A DNA stretch of 64,000 bases from an uncultured Planctomycetales bacterium. GTDB taxonomy: Bacteria; Omnitrophota; Gorgyraeia; Zapsychrales; JBDRMG01. The stretch covers positions 23,186 to 87,185 of the forward strand of contig CAYZIY010000006.1 of the NCBI GenBank assembly GCA_964478715.1, in the 5' to 3' direction. Shown one piece after another: positions 1 through 64,000 of the stretch. Each line of letters opens with the position of its first letter. The first letter of the stretch is position 1. The translations under genes and the position numbers were made by a program. The notes beneath the pieces are model-generated. The model had not been told where the DNA came from and made no database searches. It was given only the letters and a program-made list of their open reading frames with translations.

Positions 1-55
1 AAAAATTGGCGTAGTTTGTTGCCATGATTCAATTCTTTATATGCAAGGAGTAAAA

Positions 56-1261
56 ATGAAAAAGATCGGCGTGATTACAAGCGGTGGAGATTGCGGAGGA
101 TTAAATGCAGTTGTCAAAGGCGTAGCCCAGATGGCTCATCGCCAGGGTATTTCCTGTCATATTATTCCTAATGGATATGCCGGGCTCTATAATCTTTTGG
201 AATTTGACCGGCTGGTGGAGCTGAATCCCGAGCGCGTTGATTCAGTTAATTCCAATCTGGCCGGCTCAGAGGCTGGGCATTCCCGTGTCAAAATAAGAAA
301 AATCAATGATGAAAAGAAATATGATCGCATCAAAGAGGGTTTAAAGAAATTCGGAATCGAAGGCCTTGTGATCAGCGGCGGAGATGATACGGGTTCTGTG
401 ATGGTCGATCTGACGGCTCAGGGTATTGCCTGTGTCCATGCTCCTAAGACAATGGATTTGGATCTGCAAACGTATTCTGTCGGCGGTGATTCGACGGTCA
501 GCCGGATTGCCAGTTATGCCGAAGAAATCAAAACAACCGGACGTACTCATAATCGGATTATCGTAATGGAAGTTTTTGGCCGCTATGCCGGACACACGGC
601 TTTTCGTGGTGGCGTGGCTGCTGATGCGGATGCGATTCTGATTCCCGAGATTCCCGCCGACTTCAATATTCTCTACGATCACATGAAAAAGAGATATGTG
701 AGCCGTATTGAGCAAAGCGATGTGAATGCCGGAACTTATCTGATTATCGTGGCTGAAGGATTAAGGGATGCCAGTGGTCAGGAATTGGTTGATGAATCCG
801 CTGGTGTTGATGCGTTCGGCCATAAAAAACTGGCCGGGGCAGCCAAATTTGTCTGCCAGGAATTGACCAAGCGTCTGAGGAATGATGAGCAAATCAAGGA
901 ATTTATGAAAAAGACAAGAATGTACGTGGAAGGGCTGTACGAAATTCCCGAGGTGCGTTCGGTTTCTCCGGGGCATTTGGTCCGCTCGGGTCATTCTTCG
1001 GCTTTTGACGCGAATTTCGGGAAAGAAGCCGGGGCGGCTGCCGTGATGCTTTTAAGGCAAAAAATAACAGGCGTTACCGTTGTTGGAATTGAGGGAAAAA
1101 CAATCCGTTATATGGCCACCAAGGATGCAATTGTCCAGCGTCACGTGGATTTAGATATCGTTGGCTTACACGAGAATCTGGGAATCTGCTTCGGGCGCAA
1201 GAAAGAGATGATCAAGCCGGAATTCAAGGAAGTGCAAGGCAGGATCGAGAGGCATTTGTAG
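56..1261 (+). CDS. pfp: PPi-dependent 6-phosphofructokinase (Pfp/PfkA family)
   Basis: Protein contains KIGVITSGGDCGGLNAV, GGDDTGS (Asp rather than Gly at the 4th position) and PKTMDLD (Lys) motifs, which are typical of PPi-dependent PFKs. The ORF track starts at 41, but an AAGGAG RBS at 46-51 favours the ATG at 56. Confidence 0.85.
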   Translation: MKKIGVITSGGDCGGLNAVVKGVAQMAHRQGISCHIIPNGYAGLYNLLEFDRLVELNPERVDSVNSNLAGSEAGHSRVKIRKINDEKKYDRIKEGLKKFGIEGLVISGGDDTGSVMVDLTAQGIACVHAPKTMDLDLQTYSVGGDSTVSRIASYAEEIKTTGRTHNRIIVMEVFGRYAGHTAFRGGVAADADAILIPEIPADFNILYDHMKKRYVSRIEQSDVNAGTYLIIVAEGLRDASGQELVDESAGVDAFGHKKLAGAAKFVCQELTKRLRNDEQIKEFMKKTRMYVEGLYEIPEVRSVSPGHLVRSGHSSAFDANFGKEAGAAAVMLLRQKITGVTVVGIEGKTIRYMATKDAIVQRHVDLDIVGLHENLGICFGRKKEMIKPEFKEVQGRIERHL

Positions 1262-1284
1262 AGATTTTCTTAAGATGATTCACT

Positions 1285-1320
1285 CCCCACGCTGGCATCT
1301 GTCGGCGTGGGGATTTTTTT
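1285..1320 (+). terminator. Rho-independent terminator downstream of pfp
   Basis: GC-rich inverted repeat ccccacgc...gcgtgggg followed by a run of eight T. It sits between convergent pfp (+) and nnr (-). Confidence 0.6.
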
Positions 1321-1344
1321 GCACGCAACGATTGAAAAGGAATA

Positions 1345-2190
1345 TTATTTGAAGATGTCTGCAAGAGAATCAATAATATCCGAAGCGATTAAAGATGTTT
1401 TGGAGCGTTTCTCGGCGGCCCTGTTTCCTGCCCGCCCATGGACTAAAACTCCCCACTTCGCGGCTTCATAATCAGAAAGACCCTGAGCTAAGAAGGCCGC
1501 AATGATTCCTGTTAAAACATCCCCTGATCCGGCTGTGGCCATTCCGGAATTGCCGGCTTCCTGGATGGTGATCTTTCCGCTTTGATGGGCAATGACTGTT
1601 TTGTGGCCTTTGAGCACAACGGTGCATTGATTCTTTCGAGCAAAATCAGCAGCAACCGTCTTTCTATTTTTCTCAATGAATGATTTTTCAAAACCTGTTA
1701 ATCGGGCCATTTCGCCGGGGTGAGGGGTGAGAATGCGGGTCTTTGCGTTTTTGTGAAGATTATCTTTGTTACTGGCCAAGGCATTGAGGGCGTCGGCGTC
1801 GACAACGGTTGGTAGAGCAACGCTTTCGTAAATCTTCAGGATGAGCTTTTGTGTGCTCTTGTTCTGAGAAAGGCCGGGACCAAGAGCCATGACAGTACAT
1901 TTCTTTGCAAAGGCAGCAATTTCTTTGTAAGCGCTTAAAGAAAGGGTCTGTTGAGGGGTTTCTTTAAGGCTCCTCGACATGACAACAAAAGGAATCTTTT
2001 TCTGAGCAACTGTGTTGAGACTTTTGGGGACACCAAGGGTGGTTAATCCCGCGCCTGAGCGCATGGCGGCAAGAGTTATGAGGCCGGCTGCTCCCATCAT
2101 GTGACGCGATCCGGCCAGCACAAAAACATGACCGAAATTATTCTTGTGGACGTTCTTTTTATTCCGTAATAAGGGCGCTGGCAACCGCAT
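1345..2190 (-). CDS. nnrD: ADP-dependent NAD(P)H-hydrate dehydratase (YjeF C-terminal domain only)
   Basis: Carbohydrate-kinase-like fold with VLKGHKTVIA and GNSGMATAGSGDVLTGIIAAFLAQG motifs. No N-terminal epimerase domain. Overlaps acpS by 32 nt. Confidence 0.8.
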   Translation of the reverse strand: MRLPAPLLRNKKNVHKNNFGHVFVLAGSRHMMGAAGLITLAAMRSGAGLTTLGVPKSLNTVAQKKIPFVVMSRSLKETPQQTLSLSAYKEIAAFAKKCTVMALGPGLSQNKSTQKLILKIYESVALPTVVDADALNALASNKDNLHKNAKTRILTPHPGEMARLTGFEKSFIEKNRKTVAADFARKNQCTVVLKGHKTVIAHQSGKITIQEAGNSGMATAGSGDVLTGIIAAFLAQGLSDYEAAKWGVLVHGRAGNRAAEKRSKTSLIASDIIDSLADIFK

Positions 2191-2509
2191 AATTTTCGGT
2201 GTGAGAAATCGAAACGAGAATGGTTTGCGAGCAGTCTTTCTCGCAGAAGACGCAAACCGGTCTTCCGTTTTTCTGGTTCATGATCTTAATGTCTTTCCAG
2301 TTAATGTGGGCGTTTTCGCCAAAGGCTTTTAGAACGGCTTCCTTGGCCGCGAACCGGCCCGCATAATGCTGCTGCGGGAAGCGTTGTTTATTGGCGTAGG
2401 CGATCTCATCCTCTGTAAAAACATGCCTGAGAAAAGATTCCCCCCAGCGTTCGATCGCTTTCTGGATCCGTTGCACTTCGATAATATCTATACCGCTTCC
2501 CTTGATCAT
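2159..2509 (-). CDS. acpS: Holo-[acyl-carrier-protein] synthase
   Basis: 116 aa with GIDIIEVQRI N-terminus typical of AcpS. Conserved pdxJ-acpS neighbourhood. Confidence 0.85.
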   Translation of the reverse strand: MIKGSGIDIIEVQRIQKAIERWGESFLRHVFTEDEIAYANKQRFPQQHYAGRFAAKEAVLKAFGENAHINWKDIKIMNQKNGRPVCVFCEKDCSQTILVSISHTENYAVASALITE

Positions 2510-2510
2510 G

Positions 2511-3227
2511 TCAACCTTTGGCTAGAGTCAGCATTTCTTTAACGGCTTTTTTGAGCCCCGCAAAAATAGAGCGGGATATGATGCTGTGGCCGATATTTAA
2601 TTCTTCAATGCCTGCAATGCGGGCCACGGCCCTGGTGTTTTGATAATTGAGGCCGTGGCCCGCATGAACAATCAAGCCCATCTCCTGCGCGGTTTGGACG
2701 GCTTTTTTCAGCTTGGCTAATTGTTTTGAAACTGCCTTTCTTGTTCTGGCCTGCGCATAATTTCCGGTGTGAAGCTCAATGGCATCACAACCTGTCTCTT
2801 TGGCGCATTGGATCTGCCTCTCTGAGGGATCAATAAAAAGACTCACCAGAATTCCTTTTCCTTGGAGCCTTCCAACAATATTTTTGATTCTGCGTATTTG
2901 TTTGCAAACGTCAAGGCCTCCCTCTGTTGTCAATTCCTGCCTTTTTTCTGGAACGAGCGTTGCCTGATCAGGCCTTAAGCGGCAGGCAATAGCAACGATA
3001 TCCTTTTGGATGGACATCTCCAGATTAAACTTGGTTTTCACTTGTCTGTTTAAAAGGCGAACATCGCGGTCATTGATATGCCGGCGATCTTCGCGCAGAT
3101 GAGCGACAATGGCATGTGCGCCTGCCTGCTCAATGATTTTGACGCCCTTCAGAGGATCAGGGTGCCCTTCTCTTCTGGCCTGACGAACTGTTGCGATATG
3201 GTCGATATTGACACCGAGCTTAGGCAT
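2511..3227 (-). CDS. pdxJ: Pyridoxine 5'-phosphate synthase
   Basis: N-terminus LGVNIDHIATVRQAR and TIM-barrel PdxJ motifs. Stop is 1 nt from the acpS start. Confidence 0.9.
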   Translation of the reverse strand: MPKLGVNIDHIATVRQARREGHPDPLKGVKIIEQAGAHAIVAHLREDRRHINDRDVRLLNRQVKTKFNLEMSIQKDIVAIACRLRPDQATLVPEKRQELTTEGGLDVCKQIRRIKNIVGRLQGKGILVSLFIDPSERQIQCAKETGCDAIELHTGNYAQARTRKAVSKQLAKLKKAVQTAQEMGLIVHAGHGLNYQNTRAVARIAGIEELNIGHSIISRSIFAGLKKAVKEMLTLAKG

Positions 3228-3230
3228 GGC

Positions 3231-3338
3231 TCAAGGAATAGGCCGGACTTCAAAATAAACGTACAGCCAGGTAATGATGGCGAGCGCTAAGGCGATAATC
3301 TTCAAACCGATATTATTGATAAAAAAGTCTCTGATCAT
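3231..3338 (-). CDS. 35-aa single-TM miniprotein resembling the N-terminal membrane anchor of CdaR/YbbR (likely a remnant)
   Basis: Own translation gives MIRDFFINNIGLKIIALALAIITWLYVYFEVRPIP. Its ATG overlaps the cdaA TGA stop (ATGA), and its stop lies 3 nt before the pdxJ ATG. Too short to appear in the ORF track. Confidence 0.4.
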   Translation of the reverse strand: MIRDFFINNIGLKIIALALAIITWLYVYFEVRPIP

Positions 3339-4129
3339 TTCTTATTCTGCGGTTTAATAAACAGACTTTTCAAGATATTGGCAAAACGTTCTCTGTTGAC
3401 AATCGGAATAAATCGTCCGTCATCGGCAATAGAAATTTCCCGGGTTTCTTCCGAAACCATAACGACAATAGCATCCGTTTGCTCTGTTAACCCCAGCGCA
3501 GCCCGATGGCGCGTGCCGATGATTTTATTGAAATTCGGATTCTCGGATAAAGGAAAAAGACAGGCCGCGGCACAGATTCTCTCCCCCCGGATGATAACTC
3601 CTCCGTCATGCAGCGGGGATGTCGTGACAAAAATGCTTTGAAGCAGTTCCGAGCTGATCTTGCTGTCAATGATTACTCCGCTTTCGATGTGAGTTTTGAG
3701 CTGAGTTTCACGTTCGATTGCAATCAGGCAACCGATCTTTTTCTGGGATAATTTATGAACCGCATCGGAAATCTGTTCAATCAAAGCCACAATTTCCGAT
3801 TCTTCTAAAGCGACGTTAAAAAGATGTTGTTGACCTAAGCGCGCAAGCCCCTGGCGGAGTTCCTGCTGAAAGATGATCAATACAGCTATAATGGAAATAG
3901 CGAAAAGTTTTGTGAGCAGCCAATTGAGAGTATGCAGATACAGAAGCTGGCTTAAAAGAAAAGCAATTGTGATATAGGTCATTCCCTTGAGAACCTGAAA
4001 GGCCCGGGTTCCCTGAAAAAAAACCAGAATTTTGTAGAAGACGTACCATAAAATCAAAATCTCAAAAAGCGTTTTAATCGAAAATAAAATAACACTATCG
4101 GGGGCAAAAATTAATTTTAATTGTTCCAT
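3335..4129 (-). CDS. cdaA: Diadenylate cyclase CdaA (c-di-AMP synthase, three N-terminal TM helices plus DAC domain)
   Basis: TM-rich N-terminus and a DAC domain with TTSPLHDGGVIIRGERICAAACLFPLS and TRHRAALGL motifs. Confidence 0.85.
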   Translation of the reverse strand: MEQLKLIFAPDSVILFSIKTLFEILILWYVFYKILVFFQGTRAFQVLKGMTYITIAFLLSQLLYLHTLNWLLTKLFAISIIAVLIIFQQELRQGLARLGQQHLFNVALEESEIVALIEQISDAVHKLSQKKIGCLIAIERETQLKTHIESGVIIDSKISSELLQSIFVTTSPLHDGGVIIRGERICAAACLFPLSENPNFNKIIGTRHRAALGLTEQTDAIVVMVSEETREISIADDGRFIPIVNRERFANILKSLFIKPQNKK

Positions 4130-4144
4130 TGGAAATAATATTTT

Positions 4145-5017
4145 CTATGCGAAACAGATTGCGTCGCTCAAGCGAACTACTTGCTTCATCTCTCTAACAT
4201 CATGGACTCTGATGATATGGACTCCCCGGGATATTGCCACAGCAACCGAAGCCGCGGTTCCCAGCATTCGATGACAAACATCTTGTTTTAACACTTTTCC
4301 GATAAAGGACTTACGGGATGTTCCGATTAGAAGCGGCAGATTAAGACAGTGAAATTTATCAAGCTGTTGCAAAATCTTTAGATTATGCTCGACCGTCTTG
4401 CCAAACCCGATTCCCGGATCAATTATTATTCTATCCGATTTGATTCCGATTTCCAAGCACTTTTCAGCAGATTTTTTTAGCTCTCGAATAATTTCTTTGA
4501 CGATACTTTTGTAGCGAATATTTTTTTGCATGGTTTTGGGTTTTCCTCTGATGTGCATCAGGACAATGGCGGCATCAAATTTCTTTACGGTTTTGAGCAA
4601 ATCCTCATCACAATGAGTTCCCAGAATATTATTGACCATGCTGGCTCCTGCTTTGAGAGCGGCTAGCGCTACTTCCGGCTTATAAGTATCAATAGAGAGC
4701 GGTTTTCTGGTTATTTTCCTTAAGGCCTTAATAACGGGAACGACACGCTTGATTTCCTCTTGAACGGATACCGGATTTGATCCTGGACGGGTGGATTCTC
4801 CCCCGACATCAAGGATATGCGCTCCTTCTTTGAGCTGATGTTCAGCTTTTTGAATAATAGATTTTAGAGATAAAGACTTTTTGAGGCATCCGTCACCGCT
4901 AAAGGAATCCGGTGTGATGTTCAAAATTGCCATGATTTTTGTTTCTCGATATAAAGGAATGCGATGTTGGCGGGCTTTAAGCAGATAGGACGGGTGTTTT
5001 CTGATAACCGGATTCAT
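4145..5017 (-). CDS. folP: Dihydropteroate synthase
   Basis: ILNITPDSFSGDG and GGESTRPG motifs. Conserved ftsH-folP synteny. Confidence 0.9.
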   Translation of the reverse strand: MNPVIRKHPSYLLKARQHRIPLYRETKIMAILNITPDSFSGDGCLKKSLSLKSIIQKAEHQLKEGAHILDVGGESTRPGSNPVSVQEEIKRVVPVIKALRKITRKPLSIDTYKPEVALAALKAGASMVNNILGTHCDEDLLKTVKKFDAAIVLMHIRGKPKTMQKNIRYKSIVKEIIRELKKSAEKCLEIGIKSDRIIIDPGIGFGKTVEHNLKILQQLDKFHCLNLPLLIGTSRKSFIGKVLKQDVCHRMLGTAASVAVAISRGVHIIRVHDVREMKQVVRLSDAICFA

Positions 5018-5035
5018 GTATGAAGCATTATCGTC

Positions 5036-6970
5036 TTATGCGGATTGAGGAGGTGGCGCAGCCCCACCCTCTTGTTCCTTGACTTCGCCTGTCTCGATTC
5101 TCAATAATTCTTTGGCTTCCTCAACGTCAAGAACTTCTCTTTCCATCAATGCCTGGGCCAGCTGGTTGAGCTTTTGTCTGTTTTCGTTTAAAAGCTTTTT
5201 CCCGCGACTGTAAGACTGTTCCACAAAAAGGCGGACCTCATCATCAATAGCTTTCGCTGTTTCCTCGCTGTAATCCTTTTGTTCCATCATATCCCGGCCC
5301 AAAAACAACTGATGATTATGGCGGCCCAATGTGAGGGTGCCCAGCCGTTCACTCATTCCAAATTCGCAGACCATTTTTCGGGCGATTTGAGTGGAGGCCT
5401 GCAGGTCGTTTTGCGCGCCGGTGGTGATATTTTTCAGGCAGATTTCTTCCGATGCGCGACCCCCCAGCGTTACCGCGATCTTGCCAAAAAGTTCCTCTTT
5501 GCTCCAATAGTGCCGGTCTTCGATGGGAGGCGTCATGGTATATCCACCGGCCATGCCTCGGGGAATAATCGAAACTTTTGTAAAGGGATCAACCTCTTCA
5601 ATCAAAAGGGAAAGCAGCGCGTGACCCGCTTCATGGTAGGCCGTGATTTCTTTTTCTTTCCTTGATATCTTACGCGATTTTTTCTCCGGCCCCATTGTGA
5701 CCCGTTCGATAGCGGCCACAAATTCATCATTACCGATAGCTTCTTTATCTTTACGGGCGGCTAAAAGAGCAGCCTCGTTACAGACATTAGCCAAATCGGC
5801 GCCAGAGAAATAAACTGTCTGCCGAGCGATTTTTTTAAAATCAACATCAAGCTCCAGCTTTAGATTTTTAGTATGCACTTTAAGGATTGCCTCTCGTCCG
5901 AGGATATCCGGAAGCGAGACGACGATTTGCCGGTCGAATCGGCCGGGTCGAAGCAGGGCCGGGTCCAGGGTATCCGGACGGTTGGTTGCCGCAATCAAAA
6001 TAAGTCCGGCTTGTGTGTCAAAACCATCCATTTCGACAAGCAGCGCGTTTAAGGTTTGCTCCCGTTCGTCATGGCCGCCGCCGATTCCCGAAAATCTCAA
6101 TCGACCAACCGCGTCGATTTCATCAATAAAAACAATACAGCCCTTGCCGGACATTTTCGAAGCCTTGCGGCCTTGCTCAAAAAGATCCCGAACACGGGAA
6201 GCGCCAACACCGACAAACATCTCGACAAAATCTGAGCCGCTTAAGGAAAAAAACGGGACTCCAGCTTCACCGGCAACGGCTTTAGCCAAAAGCGTTTTTC
6301 CTGTTCCCGGGGGACCTATCAAGAGGACGCCTTTGGGTATTTTTCCTCCGAGACGCTGGAATCTTTTTGGTTCTTTTAGGAATTCAATTACTTCCTGAAG
6401 TTCTTCTTTTTCTTCGTCAACTCCGGCCACATCGTTGAATGTGATTCGTCCCTGCTCATTATTGGTATTGATTTTAGCGCGCGATTTTCCAAAGGACCAA
6501 ATCTTATTGCCCAGCTGGGCGCCCCTGTTGGACATCCACCAGAAAAACAGGATCAAAAGACCGATCGGCAATAGGCTCCCCAGAATGCTCCAGAGAACAC
6601 TGGGCTTTTCGACCTTAAAATCGTCGACATTTTTTCTCAGCAGATCCAGAAGGACTTTGTCGTCTTCGGGAATGGTTACCCGGAAGCGTGTTCCATCCGA
6701 GCGGACACCATCAAGCATGGTTTCGGTTTTCACCACAGAGGCAATTTTCTGGGTTTTTTTGTTGCCTTGAAGGAGTTTGTAAAACTCGCTGTATTTTATC
6801 TCAACGGGATTGGTCAAGGATCCGGTTGTTTGAAACTGACTGAGAAGCAGCATCATCGCAAAGATAATAAATACCCAGAGAAAAATATTATTGTTGGGCT
6901 GCGGCGGAAGATCTTTTCTTCCCGGTTTTCGCTTGGGAGTATTTTTTTTGTTAGGTCTTTGATTGTCCAT
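5036..6970 (-). CDS. ftsH: ATP-dependent zinc metalloprotease FtsH
   Basis: Two N-terminal TM helices, AAA module ([13 protein letters not shown]) and an HEAGH zinc motif. Confidence 0.95.
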
Positions 6971-7020
6971 TTTTCATCTTTTAAGTATAGCGCTCATTAT
7001 ATGACGGAATGTGCGCTAAA

Positions 7021-8007
7021 TCAAGGCTTTCTTATAGAGAAGATGACAGCGGATGGTTTTTTTTGGACCCAAATACCAAAAGGCAGATGCACGCAAGAAC
7101 CGACCGGTCGCTGGATGATGAGCTGATCTAGCTCAAGAAGATGTGAAAAAGAGATTCGACGGGTGTGCCCGACAATTTTTTCTATGGCTAAGCGAAGAAT
7201 CATTCTTTGCAGAGAGACAGGTTGTTGTCTCCATTTATCCAGAGATAATACAGTTTGGCCCGCTGGTTCTTTCTTGACAATTCTGTGGTAGATTTTTTCT
7301 CCCGATTGTCGAAGAAAAGAGTAGTCTTCAAGGGCTGTCCGGCCCAAATAACTCAGAATAGTTCGCATTTGACTTTGATATTCTTTTTCAAGATGAGGTA
7401 AAAGTTTATGGCGTATTCTGTTTCGTAAAAGATTTGTGTTTCGATTGCTGGGATCATGGCAATATTTGATTTTATTCTTCCTTAGATAATCTTTGATTTG
7501 GGATCGACTGATGTTTATCAGCGGTCGAATGAGGCGGATGTGGTCGCGCTCTGCGCAAGGACTTATTCCCTTAAGGCCTTGCAGACCTGTTCCCCTGATA
7601 ATACGCATGAGAACCGTTTCCGCCAAATCATCCTGATGGTGCCCTAAGGCGACGGCGGCAGCTTTATGTTTTATGGCTGCCTGAATCAGGAAACCCAAAC
7701 GCCTCTCCCTGGCCTGTTCTTCTAGGTTTCCCTTTGCTTTCTTGAGATCCAACACTTTTTTGCAAATAATAACACATTGATTTTCTCGCGCGGCTTTTTC
7801 TGTAAACTTCTGAAATCTATCTGAATCTTTAAGTAATCCATGATTGAAGTGGGCTACAAGGAGTTGTATGCCCAGTCGGTGTCGTAAACGGATCAGGATA
7901 TTCAGCAGGGCTATGGAATCAGGTCCTCCGGAGACAGCGACAATGATCCGCTCTCCTTTCTGGATCATGACATGATCGTTAATCGTTTTCTCGATTTCTT
8001 TAAGCAT
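7021..8007 (-). CDS. tilS: tRNA(Ile)-lysidine synthetase
   Basis: PP-loop SGGPDS motif near the N-terminus. Conserved tilS-ftsH order. Confidence 0.8.
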   Translation of the reverse strand: MLKEIEKTINDHVMIQKGERIIVAVSGGPDSIALLNILIRLRHRLGIQLLVAHFNHGLLKDSDRFQKFTEKAARENQCVIICKKVLDLKKAKGNLEEQARERRLGFLIQAAIKHKAAAVALGHHQDDLAETVLMRIIRGTGLQGLKGISPCAERDHIRLIRPLINISRSQIKDYLRKNKIKYCHDPSNRNTNLLRNRIRHKLLPHLEKEYQSQMRTILSYLGRTALEDYSFLRQSGEKIYHRIVKKEPAGQTVLSLDKWRQQPVSLQRMILRLAIEKIVGHTRRISFSHLLELDQLIIQRPVGSCVHLPFGIWVQKKPSAVIFSIRKP

Positions 8008-8100
8008 AAAATTAAAAGCGATCCATCCATTTCACGCCAAAGACCGTGATCAATGTGAAGAGGCAGATGACAACAGCAATGGTGGCAAGGACTTTAAGGA

Positions 8101-8640
8101 TCAATTTCCCTGGATACCCCGTTTTTCTTTTCGGGCTTCCCGATAGGCTTGACGCAGTTGATCGGCGTACTTAGTATTGGGCACAACGATTCTCAGCTGG
8201 GCGTAACCGTTTTCAAGGACGAGAGAATTGACGAATGATCCATCCTTTAGAAAGGCATAGGCAAATGTGGAATAGTCGTTATCTTTCCTGAGATCATCAA
8301 ATTCGAGACGCACATGTTGGCCCTCAAGAAGATCTTTAACATAATAAAGAGCTCTTTCATTTAACGGGATCAGGGGGCTGGCTTCCCTGATAATGATTCC
8401 ATGTTCGTCGGTTTTGATTTCTTTTTTTTCCGGTAAAGGCAGAGCCTTGAGGCCAATCAGCCGGATTTTCTCCCCGCTTTCTAAGATCAACAAATCCGTG
8501 CTGAGGACTTCTTTAATGAGCACGCTTTGGTATCGTTCATCTGTATGAAAAAGCGGCTCGCAAGACACAAAATCTTGCGGCATCGCGACGATCAGTCCAC
8601 AAGTAAACAAAAACGTAATGGTGAGGCAGCGAAGTTTCAT
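8101..8640 (-). CDS. Secreted thermonuclease (SNase-like) family protein
   Basis: Signal peptide plus SNase-like core (RLIGLKALP... EFDDLRKDNDYSTFAYAFL... NSLVLENGYAQ). Confidence 0.65.
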   Translation of the reverse strand: MKLRCLTITFLFTCGLIVAMPQDFVSCEPLFHTDERYQSVLIKEVLSTDLLILESGEKIRLIGLKALPLPEKKEIKTDEHGIIIREASPLIPLNERALYYVKDLLEGQHVRLEFDDLRKDNDYSTFAYAFLKDGSFVNSLVLENGYAQLRIVVPNTKYADQLRQAYREARKEKRGIQGN

Positions 8641-9044
8641 TTTCTTTTTTCTAGGCTATATTGTCCAGGTCCGATGATGGCTAAACTTATAAATATAATA
8701 AATAGTTTTAAAGGATGACTGAAGACCGAGAATTCCTGCCCATTATTGATATGCATCATGGTGGCGACGAACATAGTTAGCGCTAATAATACATTGGCCC
8801 AGCGAAAAAGAAATCCTGCTGTCAGCAGAAATCCTCCAAGAAATTCGGCAACAGAGGCCAGGAATCCAAAAAGTGTGGGGGCAAAATAAATTCCGACACT
8901 GGCCGTTGCCATTCCTAAAGATTTCCAGACCTCGGGTCCTCCCGTTATTTTGGGCCATCCGTGAAGCATCATCATAATGCCTAATCCACAACGCAGGATG
9001 AGCAATCCAGTGTCTTTATTTTCTTTCAAAAAAATATTACGCAT
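8637..9044 (-). CDS. DoxX family membrane protein
   Basis: Four predicted TM helices with LLILRCGLGIMMMLHGWPKI. The ORF track start at 9119 would overlap the upstream gene by 83 nt, so the internal Met at about 9044 was chosen. Confidence 0.55.
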   Translation of the reverse strand: MRNIFLKENKDTGLLILRCGLGIMMMLHGWPKITGGPEVWKSLGMATASVGIYFAPTLFGFLASVAEFLGGFLLTAGFLFRWANVLLALTMFVATMMHINNGQEFSVFSHPLKLFIIFISLAIIGPGQYSLEKRK

Positions 9045-10752
9045 CGGGACCTCCTTCTTTTTTCTGATTAACATGGTTCTTAAGCCTGCGAAGAAATTCT
9101 GGATGAGCCTTGTGGCCAAGCCGTAAAGACATTTTACAATTTTTCCATGCTTTTTGGTAGTTTTGTTTTTTGTAATAGGCTAAAGCCAAATTGTAGTAGG
9201 CTGTCGGAAAATCTGGATCTATTTTTGCAGCTTCCTTGAAATACGCAATTGCTTTATCCAGATCTTGTAGAAGATAGTAAGATTTTCCAATACTGTTGGG
9301 GATAAACGGATCATCAGGATCAAGGGCTTTGGCCGTCTTAAGCGTTTTTAAAGCCAGGTGAGGCTTACCTGCGTTGTTATAAGCAATTCCCAGGTTCAAA
9401 TGGATAGGCGCGTTTTGCGGAAATCTGCCGAGGCCTTGATGAAGAATCTGGACAGCGTCTTGAGGCCTCCCTTTTTCAATGTAGAGATATCCGAGATTGA
9501 CAAAAGGAAGCGCGATAGTCGTATTTTTTGCAAGAAGAGATTCCCATAATGTCTCCTCATCCTTATACCGGTTTGTTAAGTGAAATGATTTCACGGATAA
9601 AAAAGTGATCATCATTAGGCTCAGGAAAAAGCTTCCGATAGATCGATGGAAATTTCTCAAAAATAAATATCGTTTTCTTAAGCTTTCCCAGAAATAAAAA
9701 AAGAATGTTAAGAAAAAAAAGATCAAATACGGCATAGCTGGATAAGTAAAATGATCCGCGACAAAAGAAAACTTCATCCCATAAAAATTAAAAAATCCTA
9801 AAACCGGGAAGAGTGCGGCTGTCATCATAAGAAAAGATAACAAGGGCTCCCTTTTGTTGTTTTGAAATAATCTAAAGAGAACAAAGAGGATTGCCGCTAA
9901 GGCCAGCGGAAAAGCATAAGACCAGAGGTTTGTTAAATCCAAATTCCAGTGGGGATAAAAAAACAGGAATTCACCAAACGGAAAAAGAAAACGACTTGAA
10001 TAAAAAAACAGAATTTGACAAGACAGTAAGAGCCGTTGGGCAATACTAAAATCCCACTCAGGGCCGTAAGCTCCCACTCGAAATCTTTCCAGATAGACGG
10101 TATGCAAAGCCGCCACAAGACCCATAATGAGAAATGGTCCAATCCTTTTGGCATCTCGTCTAGTTGGTCTCTCTCCTTTTCGCAGGGTCACAAAGATCGG
10201 AAAAAGAATGAAATGCACAACCGCTGTCTTGCACAAGAGCGCCAGGGTGAAACAGAAAAACGAAAGAGCGTACCAGCCTGTTTTATTTTCATCATCATAT
10301 CGCATAAAACTTAAAGCGGCGCAAAAAAAGAAAAAAAGGCTAAAAATATTTTTTTGCTCCATTACCCAGCAGACCGTCTCCACCTGAAGCGGATGGCAGG
10401 AGAAAATAAGGGCGCCCAGAAATGCGAATTTCGGGAACAGCCGACGAAAAAATTCGAAACACAAAAGCGTATTGGCGATATGGAAAACAAGACTGAGGAG
10501 ATGATATCCGAGAGGATTCAGCCCCCAGAATTTTTCCTGAATCCAGAAAAAAGAAAACACCAGGGGGTAATACTGGTGTATTTTATGAGAAAACCAAATA
10601 TTTTTCAGACCCTCCAGATTTTGCAGATAAGGATTGTTGAGGATGTAGGAATCGTCATCCCAGATAAAACCATTACCGAGAGAGGATGCATAAATCAAAA
10701 GGGGCAAAAGGATCAGTATGAAAATTTTAGACTCTCGATTGAATGATAACAT
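9037..10752 (-). CDS. TMTC-like polytopic membrane protein (GT-C/DUF1736-type N-domain) with C-terminal TPR repeats
   Basis: N-terminal loop motif GNGFIWDDDSYILNNPY followed by more than 8 TM helices. The C-terminal 150 aa are TPR repeats (AYYNLALAYYKKQNYQKA). Confidence 0.6.
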   Translation of the reverse strand: MLSFNRESKIFILILLPLLIYASSLGNGFIWDDDSYILNNPYLQNLEGLKNIWFSHKIHQYYPLVFSFFWIQEKFWGLNPLGYHLLSLVFHIANTLLCFEFFRRLFPKFAFLGALIFSCHPLQVETVCWVMEQKNIFSLFFFFCAALSFMRYDDENKTGWYALSFFCFTLALLCKTAVVHFILFPIFVTLRKGERPTRRDAKRIGPFLIMGLVAALHTVYLERFRVGAYGPEWDFSIAQRLLLSCQILFFYSSRFLFPFGEFLFFYPHWNLDLTNLWSYAFPLALAAILFVLFRLFQNNKREPLLSFLMMTAALFPVLGFFNFYGMKFSFVADHFTYPAMPYLIFFFLTFFFYFWESLRKRYLFLRNFHRSIGSFFLSLMMITFLSVKSFHLTNRYKDEETLWESLLAKNTTIALPFVNLGYLYIEKGRPQDAVQILHQGLGRFPQNAPIHLNLGIAYNNAGKPHLALKTLKTAKALDPDDPFIPNSIGKSYYLLQDLDKAIAYFKEAAKIDPDFPTAYYNLALAYYKKQNYQKAWKNCKMSLRLGHKAHPEFLRRLKNHVNQKKEGGPDA

Positions 10753-10771
10753 AACGGATCCCTGTGGAGAA

Positions 10772-12451
10772 TCAGGGCGTTAGCAGCCCTTGTGCCAGCA
10801 GGATCCCCAGGACTAAAATGATCACCGCGCTCAAGATCATATAGACTTGATCATCTTTTCTGGGGTTAAGATCATGGACTTTTGTCTTTGCCCACTGGTC
10901 GCCCCACCTTTTTCCGAGGCGATCGAAATACATAATAAAATATTCAAAAATGGCAAGAAACGGAATGATTAAGGTCAGATTTCTTGAGAGACCCTGCAGG
11001 AAATCGATATCGTCATTATTGTCTTGAACAACTTTGAGATTGATTAGGGCTTTGCCAGGACTTCTTCCGGTAAAGGAATCTCGTAAAAGAAAATAGAGAG
11101 CAAAAATTATAATGAAGATATTCCATCGGAAAAGAACCACCAGAAAGAAATGGATGACAAAAGTCAGCATCAGATCAATCAGATAGGCGCAGACTCGCTT
11201 ATAAGCGCTCGGTTTGTGAAAAATTTTCTTTGCAGTCGGATTGATTTCTTCCTGAATGGCCGGCGTAATTTCAGGATGAGAAATATGATTTTCTGGGTTT
11301 GGAGTGAAAGCGGATTTTGATGACTTTATTATCTTGCTTTTTCTTTTTTCCGAAAAGAGCAATACGAAAGCCGTACCAAAGACGATAAATAAAAGAACGA
11401 TAATAATAAGCAGGAATACGGATCCAATGGTTTGTTCCCGGAAATTATTGCGGTTGATGTTTTGTTTGAAAGCAGGGTTCTTCTGAGCCTTGGTGGCTTT
11501 AATTTGATTCAGAAGATCTCTTTTGAAGGGCTCGTGAACTTGATACCCCAAATGTTCTGCGGTTATTAAGTCCTGATGGCTCTCGGAGAATCTTTTTTTG
11601 GCGAATAAGGCAATACTGCGACTGTAATAGGCGGGGGCATAATCAGGATCGCGGTTCAGCGACATTCGATAAAATTTGATCGCTTCATCATAATCTTCTG
11701 CCGTCAAATAAAGATTTCCGATATTGGTATAAATATCGGCCCGTTGCGGATTGATCTCAGTGACGCTCGCGTAATCATTGAGCGCCATCTCCAACTCTCC
11801 CAGAGTATAGTACACATTGCCTCTATTGAGATAGGCTTGGAGCAAAGCGGGATTAATTTCAAGAGCCCGGGTTAGATAATCGACAGCTTTTTCAAAATCC
11901 TTATTTTCAAAGGCGTGAGTTCCTTTATTGTAAAAAATCAGCGCCATATCGGGGTGGTAGTGACCTGAAATATCATAAGCTTTGAGATAATATTCCAGCG
12001 CCTGCTCCTGTTTTCCTAGAGCGGCATAGGCGGATCCTAAGCCCCTATAGGCTTGCTCGTCATCGGGATGATCCTCCAGAACAGTTTTGTAGTATTTGAT
12101 GGCAATATAGGGATCATCAAGGGAAACGCTTAGTTTGGGAGGCGGTGTCTGACGGAAATGTGTATCGGATTCCCGATTATCCTCTTGGTCAATACGATCT
12201 TTGAAATCCGATATTTTTTCGATTTCATCTCGGTAGTACTTAAGTTCAATCTCCTGAGATGTCTTGATCTTAATGAAATCCCTGTTCTGCTCTATGATCT
12301 GACCGGAAATTGTATTGCCGTTCTTTAGGGAAATAATTTCAGCAAAGATGCCGAAAGAAGGAAGCAAAAGCAAGAGTGAAAATAAAAGAAACTTCTTTAT
12401 TAAATCGCAGAATTTTTTCATGCTGGTAGCGGCGGGCGAGGCCTCGTCCAA
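10772..12451 (-). CDS. Signal peptide plus TPR-repeat protein with a C-terminal RDD-family membrane domain
   Basis: Multiple TPRs (AYRGLGSAYAALGKQEQALEYY...), a central TM helix, and a C-terminal RDD-like region (YLIDLMLTFVIHFF...RDSFTGRSPGKALINLKVV). Confidence 0.6.
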   Translation of the reverse strand: MDEASPAATSMKKFCDLIKKFLLFSLLLLLPSFGIFAEIISLKNGNTISGQIIEQNRDFIKIKTSQEIELKYYRDEIEKISDFKDRIDQEDNRESDTHFRQTPPPKLSVSLDDPYIAIKYYKTVLEDHPDDEQAYRGLGSAYAALGKQEQALEYYLKAYDISGHYHPDMALIFYNKGTHAFENKDFEKAVDYLTRALEINPALLQAYLNRGNVYYTLGELEMALNDYASVTEINPQRADIYTNIGNLYLTAEDYDEAIKFYRMSLNRDPDYAPAYYSRSIALFAKKRFSESHQDLITAEHLGYQVHEPFKRDLLNQIKATKAQKNPAFKQNINRNNFREQTIGSVFLLIIIVLLFIVFGTAFVLLFSEKRKSKIIKSSKSAFTPNPENHISHPEITPAIQEEINPTAKKIFHKPSAYKRVCAYLIDLMLTFVIHFFLVVLFRWNIFIIIFALYFLLRDSFTGRSPGKALINLKVVQDNNDDIDFLQGLSRNLTLIIPFLAIFEYFIMYFDRLGKRWGDQWAKTKVHDLNPRKDDQVYMILSAVIILVLGILLAQGLLTP

Positions 12452-12455
12452 ATAA

Positions 12456-12529
12456 TAGCGGGGGTCAGAATTGAACTGACGACGCCACGGGTATGAGCCG
12501 TGTGCTCTAACCAGCTGAGCTACCCCGCC
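12456..12529 (-). tRNA. tRNA-Met (anticodon CAU), elongator type; could alternatively be the tRNA-Ile2 lysidine substrate
   Basis: Manual cloverleaf fold. The reverse complement reads GGCGGGG-TA-GCTC-AGCTGGTTA-GAGC-A-CACGG-CTCATAC-CCGTG-GCGTC-GTCAG-TTCAATT-CTGAC-CCCCGCT-A. The 1:72 pair is G:U, positions 11:24 are C:G, and no CCA is encoded. Confidence 0.85.
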
Positions 12530-12667
12530 ATGGAATCAATCTTATTTCATCGGGCTTGCTAAAGATCTTGACCATCTATGGCTAAGTCTTTGTGATGAAA
12601 GATTTTAAGCGAATTGAGAGCAAAGATCAAGGGTTTTCTTCTAAAGTGTCAAGCCAAAGCGCAAGCC

Positions 12668-12967
12668 TTAGAGGTAAAAGATCGTATACAGCAGGATTGT
12701 GATCAAAATCAGTGAAAGGATATAGAAGTCGTTATAATAAATGAAATCTCTTATCTTCTCGGAGACGGTGTAGTCAAACCGGGTTGTTTCTTGCTCAATC
12801 TGTTCTTCGTTTCTCAAGTCAAGGACTTCGCTTCTTTTTAGACGCAAAAACTGTCCGGCTATGCGATAAGCCTGGAGCTTGCGCTGTTCGATAAAATCCA
12901 TGATTTTTTTTTCCGAAATGCCCAAAGCCTGGGCTGCTTCTCGGACAGATATAAATTGATCAGCCAT
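12668..12967 (-). CDS. Small membrane-anchored protein with an N-terminal HTH_17/excisionase-type DNA-binding domain
   Basis: N-terminus ISVREAAQALGISEKKIMDFIEQRKLQAYRIAGQFLRLKRSEVLDL. C-terminus is a hydrophobic helix (FYILSLILITILLYTIFYL). Confidence 0.55.
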   Translation of the reverse strand: MADQFISVREAAQALGISEKKIMDFIEQRKLQAYRIAGQFLRLKRSEVLDLRNEEQIEQETTRFDYTVSEKIRDFIYYNDFYILSLILITILLYTIFYL

Positions 12968-12978
12968 TTCGATGAGAC

Positions 12979-13497
12979 CTATTTAATTTTTGTGGAGGCC
13001 GCCCATTCGTCAATACGGGAGCGTTCAAACTTCCAGGCATTGCCTTCCTTTTTAGCGGGAATTTGTCCGGAATTAGCCAGCTCAATAATCGAATTTTGCT
13101 CAATCTCCAGATAACGCGCTAGTTCATCTAATTCAAGAAACTCATCCATCATTTGGCATTTTCCCTGGAAGATGGCCCCTTCAACGACATTGAGTTTGGG
13201 AGTCTGGATATTGCCGTTTAAGACCGCCGTAGGCATTAGAACAAGCATTTTGCGTGCGAGAATATCTCCCTTAACTTTTCCGGCGATAACAATATTCTCT
13301 CCATTGATATGAGCGGATACATTTGCCGTTTGACCGACGGTGAGAGTTCCGCGTGTTTCCAGAGTTCCCTCAAATTTCCCGTTAATTTTTAGATTTACGG
13401 GATCTTTAAAGGATAAGGTGCCCTGCATTTTTGCGTTGATTTCGATGACTTTTTCATGATCCTCGTTTTGACTGTTTCTGCGGTCGCGTAATGCCAT
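12979..13497 (-). CDS. Bactofilin-domain protein fused to a C-terminal HTH_17/excisionase-type domain
   Basis: Beta-helical bactofilin repeats (GTLTVGQTANVSAHINGENIVIAGKVKGDILA...VVEGAIFQGKC) followed by LDELARYLEIEQNSIIELANSGQIPAKKEGNAWKFERSRIDEW. Confidence 0.7.
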   Translation of the reverse strand: MALRDRRNSQNEDHEKVIEINAKMQGTLSFKDPVNLKINGKFEGTLETRGTLTVGQTANVSAHINGENIVIAGKVKGDILARKMLVLMPTAVLNGNIQTPKLNVVEGAIFQGKCQMMDEFLELDELARYLEIEQNSIIELANSGQIPAKKEGNAWKFERSRIDEWAASTKIK

Positions 13498-13520
13498 TTG
13501 ACCAACCTCCTTTTATGAGT

Positions 13521-13967
13521 CTATGCCAGCGATTTTTCAATGGAACGCAATCCCGTTAAAACAAAAAATACAACTAAAGCAACAAAAATGGCCGCTCGGT
13601 AATATCCCACCCCTACAGCGATTCCAATTGCGGCCGCAATCCAAAGGGTTGCTGCTGTTGTTAAACCTTTCACTCCTGAACCTCCCTGGATGATTGTTCC
13701 GGCACATAGAAAACCTATTCCCGTAATAACAGCGGCAATAATGCGCGTGGGATCGACTCTTGTTGCTATGCTACTTATATCAGAAACAAAAAAAGAAGTC
13801 AATACAATCAATGCCGCACCTAACCCTATCAGAATATGTGTTCTTAAGCCCGCGTCCTTATGCCGGATACCGCGTTCGGCTCCGATTAAACCACTTAAAA
13901 CAATGGCCAGGACAATCCGGATGACTAATACAAAAAAAGATATTTGCATGACAAAACCCTCCTTCAT
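13521..13967 (-). CDS. MgtC/SapB family membrane protein (membrane domain only)
   Basis: LSGLIGAERGIRHKDAGLRTHILIGLGAALI motif. 148 aa with four TM helices. Confidence 0.7.
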   Translation of the reverse strand: MKEGFVMQISFFVLVIRIVLAIVLSGLIGAERGIRHKDAGLRTHILIGLGAALIVLTSFFVSDISSIATRVDPTRIIAAVITGIGFLCAGTIIQGGSGVKGLTTAATLWIAAAIGIAVGVGYYRAAIFVALVVFFVLTGLRSIEKSLA

Positions 13968-13978
13968 GGTGTTGATGT

Positions 13979-14953
13979 TTAAGCAAAATGAAATCCTAAG
14001 CCGGCGATCATGGCGGCATTATCCATGCAGAGTTCGAGGTCAGGAATAAAAACATGAATTTTTCTCAATCGACATTCTTCGGTGAGCCTTTGACGCAATA
14101 GGGAATTGGCGGCTACGCCACCACCAACCAAAAGTATTTTGACATTTTTTTTCTGACACGCTTGAAGACTGTTGGCAACCAGAGATTCCACAACACAGTT
14201 TTGAAAAGCAAAACAGATATCCGCTAAAGACAACTTATTATTTCTATTTTTTTGAACAAAATAGGCCACAGCCGTTTTAATTCCGCTGAAGCTAAAGTCT
14301 AGGCTTCCGGGAAAACGGGCACATCGAAACTGAATCCGGGAAGTCCCGCCTTTTTTGGCGAGTCGGTCTATAGCCGGTCCTCCGGGATAATCCAGCCCAA
14401 GAATACGGGCTACTTTGTCGAAGGCTTCTCCGGCGGCATCATCACGGGTTTGTCCGATCAGAACCTGATGTCGAAAATCCTTTAAATAAAAAAGCGAAGA
14501 ATGCCCACCGGATGCAACCAGGCCGATAGCTGGTAGTCGAGGAGATCTTTTCTGTTTATTTATAGATTGCCTTTTCGCTGTTCTTTTTTTAAGGAAATTG
14601 GCATACAGATGAGCGTGAATGTGGTTTACATTGATGACGCGAATTCTTTGGGCGTAACCAAGGGCTCTGGCAAAAGCGGTTCCCACCAAAAGAGACCCGA
14701 TCAAGCCTGGATTATGAGTCATGGCTATGGCATGGATATTCTTTAGAGATAATCCGGATTTCCTGAGAGCCTGCTCAACGACAATGTGAATAAGCTCCAT
14801 TTGCCGACGGGAAGCAATTTCGGGTATAATCCCCCCGTATTTCCGGTGTTCTTTGATGCTTGAGGAAACGGTGTTGGATAGGATGAAGCGTCCATTTTGC
14901 ACAACGGAAGCAGCTGTTTCATCGCAAGATGTTTCGATGCCCAGAATGTTCAT
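13979..14953 (-). CDS. tsaD: tRNA N6-adenosine threonylcarbamoyltransferase
   Basis: N-terminus MNILGIETSCDETAASVV with Kae1/TsaD fold motifs. Confidence 0.9.
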   Translation of the reverse strand: MNILGIETSCDETAASVVQNGRFILSNTVSSSIKEHRKYGGIIPEIASRRQMELIHIVVEQALRKSGLSLKNIHAIAMTHNPGLIGSLLVGTAFARALGYAQRIRVINVNHIHAHLYANFLKKRTAKRQSINKQKRSPRLPAIGLVASGGHSSLFYLKDFRHQVLIGQTRDDAAGEAFDKVARILGLDYPGGPAIDRLAKKGGTSRIQFRCARFPGSLDFSFSGIKTAVAYFVQKNRNNKLSLADICFAFQNCVVESLVANSLQACQKKNVKILLVGGGVAANSLLRQRLTEECRLRKIHVFIPDLELCMDNAAMIAGLGFHFA

Positions 14954-15786
14954 TGTATTTTAAGGATTTCTTCAACGGGAACGAATTTGAACCCCTTTTT
15001 TTCATATTCCTTGATCTGTTGCGCGATAATTCTTAAGGACAAAATGCGGTCATGGGCAATACCTATGGCATAGCCTTTTTCACGGGCAATTTGCGCTAAT
15101 TGCGCAAATTGCCCGGCAATATAATCGGCATCGCTTTCGTTGTCCAGAAACACATCTCGAGAACCGTTCAAAATGCCCATCTGTTTGGCTACTTTTTGGC
15201 TGATCGAATGCTGTGTCACAAGACTGTCTACAAAAAAAAGCCCCCTCTTTTTCAATTCCCCGAGTACAATACGCATAAAGTTTTCATCTTCTGTGGCTTT
15301 TGAACCCATGTGATTATTGATTCCTTCAATATGAGGAACGCTGGATAATATCCGGCGAAGGAGTTTTTTAATTTTTTCTTTTGACATATCTGTTTTTATG
15401 ATGTAATCGTTCGGATATTTTTCATAACTTATATGCGGTTCCAACGGCAGGTGCAGCAAAACGTCCTTATTCTGTTGATGGGCGCAGGCGGCGATATCCT
15501 TGGAGTAAGGCAAATCAGGAAGAACGGAAACGGCAATGGGGGAATCAATGCCTTGTAGCTGTTCGCAATGATTTATATTATAGCCCCAATCGTCGATGAT
15601 AATCGCTATGAGTCCCTGGGTAGGAGAAATTTTTTCTTGATCAATAACGGGCGTTTTTTTTATATATTCTCTCTGCTGGTAGAGGATGAAAAGGCTCTCC
15701 AGGATAACAAGGAGAGACAGGATGATAATCGTTATCGATGAGGCACTTAACAGATTGCTTTTTCGAAGCGGTCTCCTTCTTTTCAT
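14950..15786 (-). CDS. Divergent polysaccharide deacetylase (YibQ/DUF610-like)
   Basis: TM anchor followed by IAIIIDDWGYN...NNHMGS motifs. Confidence 0.65.
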   Translation of the reverse strand: MKRRRPLRKSNLLSASSITIIILSLLVILESLFILYQQREYIKKTPVIDQEKISPTQGLIAIIIDDWGYNINHCEQLQGIDSPIAVSVLPDLPYSKDIAACAHQQNKDVLLHLPLEPHISYEKYPNDYIIKTDMSKEKIKKLLRRILSSVPHIEGINNHMGSKATEDENFMRIVLGELKKRGLFFVDSLVTQHSISQKVAKQMGILNGSRDVFLDNESDADYIAGQFAQLAQIAREKGYAIGIAHDRILSLRIIAQQIKEYEKKGFKFVPVEEILKIQ

Positions 15787-15828
15787 AATGACACATCATC
15801 GATCAGGGAAAGCCGAAATTTTCGGTTG

Positions 15829-17199
15829 TCAGCTTTCAAAATTTTGATAAACCTTCAGTCCTTTAATGATATTAATGGCGCCCTGGACCTGATTATCGTC
15901 TTTCAGTCGCTTGGAGATTATTTCTTCGCGGCGAATCTTTTCGGCTTCATTAGGGTCATCGCTTTGCTCTTCAACGGTTTTAAAAATTTCATCGGCCTTG
16001 TCGATATTTTCAACATCTTCGCCTTTGAGCAGTTCTTCGCCAATGCGATAGACTCTTTCAATCACGACATCGGGCGTGATCCCTGTTTCGTGAATGGACT
16101 GCCCCGAAGGGGTGAAATATTTACTGGTGGTTAATCTCAGACCCGCTCCGTCAGGCAACGGAATCACGGTTTGAACCGAACCTTTTCCGAAAGACTGGGT
16201 TCCGACAATAATGGCTCTCTTGTCATCTTGAAGGGCTCCTGCCAGGATTTCACTTCCGGAAGCTGACCCTTCGTTAATCAAAACAACCAGGGGCCAATTT
16301 AAGAAATTTTTATTCCTATTTTTGGACATGATTTCTGTTGTCTGAGAGGGCCGCCTTCCTTTTGTGCTGACAATGCCGGCTCCTTCAGGGAGAAGTTCTT
16401 CGGTAATATCAATGGCGACATTCAGAAGACCGCCTGGATTATTGCGCAAATCAAGGATCAGGCTGTCCGCTCCTTGATCTTTAAGTTGTTCAAGGGCTTT
16501 GACAAATTCTTGGTGCGTATCTTCTCGAAATTCTGCCAGACGAACATAGCCGATGCTTTCTTCTATAATGCGAGTATATTTGATGTCCTGAATATGAATT
16601 ACCTTGCGCGTGATTGTGAAGTCTAGCAGTTTCAAGCTTCCCTCTCTCCAGACGGTGATTGTCACATCTGTTTTGGGATCTCCCCTCAATTTCTTTACGG
16701 CATCAGCCAATGACATATCGCGGGTGATTTCGTCTTCAATTTTGACAATTCGATCTCCGGCTTGAATTCCGGCCTCCCAAGCAGGCGTATCTTCCAAAGG
16801 CGTAACAACGGTTAAAAGGCCGTCACGGATTGTGATTTCGATTCCCAGGCCGCCGAATTTTCCCTTGGTTTCTGTCTTTAACTCTATGTATTCTTCCGGT
16901 TTCATGAATTGACTATGAGGATCAAGAGACTGAAGCATTCCATTCAAAGCCCCGTAAATCAGTTCCTGAGGACTTGGCTCTTCCGCATATTCGGTTTGCA
17001 CAGTAGCCAGGGCATAGCTAAAGAGCTCGACCTGGGTATAAAGATCGCCCTTGATTTCTTCTTGTATTTCCTCGATGGTGGCTGGCTGTCGCTCGAGAAT
17101 TTCATCAGGATTGATCGTTTCATTCATCTGGCTCAAACTTATTTGAGCAGGCAAAAGAAAAAGTATGCAGATGATCCAAGCAAGAATTCGTTTACTCAT
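15829..17199 (-). CDS. ctpA: Carboxyl-terminal processing protease (S41, with PDZ domain)
   Basis: Signal peptide, PDZ region (GIQAGDRIVKIED), and an S41 catalytic region (GSASGSEILAGALQD... FGKGSVQ). Confidence 0.85.
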   Translation of the reverse strand: MSKRILAWIICILFLLPAQISLSQMNETINPDEILERQPATIEEIQEEIKGDLYTQVELFSYALATVQTEYAEEPSPQELIYGALNGMLQSLDPHSQFMKPEEYIELKTETKGKFGGLGIEITIRDGLLTVVTPLEDTPAWEAGIQAGDRIVKIEDEITRDMSLADAVKKLRGDPKTDVTITVWREGSLKLLDFTITRKVIHIQDIKYTRIIEESIGYVRLAEFREDTHQEFVKALEQLKDQGADSLILDLRNNPGGLLNVAIDITEELLPEGAGIVSTKGRRPSQTTEIMSKNRNKNFLNWPLVVLINEGSASGSEILAGALQDDKRAIIVGTQSFGKGSVQTVIPLPDGAGLRLTTSKYFTPSGQSIHETGITPDVVIERVYRIGEELLKGEDVENIDKADEIFKTVEEQSDDPNEAEKIRREEIISKRLKDDNQVQGAINIIKGLKVYQNFES

Positions 17200-18631
17200 G
17201 AGATGTCCTCCTTTGTATCATTTCGTTAATTATTTTGGGGTTGGCTTTTCCCTTTGATTTTTTCATGCACTGTCCGACTAAAAAACCTATGGCTGATTGT
17301 TTTCCACCTTTGATTTCCTCAACGATCTTCTTGTTTTCCTGAAAAACCTCTTGTATGATTTCCTCAAGACTCTCTTCATCCGAGACTTGCAAGAGATTTT
17401 TTTCCTTAATAATGACATCAATTGATTTTTGAGTGTCAATCACTTCTTTCAAAATATCTTTCGCCGCCAAGTTGCTGAGACTCCCAGATTCCACTTTTTC
17501 AATCAATTCGGTGATATTTTTGGGATCCAGGGGCATTTCAGCCATACTCATTTTTCTCTCATTCAATTCCTTGAGAATGGGTCCGTTGATCCAATGGCAG
17601 ATTTTTTTTGTGTTTTTTGAATGGGTTGTGCATTTCTCAAAAAAGTCCGCCAGACTCCGGTCTTGAATAAGAATTTGATTATCCGCATCTTCAAGTTGAT
17701 ATTGTTTGCGGAAACGATCAAATTTGTCAAAGGGTCCTTCTCCAAGAGATTGACGCAACTTTTCAATGACAGAGTCATCGGCTATAAACGGGACCAGGTC
17801 CGGCTCTGAAAAATAACGGTAATCATGGGCTTCTTCTTTGGTGCGCATCGATGCTGTGATCTGCCGAGCTTCTCTCCAGAGACGGGTTTCCTGAATAATC
17901 TTTTCGCCTGCCCGCAAAAGTCCTTGTTGCCGCGTAGTTTCATATTCCAAGGCACTTCTTACTGCTCTGAAACTATTAAGATTCTTAATCTCTGTTTTTG
18001 TTCCGAGCTTGTCTTCACCTTTGGGTCTTAAAGAAATATTGGCATCACAGCGCAGGGAACCATTTTCCATATCGCAATCAGAAATATCCAGATAAGAAAG
18101 AGTTAATTTTAAGGCGTTTAAGTAATCATAGGCTTCTTGGGGAGAGCGGATATCGGGCTGGCTGACAATCTCTAGAAGCGGGGTTCCGGTTCGGTTATAA
18201 TCAACCAAGCTGCAATTATGATCTTGATCGTGGATCAATTTACCGGCATCTTCTTCCAGATGCGCACGTAAAATGCCTATTTTTCTGGCCCTTTCATCAT
18301 GTCCGATCGTGACATATCCGTTATGGGCGACCGGCATGTCGTATTGAGATATTTGATAAGCCTTGGGTAAATCCGGATAATAATAATTCTTTCTGTCAAA
18401 TTTAATCACGGGATTAATAGAGCAGTTTAAGGCCAAGGCAGCCTTGAGGGCAAACACAAGAACTTCTTTATTAAAGACCGGCAGGCTTCCCGGCAAACCC
18501 AGGCATACGGGGCAAGTTTGAGCATTGGGGCTTGAGCCGAATTGATTGACGCACCCGCAGAAGATTTTCGTTCTTGTTTTAAACTGCAGATGAACTTCTA
18601 GGCCGATAACGATTTCGTATACTTGACTCAT
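17192..18631 (-). CDS. gatB: Asp-tRNA(Asn)/Glu-tRNA(Gln) amidotransferase subunit B
   Basis: EIVIGLEVHLQF N-terminus and full-length GatB. Confidence 0.95.
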   Translation of the reverse strand: MSQVYEIVIGLEVHLQFKTRTKIFCGCVNQFGSSPNAQTCPVCLGLPGSLPVFNKEVLVFALKAALALNCSINPVIKFDRKNYYYPDLPKAYQISQYDMPVAHNGYVTIGHDERARKIGILRAHLEEDAGKLIHDQDHNCSLVDYNRTGTPLLEIVSQPDIRSPQEAYDYLNALKLTLSYLDISDCDMENGSLRCDANISLRPKGEDKLGTKTEIKNLNSFRAVRSALEYETTRQQGLLRAGEKIIQETRLWREARQITASMRTKEEAHDYRYFSEPDLVPFIADDSVIEKLRQSLGEGPFDKFDRFRKQYQLEDADNQILIQDRSLADFFEKCTTHSKNTKKICHWINGPILKELNERKMSMAEMPLDPKNITELIEKVESGSLSNLAAKDILKEVIDTQKSIDVIIKEKNLLQVSDEESLEEIIQEVFQENKKIVEEIKGGKQSAIGFLVGQCMKKSKGKANPKIINEMIQRRTSHE

Positions 18632-20055
18632 AAAGATGGTTTCTGTTTGCGCCAGTTTGTTTTCTGTTCATAAGCATAAGCAACGTTAAACATTGTTGGC
18701 TCATCAAATGGTTTCGCCATAATTTGTAATCCGATCGGCATATTTTTATGATCAAATCCGCAAGGCAAAGAAAGCGCGGGGATACCGGCCAGATTGGCTG
18801 AGATCGTGTAAATATCCGAAAGATACATCGCTAGAGGATCTGACGACCTTTCTCCAATTTCGAAAGCGGTTGTCGGTGAGGTGGGGGTTACAATCACGTC
18901 TAATTCCTTAAAAGCTTGATCAAAATCGCTTTTGATTAGCGTGCGGACTTTTTGAGCTTTCAAATAGTAGGCATCATAATAACCGGAGGACAAGGCATAA
19001 GTTCCAAGCATAATTCTTCGCTTAGCCTCGCTTCCGAACCCTTGTCCTCTTGTTTCTTCATAGAGATCGATGATCGGAGTGCGTCTTTGCCGTTGGGGGT
19101 AGCATCTAAGACCATATTGGACACCATCAAATCGGGCCAAATTCGAACTGGCTTCGGCTGTGGCTAAAATATAATATGTGGCCACTGCATATTCGGTATG
19201 CGGCAATGAGATATCGATCAGCTGGGCCCCTTGCGTCTTAAGAACATCCATTGCTTGGTTCACGGCTTGCCTGACATCATTGCTGAGTCCTTCGACAAAA
19301 TATTCTTTAGGAAAACCGATTTTAAGTCCCTTGATGTTGGGGTTCAACATTTCACTGTATTGAGGGACGGGAAAATCAACGGAAGTCGAATCTTTAGGGT
19401 CGTATCCGGCAATGATTTCTAAAAGCAATGCTGCATCTTTTATATTCTTTGTGATCGGACCGATTTGATCCAGGCTGGATGCGAAGGCAATGAGGCCGTA
19501 TCTCGAAACTCGTCCGTAAGTTGGCTTGACGCCGATGACTCCGCAAAAAGAAGCTGGCTGACGAATAGAGCCTCCGGTATCTGATCCAAGAGCCCAAATA
19601 GCCTCGTCTGCGGCGACGGCAGCAGCGGATCCGCCGGACGAGCCTCCGGGAACGCAATTGATATTCCAAGGGTTTCGCGAAGGACCCTCACAGGAATTTT
19701 CAGTGGATGAGCCAAAGGCAAATTCATCCATATTGGCATATCCCATCGGGAGACAGGATCTTTCTTTCAGTTTTTCAATAACAGTTGCATCATAAGGAGA
19801 GCGGAAATCATTGAGAATCTTTGAAGCGCAGTTAGGAATTCGGTTTTTAATACAAATATTGGCTTTGACTGCAATCGGTAATCCCGGCTCGTTTCTGTTT
19901 TCGATGGGGTCTTCGAAAACTTCCAGAAAGGCCTTGATTTTCTTCTCTCTGACATCGATTGCTTCTTTGATAGAAGTATAAATCTCTGAAGAAGTCGTGC
20001 TTTTGTTCTGAAGCTGATTCAAGAGTTCGCAAGCGGTTTGTTGATGAAGTTTCAT
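18628..20055 (-). CDS. gatA: Glu-tRNA(Gln) amidotransferase subunit A
   Basis: Amidase signature GGSSGGSAAAVAA. Its start overlaps the gatC stop by 4 nt. Confidence 0.95.
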   Translation of the reverse strand: MKLHQQTACELLNQLQNKSTTSSEIYTSIKEAIDVREKKIKAFLEVFEDPIENRNEPGLPIAVKANICIKNRIPNCASKILNDFRSPYDATVIEKLKERSCLPMGYANMDEFAFGSSTENSCEGPSRNPWNINCVPGGSSGGSAAAVAADEAIWALGSDTGGSIRQPASFCGVIGVKPTYGRVSRYGLIAFASSLDQIGPITKNIKDAALLLEIIAGYDPKDSTSVDFPVPQYSEMLNPNIKGLKIGFPKEYFVEGLSNDVRQAVNQAMDVLKTQGAQLIDISLPHTEYAVATYYILATAEASSNLARFDGVQYGLRCYPQRQRRTPIIDLYEETRGQGFGSEAKRRIMLGTYALSSGYYDAYYLKAQKVRTLIKSDFDQAFKELDVIVTPTSPTTAFEIGERSSDPLAMYLSDIYTISANLAGIPALSLPCGFDHKNMPIGLQIMAKPFDEPTMFNVAYAYEQKTNWRKQKPSL

Positions 20056-20384
20056 TCAACCACCCTGGGAACTTTAAAGAAGTCTTGATGCATGTCTTTT
20101 GCCATTTTTTTGATCTCAGTGATATCGAGAGACGGTTTGAGAGTGTCCGGGCGATAAACGTTTTTTAGTGGCAAGACATGGCTGGTTGGCTCAACTCCGG
20201 ACACATCAAGCTTATTGAGCTTCTCGACATACGTCAAGATATCCTCAAGCGTCTTTTTCAGCTGAATGATTTCTTCATCTTTAAGATGAATTCTGGAAAG
20301 ATGTGAAATATATTCAACGTCTTTTTTAGTTATCTTTTCTTGATTCATAAGACTAATATAATAACATCGTAAATGGCTTAGCAC
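20052..20384 (-). CDS. gatC: Glu-tRNA(Gln) amidotransferase subunit C
   Basis: About 110 aa, with ISHLSRIHLKDEE, and positioned immediately upstream of gatA. Confidence 0.8.
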   Translation of the reverse strand: MLSHLRCYYISLMNQEKITKKDVEYISHLSRIHLKDEEIIQLKKTLEDILTYVEKLNKLDVSGVEPTSHVLPLKNVYRPDTLKPSLDITEIKKMAKDMHQDFFKVPRVVE

Positions 20385-20392
20385 AAGCGCAT

Positions 20393-20773
20393 CTAAAGCA
20401 ATCGTGACTTGAGATTCTCAGAAAGCGCTGTGGGCTTGAAATCTTTTGTTAAACAAACGAGAGTTACTTCAGCTTCTACGACGAGGCGTTCGGTTTCTTT
20501 CTCTCTAATGGATTGATCGAATATCATACGAGCGGCGGTCACTTTTTTAAGACGGGCATCACATTGGAGAATTTCTCCATAGCAGGCCGGAGATTTATAA
20601 GAAATGTGACATTGGCTGACGGCATAAAGAAAACCCTGCTTGTGGAAATCTTTTACGCTCAATCCGCGCTTTTCCAGAAATTCTGTCCGTGCCTCTTCCA
20701 GATAATTCAGATAGCGCCCATAATAGACCACGCCTCCGGCGTCTGTATCGTGGTAATAAATGCGTTTATCCAT
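20393..20773 (-). CDS. Acyl-CoA thioesterase, hotdog fold (YbgC/4HBT family)
   Basis: YYHDTDAGGVVYYGRYLNYLEEARTEFL motif. Confidence 0.75.
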   Translation of the reverse strand: MDKRIYYHDTDAGGVVYYGRYLNYLEEARTEFLEKRGLSVKDFHKQGFLYAVSQCHISYKSPACYGEILQCDARLKKVTAARMIFDQSIREKETERLVVEAEVTLVCLTKDFKPTALSENLKSRLL

Positions 20774-20782
20774 GGTTCTCCT

Positions 20783-21202
20783 TTAAGGTTGATTTTGAAT
20801 AAGCCAATAGCTGGTTGTTGACCGAAAATTGATTTTGTGCGGCCCGAATAAATTGATATTCTTCGTTGTGAGCATAAGCTGGCGGGCTGTATCCAGCAGT
20901 GTTAAGCTTAAATGATCCCATTGGCGGGTTATTCTCCAGGCCTCAACGATATTATCAGCGATTTCTTTTTCGCTATTGACGCATCGATTCTTCAGCGTTT
21001 GCAAAATCCATTCGAATTCGGCAATCGTTGAGCGGGGAGGTTCCAGAAACTCATCGAGCATGGCTTCTTCCGGATACAAATAGCGCGAGTGCATTAATGA
21101 TAAGCGATAGGCATATGTTTTCGCATTATCTTGTGCCACCGAAACTATTGGCGTCCAAAGGCAACACAACATAAAGAATATCAAAAGCTTATAAAACTTC
21201 AT
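20783..21202 (-). CDS. Hypothetical secreted protein (signal peptide, no recognisable domain)
   Basis: N-terminal hydrophobic signal-like segment ending in AQD. No family recognised. Confidence 0.4.
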   Translation of the reverse strand: MKFYKLLIFFMLCCLWTPIVSVAQDNAKTYAYRLSLMHSRYLYPEEAMLDEFLEPPRSTIAEFEWILQTLKNRCVNSEKEIADNIVEAWRITRQWDHLSLTLLDTARQLMLTTKNINLFGPHKINFRSTTSYWLIQNQP

Positions 21203-21280
21203 ATCGGAAATAAATGTATTAAAATTGAAGAATGATTCATTTTACTCATTGGCAGTGCGCTGTGTCAAGTCTCAAATGAG

Positions 21281-21808
21281 TCATCGTTGTGGATTGCGTC
21301 TGCGCTTGGCAATGAGGGAGAAAAGCAAGCCCAAAAATCCTCCGCCGGCGTTAAAAAGAATATCGCGTAGATCATAATATCTTTGCGGCAAAAGATGTTG
21401 GATTCCTTCATCCAGCCATCCGCAGCCAGCTGTCAAAATAAAAGCAAGGAGATAATGTTTCGCGCGGGGCTGTTCATCATTGAGAGCCCGCAAAATCAAG
21501 AAAGACAGCACTCCATATTGAAGAAAATGAATTTTTTCTTCGGGAATTTTGATGAAGCAGACAATCAAGCCACCAGCTATCAGGATGAGAGTAAGTAAAA
21601 GATAGTTCAAGAGATCGTGGTTTATTCTCTCAATCAGGACAAAGATCAATATGGCCGTTACGGTTAAGAAAATTCCGGCATTGATGGCCGCCGAAAAGGG
21701 AATCGCTTCGCGCAGAAAACCGCTGATCGATCGCGCCAATGGAAGCGTCGCGTAAATAAACAATAACCAAAGGCCGGCAATCATCCATTGTTTCTGTTTT
21801 TTATTCAT
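21281..21808 (-). CDS. VanZ-like family membrane protein
   Basis: Four TM helices and a C-terminal WLDEGIQ...R...D...FNAGGGFLGL pattern reminiscent of VanZ. Confidence 0.5.
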   Translation of the reverse strand: MNKKQKQWMIAGLWLLFIYATLPLARSISGFLREAIPFSAAINAGIFLTVTAILIFVLIERINHDLLNYLLLTLILIAGGLIVCFIKIPEEKIHFLQYGVLSFLILRALNDEQPRAKHYLLAFILTAGCGWLDEGIQHLLPQRYYDLRDILFNAGGGFLGLLFSLIAKRRRNPQR

Positions 21809-22643
21809 GGCCCCCTTTACTTATCCAGATGGATTTTCCGTCCGTTTTAAAAACGATATCTCCATCTTGATCGGTGCGAAAAAAGCGATTTTTAATCTTA
21901 GCGAGATCTTCTTCGCCGGGAATGCCCCACTTGTTTTTACCGGTGCTCATCACCAGCACAGCTTCTTTAAAAGCATTCGCGAATTCCCCGCTAATCGGTC
22001 CGCCATGATGCGGAATTTGGACAACTTTTGCTTTCTTGATCTGAGGATATTCCCTTAAGAGTTCTTGCTGTTGTTCGGGCTGAATATCCGCCGTGAAAAG
22101 GACAGAAACATCTTTGTATTCTAATAAAAGGACCATGGAGCTGGCATTGACGCCCTGGTTGAAGTGTTGAGGATGTAAAACGGTCAAATCGAGATCTCCC
22201 GGAAGTTGGCTGACCGATGTCCCTTTCAATCCAATTTTTACAGGAACATTCTGAGAGCGGATCAGACCCAAAAGCTCTGCATAGCCCTCCTCTGCTCGGG
22301 TGTCACCATTAATCAAAAAATGTTTGACCCTTTTGCTTTCTGCCAGCGGTAAAAATCCTTCGAAATGATTTTTATGCGGATGCGTAATGATTCCCATATC
22401 AATCGGGATAACCTCTTCATTTCTCAAATACGAAAGGAGATGGGGAGCCGATTCTTTTGACCCGGCATCAATCAGGATATTCGCGTGCTCGGGGTATTTG
22501 ATTAAAATGGCATCAGCGTAATCAACAGAAATGAAATGAATAGAAAGATACTCATTCTTATTCGATTGATTTATCGCAAAAATGATCAGAATGATCAAGA
22601 TGCAAATAAGATTAATAACAGGAAACCTATTTTTTATGGACAT
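21801..22643 (-). CDS. ComEC/Rec2-related metallo-beta-lactamase-fold protein (membrane-anchored)
   Basis: ILIDAGS and ITHPHKNH (HxHxDH-like) motifs after an N-terminal TM helix. Confidence 0.6.
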   Translation of the reverse strand: MSIKNRFPVINLICILIILIIFAINQSNKNEYLSIHFISVDYADAILIKYPEHANILIDAGSKESAPHLLSYLRNEEVIPIDMGIITHPHKNHFEGFLPLAESKRVKHFLINGDTRAEEGYAELLGLIRSQNVPVKIGLKGTSVSQLPGDLDLTVLHPQHFNQGVNASSMVLLLEYKDVSVLFTADIQPEQQQELLREYPQIKKAKVVQIPHHGGPISGEFANAFKEAVLVMSTGKNKWGIPGEEDLAKIKNRFFRTDQDGDIVFKTDGKSIWISKGGHE

Positions 22644-23421
22644 AGGGCAATAACATATTGCTTAAATGGATATATTGCTCCAAAGAGATTGTTTGCGGTC
22701 TCTGCCGGGGATCGATGAATATCTTACCCAAGCAATGTTCAAGGACATCTTTTCTGTGATCGTTTTTAAGGGAATTAATAATGGTTTTTCGTCTTTGCTG
22801 AAAAGATTTGCGAACTAAAGATAAGAAAAATTCTTGATTTCTGACGGCCGGAAAAATATTTTTTCTGGGATCAAAACGGCAAAAGCATGACTCTACTTTC
22901 GGCTTGGGTTGAAAAGAGCTGTTCTTGATTTTGAATAAGATCGTGCCCAAGGTGTGGAATTGACAAAAAATACTGAAAGCGCTATAGTTTTTATCTCCCG
23001 CCTTCGCGATCATGCGTTGGGCCAATTCGGTTTGAAGCATCAGGAAGATCTGATTGAAGCGTTCTTTATGCGTAAAAATTTTGGCGATAATCGCAGAGGC
23101 AATACAATACGGAAGATTGGCGATGATTTTAATTTTTTTTGGCAGTTTGTTGAGATCAAAGCGCATAAAATCTTCCTGAAATAAGGTGAAATTTTCCTGC
23201 GGAAATTTTTCTGTCAATAATTTACAGAGACAACGGTCTGTCTCAACCGCATAAAGATGACCTGCGTTCTTTAAAATGGATCCTGTCAGTGCTCCTCGAC
23301 CCGGTCCAATTTCCAAGACCTTTTCGTTTTGACTCAAATCACTTATGTCGATGATTTTCCGGATGATGTTTTGATTGATAAGAAAATTCTGACCCCACCT
23401 TGGTTTGGATTGAGAGCGCAA
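22627..23421 (-). CDS. rsmA: 16S rRNA (adenine1518/1519-N6)-dimethyltransferase
   Basis: GQNFLINQNII and EIGPGRGALT motifs. Conserved surA-pdxA-ksgA cluster. Confidence 0.9.
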   Translation of the reverse strand: MRSQSKPRWGQNFLINQNIIRKIIDISDLSQNEKVLEIGPGRGALTGSILKNAGHLYAVETDRCLCKLLTEKFPQENFTLFQEDFMRFDLNKLPKKIKIIANLPYCIASAIIAKIFTHKERFNQIFLMLQTELAQRMIAKAGDKNYSAFSIFCQFHTLGTILFKIKNSSFQPKPKVESCFCRFDPRKNIFPAVRNQEFFLSLVRKSFQQRRKTIINSLKNDHRKDVLEHCLGKIFIDPRQRPQTISLEQYIHLSNMLLPYVHKK

Positions 23422-23431
23422 AAGAAGTTCC

Positions 23432-24394
23432 TTATGCTTTTGAGAAATTCATGAGCCGATGGGCAAGCACAATAGATTGTTCCATCGATGTTTCATCCGC
23501 TTGATTTTTTCCTGCAATGTCATAGGCCGTTCCATGGGCCGGAGACGTTCTGATGAACGGAAGACCGATCGTTAGATTGACCAATTCTTTAAAATAGAGC
23601 GCTTTAAGAGGGGCGAGCCCCTGATCATGGTACATAGCAATGATCCCATCATATCTTTTAATATGTTGCGGACAAAAGAGTGTATCGGCCGGCAGGGGGC
23701 CTTGCGCGGAAATTCCCTTTCGGAGAGCTTCTCTTATCGCCGGTAAGAGAATGGTTCTTTCTTCATTACCCATGTGGCCTTGCTCACCGGCATGAGGATT
23801 AATGCCGCATAAAGCAATTTTTGGCTTTTTGATTTTAAACAATTTTCTTAAGGCCTGATGAGTTAATGTCAGGGTTTTTAGTATGTTTTTCTTAGAAAGT
23901 TTTTCAGGAATTTGCTTTAAGGGAATGTGCCGGGTGGCCAGTACCAATTTGATGGATTTGGCGACAAACATCATTTCATAATTTTTAATCATAAATGATT
24001 CGGCCAAAAATTCGGTGTGACCCCGAAAATTGTATCCCAGGGAACAGATCATCTGTTTAGAGAGCGGTGCCGTGACCAGAGAATCTATTTTCTTGTTTTT
24101 CAACATTTCGCAGGCTTGTTCCAGATAAGCCATAGCCGCTTTGGCTGCGTGTCGATTTGGACGACCGATGGAAAAAGATTGAGAACTCAGCGGTGAAGGA
24201 TCAATGATTTCAATATTCGGCCTCCTTCTTAATCCGTAGCTTTTTAGCAGGTTTTCGTTTGCGATAACGATAAAATGCGCACCATGACTGAGCGATCTCT
24301 TGTTTAGCGTTTTGACGATAATCTCCGGGGCGATACTGCTCGGATCTCCACCGGTGATTCCGATTGTTTTCTTTTTAAGCATACGTATGGTCAT
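23432..24394 (-). CDS. pdxA: 4-hydroxythreonine-4-phosphate dehydrogenase
   Basis: GITGGDPSSIAPEI N-terminus and HDQGL motif. Confidence 0.9.
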   Translation of the reverse strand: MTIRMLKKKTIGITGGDPSSIAPEIIVKTLNKRSLSHGAHFIVIANENLLKSYGLRRRPNIEIIDPSPLSSQSFSIGRPNRHAAKAAMAYLEQACEMLKNKKIDSLVTAPLSKQMICSLGYNFRGHTEFLAESFMIKNYEMMFVAKSIKLVLATRHIPLKQIPEKLSKKNILKTLTLTHQALRKLFKIKKPKIALCGINPHAGEQGHMGNEERTILLPAIREALRKGISAQGPLPADTLFCPQHIKRYDGIIAMYHDQGLAPLKALYFKELVNLTIGLPFIRTSPAHGTAYDIAGKNQADETSMEQSIVLAHRLMNFSKA

Positions 24395-24413
24395 GCAGAG
24401 TCCTTAAAATTTT

Positions 24414-25403
24414 CTATTCTTTGATTTCAATGTAAGCTTCTTTCTTAAGTTCTTCCAGCCATTGAGTCAAGCGCTTCAGGTACTTTTCTTCATAGATTCG
24501 GGATTGAATCTCATCCTGAACCTCTTCCAGAGTAGCTTGCTGGGCGGGCACCTTCTTAATTATCTTGAAAATGAAGACTCCTGTTTCTGTTTCTATGGGT
24601 TCGGACACTTGCTGAGGTTTTAGGTTAAAAATTATCTTTTCGACTTCCGGCAAGAGCGTGCCTTTTTGGACTGTTTTAATGGAAGGAGAATCCGAATATT
24701 CTTCGATTAATTCAAGAAAATCCGTACCTTGGTCAATTTGAGCCTTAATATTATTGGCCAGCTCAAGGATTTTTGTGCGATCATCATCTTTAAATTGGAG
24801 ATAAATCGAATCAACTTTGGCCTTTGGCGCAATGGCAAACTCATCCTGATGTTCTTGATAGTAAGCGGTGATCTCCTGAGGTTTGATGAATATCATTTTT
24901 CGGACAAAATTATCCAACATATATTTGATCTTGATATCGTCTTTGATTTTATTTTCCAGATCTGTCACCGTTAGGTCTTTCTCGACGACATTCTCCAGAA
25001 AATGCTGCTCACTGGGATATTGCTCTTTGATCTTTTCGATCTTCTGCTCTACATTGCGATCGGGTATCACGAGTTCAAGCCTATCGGCTTCATCCAGGAT
25101 CAACTTCTCTTCGATGAGTCTCTTGAGGCCGTCATTTTGATAATAGGCAATTTGTTGCTGAATCTCTCGCTCGGGGAGACCTTCGGCTTTCAGTCTTAAA
25201 TAAATCGAATTCATGAATGTCCGAAGGTCCTTCATCGTGATCACGTGATTGTTGACGAGGGCAATAATAGCATCTTCCAGCCCCCGGGCTGGATGAGCGC
25301 CTGTCAGAAGGCAGCAGAGGAGAAAAAATAATGCGAAAATATTTTTCATAGTTTTTACACCTTTTTTATTATATGAGTGATTGATTCTTTTAAAAGCCGG
25401 CAA
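24414..25403 (-). CDS. surA: Periplasmic chaperone/peptidyl-prolyl isomerase, SurA-like (parvulin type)
   Basis: Signal peptide, SurA-N-like domain, and position upstream of pdxA-ksgA as in gamma-proteobacterial synteny. Confidence 0.65.
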   Translation of the reverse strand: MPAFKRINHSYNKKGVKTMKNIFALFFLLCCLLTGAHPARGLEDAIIALVNNHVITMKDLRTFMNSIYLRLKAEGLPEREIQQQIAYYQNDGLKRLIEEKLILDEADRLELVIPDRNVEQKIEKIKEQYPSEQHFLENVVEKDLTVTDLENKIKDDIKIKYMLDNFVRKMIFIKPQEITAYYQEHQDEFAIAPKAKVDSIYLQFKDDDRTKILELANNIKAQIDQGTDFLELIEEYSDSPSIKTVQKGTLLPEVEKIIFNLKPQQVSEPIETETGVFIFKIIKKVPAQQATLEEVQDEIQSRIYEEKYLKRLTQWLEELKKEAYIEIKE

Positions 25404-27229
25404 TAAAGATCAAAACCGACGGAAGCTATGTATCCGTGCTGTTGCTCACCCAGTAGATTTCCGGCCCCGCGAATCTGCAAATCTTCAAATGCGATATCAA
25501 ATCCGCTTCCTAAACCGCTATGCTTTTGAAGCGCGTCAAGACGCGTTTTAGAGACCCGTGAAAGATGGGCCCGCGGGGGGGTGATGAAATAGGCATAAGC
25601 CTTATTCAAATAGCGCCCCACTCTTCCGCGCAATTGATGCAGCTCGGCCAGCCCGAATCGATCCGCCCGATTGACAATCAGCGTGTTGGCATTGGGAATA
25701 TCAATGCCTGATTCGATAATCGTTGTGCAAACGAGAATATCAATCTTGCCTCTGAGAAAATCAAGCATGATTTCCTCAAGAAGACGGTTGGGCATCTGCC
25801 CATGGGCAACAGCGACTCTTGTCCCGGGGCAAAGTCTTATTATTATCTTAGCGATTCTCTCGATATCGTCAACTCGATTATGCAAAAAAAAGACCTGCCC
25901 TTTTCTCCTGAACTCTCTTTGCATGGATTCCTTAAGCAGGTCTTCATCAAATTCAACAATATGGGTTGATACAGGAATGCGGTCCTGCGGGGGGGTGGAG
26001 ATCACAGACATATCTTTTGCTCCAGAGAGGGACATGTAGAGAGTGCGCGGAATGGGTGTGGCGGTTAAGGTTAGGACATCAACCAGTAATTTCAAATGCT
26101 TAATGCGTTCTTTGGCGCGCACGCCGAATCGCTGTTCTTCATCAATGACTAAAAGCCCCAGATTTTTGAATTTAATATCACCCGACAACAGGCGGTGAGT
26201 GCCGATGATCATATCGACTTGACCTTGGGAGAGGTCCTCCAGGATTTCTTTCTGCTCCTGTCGGGTGCGAAAACGGCTGAGCATTTCAACGCGGACTGGA
26301 AAATCCTGACAACGCCTTCTAAAATTATAAAAATGTTGTTCAGCCAAGATTGTGGTGGGAACGAGAATTGATACCTGCCGGTTGTCCATCACCGCTTTAA
26401 AAGCGGCTCTCATAGCGACTTCCGTTTTGCCGTATCCGACATCACCGCAAATAAGCCGATCCATAGGAAAAGGCGCCTCCATGTCTTTTTTGACATCTTC
26501 TGTGGATTTGATTTGGTCAGGCGTTTCCTTATAGGGAAATTTCTTTTCAAATTGCGTTTGCCAGGGCGTGTCTTTAGAGAATGCATAACCGGAAAGACTG
26601 GATCGAATCGCCTGCAGGCGCAAAAGTTCGGCCGCAAAACGCTGTATTCTTTTTTGGATTCGGGCTTTGATCCGCTTCCATTCCCCGCTTCCCAGTTTAT
26701 ACAATCTCGGAGGGTGTTTGGAAAAACCGACATATTTTTGAACCAAATGGATATCGTGACGGGGAACGAAAAGCCGGTCTCCTCCCTTGTATTCAATGAT
26801 CAGATGTTCTTTCTTCTTTTCCTGGAGAGAGAATTCCTTAAAACCGATGAATTTCCCGATACCATGATTATTGTGAACGACATAATCTCCCTTTTTGATA
26901 TCGACAAATCCGCTTAAGGGCGTTTCGCTGTTAAAAATGCGTTTTTTGGATTTTTTATTAGCGAGGATGATGACGATCTCATGAGACCAGATGGAATCGC
27001 CTGTTTTAGGGTTGATACTGCGGATGAAGCGGATGATATCATCATCCAGATCTATCCGGATGGGACAGTCAAAATTGGTGGGAAAGATATCAATAATCCC
27101 GCCGCGTTGGGAGAACTCCCCTTCTTTGAAAACTTTCCGTTCTTGCTCATATCCCAAGCTGATGAGTTCGGATTTTATCTGATTTAAATCGATCTGTTGG
27201 TCGACCAGAAGCTTGAGAGACTGAAACAT
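25355..27229 (-). CDS. mfd: Transcription-repair coupling factor Mfd, short form (624 aa; CarD-like RID plus SF2 translocase plus TRG motif; lacks most of the UvrB-homology module and D7)
   Basis: Contains GEFSQRGGIIDIFP, CarD-like GDYVVHNNHGIGKF, helicase motifs GDVGYGKTEVA/DEEQRFG/QLRGRVGR, and a TRG-like tail ending 12 aa after VGFDLYCRLL. The start sits 1 nt from the secDF stop. Confidence 0.8.
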   Translation of the reverse strand: MFQSLKLLVDQQIDLNQIKSELISLGYEQERKVFKEGEFSQRGGIIDIFPTNFDCPIRIDLDDDIIRFIRSINPKTGDSIWSHEIVIILANKKSKKRIFNSETPLSGFVDIKKGDYVVHNNHGIGKFIGFKEFSLQEKKKEHLIIEYKGGDRLFVPRHDIHLVQKYVGFSKHPPRLYKLGSGEWKRIKARIQKRIQRFAAELLRLQAIRSSLSGYAFSKDTPWQTQFEKKFPYKETPDQIKSTEDVKKDMEAPFPMDRLICGDVGYGKTEVAMRAAFKAVMDNRQVSILVPTTILAEQHFYNFRRRCQDFPVRVEMLSRFRTRQEQKEILEDLSQGQVDMIIGTHRLLSGDIKFKNLGLLVIDEEQRFGVRAKERIKHLKLLVDVLTLTATPIPRTLYMSLSGAKDMSVISTPPQDRIPVSTHIVEFDEDLLKESMQREFRRKGQVFFLHNRVDDIERIAKIIIRLCPGTRVAVAHGQMPNRLLEEIMLDFLRGKIDILVCTTIIESGIDIPNANTLIVNRADRFGLAELHQLRGRVGRYLNKAYAYFITPPRAHLSRVSKTRLDALQKHSGLGSGFDIAFEDLQIRGAGNLLGEQQHGYIASVGFDLYCRLLKESITHIIKKV

Positions 27230-27230
27230 C

Positions 27231-29438
27231 TTACTTAATAAATTTCTGCCAGGCTAAGACAAGCGGGGTCGCGATAAAGATCGTCGAATACGTACCGCTG
27301 ATGAATCCAATCATAAGACACAGAGCAAAAGTGTTAAGAACTTCGCCGCCCAGAAGATAAAGAGTGACGACCACTAAAAGAGTTGTGATGGTTGTGATGA
27401 TCGTTCGTCCTAGAGATTGATTGACACTGGCATTAAGGACTTCGCGGAAGCTGAGTTTTTTTAGCTTCAGCATATTTTCCCGTACCCGGTCATAAATAAC
27501 GATGGTGTCATTGATCGAATAACCGGCTATCGTCAAGAGAGCCGTAATAACCAAAAGATCGACTTGTCTGCCCAGAGCCACCACTAATCCCAATGTGAGG
27601 ATAACATCGTGTAAAAGGGCGATCACGCCGGCGGCCGCAAAGTCAAAGTGCTTGAAGCGGAATCCGACATAAATCAAAATTCCAAAAAGCGCAAAGACGA
27701 TGGCCAAGATCGCTTTTTCGCGCAGTAGCTTTCCAACGACAGGCCCCACTTTTTCAATACGCAGGATTTCAAAGGAGTTTTCGGGCGCCATCTTTTGAAA
27801 AACATCTTGCACTCTTTGGTATGTATCCTCTGGTGTGCGGATAATGATATTCTCCGGATTTTGATCAAAGCGCTGAATAACAGCGTCTCTCACCCCGGCT
27901 TGCTCAAGAGCGCTTCGCAGTTCTGCGGTTTCGACAGGCTGCTCAAAACGATATTCCTGAAGCTGGCCACCGGCGAAGTCTATTCCGTAGGCCTCGTCTT
28001 TCTTGGAGAAGAAAATATACATCCCGCCGATAATTAAAATCAGTGAAAGGGCATAACAAAAATATCTCTTGGCGACAAAATCGATTTTTGTGTTGCCAAA
28101 AAGTTGAAACATAGGTAGTTTTTTAAGAATTTTAGCATTGAGGAGTAATTCAAAAATGGTTCGGGTCACAACGAAAGCGGTAAAGAGACTGGCCAGCAGA
28201 CCCATGGTCAGGGTGACGGCAAATCCTTTGATGGGACCAGATCCAAATTGAAACAAAATCAGGGCGGCAATCAAGGTTGTGATATTGGAATCAAAGATAG
28301 CCCGGAAGGCTTTATGATAGCCGTTATTGATAGCCGCTCGCAAGGGTCGTCCGTTTCGGATTTCTTCGCGGATTCGTTCATTAATAAGGACATTGGCATC
28401 GACAGCCATGCCGAGAGTCAAAATAATACCGGCGATTCCGGGAAGTGTCAGGGTAACTTGAGAAGCGGGCATCATGACATTCAAAAAGCCCATCAGTCCC
28501 AGAATAATTAAAAGATTCAAAACCAGAGCGATATCTGCTACAAAACCGCTGGTCAAATAATAAAGGAGCATAAAAGCCAGGACAATGCACCCGCCTATGA
28601 GGGTAGCCTTAATGCCTGCATTGATGGAATCTTTCCCCAGAAGAGGACCGATGGTGCGTTCTTCCTCAATGCGCATGGGGGCAGGCAGGGCGCCGGAGCG
28701 AAGTGATAAAGCCAGCAAGCTTGCATCTTCGAAGGTAAACAAACCGGTGATTTCGGCCTGACCGGAGAGAATCGGTTCGCGGATATTTGGCGCCGAAATA
28801 ACCTTTCCATCGATAACAATAGCCAATTGCTTGCCCACATTTTCTTGTGTCAATTTACTGAAGGTTTTGGCTCCTTGCGAATCAAAAGACAAAGAAATTT
28901 TTGGTTCCCCAAAGCCGGATTGATTAAAATCAACACGGGCATCTTTTACATGCTCGCCTTCAAGAGTCATAGTATCTTTGATAAGAATCGGCTCTCTTTC
29001 CTTTGTTTCTCGGTCCTCGATATATTTCAAGACATATCCTTCGGGGACATCGCCCTTAAGAGCTTGTTTTAGTTTTACAGGATCTCCTACCAGCCGGAAC
29101 TCCAGTTGGGCGACTTTGCCGATAATGGCCAGGGCATTATCGCGATCAGTGACCCCCGGCAGTTGAATAATGATATCATCCTCCCCCTGTCTTTGAATCA
29201 CTGGTTCGGAAACACCCAGAGCGTCAATCCTGTTTCTGAGAATTTCCATTGCTCTTAAAACGACATCACTTCGAGCGTCATCATCCAATTTTTCTGTTTC
29301 GACTTTAACGATCAAATGCATGCCGCCTTTAAGATCCAATCCGAGATTGATCCTTTTTTCAAGTGGAAAAGTGAAGTAGATCGAAGCTAAAAGCACCCCC
29401 AGGATCAATAGGATTTTCCATTTCAGATTTTTTCCCAT
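27231..29438 (-). CDS. secDF: Protein translocase subunit SecDF (fused SecD-SecF)
   Basis: 735 aa with two 6-TM bundles and periplasmic domains. yajC lies immediately upstream. Confidence 0.9.
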   Translation of the reverse strand: MGKNLKWKILLILGVLLASIYFTFPLEKRINLGLDLKGGMHLIVKVETEKLDDDARSDVVLRAMEILRNRIDALGVSEPVIQRQGEDDIIIQLPGVTDRDNALAIIGKVAQLEFRLVGDPVKLKQALKGDVPEGYVLKYIEDRETKEREPILIKDTMTLEGEHVKDARVDFNQSGFGEPKISLSFDSQGAKTFSKLTQENVGKQLAIVIDGKVISAPNIREPILSGQAEITGLFTFEDASLLALSLRSGALPAPMRIEEERTIGPLLGKDSINAGIKATLIGGCIVLAFMLLYYLTSGFVADIALVLNLLIILGLMGFLNVMMPASQVTLTLPGIAGIILTLGMAVDANVLINERIREEIRNGRPLRAAINNGYHKAFRAIFDSNITTLIAALILFQFGSGPIKGFAVTLTMGLLASLFTAFVVTRTIFELLLNAKILKKLPMFQLFGNTKIDFVAKRYFCYALSLILIIGGMYIFFSKKDEAYGIDFAGGQLQEYRFEQPVETAELRSALEQAGVRDAVIQRFDQNPENIIIRTPEDTYQRVQDVFQKMAPENSFEILRIEKVGPVVGKLLREKAILAIVFALFGILIYVGFRFKHFDFAAAGVIALLHDVILTLGLVVALGRQVDLLVITALLTIAGYSINDTIVIYDRVRENMLKLKKLSFREVLNASVNQSLGRTIITTITTLLVVVTLYLLGGEVLNTFALCLMIGFISGTYSTIFIATPLVLAWQKFIK

Positions 29439-29452
29439 AAAGCGAAGCTCCT

Positions 29453-29740
29453 TTACTCTTCTTTTGGCTTTGTTTTGACTGTACTGACGGCTTCTTTATC
29501 AAGTTCTATTTTTACATTATCGTCAAAGCGGGCGATAATCGTTTTGTCTTTGACATTGACGACTGTTCCGTGTAGGCCGCCGGCCGTTATGATTTCATCG
29601 TTTTTCTTTATGTTCTCAACCATGTCTTTGTGCTGTTTTTGCTTATCTTTTTGAGGTTTAATAATAAAAAAATAAAAAATTATAAAGATAAGTAAAAATT
29701 GAAACAAAACCATGGGATTTATTCCTTGTTCACCAGTCAT
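29453..29740 (-). CDS. yajC: Preprotein translocase subunit YajC
   Basis: Single TM helix and the AGGLHGTVVNV motif. Confidence 0.8.
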   Translation of the reverse strand: MTGEQGINPMVLFQFLLIFIIFYFFIIKPQKDKQKQHKDMVENIKKNDEIITAGGLHGTVVNVKDKTIIARFDDNVKIELDKEAVSTVKTKPKEE

Positions 29741-29778
29741 AGGAAAATGATCCTTTCGTTAGAAGTTATCGAAATCAA

Positions 29779-30030
29779 TTAGGATTTCTTTTTCGTTTTC
29801 TTTACCAAACTGCGGACCGTTTCGGTCATTTGAGCGCCGCGCTGAATCCATTTATCGATTTTGTCATGATCGACATGGATCAAGGCGGGATTTTGGGCCG
29901 GATCGTAGTAACCTAAAATTTCCAGCACCCGTCCTTCACGAGGCGCTTTTCGGCTAATTGCAACGATCCGACTGTTGTGTCTTTTTTTTGCTGATTTCCC
30001 TGCTTTTTGCAAGCGAATACGGACTTCCAT
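29779..30030 (-). CDS. rpsP: 30S ribosomal protein S16
   Basis: RIRLQKAGKSAKKRHNSRIVAISRKAPREGRVLEILGYYDP. Confidence 0.85.
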   Translation of the reverse strand: MEVRIRLQKAGKSAKKRHNSRIVAISRKAPREGRVLEILGYYDPAQNPALIHVDHDKIDKWIQRGAQMTETVRSLVKKTKKKS

Positions 30031-30047
30031 CTGTGAGCATCCTTTCT

Positions 30048-31592
30048 TTAATCAATGTGGTTGCTGGCAAGTTCAATGGCTTTGACTTGCGCTTTGGCTT
30101 TGTTAATGGTTTCCTGAAATTCTTTGCGCGGATGGGAATCTGCCACGATTCCTGCGCCCGCCTGTATATAGGCCTTCTTCTTATCCATGATAATGGTTCT
30201 GATGGTGATACAGGTATCGGAATTCCCATAAAAATCAAAATAACCGACGCAACCGGCATAGGGACCGCGGGTATGAGGTTCAAGATTTTCTATAATTTTC
30301 ATAGCCCGGATTTTGGGCGCGCCCGATACAGTCCCGGCCGGAAAAGAAGCCTGAATAACATCAAAATAGTCTTGTCCAGGCTTAAGCTCCCCGCGGACAT
30401 TACTGACGATGTGCATGACATGGGAATATTTCTCAATATTCATAAATTCGCTGACATGAACACTGCCTTTTTTACAAACCCGACCGAGGTCATTCCGACC
30501 CAGATCAACAAGCATGATATGCTCGGCCTTCTCTTTGGGATCTTTAAGTAAATCTTTGGCTAACTGCTGGTCTTTTTTTTCATCCATTCCCCGGGGTCTG
30601 GTTCCGGCAATCGGGCGCGTTTCAACGTTTCCATTTTCGACTCGGACCAGCATTTCGGGTGATGAACCGGCGATATGCAATCCGTCAAAATTGAGATAAA
30701 ACATGTAAGGCGAAGGATTGACGGATCTAAGAGCCCGGTAGACATTTAAAGGGTCCGTTGCTAATTTCACATGGAATCTCTGGGAGAGAACTGTTTGGAT
30801 AATGTCACCGGCACGGATATTTCTTTTAGCGCTTTGCACGATCGATTCAAAGCGCTTTTGACTCATATTTGAGCGAACCTTGATTCTTGATCTCAATCGA
30901 GGTCTTTTCCTATTGATGGACTGGCTATTAATTGAGGTCTTAAGTTCCTTAATGATTTGATTGATTTTACGTATGGCCTGGTGATAGGCTTTGATTTTAG
31001 AGAGCTTTGATCCATCTGGATTGACAGTTGCGCAAGAAACGACTTTAATCTTGTGAGCGAGGTGATCAAAAATGATCAACTGTTTGGCCAGGATAAATAC
31101 CATGTCAGGTAAATTCAAATCGTCTTTTGCTTGAGACGGAATTTTTTCAAAGAAACGGACAATGTCATAGCTCATAAAGCCGACCAGGCCGCCGCAAAAA
31201 CGCGGCAGGCCTTCGACCGCGACAGGACGATATTGTGCCATGAGCTCTCTGAGAAATTCCAATGGTGTATCAAAGATATTCATGAAGTTTTCGGTCTTTT
31301 TTGATTGATGATATCGAATGATTCGGGCTTTGCGTCCTTTGCTGGAAAAAACGAGCTCCGGATCTTTGGCTAAGAAAGAATATCGGGCTACTTTTTCTTC
31401 CCCCTCAACAGACTCCAGAAGAAAAGAATATTTTGACTTTTTAGTCAATTTCAAATACGCGGAAACCGGAGTTTCCGTATCTCCCAGAAATTCCCTGAAG
31501 ACAGGAACTAGATTTCCTTTCTTGGATAATGACAGAAATTGTTTTTGTGATGGTATAGCTTGGTTCATAGCTGAATTCTTCGATAAAAACAT
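30048..31592 (-). CDS. Chorismate-utilising enzyme, anthranilate synthase component I / aminodeoxychorismate synthase (TrpE/PabB family)
   Basis: Chorismate-binding C-terminal domain ([18 protein letters not shown]...). Overlaps hisI by 28 nt. Confidence 0.8.
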
Positions 31593-31915
31593 GTCTTACG
31601 TCCCGTGTGGCAGGCGCCTCCAATCTGACGGACTTTTATGAGCAGGCAGTCGCAATCGCAATCATAGGAGATGCTTTTGACAAACTGAAAATGACCGCTG
31701 GTCATCCCCTTGACCCAGAATTCTTTACGGGAACGCGACCAGAAGCATGTTTTCTTTATTTTGAGAGTTTTCTTCAAGGATTCAAGGTTCATGAAAGCCA
31801 TCATCAAAACTTCTTTACTGCGATAATCTTGGACAATAGACGGAATAAGCCCCTCTTTGTTAAATTTTAATTTTTTTAGATTTCGCTTTGTGATTTTGAT
31901 TGTACCGGGATTCAT
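31565..31915 (-). CDS. hisI: Phosphoribosyl-AMP cyclohydrolase (HisI only, no HisE fusion)
   Basis: [21 protein letters not shown] motif. Confidence 0.85.
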
Positions 31916-32670
31916 CAGATGCGTGTCCTTATTTTATTTTTGTTTAAGTAATTTTTCATTTCTTCAATGGGTATTTCATTGTAATGAAAAACAGATGCGG
32001 CTAAAGCGGCATCAGCCCCTGTTTGCTTAAAGACATTGACAAAATCTTCCTTTGTTCCTGCCCCGCCCGACGCAATAACAGGAATATTCACCGCTTTACA
32101 GACAGCCTGCGTCAAAGCGAGATCATAACCGTTCTTTGTGCCGTCAAAATCCATGCTGGTCAAGAGGATTTCTCCGGCCCCGCGCTCCTGCGCTTCTTTA
32201 GCCCAGGACACGGCCTCTTTTTCGGTTTGCGTGCGCCCTCCGTGAATAAAAACCTTCCAGTTATCATTACACTTTTTAGCATCAATGGCCACCACAATGC
32301 ATTGACTTCCAAAAAGTTGAGCCGCTTCTATAATTAAATCCGGATTCAAAACAGCGGATGTGTTGATGGAAACTTTATCAGCTCCCGCATTCAGCAGGTT
32401 TCTGATATCGTCTACATTATTGATGCCCCCTCCCACGGTTAAGGGCATAAATACCTGTTCCGCCGTATTTTTGACAACCTCAATAATAATTTTGCGATTT
32501 TCGTGACTGGCTGTGATATCCAGAAAAACAATTTCGTCGGCATGTTGGCGGTCGTATGCTTTGGCCACTTCTACTGGATTGCCGGCATCGCGCAGATTGA
32601 TGAAATTAATACCTTTAACCACGCGGCCGTCTTTAACATCCAGGCAGGGTATTATCCTTTTTGTGAGCAT
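31915..32670 (-). CDS. hisF: Imidazole glycerol phosphate synthase cyclase subunit
   Basis: [17 protein letters not shown]-terminus. Confidence 0.95.
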
Positions 32671-33383
32671 AATTCGATTACATCCCGCAAGAAAACTTTT
32701 CGTTCATAAAGAGCTTTACCGATGATCATGCCACTTAAGCCCTCAGCTTCAATTTTTTTTAGATCCATTATGTCTTTAAGGCTGCTCACGCCGCCTGAGG
32801 CAATGACCGAGACGGATACGGCTTGAAGGATTTGCTTGATTCCTTCAATATTGGGCCCCCTGAGAGTTCCATCACGGGTTATATCTGTATAAACAAGGGT
32901 TTTAAGTCCCATTTGCTCCAGTTCTTTGACGAAATCGACGGCATCAATATTCGAAATACTGGTCCATCCGCGGGTCGTAATCTTGCCCCGCATGCAATCG
33001 ATGCTTACGGCAATGCGGTCACTCCATAGATTCAGGATTTCTTGAAGGCAGAGACGGTTTTCGATCACCCTTGTTCCCAAAATCACTCTCTTAACACCCA
33101 TATCGATCAGCTTGGCAATGTCATCATTTTCGCGAATCCCTCCTCCAACTTCGATAGGGATATCAATTTCATTCATAATTTTTTCAATGATTTCGCCGTT
33201 TTCCATCTTGCCTTTTTCAGCTCCGTCCAAATCGACAATATGCAGCATCTGAGCACCAGCCTCAGCCCAATCTTTAGCAATCTGAAGAGGCCGATCGCTG
33301 TATATGGTTATTTCCTGGAATTTTCCCTGGGAAAGGCGCACCACTTTTCCCCCGCGGAGATCAATCGCTGGTATGACAATCAT
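32652..33383 (-). CDS. hisA: 1-(5-phosphoribosyl)-5-[(5-phosphoribosylamino)methylideneamino]imidazole-4-carboxamide isomerase
   Basis: [18 protein letters not shown]-terminus. Confidence 0.9.
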
Positions 33384-33384
33384 C

Positions 33385-33990
33385 TTATCCTCTCTCGATA
33401 AAATTTTTAATGATCGCTAGTCCTAATTCCTGACTCTTTTCCGGATGGAACTGAACTCCGTACAGATTTTGGTGCCAAATGCTGGATGTGAAATCATTTC
33501 CGTAATCAGTTATGGTTGCTGAGATTTCCGTATCTTGGGGCTCAACGTAAAAAGAGTGACAAAAATAAGCATAGGAATTATTTTCCACTCCGTCATAAAG
33601 CGGACATTCGCTTTTTTTGATATTTAGATTATTCCATCCCATATGAGGGATCTTAAGATCATGATTAAAGCGGACCACCCGGCCTTTAATAATCCCCAAG
33701 CCCTCGACACCGCCACTCTCATCACCTTTTTCAAATAACAGTTGGAGACCCAGGCAGATACCCAAAAACGGTTTACCTTCAGTAATGGCTTTTTCGATCG
33801 CCCCGATTAAGTTAAGGGATTGGAGTTTCTCCATGGCTGGTTTCATAGCTCCCACGCCGGGTAGGACAATCCTATCTGCTTTTTCAAGGTCTGATTTATT
33901 TTGTGTAATATAAGTTTTTTCCCCCATTTTTTCAAAGGCTTTTTGGACACTTCTCAAATTTCCGGAATCATAATCGATGATGGCAATCAT
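33385..33990 (-). CDS. hisH: Imidazole glycerol phosphate synthase glutaminase subunit
   Basis: Class I GATase with GICLGLQLL and HMGWN motifs. Confidence 0.9.
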   Translation of the reverse strand: MIAIIDYDSGNLRSVQKAFEKMGEKTYITQNKSDLEKADRIVLPGVGAMKPAMEKLQSLNLIGAIEKAITEGKPFLGICLGLQLLFEKGDESGGVEGLGIIKGRVVRFNHDLKIPHMGWNNLNIKKSECPLYDGVENNSYAYFCHSFYVEPQDTEISATITDYGNDFTSSIWHQNLYGVQFHPEKSQELGLAIIKNFIERG

Positions 33991-34625
33991 TAATCGATGA
34001 TTCCCTTTGTTGAAGGGATTCCTTTACGGCGCGGATCAATCTGTGTGGCTTGATCCAGGGCCAAACCCAAAGATTTGAAGATCGCTTCAAGATTAGTATG
34101 CAGATCATTGCTGATATTGGTGACCTCTACATTGATATTGGCTCCCAGGCTATGGGCCAAAGATTCCAGGAAATGCTCCAGATATTTAAAGGCGTATCCT
34201 TCGGGATCGCTGGCTGCCTCCAGTTGACCTCCCCGCTGGTTGATTGACAGATAGCCGCGTCCGCTGATATCGATAACTGTCCGAGCCACAGTGGCTTCCA
34301 TCAGAGCGCAAGCACACCCGAATCGGCGGATGCCGGTCTTTTCATCGAGGGCTTTTTTAAATATTTTGCCCAAGACAATACCGATATCTTCATTGACGTG
34401 ATGAATATCTACATTGGTATCAGCTTTTTTGACAGTCAAATCTAAGTTAAAAAGGCCATGAAAAGCAAAGAGCTCCAGCATATGGCTTAAAATCCCTATG
34501 GGGGTTTTGATTTTTGTTGATCCTTCTCCGTCAATATTTAATTGAGCGCTGATTTCTGTTTCTTTACTGTTTCGTTCTAAAGATGCGGTTCGTTTTTTCA
34601 TGGTGATTGCTCCCCTATTATTCAA
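33990..34625 (-). CDS. hisB: Imidazoleglycerol-phosphate dehydratase
   Basis: RNTKETEI-like N-terminus (RNSKETEISAQLNIDG) and HHVNEDIGIV motif. Confidence 0.9.
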   Translation of the reverse strand: MNNRGAITMKKRTASLERNSKETEISAQLNIDGEGSTKIKTPIGILSHMLELFAFHGLFNLDLTVKKADTNVDIHHVNEDIGIVLGKIFKKALDEKTGIRRFGCACALMEATVARTVIDISGRGYLSINQRGGQLEAASDPEGYAFKYLEHFLESLAHSLGANINVEVTNISNDLHTNLEAIFKSLGLALDQATQIDPRRKGIPSTKGIID

Positions 34626-35841
34626 AACGGATATTGACCGATTCGTAGTGCTTGGTCAATCCCTCAAGCTTGGCAATTTTCTCTAAAGGCTCTCGCGCTT
34701 TTTCCAGAGCCTTTTTGGAATAAGAGATGATATGGCTGGTTTTTGTAAAATCAGAGATGCATAACCCGCTAAAAAATTTAGCCGTGCCCAGCGTCGGCAG
34801 CACATGACTGGGCCCGGCGACATAATCACCAACGGCAATCGGGCTGTATGGACCAAGAAAAATAGCACCGGCATGAGAGATTTTATTAGCAACGGCCGCA
34901 GGATTATTGGTTAAAATTCCTAGATGCTCTGGAGCGATACGGTTGGCGATTTCGATCGCTTCATTAATGTTCTTAGCATAGACCATGTAGCCTTTAGGAA
35001 CTTTGCTTTTAACCTGTCGCATTAATTTTCTGGATGTGGTGATCAAGATCGCCAAACCGCCTAAATGTTCAGCTTGGGCTTCAAGATCCGCCACCACATA
35101 ATCGGGATTACTGTGACGATTGGCTATGACAGCCAATTCCGAAGGTCCGGCCAGCATATCAATATCGGCAAATCCGAAGATTTGACGTTTGGCTTCGGTA
35201 ACATACATATTCCCCGGGCCGATGATTTTGTCAACCGGAGGGATTGTTTTTGTTCCAAAAGCTAGGGCGGCGATAGCTTGCGCTCCGCCGATGCGATAAA
35301 TTTCGTTAACTTTTAACAAATTAGCGACCGCCAGAATATGAGGATTGACGTGTCCCTGGCGATCAGGCGGAGTGACTAGAGCGATTCGCTTAACACCAGC
35401 TACCTTGGCCGGGATCACAGTCATGTAAACTGAGGAGACGAGCGGAGCCGTTCCGGCCGGCACATACACCCCGACCGATTCCAAAGGTTGAATGCGTTCT
35501 TTTAGAAGAACACCGTCCTGGCTATTAACGCGGCATGGTTTCTTGCATTGTTTTTTGTAAAAGAGCGTGACATTATTGATGATCATTTTAAGCGTTGCAA
35601 TAAATTCACTGTCGATATTCTGAAATGCCCCGCTGATTTCATTTTCGGCCACTCGAATCTGACGGGAATTGATTTTTGCTTTGTCAAAAAGCTTGGTGTA
35701 TTTGACAATGGCCTCATCTCCGTTTTGACAAACGTCATCGAGGATTCTTTTGACTTTTTCTTCGATATGTTTCTTACGGCTGAACCGATTTCGATTATAG
35801 AGTTTCAGAAGATTTTGTCCGGTTGTTTTGAGTGTTCTCAT
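34618..35841 (-). CDS. hisD: Histidinol dehydrogenase
   Basis: 407 aa with full-length HisD motifs (GPSHVLPT). Confidence 0.9.
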   Translation of the reverse strand: MRTLKTTGQNLLKLYNRNRFSRKKHIEEKVKRILDDVCQNGDEAIVKYTKLFDKAKINSRQIRVAENEISGAFQNIDSEFIATLKMIINNVTLFYKKQCKKPCRVNSQDGVLLKERIQPLESVGVYVPAGTAPLVSSVYMTVIPAKVAGVKRIALVTPPDRQGHVNPHILAVANLLKVNEIYRIGGAQAIAALAFGTKTIPPVDKIIGPGNMYVTEAKRQIFGFADIDMLAGPSELAVIANRHSNPDYVVADLEAQAEHLGGLAILITTSRKLMRQVKSKVPKGYMVYAKNINEAIEIANRIAPEHLGILTNNPAAVANKISHAGAIFLGPYSPIAVGDYVAGPSHVLPTLGTAKFFSGLCISDFTKTSHIISYSKKALEKAREPLEKIAKLEGLTKHYESVNIRFE

Positions 35842-38453
35842 GATGTTAATTGCCCCTTGATGATTTGTACGGCTTCTTTGATTGCTTTGTCCAAATAGGT
35901 GTGGTTTTTACTGCCCGCCTGGGCCATTTGAGCACGGCCGCCCCCGCTGCCTTGGATAATCGGCGAAACATCTTTGATAATTTGATCGGCCTTGATATCT
36001 TTTTTAATAAGATCACCGGAAACAGTCACTAATAAGTAAGCATTATTTTCGATGTGCGAACCGAGTATAACGGCTGCGGACTTCTTTTTACTCTTAATTA
36101 AATCGCAGATTTGTCTCAAGAGGCCCGTAGAAAAATTTTTAAAAATATGACTGACAATAACTGTCTGACCCACCTTTTCAGCTTTATTAATGATCTGTTC
36201 GAGATCCGACTTGATCAAATCCAGCTGAATTTTTTCAAACTCTTTACTCATGTCCTTTATTTTTTTTGCCTGAGTTTTAATACGATCAACGATTTCAGAC
36301 TGAGGAGATTTCAGTAGATAGCCGATTTCTTCGAGCAGCTGCTGTTGGCTTAAAACTATTTCAAAAGCGCCTGCTCCGGTTTTAGCTTCAATTCGCCGTA
36401 TTCCCTGAGCGATGGCGGTTTCGCTGATGATTTTAAAAAGACCGATTTGGGCGATCGAATCGATATGAGTGCCTCCGCAGAGCTCCAGGGAGATATCTCC
36501 TATAGAAATCATCGTCACTTTTTGTCCGTATTTCTCGGCAAAGAAAGCCAGAGCGCCGCGTTTCTTCGCTTCATCCAGAGTAAGTGCCTCCTTTTTGACA
36601 TCCAGGCTGGAGAGAATATACTGATTTACCGTTTTTTCAATTTTTGTGATTTCCTGCCGGCTCAATCCTTTCGGGTGCGAAAAATCAAAACGAAGCCGGT
36701 CGTCGGTTACTAAAGAACCTTGTTGCCTGATATGTTTTCCTAAAACGCTGCGCAAAGCGGCTTGCAGTAGGTGCGTGGCTGTGTGATTGCGCATGATATT
36801 AATTCGCCTTTGACTGTTGATTTGCGACTGAATGGTCTCGCCTTTTTCAAAACAGCCTTTTTTTACAGAACCCAAATGGATAAAAATGTCAGCGATTTTT
36901 TGGGTATCCTCGATTTGAATTTCATTTTCGTTTGCGCTGATAAGGCCGGTATCCCCTATCTGGCCCCCGGATTCTGCATAAAAAGGGGTTTGATCCAAAA
37001 TCACTTTCACTTCATCGCCTTGAGCGACGCTTTCAACTTCCTGGGTTCCTTTAAAAATTTTAAGGATTTTTCCGGCGGTCTTGTATTGCGTTGTTCCAAG
37101 GAATTTTGTTTTCGGCAAATCAAGATCCATGCCCAGATTCGTGAAAACATCGCCGGTCATCTTGCTTGATAAACGTGAGCGCGTTTTCTGGTCTTCCATC
37201 AGGCGGTTAAATTCGTCGATTCCTTTTTCAATTTCTTTAGGATCGATATCGAGTGACTGAGCGGTCTTGATGATTGTCGGCAAAGTAAGACCGTAAGTGT
37301 CACGATAATTGAAAAAGATCTCCCCTAAATCCTGACCGTTTTCAATGTGCTGTTTAAGTTCTGGGATACGATCTTTGCGGATGCGAAAATAAGCCTCTTC
37401 GCTTCTTTGAACAGCTTGGGTGATTTCATCACATTTTTCCGTCAATTCGGGATAAGGCTCTTTCATGACATCAACCACAGCAGGAACTATTTTATGAATA
37501 ACGGCTGATTGGGCTCCGGCATTAGCGGCCAGATCGCAGGTATCAACGATCAGGCGCTTGATAACATATCCCCGGTTTTCGTTTGAGGGAATTACTCCAT
37601 CGCAGATTCCAAAGACAACCGCGCGGATGTGATCGGCAATCAGATATTCCTGCTGTTGATCTAAAGAACCAATTTCCTTTCGGATGGCTTGACGAATCCG
37701 GACAAACAGATCAATATCAAAATTATTGGTCTTTCGCTGCATGATACAGGCCAGGCGCTCTAATCCCATGCCGGTATCGATGTTTTTATTGGGCAAAGGT
37801 TCAAGCCTTCCGCTCTCCATCCGGTTATATTGAGTGAAAACAAGATTCCAGATTTCGCTGAAACGTCCGCAGTCGCAGGCCGGTGAGCATTCTTTTTTCC
37901 CGCAGCCGACATCTGTTCCAAAATCATAAAATATCTCAGAACAGGGACCGCAGGGGCCATTGGGTCCTTTGGTTTTCGCTTCGGCTGGCCAGAAATTGCT
38001 CTTGTCGCCGAGCTTGACAAGTTTTTCTTCGGGAATATGGATTTCGTTTAACCAAATATGTTCCGCTTCCGCGTCATCTTCATAAACGGAAACCCACAAT
38101 TTTTCTTTGGGGAGATTCAGCTCCTCGGTCAGAAATGCCCAGGCCCAGGCAATCGCTTCCTTCTTGAAATAATCGCCGAAGGAAAAATTGCCCAGCATCT
38201 CAAAAAATGTATGATGAAAAGCGGTATGACCGACCTCTCCTAGATCATCGGTGCGCAGGCATTTTTGAGATGAAGCTGCTTTTGTATATTCGTCGATTTG
38301 GCCGAGAAACTGTTTTTTAAATTGCTGCATACCGGCCGTTGTAAAGAGGACGGTGGGGTCATCTTTGGGGACCAGCGAGTCGCTTTCAACAATGGTGTGG
38401 CCGCGGTGTTTAAAAAAATCGAGAAATTTTTGACGGATTTCGTTAATTGTCAT
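35838..38453 (-). CDS. alaS: Alanine--tRNA ligase
   Basis: 871 aa with class II core plus editing domain (HTATHLL). Its stop overlaps the hisD start (ATGA). Confidence 0.95.
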   Translation of the reverse strand: MTINEIRQKFLDFFKHRGHTIVESDSLVPKDDPTVLFTTAGMQQFKKQFLGQIDEYTKAASSQKCLRTDDLGEVGHTAFHHTFFEMLGNFSFGDYFKKEAIAWAWAFLTEELNLPKEKLWVSVYEDDAEAEHIWLNEIHIPEEKLVKLGDKSNFWPAEAKTKGPNGPCGPCSEIFYDFGTDVGCGKKECSPACDCGRFSEIWNLVFTQYNRMESGRLEPLPNKNIDTGMGLERLACIMQRKTNNFDIDLFVRIRQAIRKEIGSLDQQQEYLIADHIRAVVFGICDGVIPSNENRGYVIKRLIVDTCDLAANAGAQSAVIHKIVPAVVDVMKEPYPELTEKCDEITQAVQRSEEAYFRIRKDRIPELKQHIENGQDLGEIFFNYRDTYGLTLPTIIKTAQSLDIDPKEIEKGIDEFNRLMEDQKTRSRLSSKMTGDVFTNLGMDLDLPKTKFLGTTQYKTAGKILKIFKGTQEVESVAQGDEVKVILDQTPFYAESGGQIGDTGLISANENEIQIEDTQKIADIFIHLGSVKKGCFEKGETIQSQINSQRRINIMRNHTATHLLQAALRSVLGKHIRQQGSLVTDDRLRFDFSHPKGLSRQEITKIEKTVNQYILSSLDVKKEALTLDEAKKRGALAFFAEKYGQKVTMISIGDISLELCGGTHIDSIAQIGLFKIISETAIAQGIRRIEAKTGAGAFEIVLSQQQLLEEIGYLLKSPQSEIVDRIKTQAKKIKDMSKEFEKIQLDLIKSDLEQIINKAEKVGQTVIVSHIFKNFSTGLLRQICDLIKSKKKSAAVILGSHIENNAYLLVTVSGDLIKKDIKADQIIKDVSPIIQGSGGGRAQMAQAGSKNHTYLDKAIKEAVQIIKGQLTS

Positions 38454-38917
38454 AATTGATTGATGGCTTCTTCCGAGAGATTAGGATCAAACCCGCGGCG
38501 CAGTAAATAGCCATATAATCGCTGTTTTCTTATTCTGGGATTCAGCTTATTAAGCGTTTTCATTTTTTTACGTATCAAAATCTCGATAATTTCTTTTTCC
38601 GATGATTGGCATCGGAGAGATTCCATTTTTTGCGAAATTAACTGCTGATCAAGACCTTTTTCAGTCAGTTCCTTTTTTATTCGAAGTGGACCGTATGATT
38701 GGCCATAACGGTTTTCGATCCAGTCCTGTGCGAATTGAGCATCATCAACAAGCCCGGTTTTTTTAAGGTCTTTAAGGACATTTTGGATAATGATTTCAGA
38801 GAACCCCTTTCGCCTTAATCGCTTTTGCAGTTCATTTTCACTGCGAGCGCGGAACTTTAAAAGAACCAGGGCCGCTTGTTTTGCCTGACGAAGCGGCCTT
38901 GGAATCATATCGCTCAT
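38450..38917 (-). CDS. recX: Regulatory protein RecX
   Basis: 155 aa helical-repeat protein. Conserved recX-alaS neighbourhood. Overlaps alaS by 4 nt. Confidence 0.75.
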   Translation of the reverse strand: MSDMIPRPLRQAKQAALVLLKFRARSENELQKRLRRKGFSEIIIQNVLKDLKKTGLVDDAQFAQDWIENRYGQSYGPLRIKKELTEKGLDQQLISQKMESLRCQSSEKEIIEILIRKKMKTLNKLNPRIRKQRLYGYLLRRGFDPNLSEEAINQL

Positions 38918-40423
38918 CTATTCTTGCTTTTCTTTAATGACCACATATCCGCGGTTGGTCCGAAGAAGACAGTCTCCTTGGCATTTTATTGCTTCCAGAC
39001 GGAATTCCTCGGCATCCTTTACGGGTTTATTATTGACAGATGTAATGATGTCTCCTTTGCGTAATCCGGCGTCCCCAGCAGGGGAATCTTCTTCAACGCC
39101 ATTGATCACAACCCCATCGGCATCTCCTCTTCTGAGCCGATCTGCCAAAGATTCGGGAATATTCTGAAAACTCATTCCGCGCCAGGTGTTATCCGCGTCT
39201 CGGTCGTCTTTTTCATCATCGACCAGCACCTGGCCTTCTTCATCGAATAAAGGCCGTTTGCCGGTTTTCAGATCTACGAGCAGGGTTTTCTGATCGCGCA
39301 AGACCTTAATCCTGATTGACTCACCAACGGGAGTTTGGCCTACCAGATTGACAAGATGGGATACGTTTTTGACTTTTTCTCCTTCAATCTCCAAGATCAC
39401 ATCGCCTTCCTGAATGCCGACTTTTTCGGCCGGACCACCTTCTAGGACCTTGCTGACTAGAGCGCCCTGAGTGGAATCCAGATCGAAATAATCCGCCAGA
39501 CTTTGATCAATATCTTGAATGCTGACACCGATCCACCCATATTCGACATCTTCCCCTTTGATCAGGCTTGTAATAATGCGTTTAGCGGTCGTTACCGGAA
39601 TAGCAAAACCGATTCCCTGATATCCGCCGGATGTGGAAAAAATAGCCACATTGATGCCGATGACTTCTCCTTTGAGATTAACCAAAGGACCTCCGGAATT
39701 GCCCGGATTGATGGCGGCATCTGTTTGGATCAACCCTGTATAATTTCGATCCTGGCGGCGGCCTTGCGGTAATGATCGGTTTAGTGCACTAACAACTCCG
39801 ACGGTCACTGTTGGTTCTGGATTGGCGATTAATTGCCCGAAGGGATTACCGATCGCCACAACCCATTGGCCGATTCTGATATCATCCGAATTACCAAGCT
39901 TGGCTACCGGAAGCTTTCCCGCCTCAATTTTGACCACTGCCAAATCGCTTCTCGAATCGGTTCCCACCAGCTTTCCTTCAAATTCACGTCCGTCCGGAAG
40001 GGTCACATTGATTTTATCGGCTTCTCCAACAACATGTTCATTAGTGAGAATATATCCTCGCTGATCGATGATCACTCCGCTTCCCAGCCCATGCTGGCGT
40101 CTTTCGTATTCCGGCAGATTACCGAAGAAATCTTCAAAGAAACGGTCAAAGAAATCGTCATGAAACGGTGAAGAAAAGCGTCGCTGGATATTGTATTTTC
40201 GCTTGACTTCGACGTGGATGGAAACAACCGCCGGGCCTATGGCCTCAGCGACTTTTTCTACAGCCTGGGTAAAATTCCCCTGCTCTACGGTTCTCGCTCC
40301 TTCGTTTTGAAAACCGCCGGAGTTAACAACCGGATTCATTTCCAGACGGGATGATATCATCAGTCCGATGATAATACCGCAAACCAAAATTAAAACAGAA
40401 ATAGAACGTTGATTTCTATTCAT
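38918..40423 (-). CDS. htrA: Periplasmic serine endoprotease DegP/HtrA-like (trypsin domain plus two PDZ)
   Basis: GNSGGPLVN catalytic serine motif, two PDZ domains and a signal/TM anchor. Confidence 0.9.
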   Translation of the reverse strand: MNRNQRSISVLILVCGIIIGLMISSRLEMNPVVNSGGFQNEGARTVEQGNFTQAVEKVAEAIGPAVVSIHVEVKRKYNIQRRFSSPFHDDFFDRFFEDFFGNLPEYERRQHGLGSGVIIDQRGYILTNEHVVGEADKINVTLPDGREFEGKLVGTDSRSDLAVVKIEAGKLPVAKLGNSDDIRIGQWVVAIGNPFGQLIANPEPTVTVGVVSALNRSLPQGRRQDRNYTGLIQTDAAINPGNSGGPLVNLKGEVIGINVAIFSTSGGYQGIGFAIPVTTAKRIITSLIKGEDVEYGWIGVSIQDIDQSLADYFDLDSTQGALVSKVLEGGPAEKVGIQEGDVILEIEGEKVKNVSHLVNLVGQTPVGESIRIKVLRDQKTLLVDLKTGKRPLFDEEGQVLVDDEKDDRDADNTWRGMSFQNIPESLADRLRRGDADGVVINGVEEDSPAGDAGLRKGDIITSVNNKPVKDAEEFRLEAIKCQGDCLLRTNRGYVVIKEKQE

Positions 40424-40450
40424 TGAAGCACCCCCTCCTGCTTAATGGAA

Positions 40451-41473
40451 CTACTTTTTCATCTTTTCCATAATCAATTTTTCAACCTTGGTTAATACTT
40501 TCGGATTTTCCTTAAGAAAAGCCCGGGCGCTTTCCCGCCCCTGGCCAATCTTTTCATCCTCAAAAGAAAACCAGCTGCCCGATTTATTGATTACTTCAGA
40601 TTTGATCCCCATATCAATGACATCACTGATACGCGAGATTCCCTCGCTAAAGTGAATTTCAAACTGGGCTTCGCGAAACGGAGGAGCCACCTTGTTCTTA
40701 ACAACTTTGGCCCGCACGCGGGTTCCGATCATCTCTTCGCCTCTTTTTAAAGATTCGATGCGTCTAAGATCAATGCGGACCGACGAGTAGAATTTCAGAG
40801 CCCGGCCGCCGGTAGTGGTCTCTGGAGAACCAAACATGACGCCTATCTTCATGCGAATCTGATTGATAAAGATCACGCAGGTTTTTGATTTACTGATAGC
40901 CGCCGTAAGCTTGCGCAGGGCTTGGCTCATTAAGCGGGCCTGTAAACCCATGTGGCTGTCGCCCATCTCTCCTTCAATCTCGGCCCGGGGAGTCAGGGCA
41001 GCTACCGAGTCAATGACAATCAAATCGACTGCATTAGAGCGAACCAGCGTTTCGGCAATCTCCAGCGCCTGTTCCCCCGTATCCGGCTGTGAGATTAAAA
41101 GTTCGTCGAGATTGATCCCGATGGTTTTGCCGTAAGCTGAATCAAAGGCGTGCTCCGCATCGATAAAGGCAGCCACACCGGCCATCTTCTGAATTTCTTT
41201 GATAATGCTTAGGGTCAATGTGGTTTTTCCGGAAGATTCCGGACCGTAAATCTCGACCACTCTTCCCCGGGGGACGCCGCCGATTCCTAAGGCCAGGTCC
41301 AGAGATAAGGAACCTGTTGGAATGGCCGGAATATTGAGCGCTACATCACTGTTGAGCTTCATAATAGAGCCTTTGCCAAATTGTTTTTCAATTTGAGAAA
41401 GAGCCAGCTCCAGAGCTTTGTGCCGATTGGAAGCGTCCGGCTGTGGTTGTTGAGCTTTTTTACTCGATTTCAT
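40451..41473 (-). CDS. recA: Recombinase A
   Basis: [10 protein letters not shown] Walker A and canonical RecA core. Confidence 0.95.
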
Positions 41474-41524
41474 AGGAAACCCCCTTATTACATCTATTGA
41501 TTATGAGCTTGCGACGGATTTTTG

Positions 41525-41553
41525 ATTATACCTAAGCGAATGTTCCTTGTCAA
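41525..41553 (-). promoter_or_regulatory. Near-consensus sigma70 promoter upstream of recA
   Basis: On the minus strand: TTGACA, a 17-nt spacer (aggaacattcgcttagg), then TATAAT. About 45 nt upstream of a GGGGG RBS and the recA ATG. Confidence 0.5.
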
Positions 41554-41628
41554 TAATTTATCGGCATACTAACACTATCAAAATAAAGGAGTTACATTTA
41601 TTCTGTTCAAGCGAATATTATAATAATA

Positions 41629-43425
41629 CTAATTTTTCTTTATGCACTTTTGGTAATCGAAAGGAATGTTGGGCTGGGATTGTGGAAATATTTGCAGGAG
41701 CATCTTGACGTGTCTTTCAGCTTCTTGGCATCGGGCCTCTCGGGAGTAAAGGCCGATTAAGCGATAATGAGCATCGACACTTTGAGGGGCAAAATGAAGC
41801 ACCTCATGAAATAATCGGATAGCCTCCTCGGTGTTCTCCATTTTCTCAAAGGCAAAAGCCAGGTTGTAGAGCACATCCACATCAAAGGGATTGATCCGCA
41901 AAGCTTTATTGTAAGTCAAGGCGGCATTTTTAAGGTCACCCGTGTTAAGATAAAGATTGCCGAGATTGTAAAGGACATTGGTGTCATTTGGTTGAAGACG
42001 TAGAGCATTGAGATAGCTTTCTCTGGCCTGATCCATCTCTCCCCGACGAGAATGAATCGGACCGGATTTGGAGAATGTAAGGAACTCAACGATCTTGGGA
42101 TTTAATTTCACGGGCTTACAGATGGCGAAAACGACGGCAACCCCCAGCAGGCTTGCCGAAAAAGCTTCCCATTTTTTCTTTATCAACATATCAAAAAGAA
42201 AAACAATAGCCGCGCTTTCAAAAATAATCAAAAACGGCAAGATGCTGATCCGGTGTCTGAGAATCAAAAAATAGATGAGAGTAAAAATCAATTGACTTAA
42301 AATCAGAAAGACGATCAGCCAGGCTTTGGGATTCTTTTTAAGGCCAATGATCATCCCCAGAAGCGCTAACGGTAAAATTATGCGAAAACCGTTGTGATCA
42401 AGTTTTTTCTTCCACTGTCTTTGAAAGATCAAATCCAGGTCATAGGTAGCCTGATGATCAATGAAAAAAAGCTTGAGCTTGTTAACAATCAAATCAAAAT
42501 ACCGTTGGGGATTTTCGCGGATAAAATCCACGGCTAGATTTTGCCAATAGGCGGACACCTCTGAGGGCTTGAGCTCTTTGCGGAGCCTGGATTCGGCGAT
42601 GATGCGCGGATCATCCACATGTCCCTGGTGAAAGGGCCTTAAAAACATTGGATTGTTAAATGTGCCTGTGGATTGAGGATTATTGCCGATATAAAAATTA
42701 ATGCCGCTATGGGCGCTTAAAAAAACAAAATCATTCCCCAATTTATAGTTGCGATAGGAAACGGATGCCAGCACAAGTAAAAGTCCCAGAGCGCATAATG
42801 CTAAGCGTTTTGCGATAGCTCGCGCAGATCGGCGTTTGCGAAAAAGAATAAAACAAAATGAAAACATAACGAAAATAAGAAATTTACCGTCGGCGAGAGC
42901 ACCTGATCCCAGAAAAAGACCCAGCAGGAACCAGCGCAAAAAACGGGAATGTTCATCCAAATAGAGGAAGCCGCAAATGACGACACAGCTTAAAAAGATG
43001 ATCAAGGGAACCGGCATCAGGAGCCAGTCATAATAAATCAGCGGAAAGCTCAGCGCGGTTAAAATACCGGAAAGGACAGCCACTTTTTGGCCAAAGAGAC
43101 GTTTGGCAATGACATAGATGAATATTACATTGACCGAACCGAGGACGAGGTGAAATCCGCGAATCAGCTCAATATTATCGCCGAGAAGGCGCATCAAAAA
43201 GGCCAGGAAATACGGATAAAGCGGCATGCCATGGAAGGCGCGTTTAGCCAGACCGGTTTGGGCAATGATCTGGCGGGCCCAGTCCTGATAAAAAAGGACA
43301 TCACTGCTGGGATCATCGATAAAGAAATAGTGAGCCTGCAGGAAAGCGCTGTAAGTAAAGCGCACAGCCAGGGAAACCATAAACAGGATGGCCAGAAAGA
43401 AAATTTCTTTACGATTTGCGTTCAT
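41629..43425 (-). CDS. GT-C fold (ArnT/PMT-like, GT39/GT83-type) membrane glycosyltransferase with C-terminal TPR repeats
   Basis: First-loop motif FIDDPSSDVLFYQDWA and about 11 TM helices. The C-terminal 170 aa are TPRs (VLYNLGNLYLNTGDLKNA...). Confidence 0.6.
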   Translation of the reverse strand: MNANRKEIFFLAILFMVSLAVRFTYSAFLQAHYFFIDDPSSDVLFYQDWARQIIAQTGLAKRAFHGMPLYPYFLAFLMRLLGDNIELIRGFHLVLGSVNVIFIYVIAKRLFGQKVAVLSGILTALSFPLIYYDWLLMPVPLIIFLSCVVICGFLYLDEHSRFLRWFLLGLFLGSGALADGKFLIFVMFSFCFILFRKRRSARAIAKRLALCALGLLLVLASVSYRNYKLGNDFVFLSAHSGINFYIGNNPQSTGTFNNPMFLRPFHQGHVDDPRIIAESRLRKELKPSEVSAYWQNLAVDFIRENPQRYFDLIVNKLKLFFIDHQATYDLDLIFQRQWKKKLDHNGFRIILPLALLGMIIGLKKNPKAWLIVFLILSQLIFTLIYFLILRHRISILPFLIIFESAAIVFLFDMLIKKKWEAFSASLLGVAVVFAICKPVKLNPKIVEFLTFSKSGPIHSRRGEMDQARESYLNALRLQPNDTNVLYNLGNLYLNTGDLKNAALTYNKALRINPFDVDVLYNLAFAFEKMENTEEAIRLFHEVLHFAPQSVDAHYRLIGLYSREARCQEAERHVKMLLQIFPQSQPNIPFDYQKCIKKN

Positions 43426-44155
43426 GAAGCATTTGGGAGATCAGCGCCACCGAAATGATCGCTGCGGTATCGACTTTGAGAGTTGTGGGGCCCAGAGTAA
43501 CCGGTTCGCATTTATGCTTGAAGGCCAATTCCAACTCGTCTTTAGTAAAATCGCCTTCGGGTCCTACAAAGATAATAATCCGCTTAAAAGAATAATTTTT
43601 CTTAAGCAGGTTAGCTATGGTCTTTTGCTTCTCGGATAAAACCGCGATTAAAGCCAGATGGCCGTTGTTATTGATTAATTCAAGGGCTTTGGGGAAAAGC
43701 ACGGGATCTTTGATTTCCGGAACGGTTTTTCGCTGACATTGTTTGGCCGCATTAATTGCGATTGCTTGATAGCGCTGCTTTTTTTTGCGCGCCCTCTCTC
43801 CTTTAAGATTCACTTCACTGCGTTTAGTCTGAAGCGGAATGATTTCATCGACACCGAGTTCCGTGCATTTTTCGATAATGGTTTCAAACTTCGCTCGTTT
43901 GGGAATCGCGCAGGCCAGGCAAATTGGGGGTCGATCAGGTATATTCCTTTGAAAGGCTTGGATTGTTAATTCAACGAGACTGTCAGAGAGCTGAGTGATT
44001 TGTGCTTGCCCCTGGCCCCCTTTTCTGTCAAAAATCTCTATATCATCTCCCTTTTTATGGCGCAAAACATTTTTTAGATGATGGATTTCCTTATGATCAG
44101 TTAATTTTATAAATTTTTGATCCGAGAATATTTGAGGGATGAAGAAACGGTGCAT
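43409..44155 (-). CDS. rsmE: 16S rRNA (uracil1498-N3)-methyltransferase
   Basis: MHRFFIP N-terminus and SPOUT C-terminal domain. Confidence 0.85.
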   Translation of the reverse strand: MHRFFIPQIFSDQKFIKLTDHKEIHHLKNVLRHKKGDDIEIFDRKGGQGQAQITQLSDSLVELTIQAFQRNIPDRPPICLACAIPKRAKFETIIEKCTELGVDEIIPLQTKRSEVNLKGERARKKKQRYQAIAINAAKQCQRKTVPEIKDPVLFPKALELINNNGHLALIAVLSEKQKTIANLLKKNYSFKRIIIFVGPEGDFTKDELELAFKHKCEPVTLGPTTLKVDTAAIISVALISQMLHERKS

Positions 44156-44165
44156 AATTATTTAA

Positions 44166-44238
44166 TGGACCGAGGGGGAGTCGAACCCCCGACCTCCTGA
44201 TTGCGAACCAGGCGTTCTCCCAGCTGAACTACCGGCCC
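44166..44238 (-). tRNA. tRNA-Ala (anticodon CGC)
   Basis: Manual fold. The reverse complement reads GGGCCGG-TA-GTTC-AGCTGGGA-GAAC-G-CCTGG-TTCGCAA-TCAGG-AGGTC-GGGGG-TTCGACT-CCCCC-TCGGTCC-A. G3:U70 identity pair and A73 are present; no CCA is encoded. Confidence 0.85.
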
Positions 44239-44332
44239 ATAATTTATTATTAGAAATCAAACTCAACTTTGAGGCTCCGAGTATATTGGAGAAAGCTTAT
44301 TTTAGCAAAGCTGAAAAATAATAACAAGGACG

Positions 44333-46192
44333 TTATAAATCTTTCGGATTACCAGGATTGCTTCGTTTTCCTTGAAGAATTTCGGATACAGCCCAATACG
44401 CGATATCTTTCGTATTTGATGATGGATTTATCGATATTGCCCGAAGAATAAGTTGAACACCTGCTCCGTGATAGCCCAGATCAATCAATAGGGCTCCCTC
44501 TTCCAAAAGATCATTGAAATGAAATGGAGGATTAAGCATGTCCTTTATCTTGGATCTGTCTCTGGAAAGTATATGCTGTTTTAGCAATTCGAGATCGCTC
44601 TCCTGAGTCTTAACGGCGGTCATCCTTGTTTCGTAATTTTGTGCTTTTTCAGGAAGATCGAAAGTATTCCTTCTCACAAAGATAACATTGGTCTTATTGA
44701 CGAATATAAGCTGCCAATCGGGATCGTGATTCAGATAGTCGATAAATTTCCATAGAAAATGCTTGGCGGTATCCAATAAAACGATATGCAGATTGTGAGT
44801 TTTCGAAAATTGCGGCCACAGTTCTTCATGTGAGATGATGACGTCATAATATTGATCCATGAAATTTTTATCAAGTTGACGACCATCCTTGACCGGTTTC
44901 AGATTGGGATAAGCAGACCACAAAAGATAGCCTCCGTAAACGTGAGAATTAAAGACGGGTCCGGAGATCTTGGTTTCCTTAAGGAACTCAACAGCCTCCC
45001 CAGGATTACCAAAATAGATTGCAGAGCTGTAGAAATTAACTACGCGTCCATCAAGGTAGAGTCTTTTAGTAAATTTGCGATATCCTTGAAAGGCTAAAAG
45101 AGAAATTAAAAGAATTATGTAAAAAGCCGGATGGCGCAGTATAGAAAAAATTTTCTTGTTCATAATTTTGAGGATAAAACTTTTCGAATTCTGGAAGGTT
45201 TCGGTAATGATGACGCATGAAATCAAACCGAAATACACAGATGCTCTTTTCGTATAAAGAAATAAAAATAAAGCAAACATAAAATGCAGAAGAAAAAGAA
45301 AGCGAAATTTCTTATTGATTGCAAGAGAAAAGATTACCAAGGCGATAGTCAGGTGAGCCCAGAGTCCGCTGAGTTTCAATAGATATAATGGAGGCCGAGC
45401 TTCAGCGATAATAAGACTGTATCGGCCATAATGAGAAAATCCGGGCTTAAGAAAGAATTTGAACCAATGCAACACCCCTTTTATTCCATGGGGGTTTATG
45501 CAAAAGGCTAAAAGCAGGAGAGTATAGATTGATATGTTTTGCGTGAGGCGTTTTATTATTCTTTGCTTCTCTGAATCACGAACAAATAATTGAACGAAAT
45601 CATGAAAGATGAAGACGACCCAAAGGAGATTTCCATAAACAAACGCACCGGGGTGGATGTTGTACCAGATAATACCGAGAACCGGAAGCCAAAGAATATG
45701 TTTAGACTGATCGTCTTTTTGGTGTTTCAATAATTGAGTAAAGAATATGATGATACAGGGAAAATTGATCAAAAGCGGACGCAAGAGGCATCGCAGCGAC
45801 AGAGGATAAGATAACAACAGGCAAATGACCAGTAAAAAATAAAAGGATATTTTTTTACGGTAAATAAGAAAAAATAATGCCATTACGCAAATCAAATAAA
45901 TCAATCTGAAAAGAATCAAGCCTTGTAAACCCGCGATACGATAGGTTCCGTAAAGCAAGACATCTCCCAGCCATTGATTATGGATCCAGGGTATTTCTTT
46001 TTCGTTGAATGAAAAGGGATCTACGAGGGGAATAGTTTTATTTTGAACAATCCACTCCCCTGTTTTAAGATGCCACCAGACATCATCGGTTTCAATTGGT
46101 TGATAGAATATCAGGGCAAGATAAGCGATGAATAAAACAAGGGCTGCAATCTGATATTTAGAATGGCATGAACTATGTGGTTTTTCTAACAA
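44333..46192 (-). CDS. Large polytopic membrane protein, GT-C-like (candidate glycosyltransferase) coupled to the pilin genes
   Basis: 619 aa with more than 12 predicted TM helices. First extracytoplasmic loop carries ETDDVWWHLKTGEW...WIHNQWLGD. The C-terminus is a soluble domain. The start is 3 nt after the upstream pilin stop. Confidence 0.45.
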   Translation of the reverse strand: MLEKPHSSCHSKYQIAALVLFIAYLALIFYQPIETDDVWWHLKTGEWIVQNKTIPLVDPFSFNEKEIPWIHNQWLGDVLLYGTYRIAGLQGLILFRLIYLICVMALFFLIYRKKISFYFLLVICLLLSYPLSLRCLLRPLLINFPCIIIFFTQLLKHQKDDQSKHILWLPVLGIIWYNIHPGAFVYGNLLWVVFIFHDFVQLFVRDSEKQRIIKRLTQNISIYTLLLLAFCINPHGIKGVLHWFKFFLKPGFSHYGRYSLIIAEARPPLYLLKLSGLWAHLTIALVIFSLAINKKFRFLFLLHFMFALFLFLYTKRASVYFGLISCVIITETFQNSKSFILKIMNKKIFSILRHPAFYIILLISLLAFQGYRKFTKRLYLDGRVVNFYSSAIYFGNPGEAVEFLKETKISGPVFNSHVYGGYLLWSAYPNLKPVKDGRQLDKNFMDQYYDVIISHEELWPQFSKTHNLHIVLLDTAKHFLWKFIDYLNHDPDWQLIFVNKTNVIFVRRNTFDLPEKAQNYETRMTAVKTQESDLELLKQHILSRDRSKIKDMLNPPFHFNDLLEEGALLIDLGYHGAGVQLILRAISINPSSNTKDIAYWAVSEILQGKRSNPGNPKDL

Positions 46193-46195
46193 AGC

Positions 46196-46906
46196 TTAAA
46201 AACTATGAAGTTGAGGGGTTGTTTGTGTGTGGATTTCGAATCTCGGGTTTGTTTGCTGATCAAGCGGTGTTTGACAGGGCTGGGTGTTGTCAAAGCAAGA
46301 ACGAAGCGTTAAGTCCAAATAAAAATCGCTGACAGCCGGATCGTCATTTCGTTCAAAACTGGTAACAAAACCACCAGCTTCAATGGCAGGGTCGAGAACC
46401 TGGCCCACAACCGGGGCCACGGCAGTGCATATTGTCCATCCGCCTCTGCATCGATGAATGTTCTGTCCTATTTGGGTATAGCAGGTGATCACGCCCAAAT
46501 ATTCTTCAAGGGGTACCTGTAACATGCAGGTATTCGAACACTGATCATTGGCGCCGCTATAGCCGCCGTCGTCACACTGTTCTCCAGCTACCAAATAGCC
46601 GTCTCCGCAAACTGCATCAGCAATAAGTTCCCGATAACGGCTGCGGATACAAAGAGTGGATGCGTCGGGCATGCGGATACCCAAATCATTCGCGTGTCCT
46701 GTGGCCATTTCGGCTCTTTTTGCGATTTCCATCATCAAGCCGGTTGTGCGGCTGGCAACCAGAGCATCACGGGATGCGCCTTGCTGCATTTGCCGCATGG
46801 AAGAATCTGTAACCACAATGCCGATGCCGACAATACCGGCAATGATAGCTACGATAAGCAGTTCGGTTAAAGATAACCCGTTTTTTATGAGCAGACTTTT
46901 TCTCAT
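46196..46906 (-). CDS. Type IV pilin-like protein with a Myxococcus-type cysteine-rich repeat
   Basis: Prepilin N-terminus KNG|LSLTELLIVAIIAGIVG (Glu at +5) and a C-terminal CGDGYLVAGEQCDDGGYSGANDQCSNTC repeat. Start taken at the internal Met (MRKSLL). Confidence 0.65.
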   Translation of the reverse strand: MRKSLLIKNGLSLTELLIVAIIAGIVGIGIVVTDSSMRQMQQGASRDALVASRTTGLMMEIAKRAEMATGHANDLGIRMPDASTLCIRSRYRELIADAVCGDGYLVAGEQCDDGGYSGANDQCSNTCMLQVPLEEYLGVITCYTQIGQNIHRCRGGWTICTAVAPVVGQVLDPAIEAGGFVTSFERNDDPAVSDFYLDLTLRSCFDNTQPCQTPLDQQTNPRFEIHTQTTPQLHSF

Positions 46907-46925
46907 GATTTCTTCCGGAACAAGG

Positions 46926-47321
46926 TCATTCTGTCCAGGTAATATTGAGCGTGATTTTGCGCAGGGCCTTAGGGTTTCCTCCGATAGCGATGTTCGTGCA
47001 TGTAATTTGAACATCTCCGTTAAAGTTACTTAGTTCAGCCGGAAGAGTTCCTGTCCATGATTGAGTGGTTCCCGGAGCCGGAGAGCATGTTAAAGGAAAT
47101 GATCCATCCCAGATGTCCTGATTGACTTTAGACCGCAGCTCTTCCAGTATCTGTTTGCCCAAATGAGCTGCAATGATATCGCGGTCAGAAACGCCTCCTT
47201 CCTGCCGTGTCGCGCGAAGAGCGGTAAAAGTGCCCACAACGGCTACAGAGAAAATCAGAGTCGAGACAAGGACCTCGGCCAAGGAAACGCCTCGAATATT
47301 ATTTCTTAATTTCTTTATCAT
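46926..47321 (-). CDS. Minor (pseudo)pilin, PilV/GspI-like
   Basis: N-terminus MIKKLRNNIRG|VSLAEVLVSTLIFSVAVVG with Glu at +5. Start taken at the internal Met. Confidence 0.6.
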   Translation of the reverse strand: MIKKLRNNIRGVSLAEVLVSTLIFSVAVVGTFTALRATRQEGGVSDRDIIAAHLGKQILEELRSKVNQDIWDGSFPLTCSPAPGTTQSWTGTLPAELSNFNGDVQITCTNIAIGGNPKALRKITLNITWTE

Positions 47322-47322
47322 T

Positions 47323-47757
47323 TTAATTGTAGGGGCAGGCACCGGTGGTGCACCGGGGGTTTATATTGCCTTCAACATCCAGATTATTTTCTGTAACGAT
47401 GATTCGGAAGCGGGATGTATCCGCCAGAGAAGGACTGGCTGCTTCGCAAATAAACATCATACTGTTTCCGCTGCATTCATATTCAACATTTGATTCCGGT
47501 AAAATATTGATATTTAAATTTGCGTTTATGGCTGCCACTCCTTGAGCTCCTCCATTTGGCCAGAATCCACCGAATTTGGCTCGATAAGCCATGTTGGCGC
47601 CGTGAATGATGACCAAATTATTGGTGGCCGTGCGGGCTGAAGCCAGCACCATGCTGCGTTGAAAATTTGGAATCGCCAGCCCGGCGATAATTCCCACAAT
47701 GATGACGACAACAAGGACTTCCGTTAATGTGTATGATTTATGGCTGGTATATTTCAT
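47323..47757 (-). CDS. Type IV pilin-like protein (paralog of the next gene)
   Basis: N-terminus MKYTSHKS|YTLTEVLVVVIIVGIIAGLAIP with Glu at +5, and C-terminal Cys pairs. Confidence 0.6.
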   Translation of the reverse strand: MKYTSHKSYTLTEVLVVVIIVGIIAGLAIPNFQRSMVLASARTATNNLVIIHGANMAYRAKFGGFWPNGGAQGVAAINANLNINILPESNVEYECSGNSMMFICEAASPSLADTSRFRIIVTENNLDVEGNINPRCTTGACPYN

Positions 47758-47766
47758 AATAAAATC

Positions 47767-48261
47767 CTAAGGACAAAAGCCTGAAGCAGAAATGCAGTTC
47801 GGATTTGTCGCGTCAAGAGGTTGATTGAGGTGAATATAGATTAAATAGGAATTACTAGGTTGAACTGTCGCGGGATTCATATTAGGACAAGTTCCTGTCG
47901 GGCGACAAACTCCGCAAATATGAATCTCTACCGGTACTCCTAGCCCTGTTGAACAGGCATATTGTTCATTATTATGAGGAATAATATTAAGATTGAGATC
48001 CGCATTAATTCCTTGAATATCTTTCTCAAAACCTGGTCCCCCAAAAGGAGGCCAGTATGTCTGCGTTTCTAATCTTCTAGCCTGTGCGGCCGCGTGGATC
48101 AAAAGGAGATTATCGATCGCCTGCCTGGCGTAAGAGCGTTCCCGCATTCTTGTTAAGTTGGGTAGGGCGAATGAAACCAGTACCCCGAGGATGACAAGAG
48201 TAACCAGTATTTCTGTCATCGTAAATCCGTTACGCGCATATTTTAAGGGACCTAAAAACAT
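47767..48261 (-). CDS. Type IV pilin-like protein (paralog of the previous gene)
   Basis: N-terminus MFLGPLKYARNG|FTMTEILVTLVILGVL with Glu at +5. Shares the LIH.A..A.R....YWPP/NGG...G..A.NA.LNLNI.P....Y.C block with the 47323-47757 pilin. Confidence 0.65.
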   Translation of the reverse strand: MFLGPLKYARNGFTMTEILVTLVILGVLVSFALPNLTRMRERSYARQAIDNLLLIHAAAQARRLETQTYWPPFGGPGFEKDIQGINADLNLNIIPHNNEQYACSTGLGVPVEIHICGVCRPTGTCPNMNPATVQPSNSYLIYIHLNQPLDATNPNCISASGFCP

Positions 48262-48275
48262 AATGATAATCTCAA

Positions 48276-48734
48276 TTAGAAACCAAGATCCCCGCATGGG
48301 GAGCCGGCTGCCATATCCCGGCATATAATTTTCCCGTTACTGCAGATCGTGAAACCGTAGTCATTCGTTCGCCGGTCAATGCTGGCGGCCTCAACTCCGC
48401 TGGGGCAGACACCCGGATTACCGGCATTGATGATATCCGGCGCCAAGAAATTACTTGAAGCCGCTTGATCGATATCTAAAGGCCAGCCGGCATTATCGCT
48501 GGAGTAGCTGTTATGGTCAAGGCGCCAGCGTTCTTGAGAGGCCAAGACGGCTTCAAGAATGCGGCGCCCTTCTTGTGCCCGCTGGCGTTCGATGATTTTT
48601 CCCATTTTCGGCAACATCAGGCCAGCGATTATTGCGGTCATCAAGATTACGACCAATAACTCTGTAAGCGAGTAGCCGCTTGAATATATTTTCTCAGAAA
48701 ATATATCACGGAAAACTCTAAAGGAATTAGTCAT
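48276..48734 (-). CDS. Type IV pilin-like protein
   Basis: N-terminus ...KIYSSG|YSLTELLVVILMTAIIAGLMLP with Glu at +5. Start codon uncertain; the ORF track gives 48782. Confidence 0.55.
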   Translation of the reverse strand: MTNSFRVFRDIFSEKIYSSGYSLTELLVVILMTAIIAGLMLPKMGKIIERQRAQEGRRILEAVLASQERWRLDHNSYSSDNAGWPLDIDQAASSNFLAPDIINAGNPGVCPSGVEAASIDRRTNDYGFTICSNGKIICRDMAAGSPCGDLGF

Positions 48735-49182
48735 CCAAGTTATCGAACTTGCCGTTACCTGCTTTCGCGCCATCTTCTTCAATTTCTATCCAGTCATCAT
48801 CATTGCCTGGTGTCGGTGTTCCGCTTCCGGCCAATCTCCGAGTAGCTCTAATTCTGAATGTGGTATCGGTATTATCCTCCGCAGTATAATTGAATAATCT
48901 TCTGGCTGGATCATTGGGATTTTCAACATCGCATCCTGGGCAAAGATTATCATTGTTTTCTGGATCTGCTGTTTCATCGAGGCAACTATTATAGGATCCT
49001 TTAACAAAATAACATCGCTGGAGTGACTGGCGCAACTCACCGAGTGTAGAGAGCGCTTCCATGGCGCGGGACTGCTCGATTGTGTTGGAAAAACGCGGAA
49101 TCGCCAAGCCGGCCAACACACCCATAATAATAATAACAATCAGAACCTCAAGAAGCGTAAAACCTTTTTTGGATAACATCAT
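48727..49182 (-). CDS. Type IV pilin (candidate major pilin, first in the pilin array)
   Basis: N-terminus MMLSKKG|FTLLEVLIVIIIMGVLAGLAIP (classic Gly-1/Phe+1/Glu+5), AAGGAGGA RBS upstream, and an acidic C-terminus. Confidence 0.65.
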   Translation of the reverse strand: MMLSKKGFTLLEVLIVIIIMGVLAGLAIPRFSNTIEQSRAMEALSTLGELRQSLQRCYFVKGSYNSCLDETADPENNDNLCPGCDVENPNDPARRLFNYTAEDNTDTTFRIRATRRLAGSGTPTPGNDDDWIEIEEDGAKAGNGKFDNLDD

Positions 49183-49297
49183 ACTTCCTCCTTCTTTTTC
49201 TTTATTCTTTATGGAATAATTCCAAAACATATTGACAATTCACTTTAATAGCATATTTTTCTTATCCGCACCCACCTCCTCTCGAGGATATATTTTT

Positions 49298-50527
49298 TTA
49301 AAGACTCGCGATATCAAATATTGGAAGATACATAGCTACAACGGCAATCAAGATAAACACACCCACTACGATGATCATCACCGGTTCGAAAATAGTCCCG
49401 AAGCGTTTTAAAAATGTCTCAACGGTTTTTTGATAAAATTCAGATACCTTGTTGAGCATTTTGCCCAGTTCACCGGTTTCCTCGCCGACCATAATCATTT
49501 GAACCGTCATCGGCAGGAAGAATCCGCTCTGGCCCATGGGCTCGGCGATCAATTTTCCTTCACGGACACTGCTTTTGATCTCTCCGATGGCTTTTTCGGC
49601 CGTTAAGTTATTCACCAGTTTTTGAGAAATATCCAAAGCGTAAAGGATGGGGACGCCGCTTTCAACCAGAATCGCCATTTGCGAAGTGAAGCGTTCAATC
49701 ACAAAAATCTTATAAATTTTGCCGAATTTCGGCAATAAAAACAGGATATTCTCAATATTACGCCGGCCGTTAAAAGTCAAAGTATATCGATGCCCTATAT
49801 AGAGTATAGCACCAAGACTGGCCAGTATCACGAGAAATCTGGTTCTAATGAGTTCAAAAAGACTAAGGAAAAAAAGCGTTAGTCCCGGCATATCCACATC
49901 AAAGGCGCCGTAAAGATCCTGAAACTTCGGGGCGATAACGATCGCAAAAAAGCAGATCGCCCCAAAAGCGAACAGGATGAGGAAAACAGGATAGATAACT
50001 GCCGAAACAACGGCCCGATTAAAAGCGTCTTGCTGCTCCAAATAGAATGCGAGTTTTTCAAGTACTTGCGGCATATTGCCCGAAGTTTCTCCCACTTCGC
50101 AAAGACTGACCCAGAATTGATTAAAAACTTTAGGATGTTTAGCAATGCTTGAGCTAAAAGAATTGCCGGCTTCTACCTCAAGGGCCACCTGAGTCAAGAC
50201 ATCAGCCAGCTGTTTGCTTTCGACCTGTTCGATAATGATCTTAAGACTGCGTAAAAGCGGAACGCCGGAATCCAGCATAGTAGCCATTTGATGGCAGAAA
50301 ATCAGTAAATCTTCAAGGCAGATACCACCGTGCGTGTAGGCTTTTCTATCGGCTCTTTTTTTGATTTGGGCCGATGGTGTGATGCCGGAAGAATAAGCCT
50401 CTATGGCAACAATATAGTATCCCTGATTTTGTAAACGCGTAATCAGAGTGTTTTCATCAGGGGCATCATCAGTTCCCTGAAGCGTTTTGCCTCCAACATC
50501 TTTGACTGTATAGGAATAACGTGGCAA
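49298..50527 (-). CDS. pilC: Type IV pilus assembly platform protein PilC (GspF family)
   Basis: Two T2SS-F domains and three TM helices, 409 aa. Confidence 0.9.
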   Translation of the reverse strand: MPRYSYTVKDVGGKTLQGTDDAPDENTLITRLQNQGYYIVAIEAYSSGITPSAQIKKRADRKAYTHGGICLEDLLIFCHQMATMLDSGVPLLRSLKIIIEQVESKQLADVLTQVALEVEAGNSFSSSIAKHPKVFNQFWVSLCEVGETSGNMPQVLEKLAFYLEQQDAFNRAVVSAVIYPVFLILFAFGAICFFAIVIAPKFQDLYGAFDVDMPGLTLFFLSLFELIRTRFLVILASLGAILYIGHRYTLTFNGRRNIENILFLLPKFGKIYKIFVIERFTSQMAILVESGVPILYALDISQKLVNNLTAEKAIGEIKSSVREGKLIAEPMGQSGFFLPMTVQMIMVGEETGELGKMLNKVSEFYQKTVETFLKRFGTIFEPVMIIVVGVFILIAVVAMYLPIFDIASL

Positions 50528-50543
50528 GCTTGACTCCTAAAGT

Positions 50544-52250
50544 TTAAATCGTTACACTTAAGATTTCTTCCAGACTCGTAATGCCTTCAGCTACTTTTTT
50601 CATGCCGTCTTCAAAAAGGGTAATCATGCCGTTTTTACGGGCCAGTTCTTTGATTTCCACATAGGAAGCCTGTTTGTAAATGATGCGGCGGATATCGTCA
50701 GTGATATTCAAAATTTCCGTGATAGCGACTCGCCCCTTGTAGCCGGTTTGGTTGCATTCTTCGCAGCCCTTAGGGCGATAAATAAGATCCGCATTGATTT
50801 TGATGTCAGAAAATTGCTGTTTTTCGGGCTCATAAGCCTCTTTACATTTTTCGCACAAGCAACGGGCCAGGCGCTGAGCAACAACCATGTTCAAGGAAGG
50901 CATCAGAAGATAGGGTTCGACTCCGATATCCAAAAGCCTTGTGATGGCCGACGATGCATCATTAGTGTGCAGTGTGCTTAGAACCATGTGGCCGGTTAAA
51001 GCGGCCCGTACGCAAATTTGAGCTGTTTCCAAATCGCGCACCTCACCGACCATCATAATATCCGGATCCTGACGCAGGAATGACCGCAAGGCTGAGGCAA
51101 AAGTTAAGCCGATTTCCGGCCGGACATTCACTTGATTCAGTCCGTTAATTTTAAACTCTACTGGATCTTCGATGGTCATGATATTCTTTTTCGGATCAAT
51201 CAGTTCTTTGAGGGCGGCATAAAGAGTTGTAGACTTGCCGCTTCCCGTAGGCCCTGTTACAAAAAAAAGTCCATAAGGAGATTTGATTGATTTTCTGATT
51301 TTCTCCAGAGATTTGGGATCAAATCCCAGGTGAGATAGCTGCAGAGGCGCTGCCTTTTGATCTAAAATTCGCATGACTACTTTTTCTCCCCAGACGGTGG
51401 GGACAGTTGAAATACGCAAGTCAACGGTACGGTCTTCGAGCCGTACCATGATGGCTCCATCCTGGGGCAGGCGCTTTTCGGCAATGTCCAGCTTGGCCAG
51501 GATCTTGATGCGAGAGACAATCGGCAGATGAAGGTGACGGGCCGGCGGCGGGATTTCATAAAGAACCCCGTCGATGCGATAGCGCAATGACAGACGATCT
51601 TTGGTCGGCTCCACGTGGATATCGCTTGCCCGCTCATCAATAGCCTGACGGATAATCAAATCTACCAGTTTGACCACCGGGGCTTCTTCGGCCCTGGCGA
51701 TCAGCTTGTCGAGGCTCAGCTCTGTTTCTGCTTCTCTGCTGAGGATGCTGGAGCGTTGCGTGGCCGATTCATAGGTACTTTGAACTGCTGCTCCGAGCAT
51801 AGAAGAATGACTTTCGCTATAGAATTCTTCTATCGAATGAATAATATCTGATTTTGTGGCCAGCACAAGATTGACTTCACATCCGGTTATTTTCTTCAGA
51901 TTATCCATCAAGAGCAGGTCCAATGGATCAAAAACAGCGCAGGTGAGCGAATTCAGATGGCGCGATAAGGGCAAAACCAGATTCTTCTGGGAAAATTCCT
52001 TGGAAATTAAATCTTCCAGGCCTTGATTGGGCTGAGGTTTGAGCAGTCCCCCTTGGCGTGAGGCATAAGGGATATTGAGCTGTTTAGCGAGAGCGGTAAT
52101 CATTTCGCTCTCCTTAATCATACCCAGGCGAATAAAGATTTCACCGATACGCCCGCCCTCTCTTTGCTGATGGGCAATGGCTTCTTTGAGTTGTTTTTCG
52201 GTAATGAGCTCTTGGGCTAATAATATTTCACCCAGTTTTTTATAAGTCAT
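50544..52250 (-). CDS. pilB: Type IV pilus assembly ATPase PilB (GspE family, with N-terminal T2SSE_N domain)
   Basis: N-terminal GSPII_E_N-like domain, Walker A GPTGSGKSTT, and a tetracysteine motif (CEKC...CEEC). Confidence 0.9.
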   Translation of the reverse strand: MTYKKLGEILLAQELITEKQLKEAIAHQQREGGRIGEIFIRLGMIKESEMITALAKQLNIPYASRQGGLLKPQPNQGLEDLISKEFSQKNLVLPLSRHLNSLTCAVFDPLDLLLMDNLKKITGCEVNLVLATKSDIIHSIEEFYSESHSSMLGAAVQSTYESATQRSSILSREAETELSLDKLIARAEEAPVVKLVDLIIRQAIDERASDIHVEPTKDRLSLRYRIDGVLYEIPPPARHLHLPIVSRIKILAKLDIAEKRLPQDGAIMVRLEDRTVDLRISTVPTVWGEKVVMRILDQKAAPLQLSHLGFDPKSLEKIRKSIKSPYGLFFVTGPTGSGKSTTLYAALKELIDPKKNIMTIEDPVEFKINGLNQVNVRPEIGLTFASALRSFLRQDPDIMMVGEVRDLETAQICVRAALTGHMVLSTLHTNDASSAITRLLDIGVEPYLLMPSLNMVVAQRLARCLCEKCKEAYEPEKQQFSDIKINADLIYRPKGCEECNQTGYKGRVAITEILNITDDIRRIIYKQASYVEIKELARKNGMITLFEDGMKKVAEGITSLEEILSVTI

Positions 52251-52256
52251 ATCAGT

Positions 52257-53756
52257 TCATCTCTCAAAGCGGTCTAAAGCGTTTTCAACAACAGATTCCC
52301 GGTGAAAGGAATATTGTTTCTTAAAAAAAGATTCCTGAGTCAGGAGTGCGGATTGGACAGACTTCATATCAGGCAGAATATGCGGTGTAATAAAAATAAC
52401 CAGTTCCCGTTTTGTCTTATTATCATCTTTATGCCTGAATGCCATTCCCAGAATTGGGATTTTAGAAAGAATAGGAATGCCCGTTCTTGTTTTTTCACTA
52501 TCGTCTCTCAGCAAACCTCCGATAACGATGGTTTGGTTATCCGGTACACGCAAGATGGATTTTGTTCCTCTTTCTTCCGCGTCTTTGAATGTCTGCCCTT
52601 GAAAAGTGCCGCCTGTGCGGGCTTCGATGACCCGGGGTTGAATCGCCATGGTAATTTCTCTGGTTTCTAAATTGGCTTGAGGCGTGACAGTGAGAAAAAC
52701 ACCTGTTTCGACACGTTCCGCTTCAACGGATAAAGTGGAAGATCCTTCCGAGGCCTGGGTAATCGTCTTAATTCCGATAGCTTCATCAGTTGAGATCATG
52801 ATTTCGGCGGTTTCATTATTGAGAGTGAGAATTCGCGGTCGAGCCAGATTTTTGGTATCCGTATGGGTTTTTAAAAATTGCAAGGTGGCCGTCAGCCCCG
52901 AGGCGTCGATGGTGCCGGACGTATAAGTTGAGCCGGTGACCGAGCCTTTACGGACAAGCTCATTTTGATCCCAGGGATAATAATGGGTACGGCTGCCACC
53001 GGTAAAAGAAAGCGGTGTCGCTCCCGGTTTAATCCCCATCAAATCGGCAATAGATTTGCTAATATCAAGCATCTCCACTTCGATCAATATCTGTGGAATC
53101 GGAACATCCAGTCGGGCGATGGTTTGCTCTATGGCCGGGAAACGGTCGGGATAATCGCTGACAATAAGACTGTTGGTTCGGGGATCTTCAACAACCTCTC
53201 CTTCATTCGATAATACTCTTTTTAAGGCTTCCTTAATGCCTTTATCTTCCGATCCCCCTCCGTCGCTTGAGGAGCTTTCCGATGAGTCCTCTTCGCCTTC
53301 CGCGCTTTCAATAGTAAAAGTATCTTTTATTTTCGAATTGGATACGCTGGAATGTTTGAGGCGGTAGACCCGGGTAGTTAGTTGGGTAGAGACCGGGCCA
53401 AGCGATTTGACAATAAAGATATTGCTATCAGATTGAAGCTCGTAGGTTAAGTTATTAGCCTTTAAAATACGGTTTAAGGCTTCCTCTACCGGGACTTTTT
53501 CGAAATAAAGGGTGACTTGTTTGCCTCGGATTTCATCGGCGGCAATGAAATTCATGCCGGATTGCTGGGAAAAGATCTTCAGTACATCCGAAAGCTCAGC
53601 GTCTTCAAAGTCCATCGAGATCGTTTTGTCGTACTGGGGATAAATAAAACGCTTTAAGATATCATCCTCAAAGGCCGAAGCCGAAAGGGTTGATATCACA
53701 AGGGCAACACTAACAGAAAAAATAACAGCGAATATTTTTTTCATGGCACTCCTCAC
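52257..53756 (-). CDS. pilQ: Secretin (PilQ/GspD family)
   Basis: Signal peptide, N0/secretin-N domains and the C-terminal secretin motif VPILSKIPILGMAF...ELVIFITPHIL. Confidence 0.85.
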   Translation of the reverse strand: MRSAMKKIFAVIFSVSVALVISTLSASAFEDDILKRFIYPQYDKTISMDFEDAELSDVLKIFSQQSGMNFIAADEIRGKQVTLYFEKVPVEEALNRILKANNLTYELQSDSNIFIVKSLGPVSTQLTTRVYRLKHSSVSNSKIKDTFTIESAEGEEDSSESSSSDGGGSEDKGIKEALKRVLSNEGEVVEDPRTNSLIVSDYPDRFPAIEQTIARLDVPIPQILIEVEMLDISKSIADLMGIKPGATPLSFTGGSRTHYYPWDQNELVRKGSVTGSTYTSGTIDASGLTATLQFLKTHTDTKNLARPRILTLNNETAEIMISTDEAIGIKTITQASEGSSTLSVEAERVETGVFLTVTPQANLETREITMAIQPRVIEARTGGTFQGQTFKDAEERGTKSILRVPDNQTIVIGGLLRDDSEKTRTGIPILSKIPILGMAFRHKDDNKTKRELVIFITPHILPDMKSVQSALLTQESFFKKQYSFHRESVVENALDRFER

Positions 53757-53768
53757 TTTATATTCTAT

Positions 53769-54143
53769 TTATAATTTATCGATTTTGAATTCTTTTCCCA
53801 TAAATCTGATCGAGATGCCCGTTGGTGAAATATCAAGGATTTCGGCTTGATCGATGGAATCTCCGATGCTGACAACCTCATCATTGACAATGGCTTGAGG
53901 CTTTTTCGTGTCCCAAATGAGACCGCTAATCGTCAAGGATGGGGGTATAATTTCTTCGGGAATTTCTTTTCGAATTTTAGTTTTGGGAGTAACTTTCTCC
54001 GTTGTCTCAATCGGCTTCGGCTTCTTGGGCAATTGCGAAACAAAAGGATTCTGAAATCTCAGATCCCTCCTTTCAAGAGCACAAGCCAAATGTGTTTGAC
54101 CGAAGAAGAGAAGACAGCTTAAGAAAGTGATGAATATCCTCAT
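53769..54143 (-). CDS. PilP-like periplasmic pilus assembly protein
   Basis: Signal peptide, Pro/Lys-rich linker and a C-terminal beta-domain (GLIWDTKKPQAIVNDEVVSIGDSI...). Position between pilO and pilQ. Confidence 0.5.
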   Translation of the reverse strand: MRIFITFLSCLLFFGQTHLACALERRDLRFQNPFVSQLPKKPKPIETTEKVTPKTKIRKEIPEEIIPPSLTISGLIWDTKKPQAIVNDEVVSIGDSIDQAEILDISPTGISIRFMGKEFKIDKL

Positions 54144-54754
54144 GGTTGTCCTTCCTTGAAATTGATGGCAACGATATTAATGTTAGCTGTTATCTTATCT
54201 TCGCCTGGGGGATCTGTAAAAGAAAAATAACTGCTTCTTCTGGTAGATGAGCTTCCCATTTCAAAATTGTCGACTCTCAAATTTATGTTGGCGTTTTCCA
54301 GATCATAAATGAAATAACCGATCTGCTCATACGAATCAGCTCGGACCACCAGTTGCATCTGGATCGGATAAAAAAATTCGGTCTCGCGGGATCTTTGGGG
54401 TGTGTAATCAGAAATTTGAATATTGTTAGCGGTAGCCAGCTGGTTGATCTTCCCGATCAAATCATCCACTGTTTCCGGCCCCTGTGGCAGAGATGTTCTG
54501 ATGCTATTCAGGTCCTTTTCGGTCGCGTTCATTTTTTTAACAGCTTTTTCTTTTTGTGATAATTCATTGATTTCTTGTATTAAGGTTTCTTTTTCCTTTT
54601 GGATGTATCCGGATATTTTCATTGCCATAAATAAAACGGCCAGAATGATAACGATATTGGCCAAGATGTCTTTGCGCATTTTCAGCTGATTGATGATCTT
54701 ATTGATATCAATGTCTTTAATATCGTATTCTTTAAGATCCTGGAAAGTGAGCAT
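54140..54754 (-). CDS. PilO-like inner-membrane pilus alignment protein
   Basis: Short cytoplasmic N-terminus, one TM helix, a coiled coil, then a periplasmic domain. Position between pilMN and pilP. Confidence 0.55.
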   Translation of the reverse strand: MLTFQDLKEYDIKDIDINKIINQLKMRKDILANIVIILAVLFMAMKISGYIQKEKETLIQEINELSQKEKAVKKMNATEKDLNSIRTSLPQGPETVDDLIGKINQLATANNIQISDYTPQRSRETEFFYPIQMQLVVRADSYEQIGYFIYDLENANINLRVDNFEMGSSSTRRSSYFSFTDPPGEDKITANINIVAINFKEGQP

Positions 54755-56296
54755 TTATTCGCACCTGATTTCAAAATGGGTTGACACGATATCATCTTCC
54801 TGGTTTTTGCGAACCGAGACCAAAACAATATTATCAAATTCAGCAGAAAATTCTTTGTTACGCCGCAGGGAATCGACGAATTCATTGATCACTTCCACCT
54901 GGCGTGATGAGTTTTTGTCATAAACCTGTCCTTGCAGAGAAACCACGGGGGATATTATGTTTGCGTTTTGATCCGTTTGGGATCTGGCGCGTTTTTCTCT
55001 CATTTCAATTTTCATATTATTGAGCCAAGCCCCTTTCGGAAGAAGCTGGGGGATCATGTTCAAATAAAAGGCGGTGTGCGTTTTTACCGGAACACTCTTA
55101 TAACCGTTGATTTTTCTTTCTAGTTCGATTTGCTTGCTTTGAATATCGCGGATTTTCAAGGCTTCCAATGGCGTTATTTGCTGGATAATACTCTGCTTGC
55201 GCTTCCTGACTTCATTTAATTCTCTATTTTGCCAGCTATAAAATATGCCAAGCAGAACAGCGCAAGCGACAGCGATCTTGATGGTGAGCTGAAAATCTAC
55301 CGGTGCCCATTCGACAGGGGCTTCCTTTTTTTTGGGTCTTCGCTCTCTTTCGGATAGATCGACTTTAAAAGGAAGCGGAATTTCTTGGCGCAAAGTTATA
55401 CCCATTGCCTGGAGACAACCCAGATCAATGCCCTGCTTCGATTCAAATAAACCTTGAGAACTGACAGCGGTTGTTTTGACACCAAGCGCTGTTTCAAGAT
55501 CTCCGGTTCGGCTTTGATTGATATCATCTGTAAGGAATAGAATCTCATCGACCTTTGCTTGAGAATGTTGACGGCGATAGTAGTCGAGCGATATTCTGAT
55601 TTCGTTTATCAGGTTGGTTTTTAGCGCGGCCTGGTCAGCGCTCAGGCTGCTTTGATCGGAAGAAAGCTTAAAATCTCTGATGAATTGTGGGGATTCGGAG
55701 TCGATAATCATAAGACTCCCAAACAGATTATTGAGCTGCAAAACAGCAGAAGTTTTTTTGGGTTGGATGATTTTCTTAGACCGCAGAAGTCTTAAAAGAC
55801 CGATGGGCGCCGGTTCGATGAATCCGACATCCAAGCCAGACTGCTCGATCAGTTCCCGGTATTTCCTGACAATCTCCTTGCGGACAGCAATGAAAAGAAT
55901 TCTGATGCGTCGGTTTTTGTTTTCTTTGACGGTTTGGGTGTGATAGCTGAATAATAATTCATCGAGTTTAAAAGGAATATAGCGACGCACTTCAAATTCG
56001 ACGACTCCTTTGACTTCTGAGCTGGTCATCCAGGGGATGTAGAAAGATCTCAGAATTATTTCATGACTAGGCAAAGCCAATAAGACATCTTGGTTTTGGA
56101 CTTCGTGATCTCTGAGGCATCGTTGGATGATTGCAGCTAATTTGATGTCATCGTCAATATTTTGAATGGAAGGCTGCTGCGTATTATCGAAAAGGCTATG
56201 TGGAGCCGAAAAGCAAAAAAGGCATTCTTTCTTTTGAGTCTGAACCATATTCAACGAATTGATTCCGAAATAGATACCGAGTTTCTTTTTATTCAT
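54755..56296 (-). CDS. Fused PilM (actin-like ATPase fold) and PilN (TM plus periplasmic domain) protein
   Basis: 513 aa. N-terminal 330 aa are PilM-like. Then a TM helix (IKIAVACAVLLGIFYSW) and a PilN-like coiled-coil/periplasmic region. Confidence 0.7.
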   Translation of the reverse strand: MNKKKLGIYFGINSLNMVQTQKKECLFCFSAPHSLFDNTQQPSIQNIDDDIKLAAIIQRCLRDHEVQNQDVLLALPSHEIILRSFYIPWMTSSEVKGVVEFEVRRYIPFKLDELLFSYHTQTVKENKNRRIRILFIAVRKEIVRKYRELIEQSGLDVGFIEPAPIGLLRLLRSKKIIQPKKTSAVLQLNNLFGSLMIIDSESPQFIRDFKLSSDQSSLSADQAALKTNLINEIRISLDYYRRQHSQAKVDEILFLTDDINQSRTGDLETALGVKTTAVSSQGLFESKQGIDLGCLQAMGITLRQEIPLPFKVDLSERERRPKKKEAPVEWAPVDFQLTIKIAVACAVLLGIFYSWQNRELNEVRKRKQSIIQQITPLEALKIRDIQSKQIELERKINGYKSVPVKTHTAFYLNMIPQLLPKGAWLNNMKIEMREKRARSQTDQNANIISPVVSLQGQVYDKNSSRQVEVINEFVDSLRRNKEFSAEFDNIVLVSVRKNQEDDIVSTHFEIRCE

Positions 56297-56335
56297 TATA
56301 GTGTAAAGAATGGTTCATCATTTAGTATAAGCGAT

Positions 56336-56527
56336 TTAAGAGCGTGCTTTACGGGCTCTCGAGCGCAGCCAACGATCAATTTCTTTCTTATCGAATCTCC
56401 AGACGCCTCCGATCTTGATCCCCGAGATCTTTCTTTGATTGAGCCAATTGTAAATGGTTTGCTTCTGGAGCTTTAGGTAGTTTGCCAGCTCATCGACATC
56501 CATTAAGCTGTTAAGTCCACGCGGCAC
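56336..56527 (-). CDS. Small HTH_17/excisionase-family DNA-binding protein at the head of the pilMN-Q-B-C-pilin gene string
   Basis: VDELANYLKLQKQTIYNWLNQRKISGIKIGGVWRFDKKEIDRWL. Ends 40 nt upstream of pilMN. Start is GTG at 56527 or the internal ATG (MDVDEL). Confidence 0.6.
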   Translation of the reverse strand: MPRGLNSLMDVDELANYLKLQKQTIYNWLNQRKISGIKIGGVWRFDKKEIDRWLRSRARKARS

Positions 56528-56591
56528 AGGAAATATCTTCCTTTCTGGAAGTACGGTTCTTTGATTAGAATTAGTTAACCTTCTATTTTTT

Positions 56592-56620
56592 ATTACACTA
56601 TAATAAACTTACTTGGTCAA
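56592..56620 (-). promoter_or_regulatory. Putative sigma70-type promoter for the HTH-pil operon
   Basis: In an AT-rich 186-nt gap, minus strand: TTGACC, a 17-nt spacer, then TGTAAT. Weak call. Confidence 0.3.
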
Positions 56621-56713
56621 TTATAAAGTTCCCTATTTTTCAAAATGGTCAAATTTTGGAAAAATGAAAATACTTCTCGAAGCGGATTTTGGCTGGAGTC
56701 AAGCGAAGGAATC

Positions 56714-57052
56714 TCAATAGGATATCGTGATGCCTACCTCATCGGTTCCGCTGGGTCCGGCCCCTGCGGAATTAGCGACATTGACCGAAAAATCTTTTCC
56801 ATCTAGAGTTTCGCTGGGAGGAACGAAGGGTCCAGGATTACCCTGGAGCGTTCGGTAAGTGTAATGGTACCACAGGGCTCCCTTGGCTAGTTCTTCGGCT
56901 TTGATGCGGTCGATTTGATGTTGTGAATAAATTGCTTTTGAATAATTGGTGCTCACGACCCCCACGGTTACAATCATCATCGCGATGGAAAGAATGATCA
57001 CCAAAACCAAAACGACACCTTTACTATTTCCTGAAATCTTCATGCTTTTCAT
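56714..57052 (-). CDS. Small membrane-anchored protein with a PilX_N-like hydrophobic N-terminus (possible minor pilin/pilus-associated)
   Basis: N-terminus MKSMKISGNSKGVVLVLVIILSIAMMIVTVGVV with no Glu at +5. Gly/Pro-rich C-terminus. Confidence 0.35.
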   Translation of the reverse strand: MKSMKISGNSKGVVLVLVIILSIAMMIVTVGVVSTNYSKAIYSQHQIDRIKAEELAKGALWYHYTYRTLQGNPGPFVPPSETLDGKDFSVNVANSAGAGPSGTDEVGITISY

Positions 57053-57278
57053 TTCCTTTATAATGAATATAGCTGAGACAGTGAGGGCATTGGATGATTT
57101 CATCGCCGTAAGTCATTTCAAAAAAAAGTGTACAATACGGACATTGTTTGTGGTTCGATCGATACTGCTCACATCTTTTTTCCTCTCTATAAGTATAATT
57201 GATCCAGGCGGCAGCAGCAAGCACAATCGCGATAAAGACAAGCAAAGCAATGGCTTGGGAGAATTCGATTTCGATCAT
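57024..57278 (-). CDS. Small membrane protein with a zinc-ribbon motif (CPYC...CPHC)
   Basis: MIEIEFSQAIALLVFIAIVLAAAAW...CPYC..(15 aa)..CPHC. Its ATG overlaps the TGA of the upstream TonB-like gene (ATGA). Confidence 0.45.
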   Translation of the reverse strand: MIEIEFSQAIALLVFIAIVLAAAAWINYTYREEKRCEQYRSNHKQCPYCTLFFEMTYGDEIIQCPHCLSYIHYKGNEKHEDFRK

Positions 57279-57724
57279 GGATGAGATTCGTCCAAGGTTA
57301 ATGGTTGCGGCGGCTTCACCGAGGGTCCGTTGTTTCCAAGCGGCAGTCTTTGTTTGGGGAAAATATCGGTCCATTCTTTACCGGTAGGCCACTTTTTTGA
57401 TTCCTTTATGCTGATATTTTTTTGATCATTTTGATCAAAGGTCGGCTTTTTTTCGGCCCGATAGAGATCTTTGACCAGCGAAGGTTTTAAAGATAGATCC
57501 TGATCGACTGTCAGTGAAGCGGAAAGTTTCTCTGGCCGGATTTTTTTAGACGCTTTCTTCTTGCTGAGTTCCTCTTCCCTTAGTATGGATCCGATAAAAA
57601 TTGCCAGAGGTTTTTTTTGTTCTTTTTTGCTGCGAAAGACGATAACAAATAAACTCAGAACGAGAGCGTGAACGGCTAAAGAAAGGCAGAATGCATAAAA
57701 CAAAAACGATCTCGAAAGCCTCAT
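57275..57724 (-). CDS. TonB-like N-terminal anchor protein (SxxxH TM motif, Lys/Glu-rich linker, no recognisable TonB C-terminal domain)
   Basis: MRLSRSFLFYAFCLSLAVHALVLSLFVIVF with the S-x3-H motif. Immediately downstream of exbB-exbD. Start taken at the internal Met. Confidence 0.5.
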   Translation of the reverse strand: MRLSRSFLFYAFCLSLAVHALVLSLFVIVFRSKKEQKKPLAIFIGSILREEELSKKKASKKIRPEKLSASLTVDQDLSLKPSLVKDLYRAEKKPTFDQNDQKNISIKESKKWPTGKEWTDIFPKQRLPLGNNGPSVKPPQPLTLDESHP

Positions 57725-57734
57725 AAGGCTATCC

Positions 57735-58139
57735 TTAATCTTTTCGGTCTGTGGCGATGTTGACTCGTTCGATCTCAAGTTCCCGGCATAAATCCCAGAT
57801 ATCAATGATGCGCCCCAGCGAGGCCCGGCGATCCGCTTTGATCAAGATGGGTCGCTTGCGGCTGTCCGCTTTAGACAGTCGGGTCTTTAGGTCGGCCATA
57901 GTGGCGATAGAATTTTCCAGATAAACGATATTCTCGCTGGTCACGACAATTTCGATGTTCTCCTCGTCGATAACTTCGCTGGTGATGGCGCGCGGCAGCT
58001 TGACTTTAATACCGGATTGAAAAACGAAAGACGACGAGAGCATAAAAAATATGAGCAGCTGAAAAATAACGTCGACAAGCGGGGCGAGATCGATCTGCTT
58101 AAGTCCGGAATCAAGTTTTGTTTGACGTTTAAATTTCAA
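57735..58139 (-). CDS. exbD: Biopolymer transport protein ExbD/TolR
   Basis: LAPLVDVIFQLLIFFML TM helix with conserved Asp, 134 aa. Confidence 0.85.
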   Translation of the reverse strand: MKFKRQTKLDSGLKQIDLAPLVDVIFQLLIFFMLSSSFVFQSGIKVKLPRAITSEVIDEENIEIVVTSENIVYLENSIATMADLKTRLSKADSRKRPILIKADRRASLGRIIDIWDLCRELEIERVNIATDRKD

Positions 58140-58819
58140 GAAATATCCTTTTCGTTGTCATTGTCCTGATTATGGTGAGAGACTTCTCTTTGTGAGAGCA
58201 GATTCAGCAATTCGGTGGCGCTGTGTTCCATCTGCAGAATAAAGGCATTTACGCGATTGACAAAATAATTATAGAAAACGAAAGCAATGATCGCGATGAT
58301 TAGTCCGGCGACCGTTGTTAAAAGAGCTTCCCAGATACCGCCGGCCAAGTCTCCGGGAGTAACCGGATTAAGAGAGGTGGCTCTCTCCTGAATAGTATGA
58401 AAGCTGGCCGCCAAGCCGGTGACGGTCCCCAAGAGCCCCAGAAGCGGTGCAATATGGGAGATGGTAGATAAAGCAGGCAACTTTTTTTCGAGGCGGGGTA
58501 CTTCATAGAGGCTGGCGTCTTCGATGGATTCCCTGATTTCTTCTCGAGACGCGCCGAATTTGATGATTCCGGCCTGCAGGATTTTAGCAACCGGTGATCG
58601 ACTGTTTTCGCATGCAGAGAGCGCCTCTTGCCAATCATTATTTTTAAGCGCGCCAAAAATGTTCTCTTTGAGTTTTTTGACATTGGTGGTAATGGAACTG
58701 TAAAAAACAAAACGTTCAATAATAATGGCCAGTGAGAGCACGGAGCATAGAAGCAGAACATACATAATCGGTCCACCGGCCATCATCAAACTCCACGCGT
58801 CAATTTTCCATATCCCCAT
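58136..58819 (-). CDS. exbB: MotA/TolQ/ExbB proton-channel family protein
   Basis: Three TM helices and ISHIAPLLGLLGTVTGL motif. Confidence 0.85.
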   Translation of the reverse strand: MGIWKIDAWSLMMAGGPIMYVLLLCSVLSLAIIIERFVFYSSITTNVKKLKENIFGALKNNDWQEALSACENSRSPVAKILQAGIIKFGASREEIRESIEDASLYEVPRLEKKLPALSTISHIAPLLGLLGTVTGLAASFHTIQERATSLNPVTPGDLAGGIWEALLTTVAGLIIAIIAFVFYNYFVNRVNAFILQMEHSATELLNLLSQREVSHHNQDNDNEKDIS

Positions 58820-58834
58820 TGTTAGACCCCCCCG

Positions 58835-61375
58835 TTATTGATTGAGTGAACTGTTTTGATCGATCCATTCCAGGCGTTCTTTGGCAAACTTTGATTCATC
58901 GACCTGCTGATTGACGATTTTTTCATAGACAAGCTTGGCATTTTTCCAGTCTTCTTCATCTTCAAAAATCCGGGCCATTCTCAGATAAGCCTTAGTGGTC
59001 CAGTGAAGTTCATCCGGAAAAAGATAAGGAATTTTCAGATAAGCCTCAATGGCTTTGTTATTTTCATTTATTATTTCATAAGTATCGGCAATCAAAAAAT
59101 AAATTTCAACCTCTTTGATCGTGCTCAGACCCTTAGCAGCCTTAAGCGCTTTTTCGTATTCATTCAGGGCCTTGGCGTGCTGATCTTGCTGTAGGTAAAT
59201 ATCCGCACTTTTAATAAAAGAATCACGCATAAATTCGGGACATTGTTGAGCGATATTCAGATAGATATCGACAGCTTGATCGTGAGGAATATCGCGGGAG
59301 AAAATATTGGCAATGGCCAACTGAGCTTTAGCGAAGACTTCTCGATGGGTGGTGTCGGTGATTTGTTTGTACTGATTCAGAGCCAAATCAAATGATTCCT
59401 TCTTTTCATAAGCCTGACCCAGATAGAGTCTAGCCTGATCCACGCTGCCGCTGTCGGGGAACTGATCGATAAGTTGAGTTAGGTAAGTGATCACCTGGTC
59501 CCAATTTTCCTGAGCAAAGTAATATTGCCCCAGCCAAAACAGAGATTCAAGCGCTGCTTCACTTTGCGGATATTTATAAATAATAATCTTAAAACGCTTT
59601 AACGCTTCTTTGTCATTCCCCAGGCTGTAAAAACACTTAGCGATATTGATTTCTACGTCCTTTAATAAATTTTTTCGATGAGAATAGTTCATTAAGATTA
59701 ATTCAAAATTATCTTTTGCCTCATGGACTTCCCTTAGATTAAAATAAGCCAAGCCCATCAGATAATGGGCGTCTGGCTGGAGCTCATGGGTATGGGGAGC
59801 CTGATCGATAAAAGCCTGCAGTTCCTCTTTGACCGCCTGCCAGTTTTCTTTTTTGAAATAGGTCAGGCCCAAGTAGTATTTTGTTTCCAATAAATAGCGA
59901 CTGTCCGGATAATTATTTTTAAGACTTTGAAAAACGATGGCCGCTGAATCGGTACGTTCCATTTTGAGTAAGACAATTCCCTGACGGTATTGCACGTAGT
60001 CGGTATAGAGGCTCTCGGGAAACTCTTTCAGAATACGATCGTAAATATTGAGAGCCTTGGACAATTTACCGGTGTCGTGATACGCATCGCCGATTTGTGT
60101 TAAAGCGCTGATTTTGATCGATTTACTTTGTGCTTGGTCGACAATGGTCTGAAAGCTTGCGATCGCTTTTTCTATCTCTCCTTGTTTTAAAAAAATCCAT
60201 CCCAAAGAAAAGTATGCTTTCTGGACGATGTTTTTCGCTTGAGGTTGGTCGTCTACGGTTTTGATAATCAAACGATTTTGTTTAATAGCTTCATCAAAAC
60301 GGTTCAGTAGATATAATTCATTGGCTTTACCCAATCGGGCTTCTGGAATATGAGAACTTTGAGGGTATTCAGTGATCAATTGGTTGTAGACGGATAAAGC
60401 ACGGAGATGATCATTTTGTTTGGCGTGAAGTGTGGCTTGGGCTAAGAGGACGTCATCCGCCGGAAAATTATTGACTTGGGCTATATCCAGCGCTTTGGTT
60501 ATATGCATTTGCGCATTGTCGAAATCATTGAGCTTTAAGAAACTCCATCCTGCGCTGACATTGGAAAGCAGACAAATGTTTTGGTCGCTGCTGATCTCCA
60601 TGGACTTTTTATAATATTCGATGGCTTGAGGAAAATCTTCATGATAATAGTAGCATTCTCCCATTAAGAAATAAGCTCTCTCGGCTTGAACGGATTTCGG
60701 GAACTGAATGATAAATTGTCGGAAGGTTTCAATCGCTTTTTCATAAAGGCCGGAAAGATATTGCGATTCGGCAGCTTTAAAGAGACTTTCTTGGTAAAGT
60801 TCATGATTCTTAAAGCGGTTAACAAACTCCAAAAATATTTTCTGAGACTCTTGATAGTTGTCTTGTTCGAAATAACTCCAGCCTAATGAATGCAAGGCGG
60901 TGGGGACGTATGGTGAATCAGGGTATTCGTTAATCAACTGATGATAAAGCTCCTGGGCATTGGAATAATCTTGACCTTTCAGGTAAGTCTCTCCCATCCA
61001 AAACAGAGTCGCGTCTTTGAGAGAGGAAGTTTCCAATAACCCGCGGAAAACTTCAAAGGCTTCAAGATATTTCTCTTGAAAGAAATAACAACGCCCGATT
61101 AGCAGTTTGGCTTCATTCTTTTTACTGGATCGCGGATACGTTTTTAGAAAATCATTCAGATAGCGAACAGCCGTATCGTAAAAGCGGTCGTCATAAGCGC
61201 GTTGAGCGACATAAAAAAGCTCTAGCTCGCTTTCGGCATAAATGCTGACGCTAAAGGGATAATTCCCTAACGCCGTTGAACAAAGCAAAGTTAGAAAAAG
61301 GACTCTTAAGAAGGATGCGCGTGCCATTTTCGTGATCATTCGCCGTATTATAACAAGTGTCAGAGGCATTGACAA
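58835..61375 (-). CDS. Large secreted TPR-repeat protein (846 aa, more than 15 TPR units)
   Basis: Signal peptide then an almost uninterrupted TPR array. Lies 11 nt downstream of uvrA and 16 nt upstream of exbB. Confidence 0.7.
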   Translation of the reverse strand: MSMPLTLVIIRRMITKMARASFLRVLFLTLLCSTALGNYPFSVSIYAESELELFYVAQRAYDDRFYDTAVRYLNDFLKTYPRSSKKNEAKLLIGRCYFFQEKYLEAFEVFRGLLETSSLKDATLFWMGETYLKGQDYSNAQELYHQLINEYPDSPYVPTALHSLGWSYFEQDNYQESQKIFLEFVNRFKNHELYQESLFKAAESQYLSGLYEKAIETFRQFIIQFPKSVQAERAYFLMGECYYYHEDFPQAIEYYKKSMEISSDQNICLLSNVSAGWSFLKLNDFDNAQMHITKALDIAQVNNFPADDVLLAQATLHAKQNDHLRALSVYNQLITEYPQSSHIPEARLGKANELYLLNRFDEAIKQNRLIIKTVDDQPQAKNIVQKAYFSLGWIFLKQGEIEKAIASFQTIVDQAQSKSIKISALTQIGDAYHDTGKLSKALNIYDRILKEFPESLYTDYVQYRQGIVLLKMERTDSAAIVFQSLKNNYPDSRYLLETKYYLGLTYFKKENWQAVKEELQAFIDQAPHTHELQPDAHYLMGLAYFNLREVHEAKDNFELILMNYSHRKNLLKDVEINIAKCFYSLGNDKEALKRFKIIIYKYPQSEAALESLFWLGQYYFAQENWDQVITYLTQLIDQFPDSGSVDQARLYLGQAYEKKESFDLALNQYKQITDTTHREVFAKAQLAIANIFSRDIPHDQAVDIYLNIAQQCPEFMRDSFIKSADIYLQQDQHAKALNEYEKALKAAKGLSTIKEVEIYFLIADTYEIINENNKAIEAYLKIPYLFPDELHWTTKAYLRMARIFEDEEDWKNAKLVYEKIVNQQVDESKFAKERLEWIDQNSSLNQ

Positions 61376-61386
61376 TCGCTTTAGCT

Positions 61387-64000
61387 TTATAGTTTCAACA
61401 AACCTTTTAGAAATCGTCCGGTATAACTGGCCTCATGGGAGCAGATTTCTTCGGGAGTTCCGGCGCAGACGACCTTTCCCCCTCTGTCACCCCCTTCGGG
61501 CCCCAGATCAATAATGTGATCGGCCGTTTTTATAACCTCAAGATTGTGCTCAATAACTAAAACGGTATTGCCCTTATCGACCAGACGGCTGAGGACTTCG
61601 AGTAATTTATGGACGTCGGCAAAGTGAAGGCCTGTGGTGGGCTCATCCAGGATATAAAGAGTGCGACCTGTCGATTTTTTGCTGAGTTCAGAGGCCAACT
61701 TGACTCTTTGCGCTTCTCCGCCGGAAAGAGTTGTCGCCGGCTGTCCCAATTTGATATAATCGAGCCCCACGTCATGAAGTGTTTTTAAAATTCTTTTGAT
61801 TCGGGGAATATTCTCGAAATGTTTCAGGGCACCCTCAACAGACATGTTAAGAATATCGGCAATATTTTTATCCTTATAGAGGACCTCTAAAGTTTGCTGA
61901 GTGAAGCGTTTTCCTTGGCATACTTCGCATTCTACATAAACATCGGGCAGAAAATGCATTTCGATTTTTTTGATTCCATCCCCTTTACAGGCTTCACAGC
62001 GGCCGCCTTGAACATTGAAGCTAAAGCGTCCAGGTTTATAGCCCCTCATTTTGGCTTGGGGCATTTGACTAAGAATCGTCCGGATATGGCTAAAAACACC
62101 GGTATAGGTGGCCGGATTGGACCGGGGTGTGCGGCCGATGGGAGATTGATCCACAACAATAACCTTATCTAAATGCTCTGTTCCCTTTAAGGCGTCATGA
62201 TTTCCGGGCTTTTCTTTTGAATGATAAAATTTTTGAGACAAAGACTTATAAAGCACATCATCCACCAGGGTTGATTTCCCCGAACCGGAGACACCGGTAA
62301 TGCAAACAAATTTCTTGAGCGGAATCGAGACATTGATTGATTTAAGATTATGCTCTCTGGCACCGATAATTTTCAACTCGCTTGGTTTCTCATTTTTTCT
62401 TCTTTTTAAAGGAAGGGGTATGTTAAGTTTACCGCAAAGATAACGGCCGGTAAGTGATTTTTTAGATTTCAGTAAGCCGCGGACATTGCCCGCATAAATC
62501 ACGCGACCTCCGTGTTCTCCGGCTCCGGGGCCAAGATCAATGACATAATCGGCAGCGCGAATGGTCGCTTCGTCATGCTCCACGACTATGAGAGTATTAC
62601 CCGTATCTCTTAAGTCTTGCAGCGTGGAGAGCAGCCGTTCGTTGTCTTTTTGATGAAGTCCGATGCTTGGTTCATCCAGAATATAAATAACGCCCACCAG
62701 GCCGCTTCCCACCTGAGTCGCTAAACGAATGCGTTCGGCTTCGCCGCCAGAGAGCGTCGCACTCTTACGATCGAGAGTTAAGTAGTCGAGACCGACATTG
62801 ATGCAAAAATCTAATCTGCGAATAATTTCTTTAAGGATCTGTTCGCTGATGACTTTTTTATCCCGGGACAGGTGGAGATTCGTAAAGAAATGTTTGGCTT
62901 GACTAATCGAAAAGGTGGATATTTCGCTGATATTCTTTTTATTAATCTTAACCGCTAGAGATTCTTTTTTGAGACGCTTTCCGTCACATTCCGGGCAGGG
63001 TGAAACAGACATAAATTTTGAAATTTCACTTTTCAGCCAGTCGTTGTCGGTTTCATTAAACATACGTTCAAGATAAGGAATGATGCCTTCGTACTGACGG
63101 GACCAGATCACATCTTTGGATCCGTAGAGAATCATCTTTCTTCTGGATTTAGAAAGCCTTTTGTAAGGAGTATCAAGCACTAAATCATGAAGATCGGCCA
63201 GCTCGCGCATGACGGCCCGGTAATACATCAGAAATCCGCGGCCTCCCTTTTTCCAGGGAGCAATGGCATTAATCCAGGGCTTATCCGGATTGGGAACTAA
63301 AAGCTGGGGGTCAATCTCCATTTTTGTTCCAAGACCCTTGCAGCGAGGACAGGCTCCGTAAGGAGAATTAAAGGAAAAAATTCTTGGCTCAATCTCAGTC
63401 AGGCTCATGCCGCAATCCAGGCAGGCATAATGTTCGCTGAAGATTTTATCCTGACCCTTTTCTAATCCACTGATGATCACTATGCCGTTGCCGGTTTTTA
63501 GCGCTGTTTCAATGGAATCGGTTAGTCTGTTTTTGGCCTGAGCTTTTAGCACGAGACGATCAACCACGACTTCGATGTGATGGACTTTGTATTTATCGAG
63601 ATTGATTTTTTCATCAATGCCAACAATATTTCCATCGATCCTTAAACGACTGAAGCCTGCTTTGGTGATCTGTTTTTGGATATCACGATATTCCCCCTTC
63701 CGGCCTCTAACAAGCGGAGCGAGAATCATAATCGGCCGGTGTGTTTTTTCCTTCAATAGCGCATAAACGATTTCTTGGGAGGTTTGTTGTTCGATTTTTT
63801 TGCCGCATTGATAACAATAAGGGGTACCGATGCGGGAAAAAAGCAAACGGAGATAATCGTAGATCTCTGTTTGGGTGGCGACGGTTGAGCGCGGGTTGCG
63901 GCTGGTTGTTTTCTGTTCGATGGAAATGGTTGGAGAAAGCCCTTCGATCGACTCGACTCTCGGTTTCTGTAGCTGCTCCAGAAATTGGCGGGCATAAGCC
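61387..64000 (-). CDS. uvrA: Excinuclease ABC subunit A (N-terminus lies beyond the window edge)
   Basis: The ORF track shows 61387..63846 from a TTG start. In-frame translation continues to nt 64000 (...[62 protein letters not shown]) with no stop. Zinc-finger CxxC pairs and two ABC modules are present. Confidence 0.95.

Follow-up and report, generated by a model that had tools for sequence, protein, structure and literature searches.

A single cysteine-rich acidic repeat inserted in a head loop of a GspJ/PilW-like minor pilin of Omnitrophota

How does a cysteine-rich repeat known from giant secreted proteins come to be carried by a small pilin, and what might it do there? The question is raised by the last pilin gene of an array located in a 64,000-nucleotide stretch of Omnitrophota DNA (the window), a housekeeping chromosomal region. 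Type IV pili are believed to play a central part when Omnitrophota nanobacteria attach to larger cells, and in the systems studied binding specificity is encoded by minor pilins located at the tip. The features of the locus discussed below are collected in Table 1.

Table 1. Coordinates of the prepilin gene, its parts and the neighbouring genes, in positions of the window.
Feature	Position	Strand	Basis or remark
GspJ/PilW-like minor prepilin gene, 236 aa, last pilin of the array	46196..46906 (stop codon included)	minus	
Class III leader MRKSLLIKNG, residues 1-10	46877..46906	minus	Read from the sequence; predicted prepilin-peptidase cut after Gly10
Hydrophobic N-terminal half of alpha1, residues 11-35, LSLTELLIVAIIAGIVGIGIVVTDS	46802..46876	minus	AF2 helix 13-66; weak N_methyl matches
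Cys86 codon, strand beta2, at the inserted loop's base; putative partner of Cys142	46649..46651	minus	Co-occurrence with Cys142
Inserted cysteine-rich acidic repeat, one copy, residues 100-131, CGDGYLVAGEQCDDGGYSGANDQCSNTCMLQV; Cys100, 111, 123, 127	46514..46609	minus	TIGR02232, Cys spacing, loop-length outlier, in-silico deletion
Cys142 codon, strand beta3, putative partner of Cys86	46481..46483	minus	Co-occurrence; AF2 strands 84-89, 139-146
PilV/GspI-like small minor pilin, directly upstream	46926..47342	minus	TIGR02523 E 1.6e-5, 25.4 bits, sub-threshold; N_methyl
Tandem pair of paralogous pilin ORFs (47323-47757, 47767-48324)	47323..48324	minus	N_methyl, GspG-like N-termini; 39% mutual identity
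Two more pilin ORFs (48276-48782 and 48727-49230)	48276..49230	minus	The latter with a ComP_DUS-like head
PilC-type platform protein	49298-50527	minus	T2SSF 187 bits
PilB-type assembly ATPase with MshEN domain	50544-52250	minus	T2SSE 469 bits
Secretin	52257-53756	minus	
PilO	54140-54754	minus	Also matches T2SSM_b
Fused PilM-PilN	54755-56296	minus	
619-aa polytopic membrane protein	44333..46192	minus	Starts 3 nt past the pilin stop codon

The ORF is intact over its 236 codons, and a GGAAG motif lies 6-10 nt 5' of the prepilin ATG. A longer alternative with its start at 47014 was rejected; it would run 89 nt into the preceding gene and extend the leader to 46 residues, compared with 7-22 residues in homologues. 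A scan for promoters and terminators gave signals no better than chance. The original prediction had attributed a canonical class III signal with Glu at +5 to the final pilin of the array, and this was borne out. The N-terminal leader is followed by LSLTELLIVAIIAGIVGIGIV; Gly occupies position -1, Leu +1 and Glu +5, and the hydrophobic stretch begins LSLTELLIV. Across the family described below, every member has Glu+5 (54/54), and position -1 is taken by G, A or S. The 236-aa protein presents each element of a prepilin signal, namely a short basic leader, G/A/S at -1, a hydrophobic segment of ~20 residues and Glu+5. The N-methylation models that had been suggested as a check gave a divided answer: the protein itself scores below threshold with both (TIGR02532, 13.5 against a cut-off of 16.3; PF07963, 13.4 against 21.2), and 24/30 aligned homologues match PF07963 (E<0.01).

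The prepilin contains ten cysteines, at positions 86, 100, 111, 123, 127, 142, 153, 160, 204 and 211. The string in which the repeat had originally been recognised, CGDGYLVAGEQCDDGGYSGANDQCSNTC, corresponds to residues 100-127 (window 46526-46609). NCBIfam model TIGR02232 ("cysteine-rich acidic repeat") aligns with residues 99-129 of the prepilin over profile positions 3-32 of 38 and reaches 23.4 bits (E 3.8e-5), the curated cut-off being 20.8. An exhaustive phmmer search with the prepilin against 1.84 billion representative proteins returned 1205 matches at E<=1e-3. The majority were multi-repeat proteins, 500-2900 aa long, whose alignment was confined to residues ~97-131, with 41-58% identity and in up to 43 separate aligned stretches per protein. 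From these matches, 1395 repeat units were taken for comparison. The best-matching unit was CGDGVLQAGEQCDDGNFLGNDGCSNTCAIEV, from protein P0047, set against CGDGYLVAGEQCDDGGYSGANDQCSNTCMLQV of the target. All the motifs of the repeat are kept in the insert, including CGDG, GExCDDG, CSxxC and the four cysteines. The cysteine spacing of the target, C-x10-C-x11-C-x3-C (offsets 11/12/4), was found in 15 of the 1395 units; the dominant spacing, C-x10-C-x10-C-x3-C (offsets 11/11/4), accounts for 1125, and the middle loop of the target is one residue longer.

It is extremely improbable that this likeness reflects chance or convergence, an assembly chimera or a pseudogene. Such an origin would be compatible with a match of only ~31 residues, with the atypical middle spacing and with the score of Pfam DUF4215 (PF13948) on the prepilin, which at 22.6 bits stays under the gathering score of 27. 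However, the curated cut-off of TIGR02232 is exceeded, more than 1000 repeat proteins are matched at the above identity over the unit, and the atypical spacing recurs in the 15 genuine units. The score above the cut-off and the 1205 phmmer matches together indicate that the match is more than chance. The insert is also in frame within an intact ORF, and both of its flanks align with the pilin family. A Logan assembly of run SRR7048227 covers the gene with 2242 bp at 100% identity, showing that the insert junctions are not an artefact of assembly or binning. At the level of sequence, the 236-aa protein is thus confirmed as a prepilin carrying a genuine copy of TIGR02232/DUF4215, as the original prediction had held; neither of the outcomes that it had named as counting against it, the lack of a significant model match and an incompatible cysteine spacing, came true.

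The repeat had been expected to be normal in large secreted proteins of myxobacteria and not in pilins. The protein type agrees with this expectation, but the restriction to myxobacteria does not, as the repeat is also carried by many metagenomic giants, among them those named "choice-of-anchor A" (e.g., P0002 and P0003), by the diatom adhesive-trail protein Ca5255 (P0009) and by human pappalysin-1 (PAPP-A). Proteins of TIGR02232/IPR011936/PF13948 share with the target unit the pattern CG[DN]G-x5-GExCDDG-x7-C[ST]xxC with its four cysteines. They differ from it in their length of 500-2900 aa, their Sec signals and their 4-43 tandem units, whereas the target has a class III signal and one unit within 236 aa. 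A tandem array is the typical context of the repeat and not a defining feature, because PAPP-A likewise has one copy. Among solved proteins, PAPP-A (PDB 8a7d, 7ufg, 7y5n; residues ~866-897) alone was found to contain the repeat. As in the target, its copy is single and isolated in an otherwise unrelated protein; unlike the target pilin, PAPP-A is a eukaryotic metalloprotease. It was a multi-repeat query that gave this match (E 1.4e-6), not the pilin itself, and the repeat region is not described in the PAPP-A structure paper. The search of PDB sequences with the pilin gave insignificant matches only. A disintegrin-like resemblance (CGNxxVExGEECDCG, E 1.9) from that search was not counted as evidence.

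The remainder of the protein was assigned through its relatives. The same phmmer search also returned 17 short proteins (182-226 aa) with prepilin signals, which match residues ~9-89 and the C-terminal part in two stretches, and most of which end in ...NPxYxLTSRxxPxxHSF. This second class of relatives consists of minor pilins of 180-226 aa from Candidatus Omnitrophota. A profile search added 12 further homologues, one of them annotated as [quoted passage not shown]. In addition, Omnitrophota loci were fetched from GTDB species representatives using the neighbouring PilB, whose closest proteins (~64% identity) all belong to Candidatus Omnitrophota, including Ca. Velamenicoccus archaeovorus LiM. 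The family HMM identified one member 3' of PilB/PilC in ~28 of these loci. Pfam has no model for the head of the family. Unrelated insertions were observed elsewhere in other members, for example in P0116 and L043.

The repeat was absent from all 53 other non-redundant members of this family. The segment between the conserved R88 and Y143 comprises 54 residues in the target vs 9-23, mostly 17-19, in the 53 relatives; this family loop varies in length and sequence, and in 11/54 relatives it resembles a Ca2+-binding DxDxDG site. A family HMM built without the target aligned to the full protein as two domains, residues 1-89 (71.4 bits) and 140-236 (36.8 bits). When residues 97-131 were deleted in silico, a single end-to-end alignment over profile positions 1-195 was obtained, with 120.6 bits. 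In this alignment PLEEYLGVITCY of the target stands opposite TPxNYxDDxWxCY of the family, which places the repeat unit directly before the conserved Pro. The lack of the repeat in 53 relatives, the longer loop and the single match restored by the deletion together identify a clean insertion of one unit. The repeat is a single-unit insertion in the beta2-beta3 loop and not part of the ancestral globular domain.

Of the cysteines, six are found in the pilin body and exactly four in the insert, giving an even total. Within the family, Cys86 and Cys142 occur together in 20 members, are both missing in 33 and occur singly in 1; for Cys153 and Cys160 the corresponding counts are 30, 21 and 3. The co-variation of Cys86 with Cys142 is the signature of a disulfide pair, and that of Cys153 with Cys160 is alike. 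The Cys204/Cys211 pair is common to the target and P0040. A Cys86-Cys142 disulfide would therefore act as a staple at the base of the loop, and two further disulfides would form within the repeat.

A hypervariable loop may also have captured a self-folding 32-residue disulfide module that is tolerated, neutral or merely stabilising, with no ligand role of its own. According to this reading, the module stands in place of the acidic loop (TPxNYxDD or DxDxDG) that the relatives have. The variable sequence and the 9-23 residue range of the loop across the 53 relatives agree with it, as do the unrelated insertions in P0116 and L043, and since the loop resembles a Ca2+-binding DxDxDG site in 11/54, the acidic repeat could be a structural substitute. 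Against this, every conserved position of the repeat is kept, and the G+C content of the insert is 0.53 vs 0.49 in the rest of the gene, which is not distinctive. The conserved positions and the unremarkable G+C suggest that the insert is maintained and not decaying. We consider a neutral insertion rather unlikely, though a serious contender. Neither G+C nor GC3 of the insert gave a compositional sign of recent transfer, and no candidate donor was found in the phylum, with no repeat-bearing ORF in the ~1.2 Mb of fetched loci, mostly from Omnitrophota.

The fold of the pilin was modelled by AF2 with a 30-sequence alignment, which gave a mean pLDDT of 81.8 and a pTM of 0.70, with most of the body above 85; a single-sequence AlphaFold model reached a pLDDT of 39. 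[quoted passage not shown] In the insert, which no homologue informs, the pLDDT is 44-52, and the fold, disulfide pairing and orientation of this part are consequently not predicted. The highest fold-match values of the model were to TTHA1219 of Thermus (10.1), XcpW (9.5), GspJ (8.7), EpsJ (8.5) and the pilin module of Streptococcus sanguinis PilB (7.2), with the next match at 5.0. Foldseek against the PDB ranked the same proteins first, with a best E of 0.07 and nothing at E<=1e-3.

The globular head is structurally like that of GspJ, XcpW and EpsJ (3ci0_J, 3nje, 2ret_B), and like TTHA1219 of Thermus thermophilus (5g23), at a sequence identity of 6-10%. These proteins are without the cysteine-rich repeat, and the target locus is without a gene for a GspK-like partner. 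Sequence models for GspJ (TIGR01711) and PilW gave no match at E<=1, and the family profile matched only pilin N-termini among PDB sequences. Judging from the model, the protein folds like the GspJ/PilW tip-complex class while not being a member of the sequence family. In its topology, alpha1 ends at residue 66 and is followed by a 10-residue connection, a tight beta1-beta2 hairpin and then the insert. With the hairpin only 10 residues past alpha1, the beta2-beta3 loop is expected at the head's distal end, away from the N-terminus of alpha1, which in a tip subunit would face outward.

The gene neighbourhood bears on the machine to which this pilin belongs. Six prepilin-type ORFs follow PilC/PilB (46926-49230 plus the target), the target coming last, and the assembly machinery of PilMN, PilO, secretin, PilB and PilC is encoded directly upstream on the same strand. 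ORF 48727-49230 is probably the major pilin. In T4aP and T2SS operons the usual orders are pilV-pilW and gspI-gspJ, and the succession of the PilV-like gene and the target fits both. In the related Omnitrophota contig L001, PilMN, PilO, a small ORF and the secretin are followed by PilB, PilC and five pilins, of which the family member is the last, and then by RsmE, a PMT_2/TPR protein and RecA; this gene order is shared with the window. The shared position and order make the target a positional orthologue of a minor pilin conserved in Omnitrophota. No genes for a GspK/PilX-like pilin, PilY1, PilT, PilD or Dsb proteins were found within the window.

The 619-aa membrane protein encoded after the pilin is probably co-transcribed with it, and its membership of the system is uncertain. 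No Pfam, NCBIfam or PDB match was obtained for it, and no kinship with the neighbouring PMT_2/TPR protein was detectable. It belongs to an uncharacterised family in which a C-terminal TPR region is frequent, and it is missing at the corresponding position in the syntenic L001.

Some of these features would also suit a machine similar to a T2SS or to MSHA, in which the target would be a GspJ-type pseudopilin and the repeat would act in the periplasm or the secretin vestibule, for example in substrate recognition or pushing. The best fold matches include T2SS GspJ/XcpW/EpsJ, the models best matched by the pilin N-termini are those of GspG and GspH, PilM is fused to PilN in the manner of GspL, PilO also matches T2SSM_b, and the PilT retraction ATPase is absent from the window. 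However, the Gsp scores are far sub-threshold, six pilin genes are present, there is no GspC and no GspK, and the published classification is that of a type IVa pilus (PMC10066038). We regard a secretion-type machine as quite improbable, and the array is treated below as part of a type IVa pilus.

How unusual the combination is was evaluated in several collections. No other protein retrieved in the analysis combines a prepilin signal with the repeat, and the phmmer search revealed no second case among the 1.84 billion representatives. A word-indexed search of 5.8 billion clustered proteins with the prepilin returned only the prepilin itself. A pattern scan of JGI metagenomes, which detects close relatives only, found no pilin with the repeat; its lone locus encodes an unrelated Sec-signal protein with two repeats, which is not a pilin. 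The search for other pilins with the repeat, proposed at the outset, thus gave 0/53 in the family and none among the retrieved proteins. The chimera has been seen in one population only, a point in favour of a neutral insertion.

A survey published in 2021 catalogued more than 1200 modular pilins in 264 architectures and described modular minor pilins as tip adhesins (PMC8179133). IPR011936 and PF13948 are absent from the 264 architectures of its Dataset S1 (PMC8179133). The target has the composition by which modular pilins are recognised, a pilin module plus a recognisable non-pilus domain. It departs from the archetypal modular minor pilin, PilB of S. sanguinis (PDB 7b7p; Raynaud et al. 2021, PMC8179133), in the location of the module, which lies between beta2 and beta3. 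In S. sanguinis PilB, a vWA domain of ~40 kDa is attached C-terminally via a linker and its adhesion is proven, whereas the target carries a 32-residue repeat inside a loop with a putative role; there is no sequence similarity between the two proteins. A closer parallel for the location is provided by GspK, with an alpha-domain in the pilin beta-sheet, and ComZ of Thermus, with a beta-solenoid, where a domain is likewise inserted inside the head of a minor pilin (PMC8179133). These inserts are large and contain no recognisable database domain, in contrast to the tiny, recognisable repeat unit of the target.

The original prediction had also held that a disulfide-rich module on a pilus fibre or tip would be an unusual adhesin design. 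The combination is indeed unusual, being found in 0/53 relatives and lying outside the 264 architectures, but the general design was already established (PMC8179133). The target is accordingly a variant within the known modular pilins, and in principle it would not surprise a pilus specialist. What is new, and apparently unique, is that one 32-residue unit of a module otherwise confined to giant proteins is carried by an unannotated Omnitrophota family of tip-class pilins. The finding extends the modular-pilin catalogue by a very small, disulfide-rich and internally inserted module, and shows that a pilin loop can take up one spliced-in unit of a repeat that is elsewhere confined to giant proteins of a secreted or adhesive kind.

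Considering this evidence, we favour as the probable explanation that the protein is a tip-type minor pilin of the GspJ/PilW class, the last in the array of an Omnitrophota type IVa pilus, and that the insertion of one repeat unit alters what the tip binds. Its family, which is unannotated, would hold the final place of the pilin array in the type IVa pilus operon conserved among Candidatus Omnitrophota. Members of the GspJ/PilW class prime and cap the filament together with a PilV/GspI-like partner. The prepilin would be cut after Gly10 and oxidised in the periplasm to five disulfides, three in the pilin body and two in the repeat. The oxidised subunit would then join the PilV-like pilin in a priming or tip complex and be placed at the filament tip. 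With the insertion loop placed distally on the head, the repeat would project as a small, rigid, acidic knob held by two disulfides, and this knob would most probably change the binding partners of the tip. Omnitrophota nanobacteria are believed to attach to larger cells, and the surface of those cells is a plausible target.

An adhesive role of the repeat-bearing pilin would follow by analogy. In S. sanguinis, modules on GspJ-like minor pilins are tip adhesins (PMC8179133), and the same precedent of functional adhesins speaks against a neutral insertion. Nearly all Omnitrophota have type IVa pili; their expression is reported for V. archaeovorus, and a role in host attachment has been proposed (PMC10066038). 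A more specific version, in which the single repeat is a determinant of host or prey recognition in ultra-small Omnitrophota and represents a minimal, pilus-presented form of a module from giant adhesins, is offered tentatively and appears unlikely at present. If it were true, a first function would be assigned to the DUF4215/TIGR02232 repeat together with a tractable model of 32 residues, and the specificity of a pilus tip could be re-programmed by inserting such a unit into a loop. Unless binding is demonstrated, the importance of a case read from the sequence of one population would be modest. With its ~200 soluble residues, the pilin could moreover serve as a compact construct for determining the structure and the ligand of the repeat. 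As regards adhesion more broadly, the repeat is present in the diatom adhesive-trail protein and in surface giants.

The Omnitrophota GspJ-like minor pilins, comprising the 236-aa prepilin and its database homologues (P0028–P0162), share a strongly conserved C-terminus (-NPxYxLTSRxxPxxHSF-COOH). The globular part of these proteins is covered by no Pfam or NCBIfam model, and they constitute an unannotated family. At the loop position where the prepilin carries its cysteine-rich repeat, 11 of the 54 family members display an EF-hand-like DxDxDG motif, exemplified by DSNANGRVDAAD and DSDSSGNVTPGD. Three of these loci are listed in the table below, and the motif was found at eight more. This motif suggests a Ca2+-binding site on the head of the GspJ-like minor pilin in many Omnitrophota.

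Features of the window and of the compared loci
Feature	Locus	Position	Strand	Remark
GspJ-like minor prepilin	window	46196-46906	-	
Counterpart of DxDxDG loop position	window	46481-46651		
Family member with DxDxDG loop	L012	~16400-17047		
Family member with DxDxDG loop	L021	15740-16276		
Family member with DxDxDG loop	L032	16274-16834		Ca. Velamenicoccus archaeovorus
277-aa Sec-signal protein	L084	74-907		
Adjacent pilin ORF	window	47323-47757	-	
Adjacent pilin ORF	window	47767-48324	-	
Fused PilM-PilN	window	54755-56296	-	single 513-aa ORF
619-aa polytopic membrane protein	window	44333-46192	-	starts 3 nt past pilin stop codon
PMT_2 (GT-C glycosyltransferase-like) + TPR membrane protein	window	9037-10752	-	
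PMT_2 (GT-C glycosyltransferase-like) + TPR membrane protein	window	41629-43425	-	
Bactofilin-HTH ORF	window	12979-13497	-	172 aa

The only match in the JGI metagenomes was the L084 protein, which combines a dockerin-like segment with two TIGR02232-type repeats, one of them bearing the same CDDGGY variant as the prepilin. This protein has no relation to pilins.

Within the pilin array, two adjacent ORFs share 39% identity over 100 residues (E 1e-24) and are tandem paralogues, which explains why the window has six pilin genes and the syntenic contig L001 five. The PilM-PilN fusion, also found in L001, has the same architecture as GspL of the T2SS, and the adjoining PilO additionally matches T2SSM_b.

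The polytopic membrane protein downstream of the prepilin has no match in Pfam, NCBIfam or the PDB, and is missing from the equivalent position in L001. Its relatives are uncharacterised and often include a C-terminal TPR region, an architecture similar to that of the nearby PMT_2/TPR proteins. A role in pilin modification is speculative. The two PMT_2/TPR proteins in the 64-kb window look paralogous, and one of them also adjoins the pilus operon in L001. Elsewhere in the window, a further ORF joins a bactofilin domain to a C-terminal HTH_17 DNA-binding domain.
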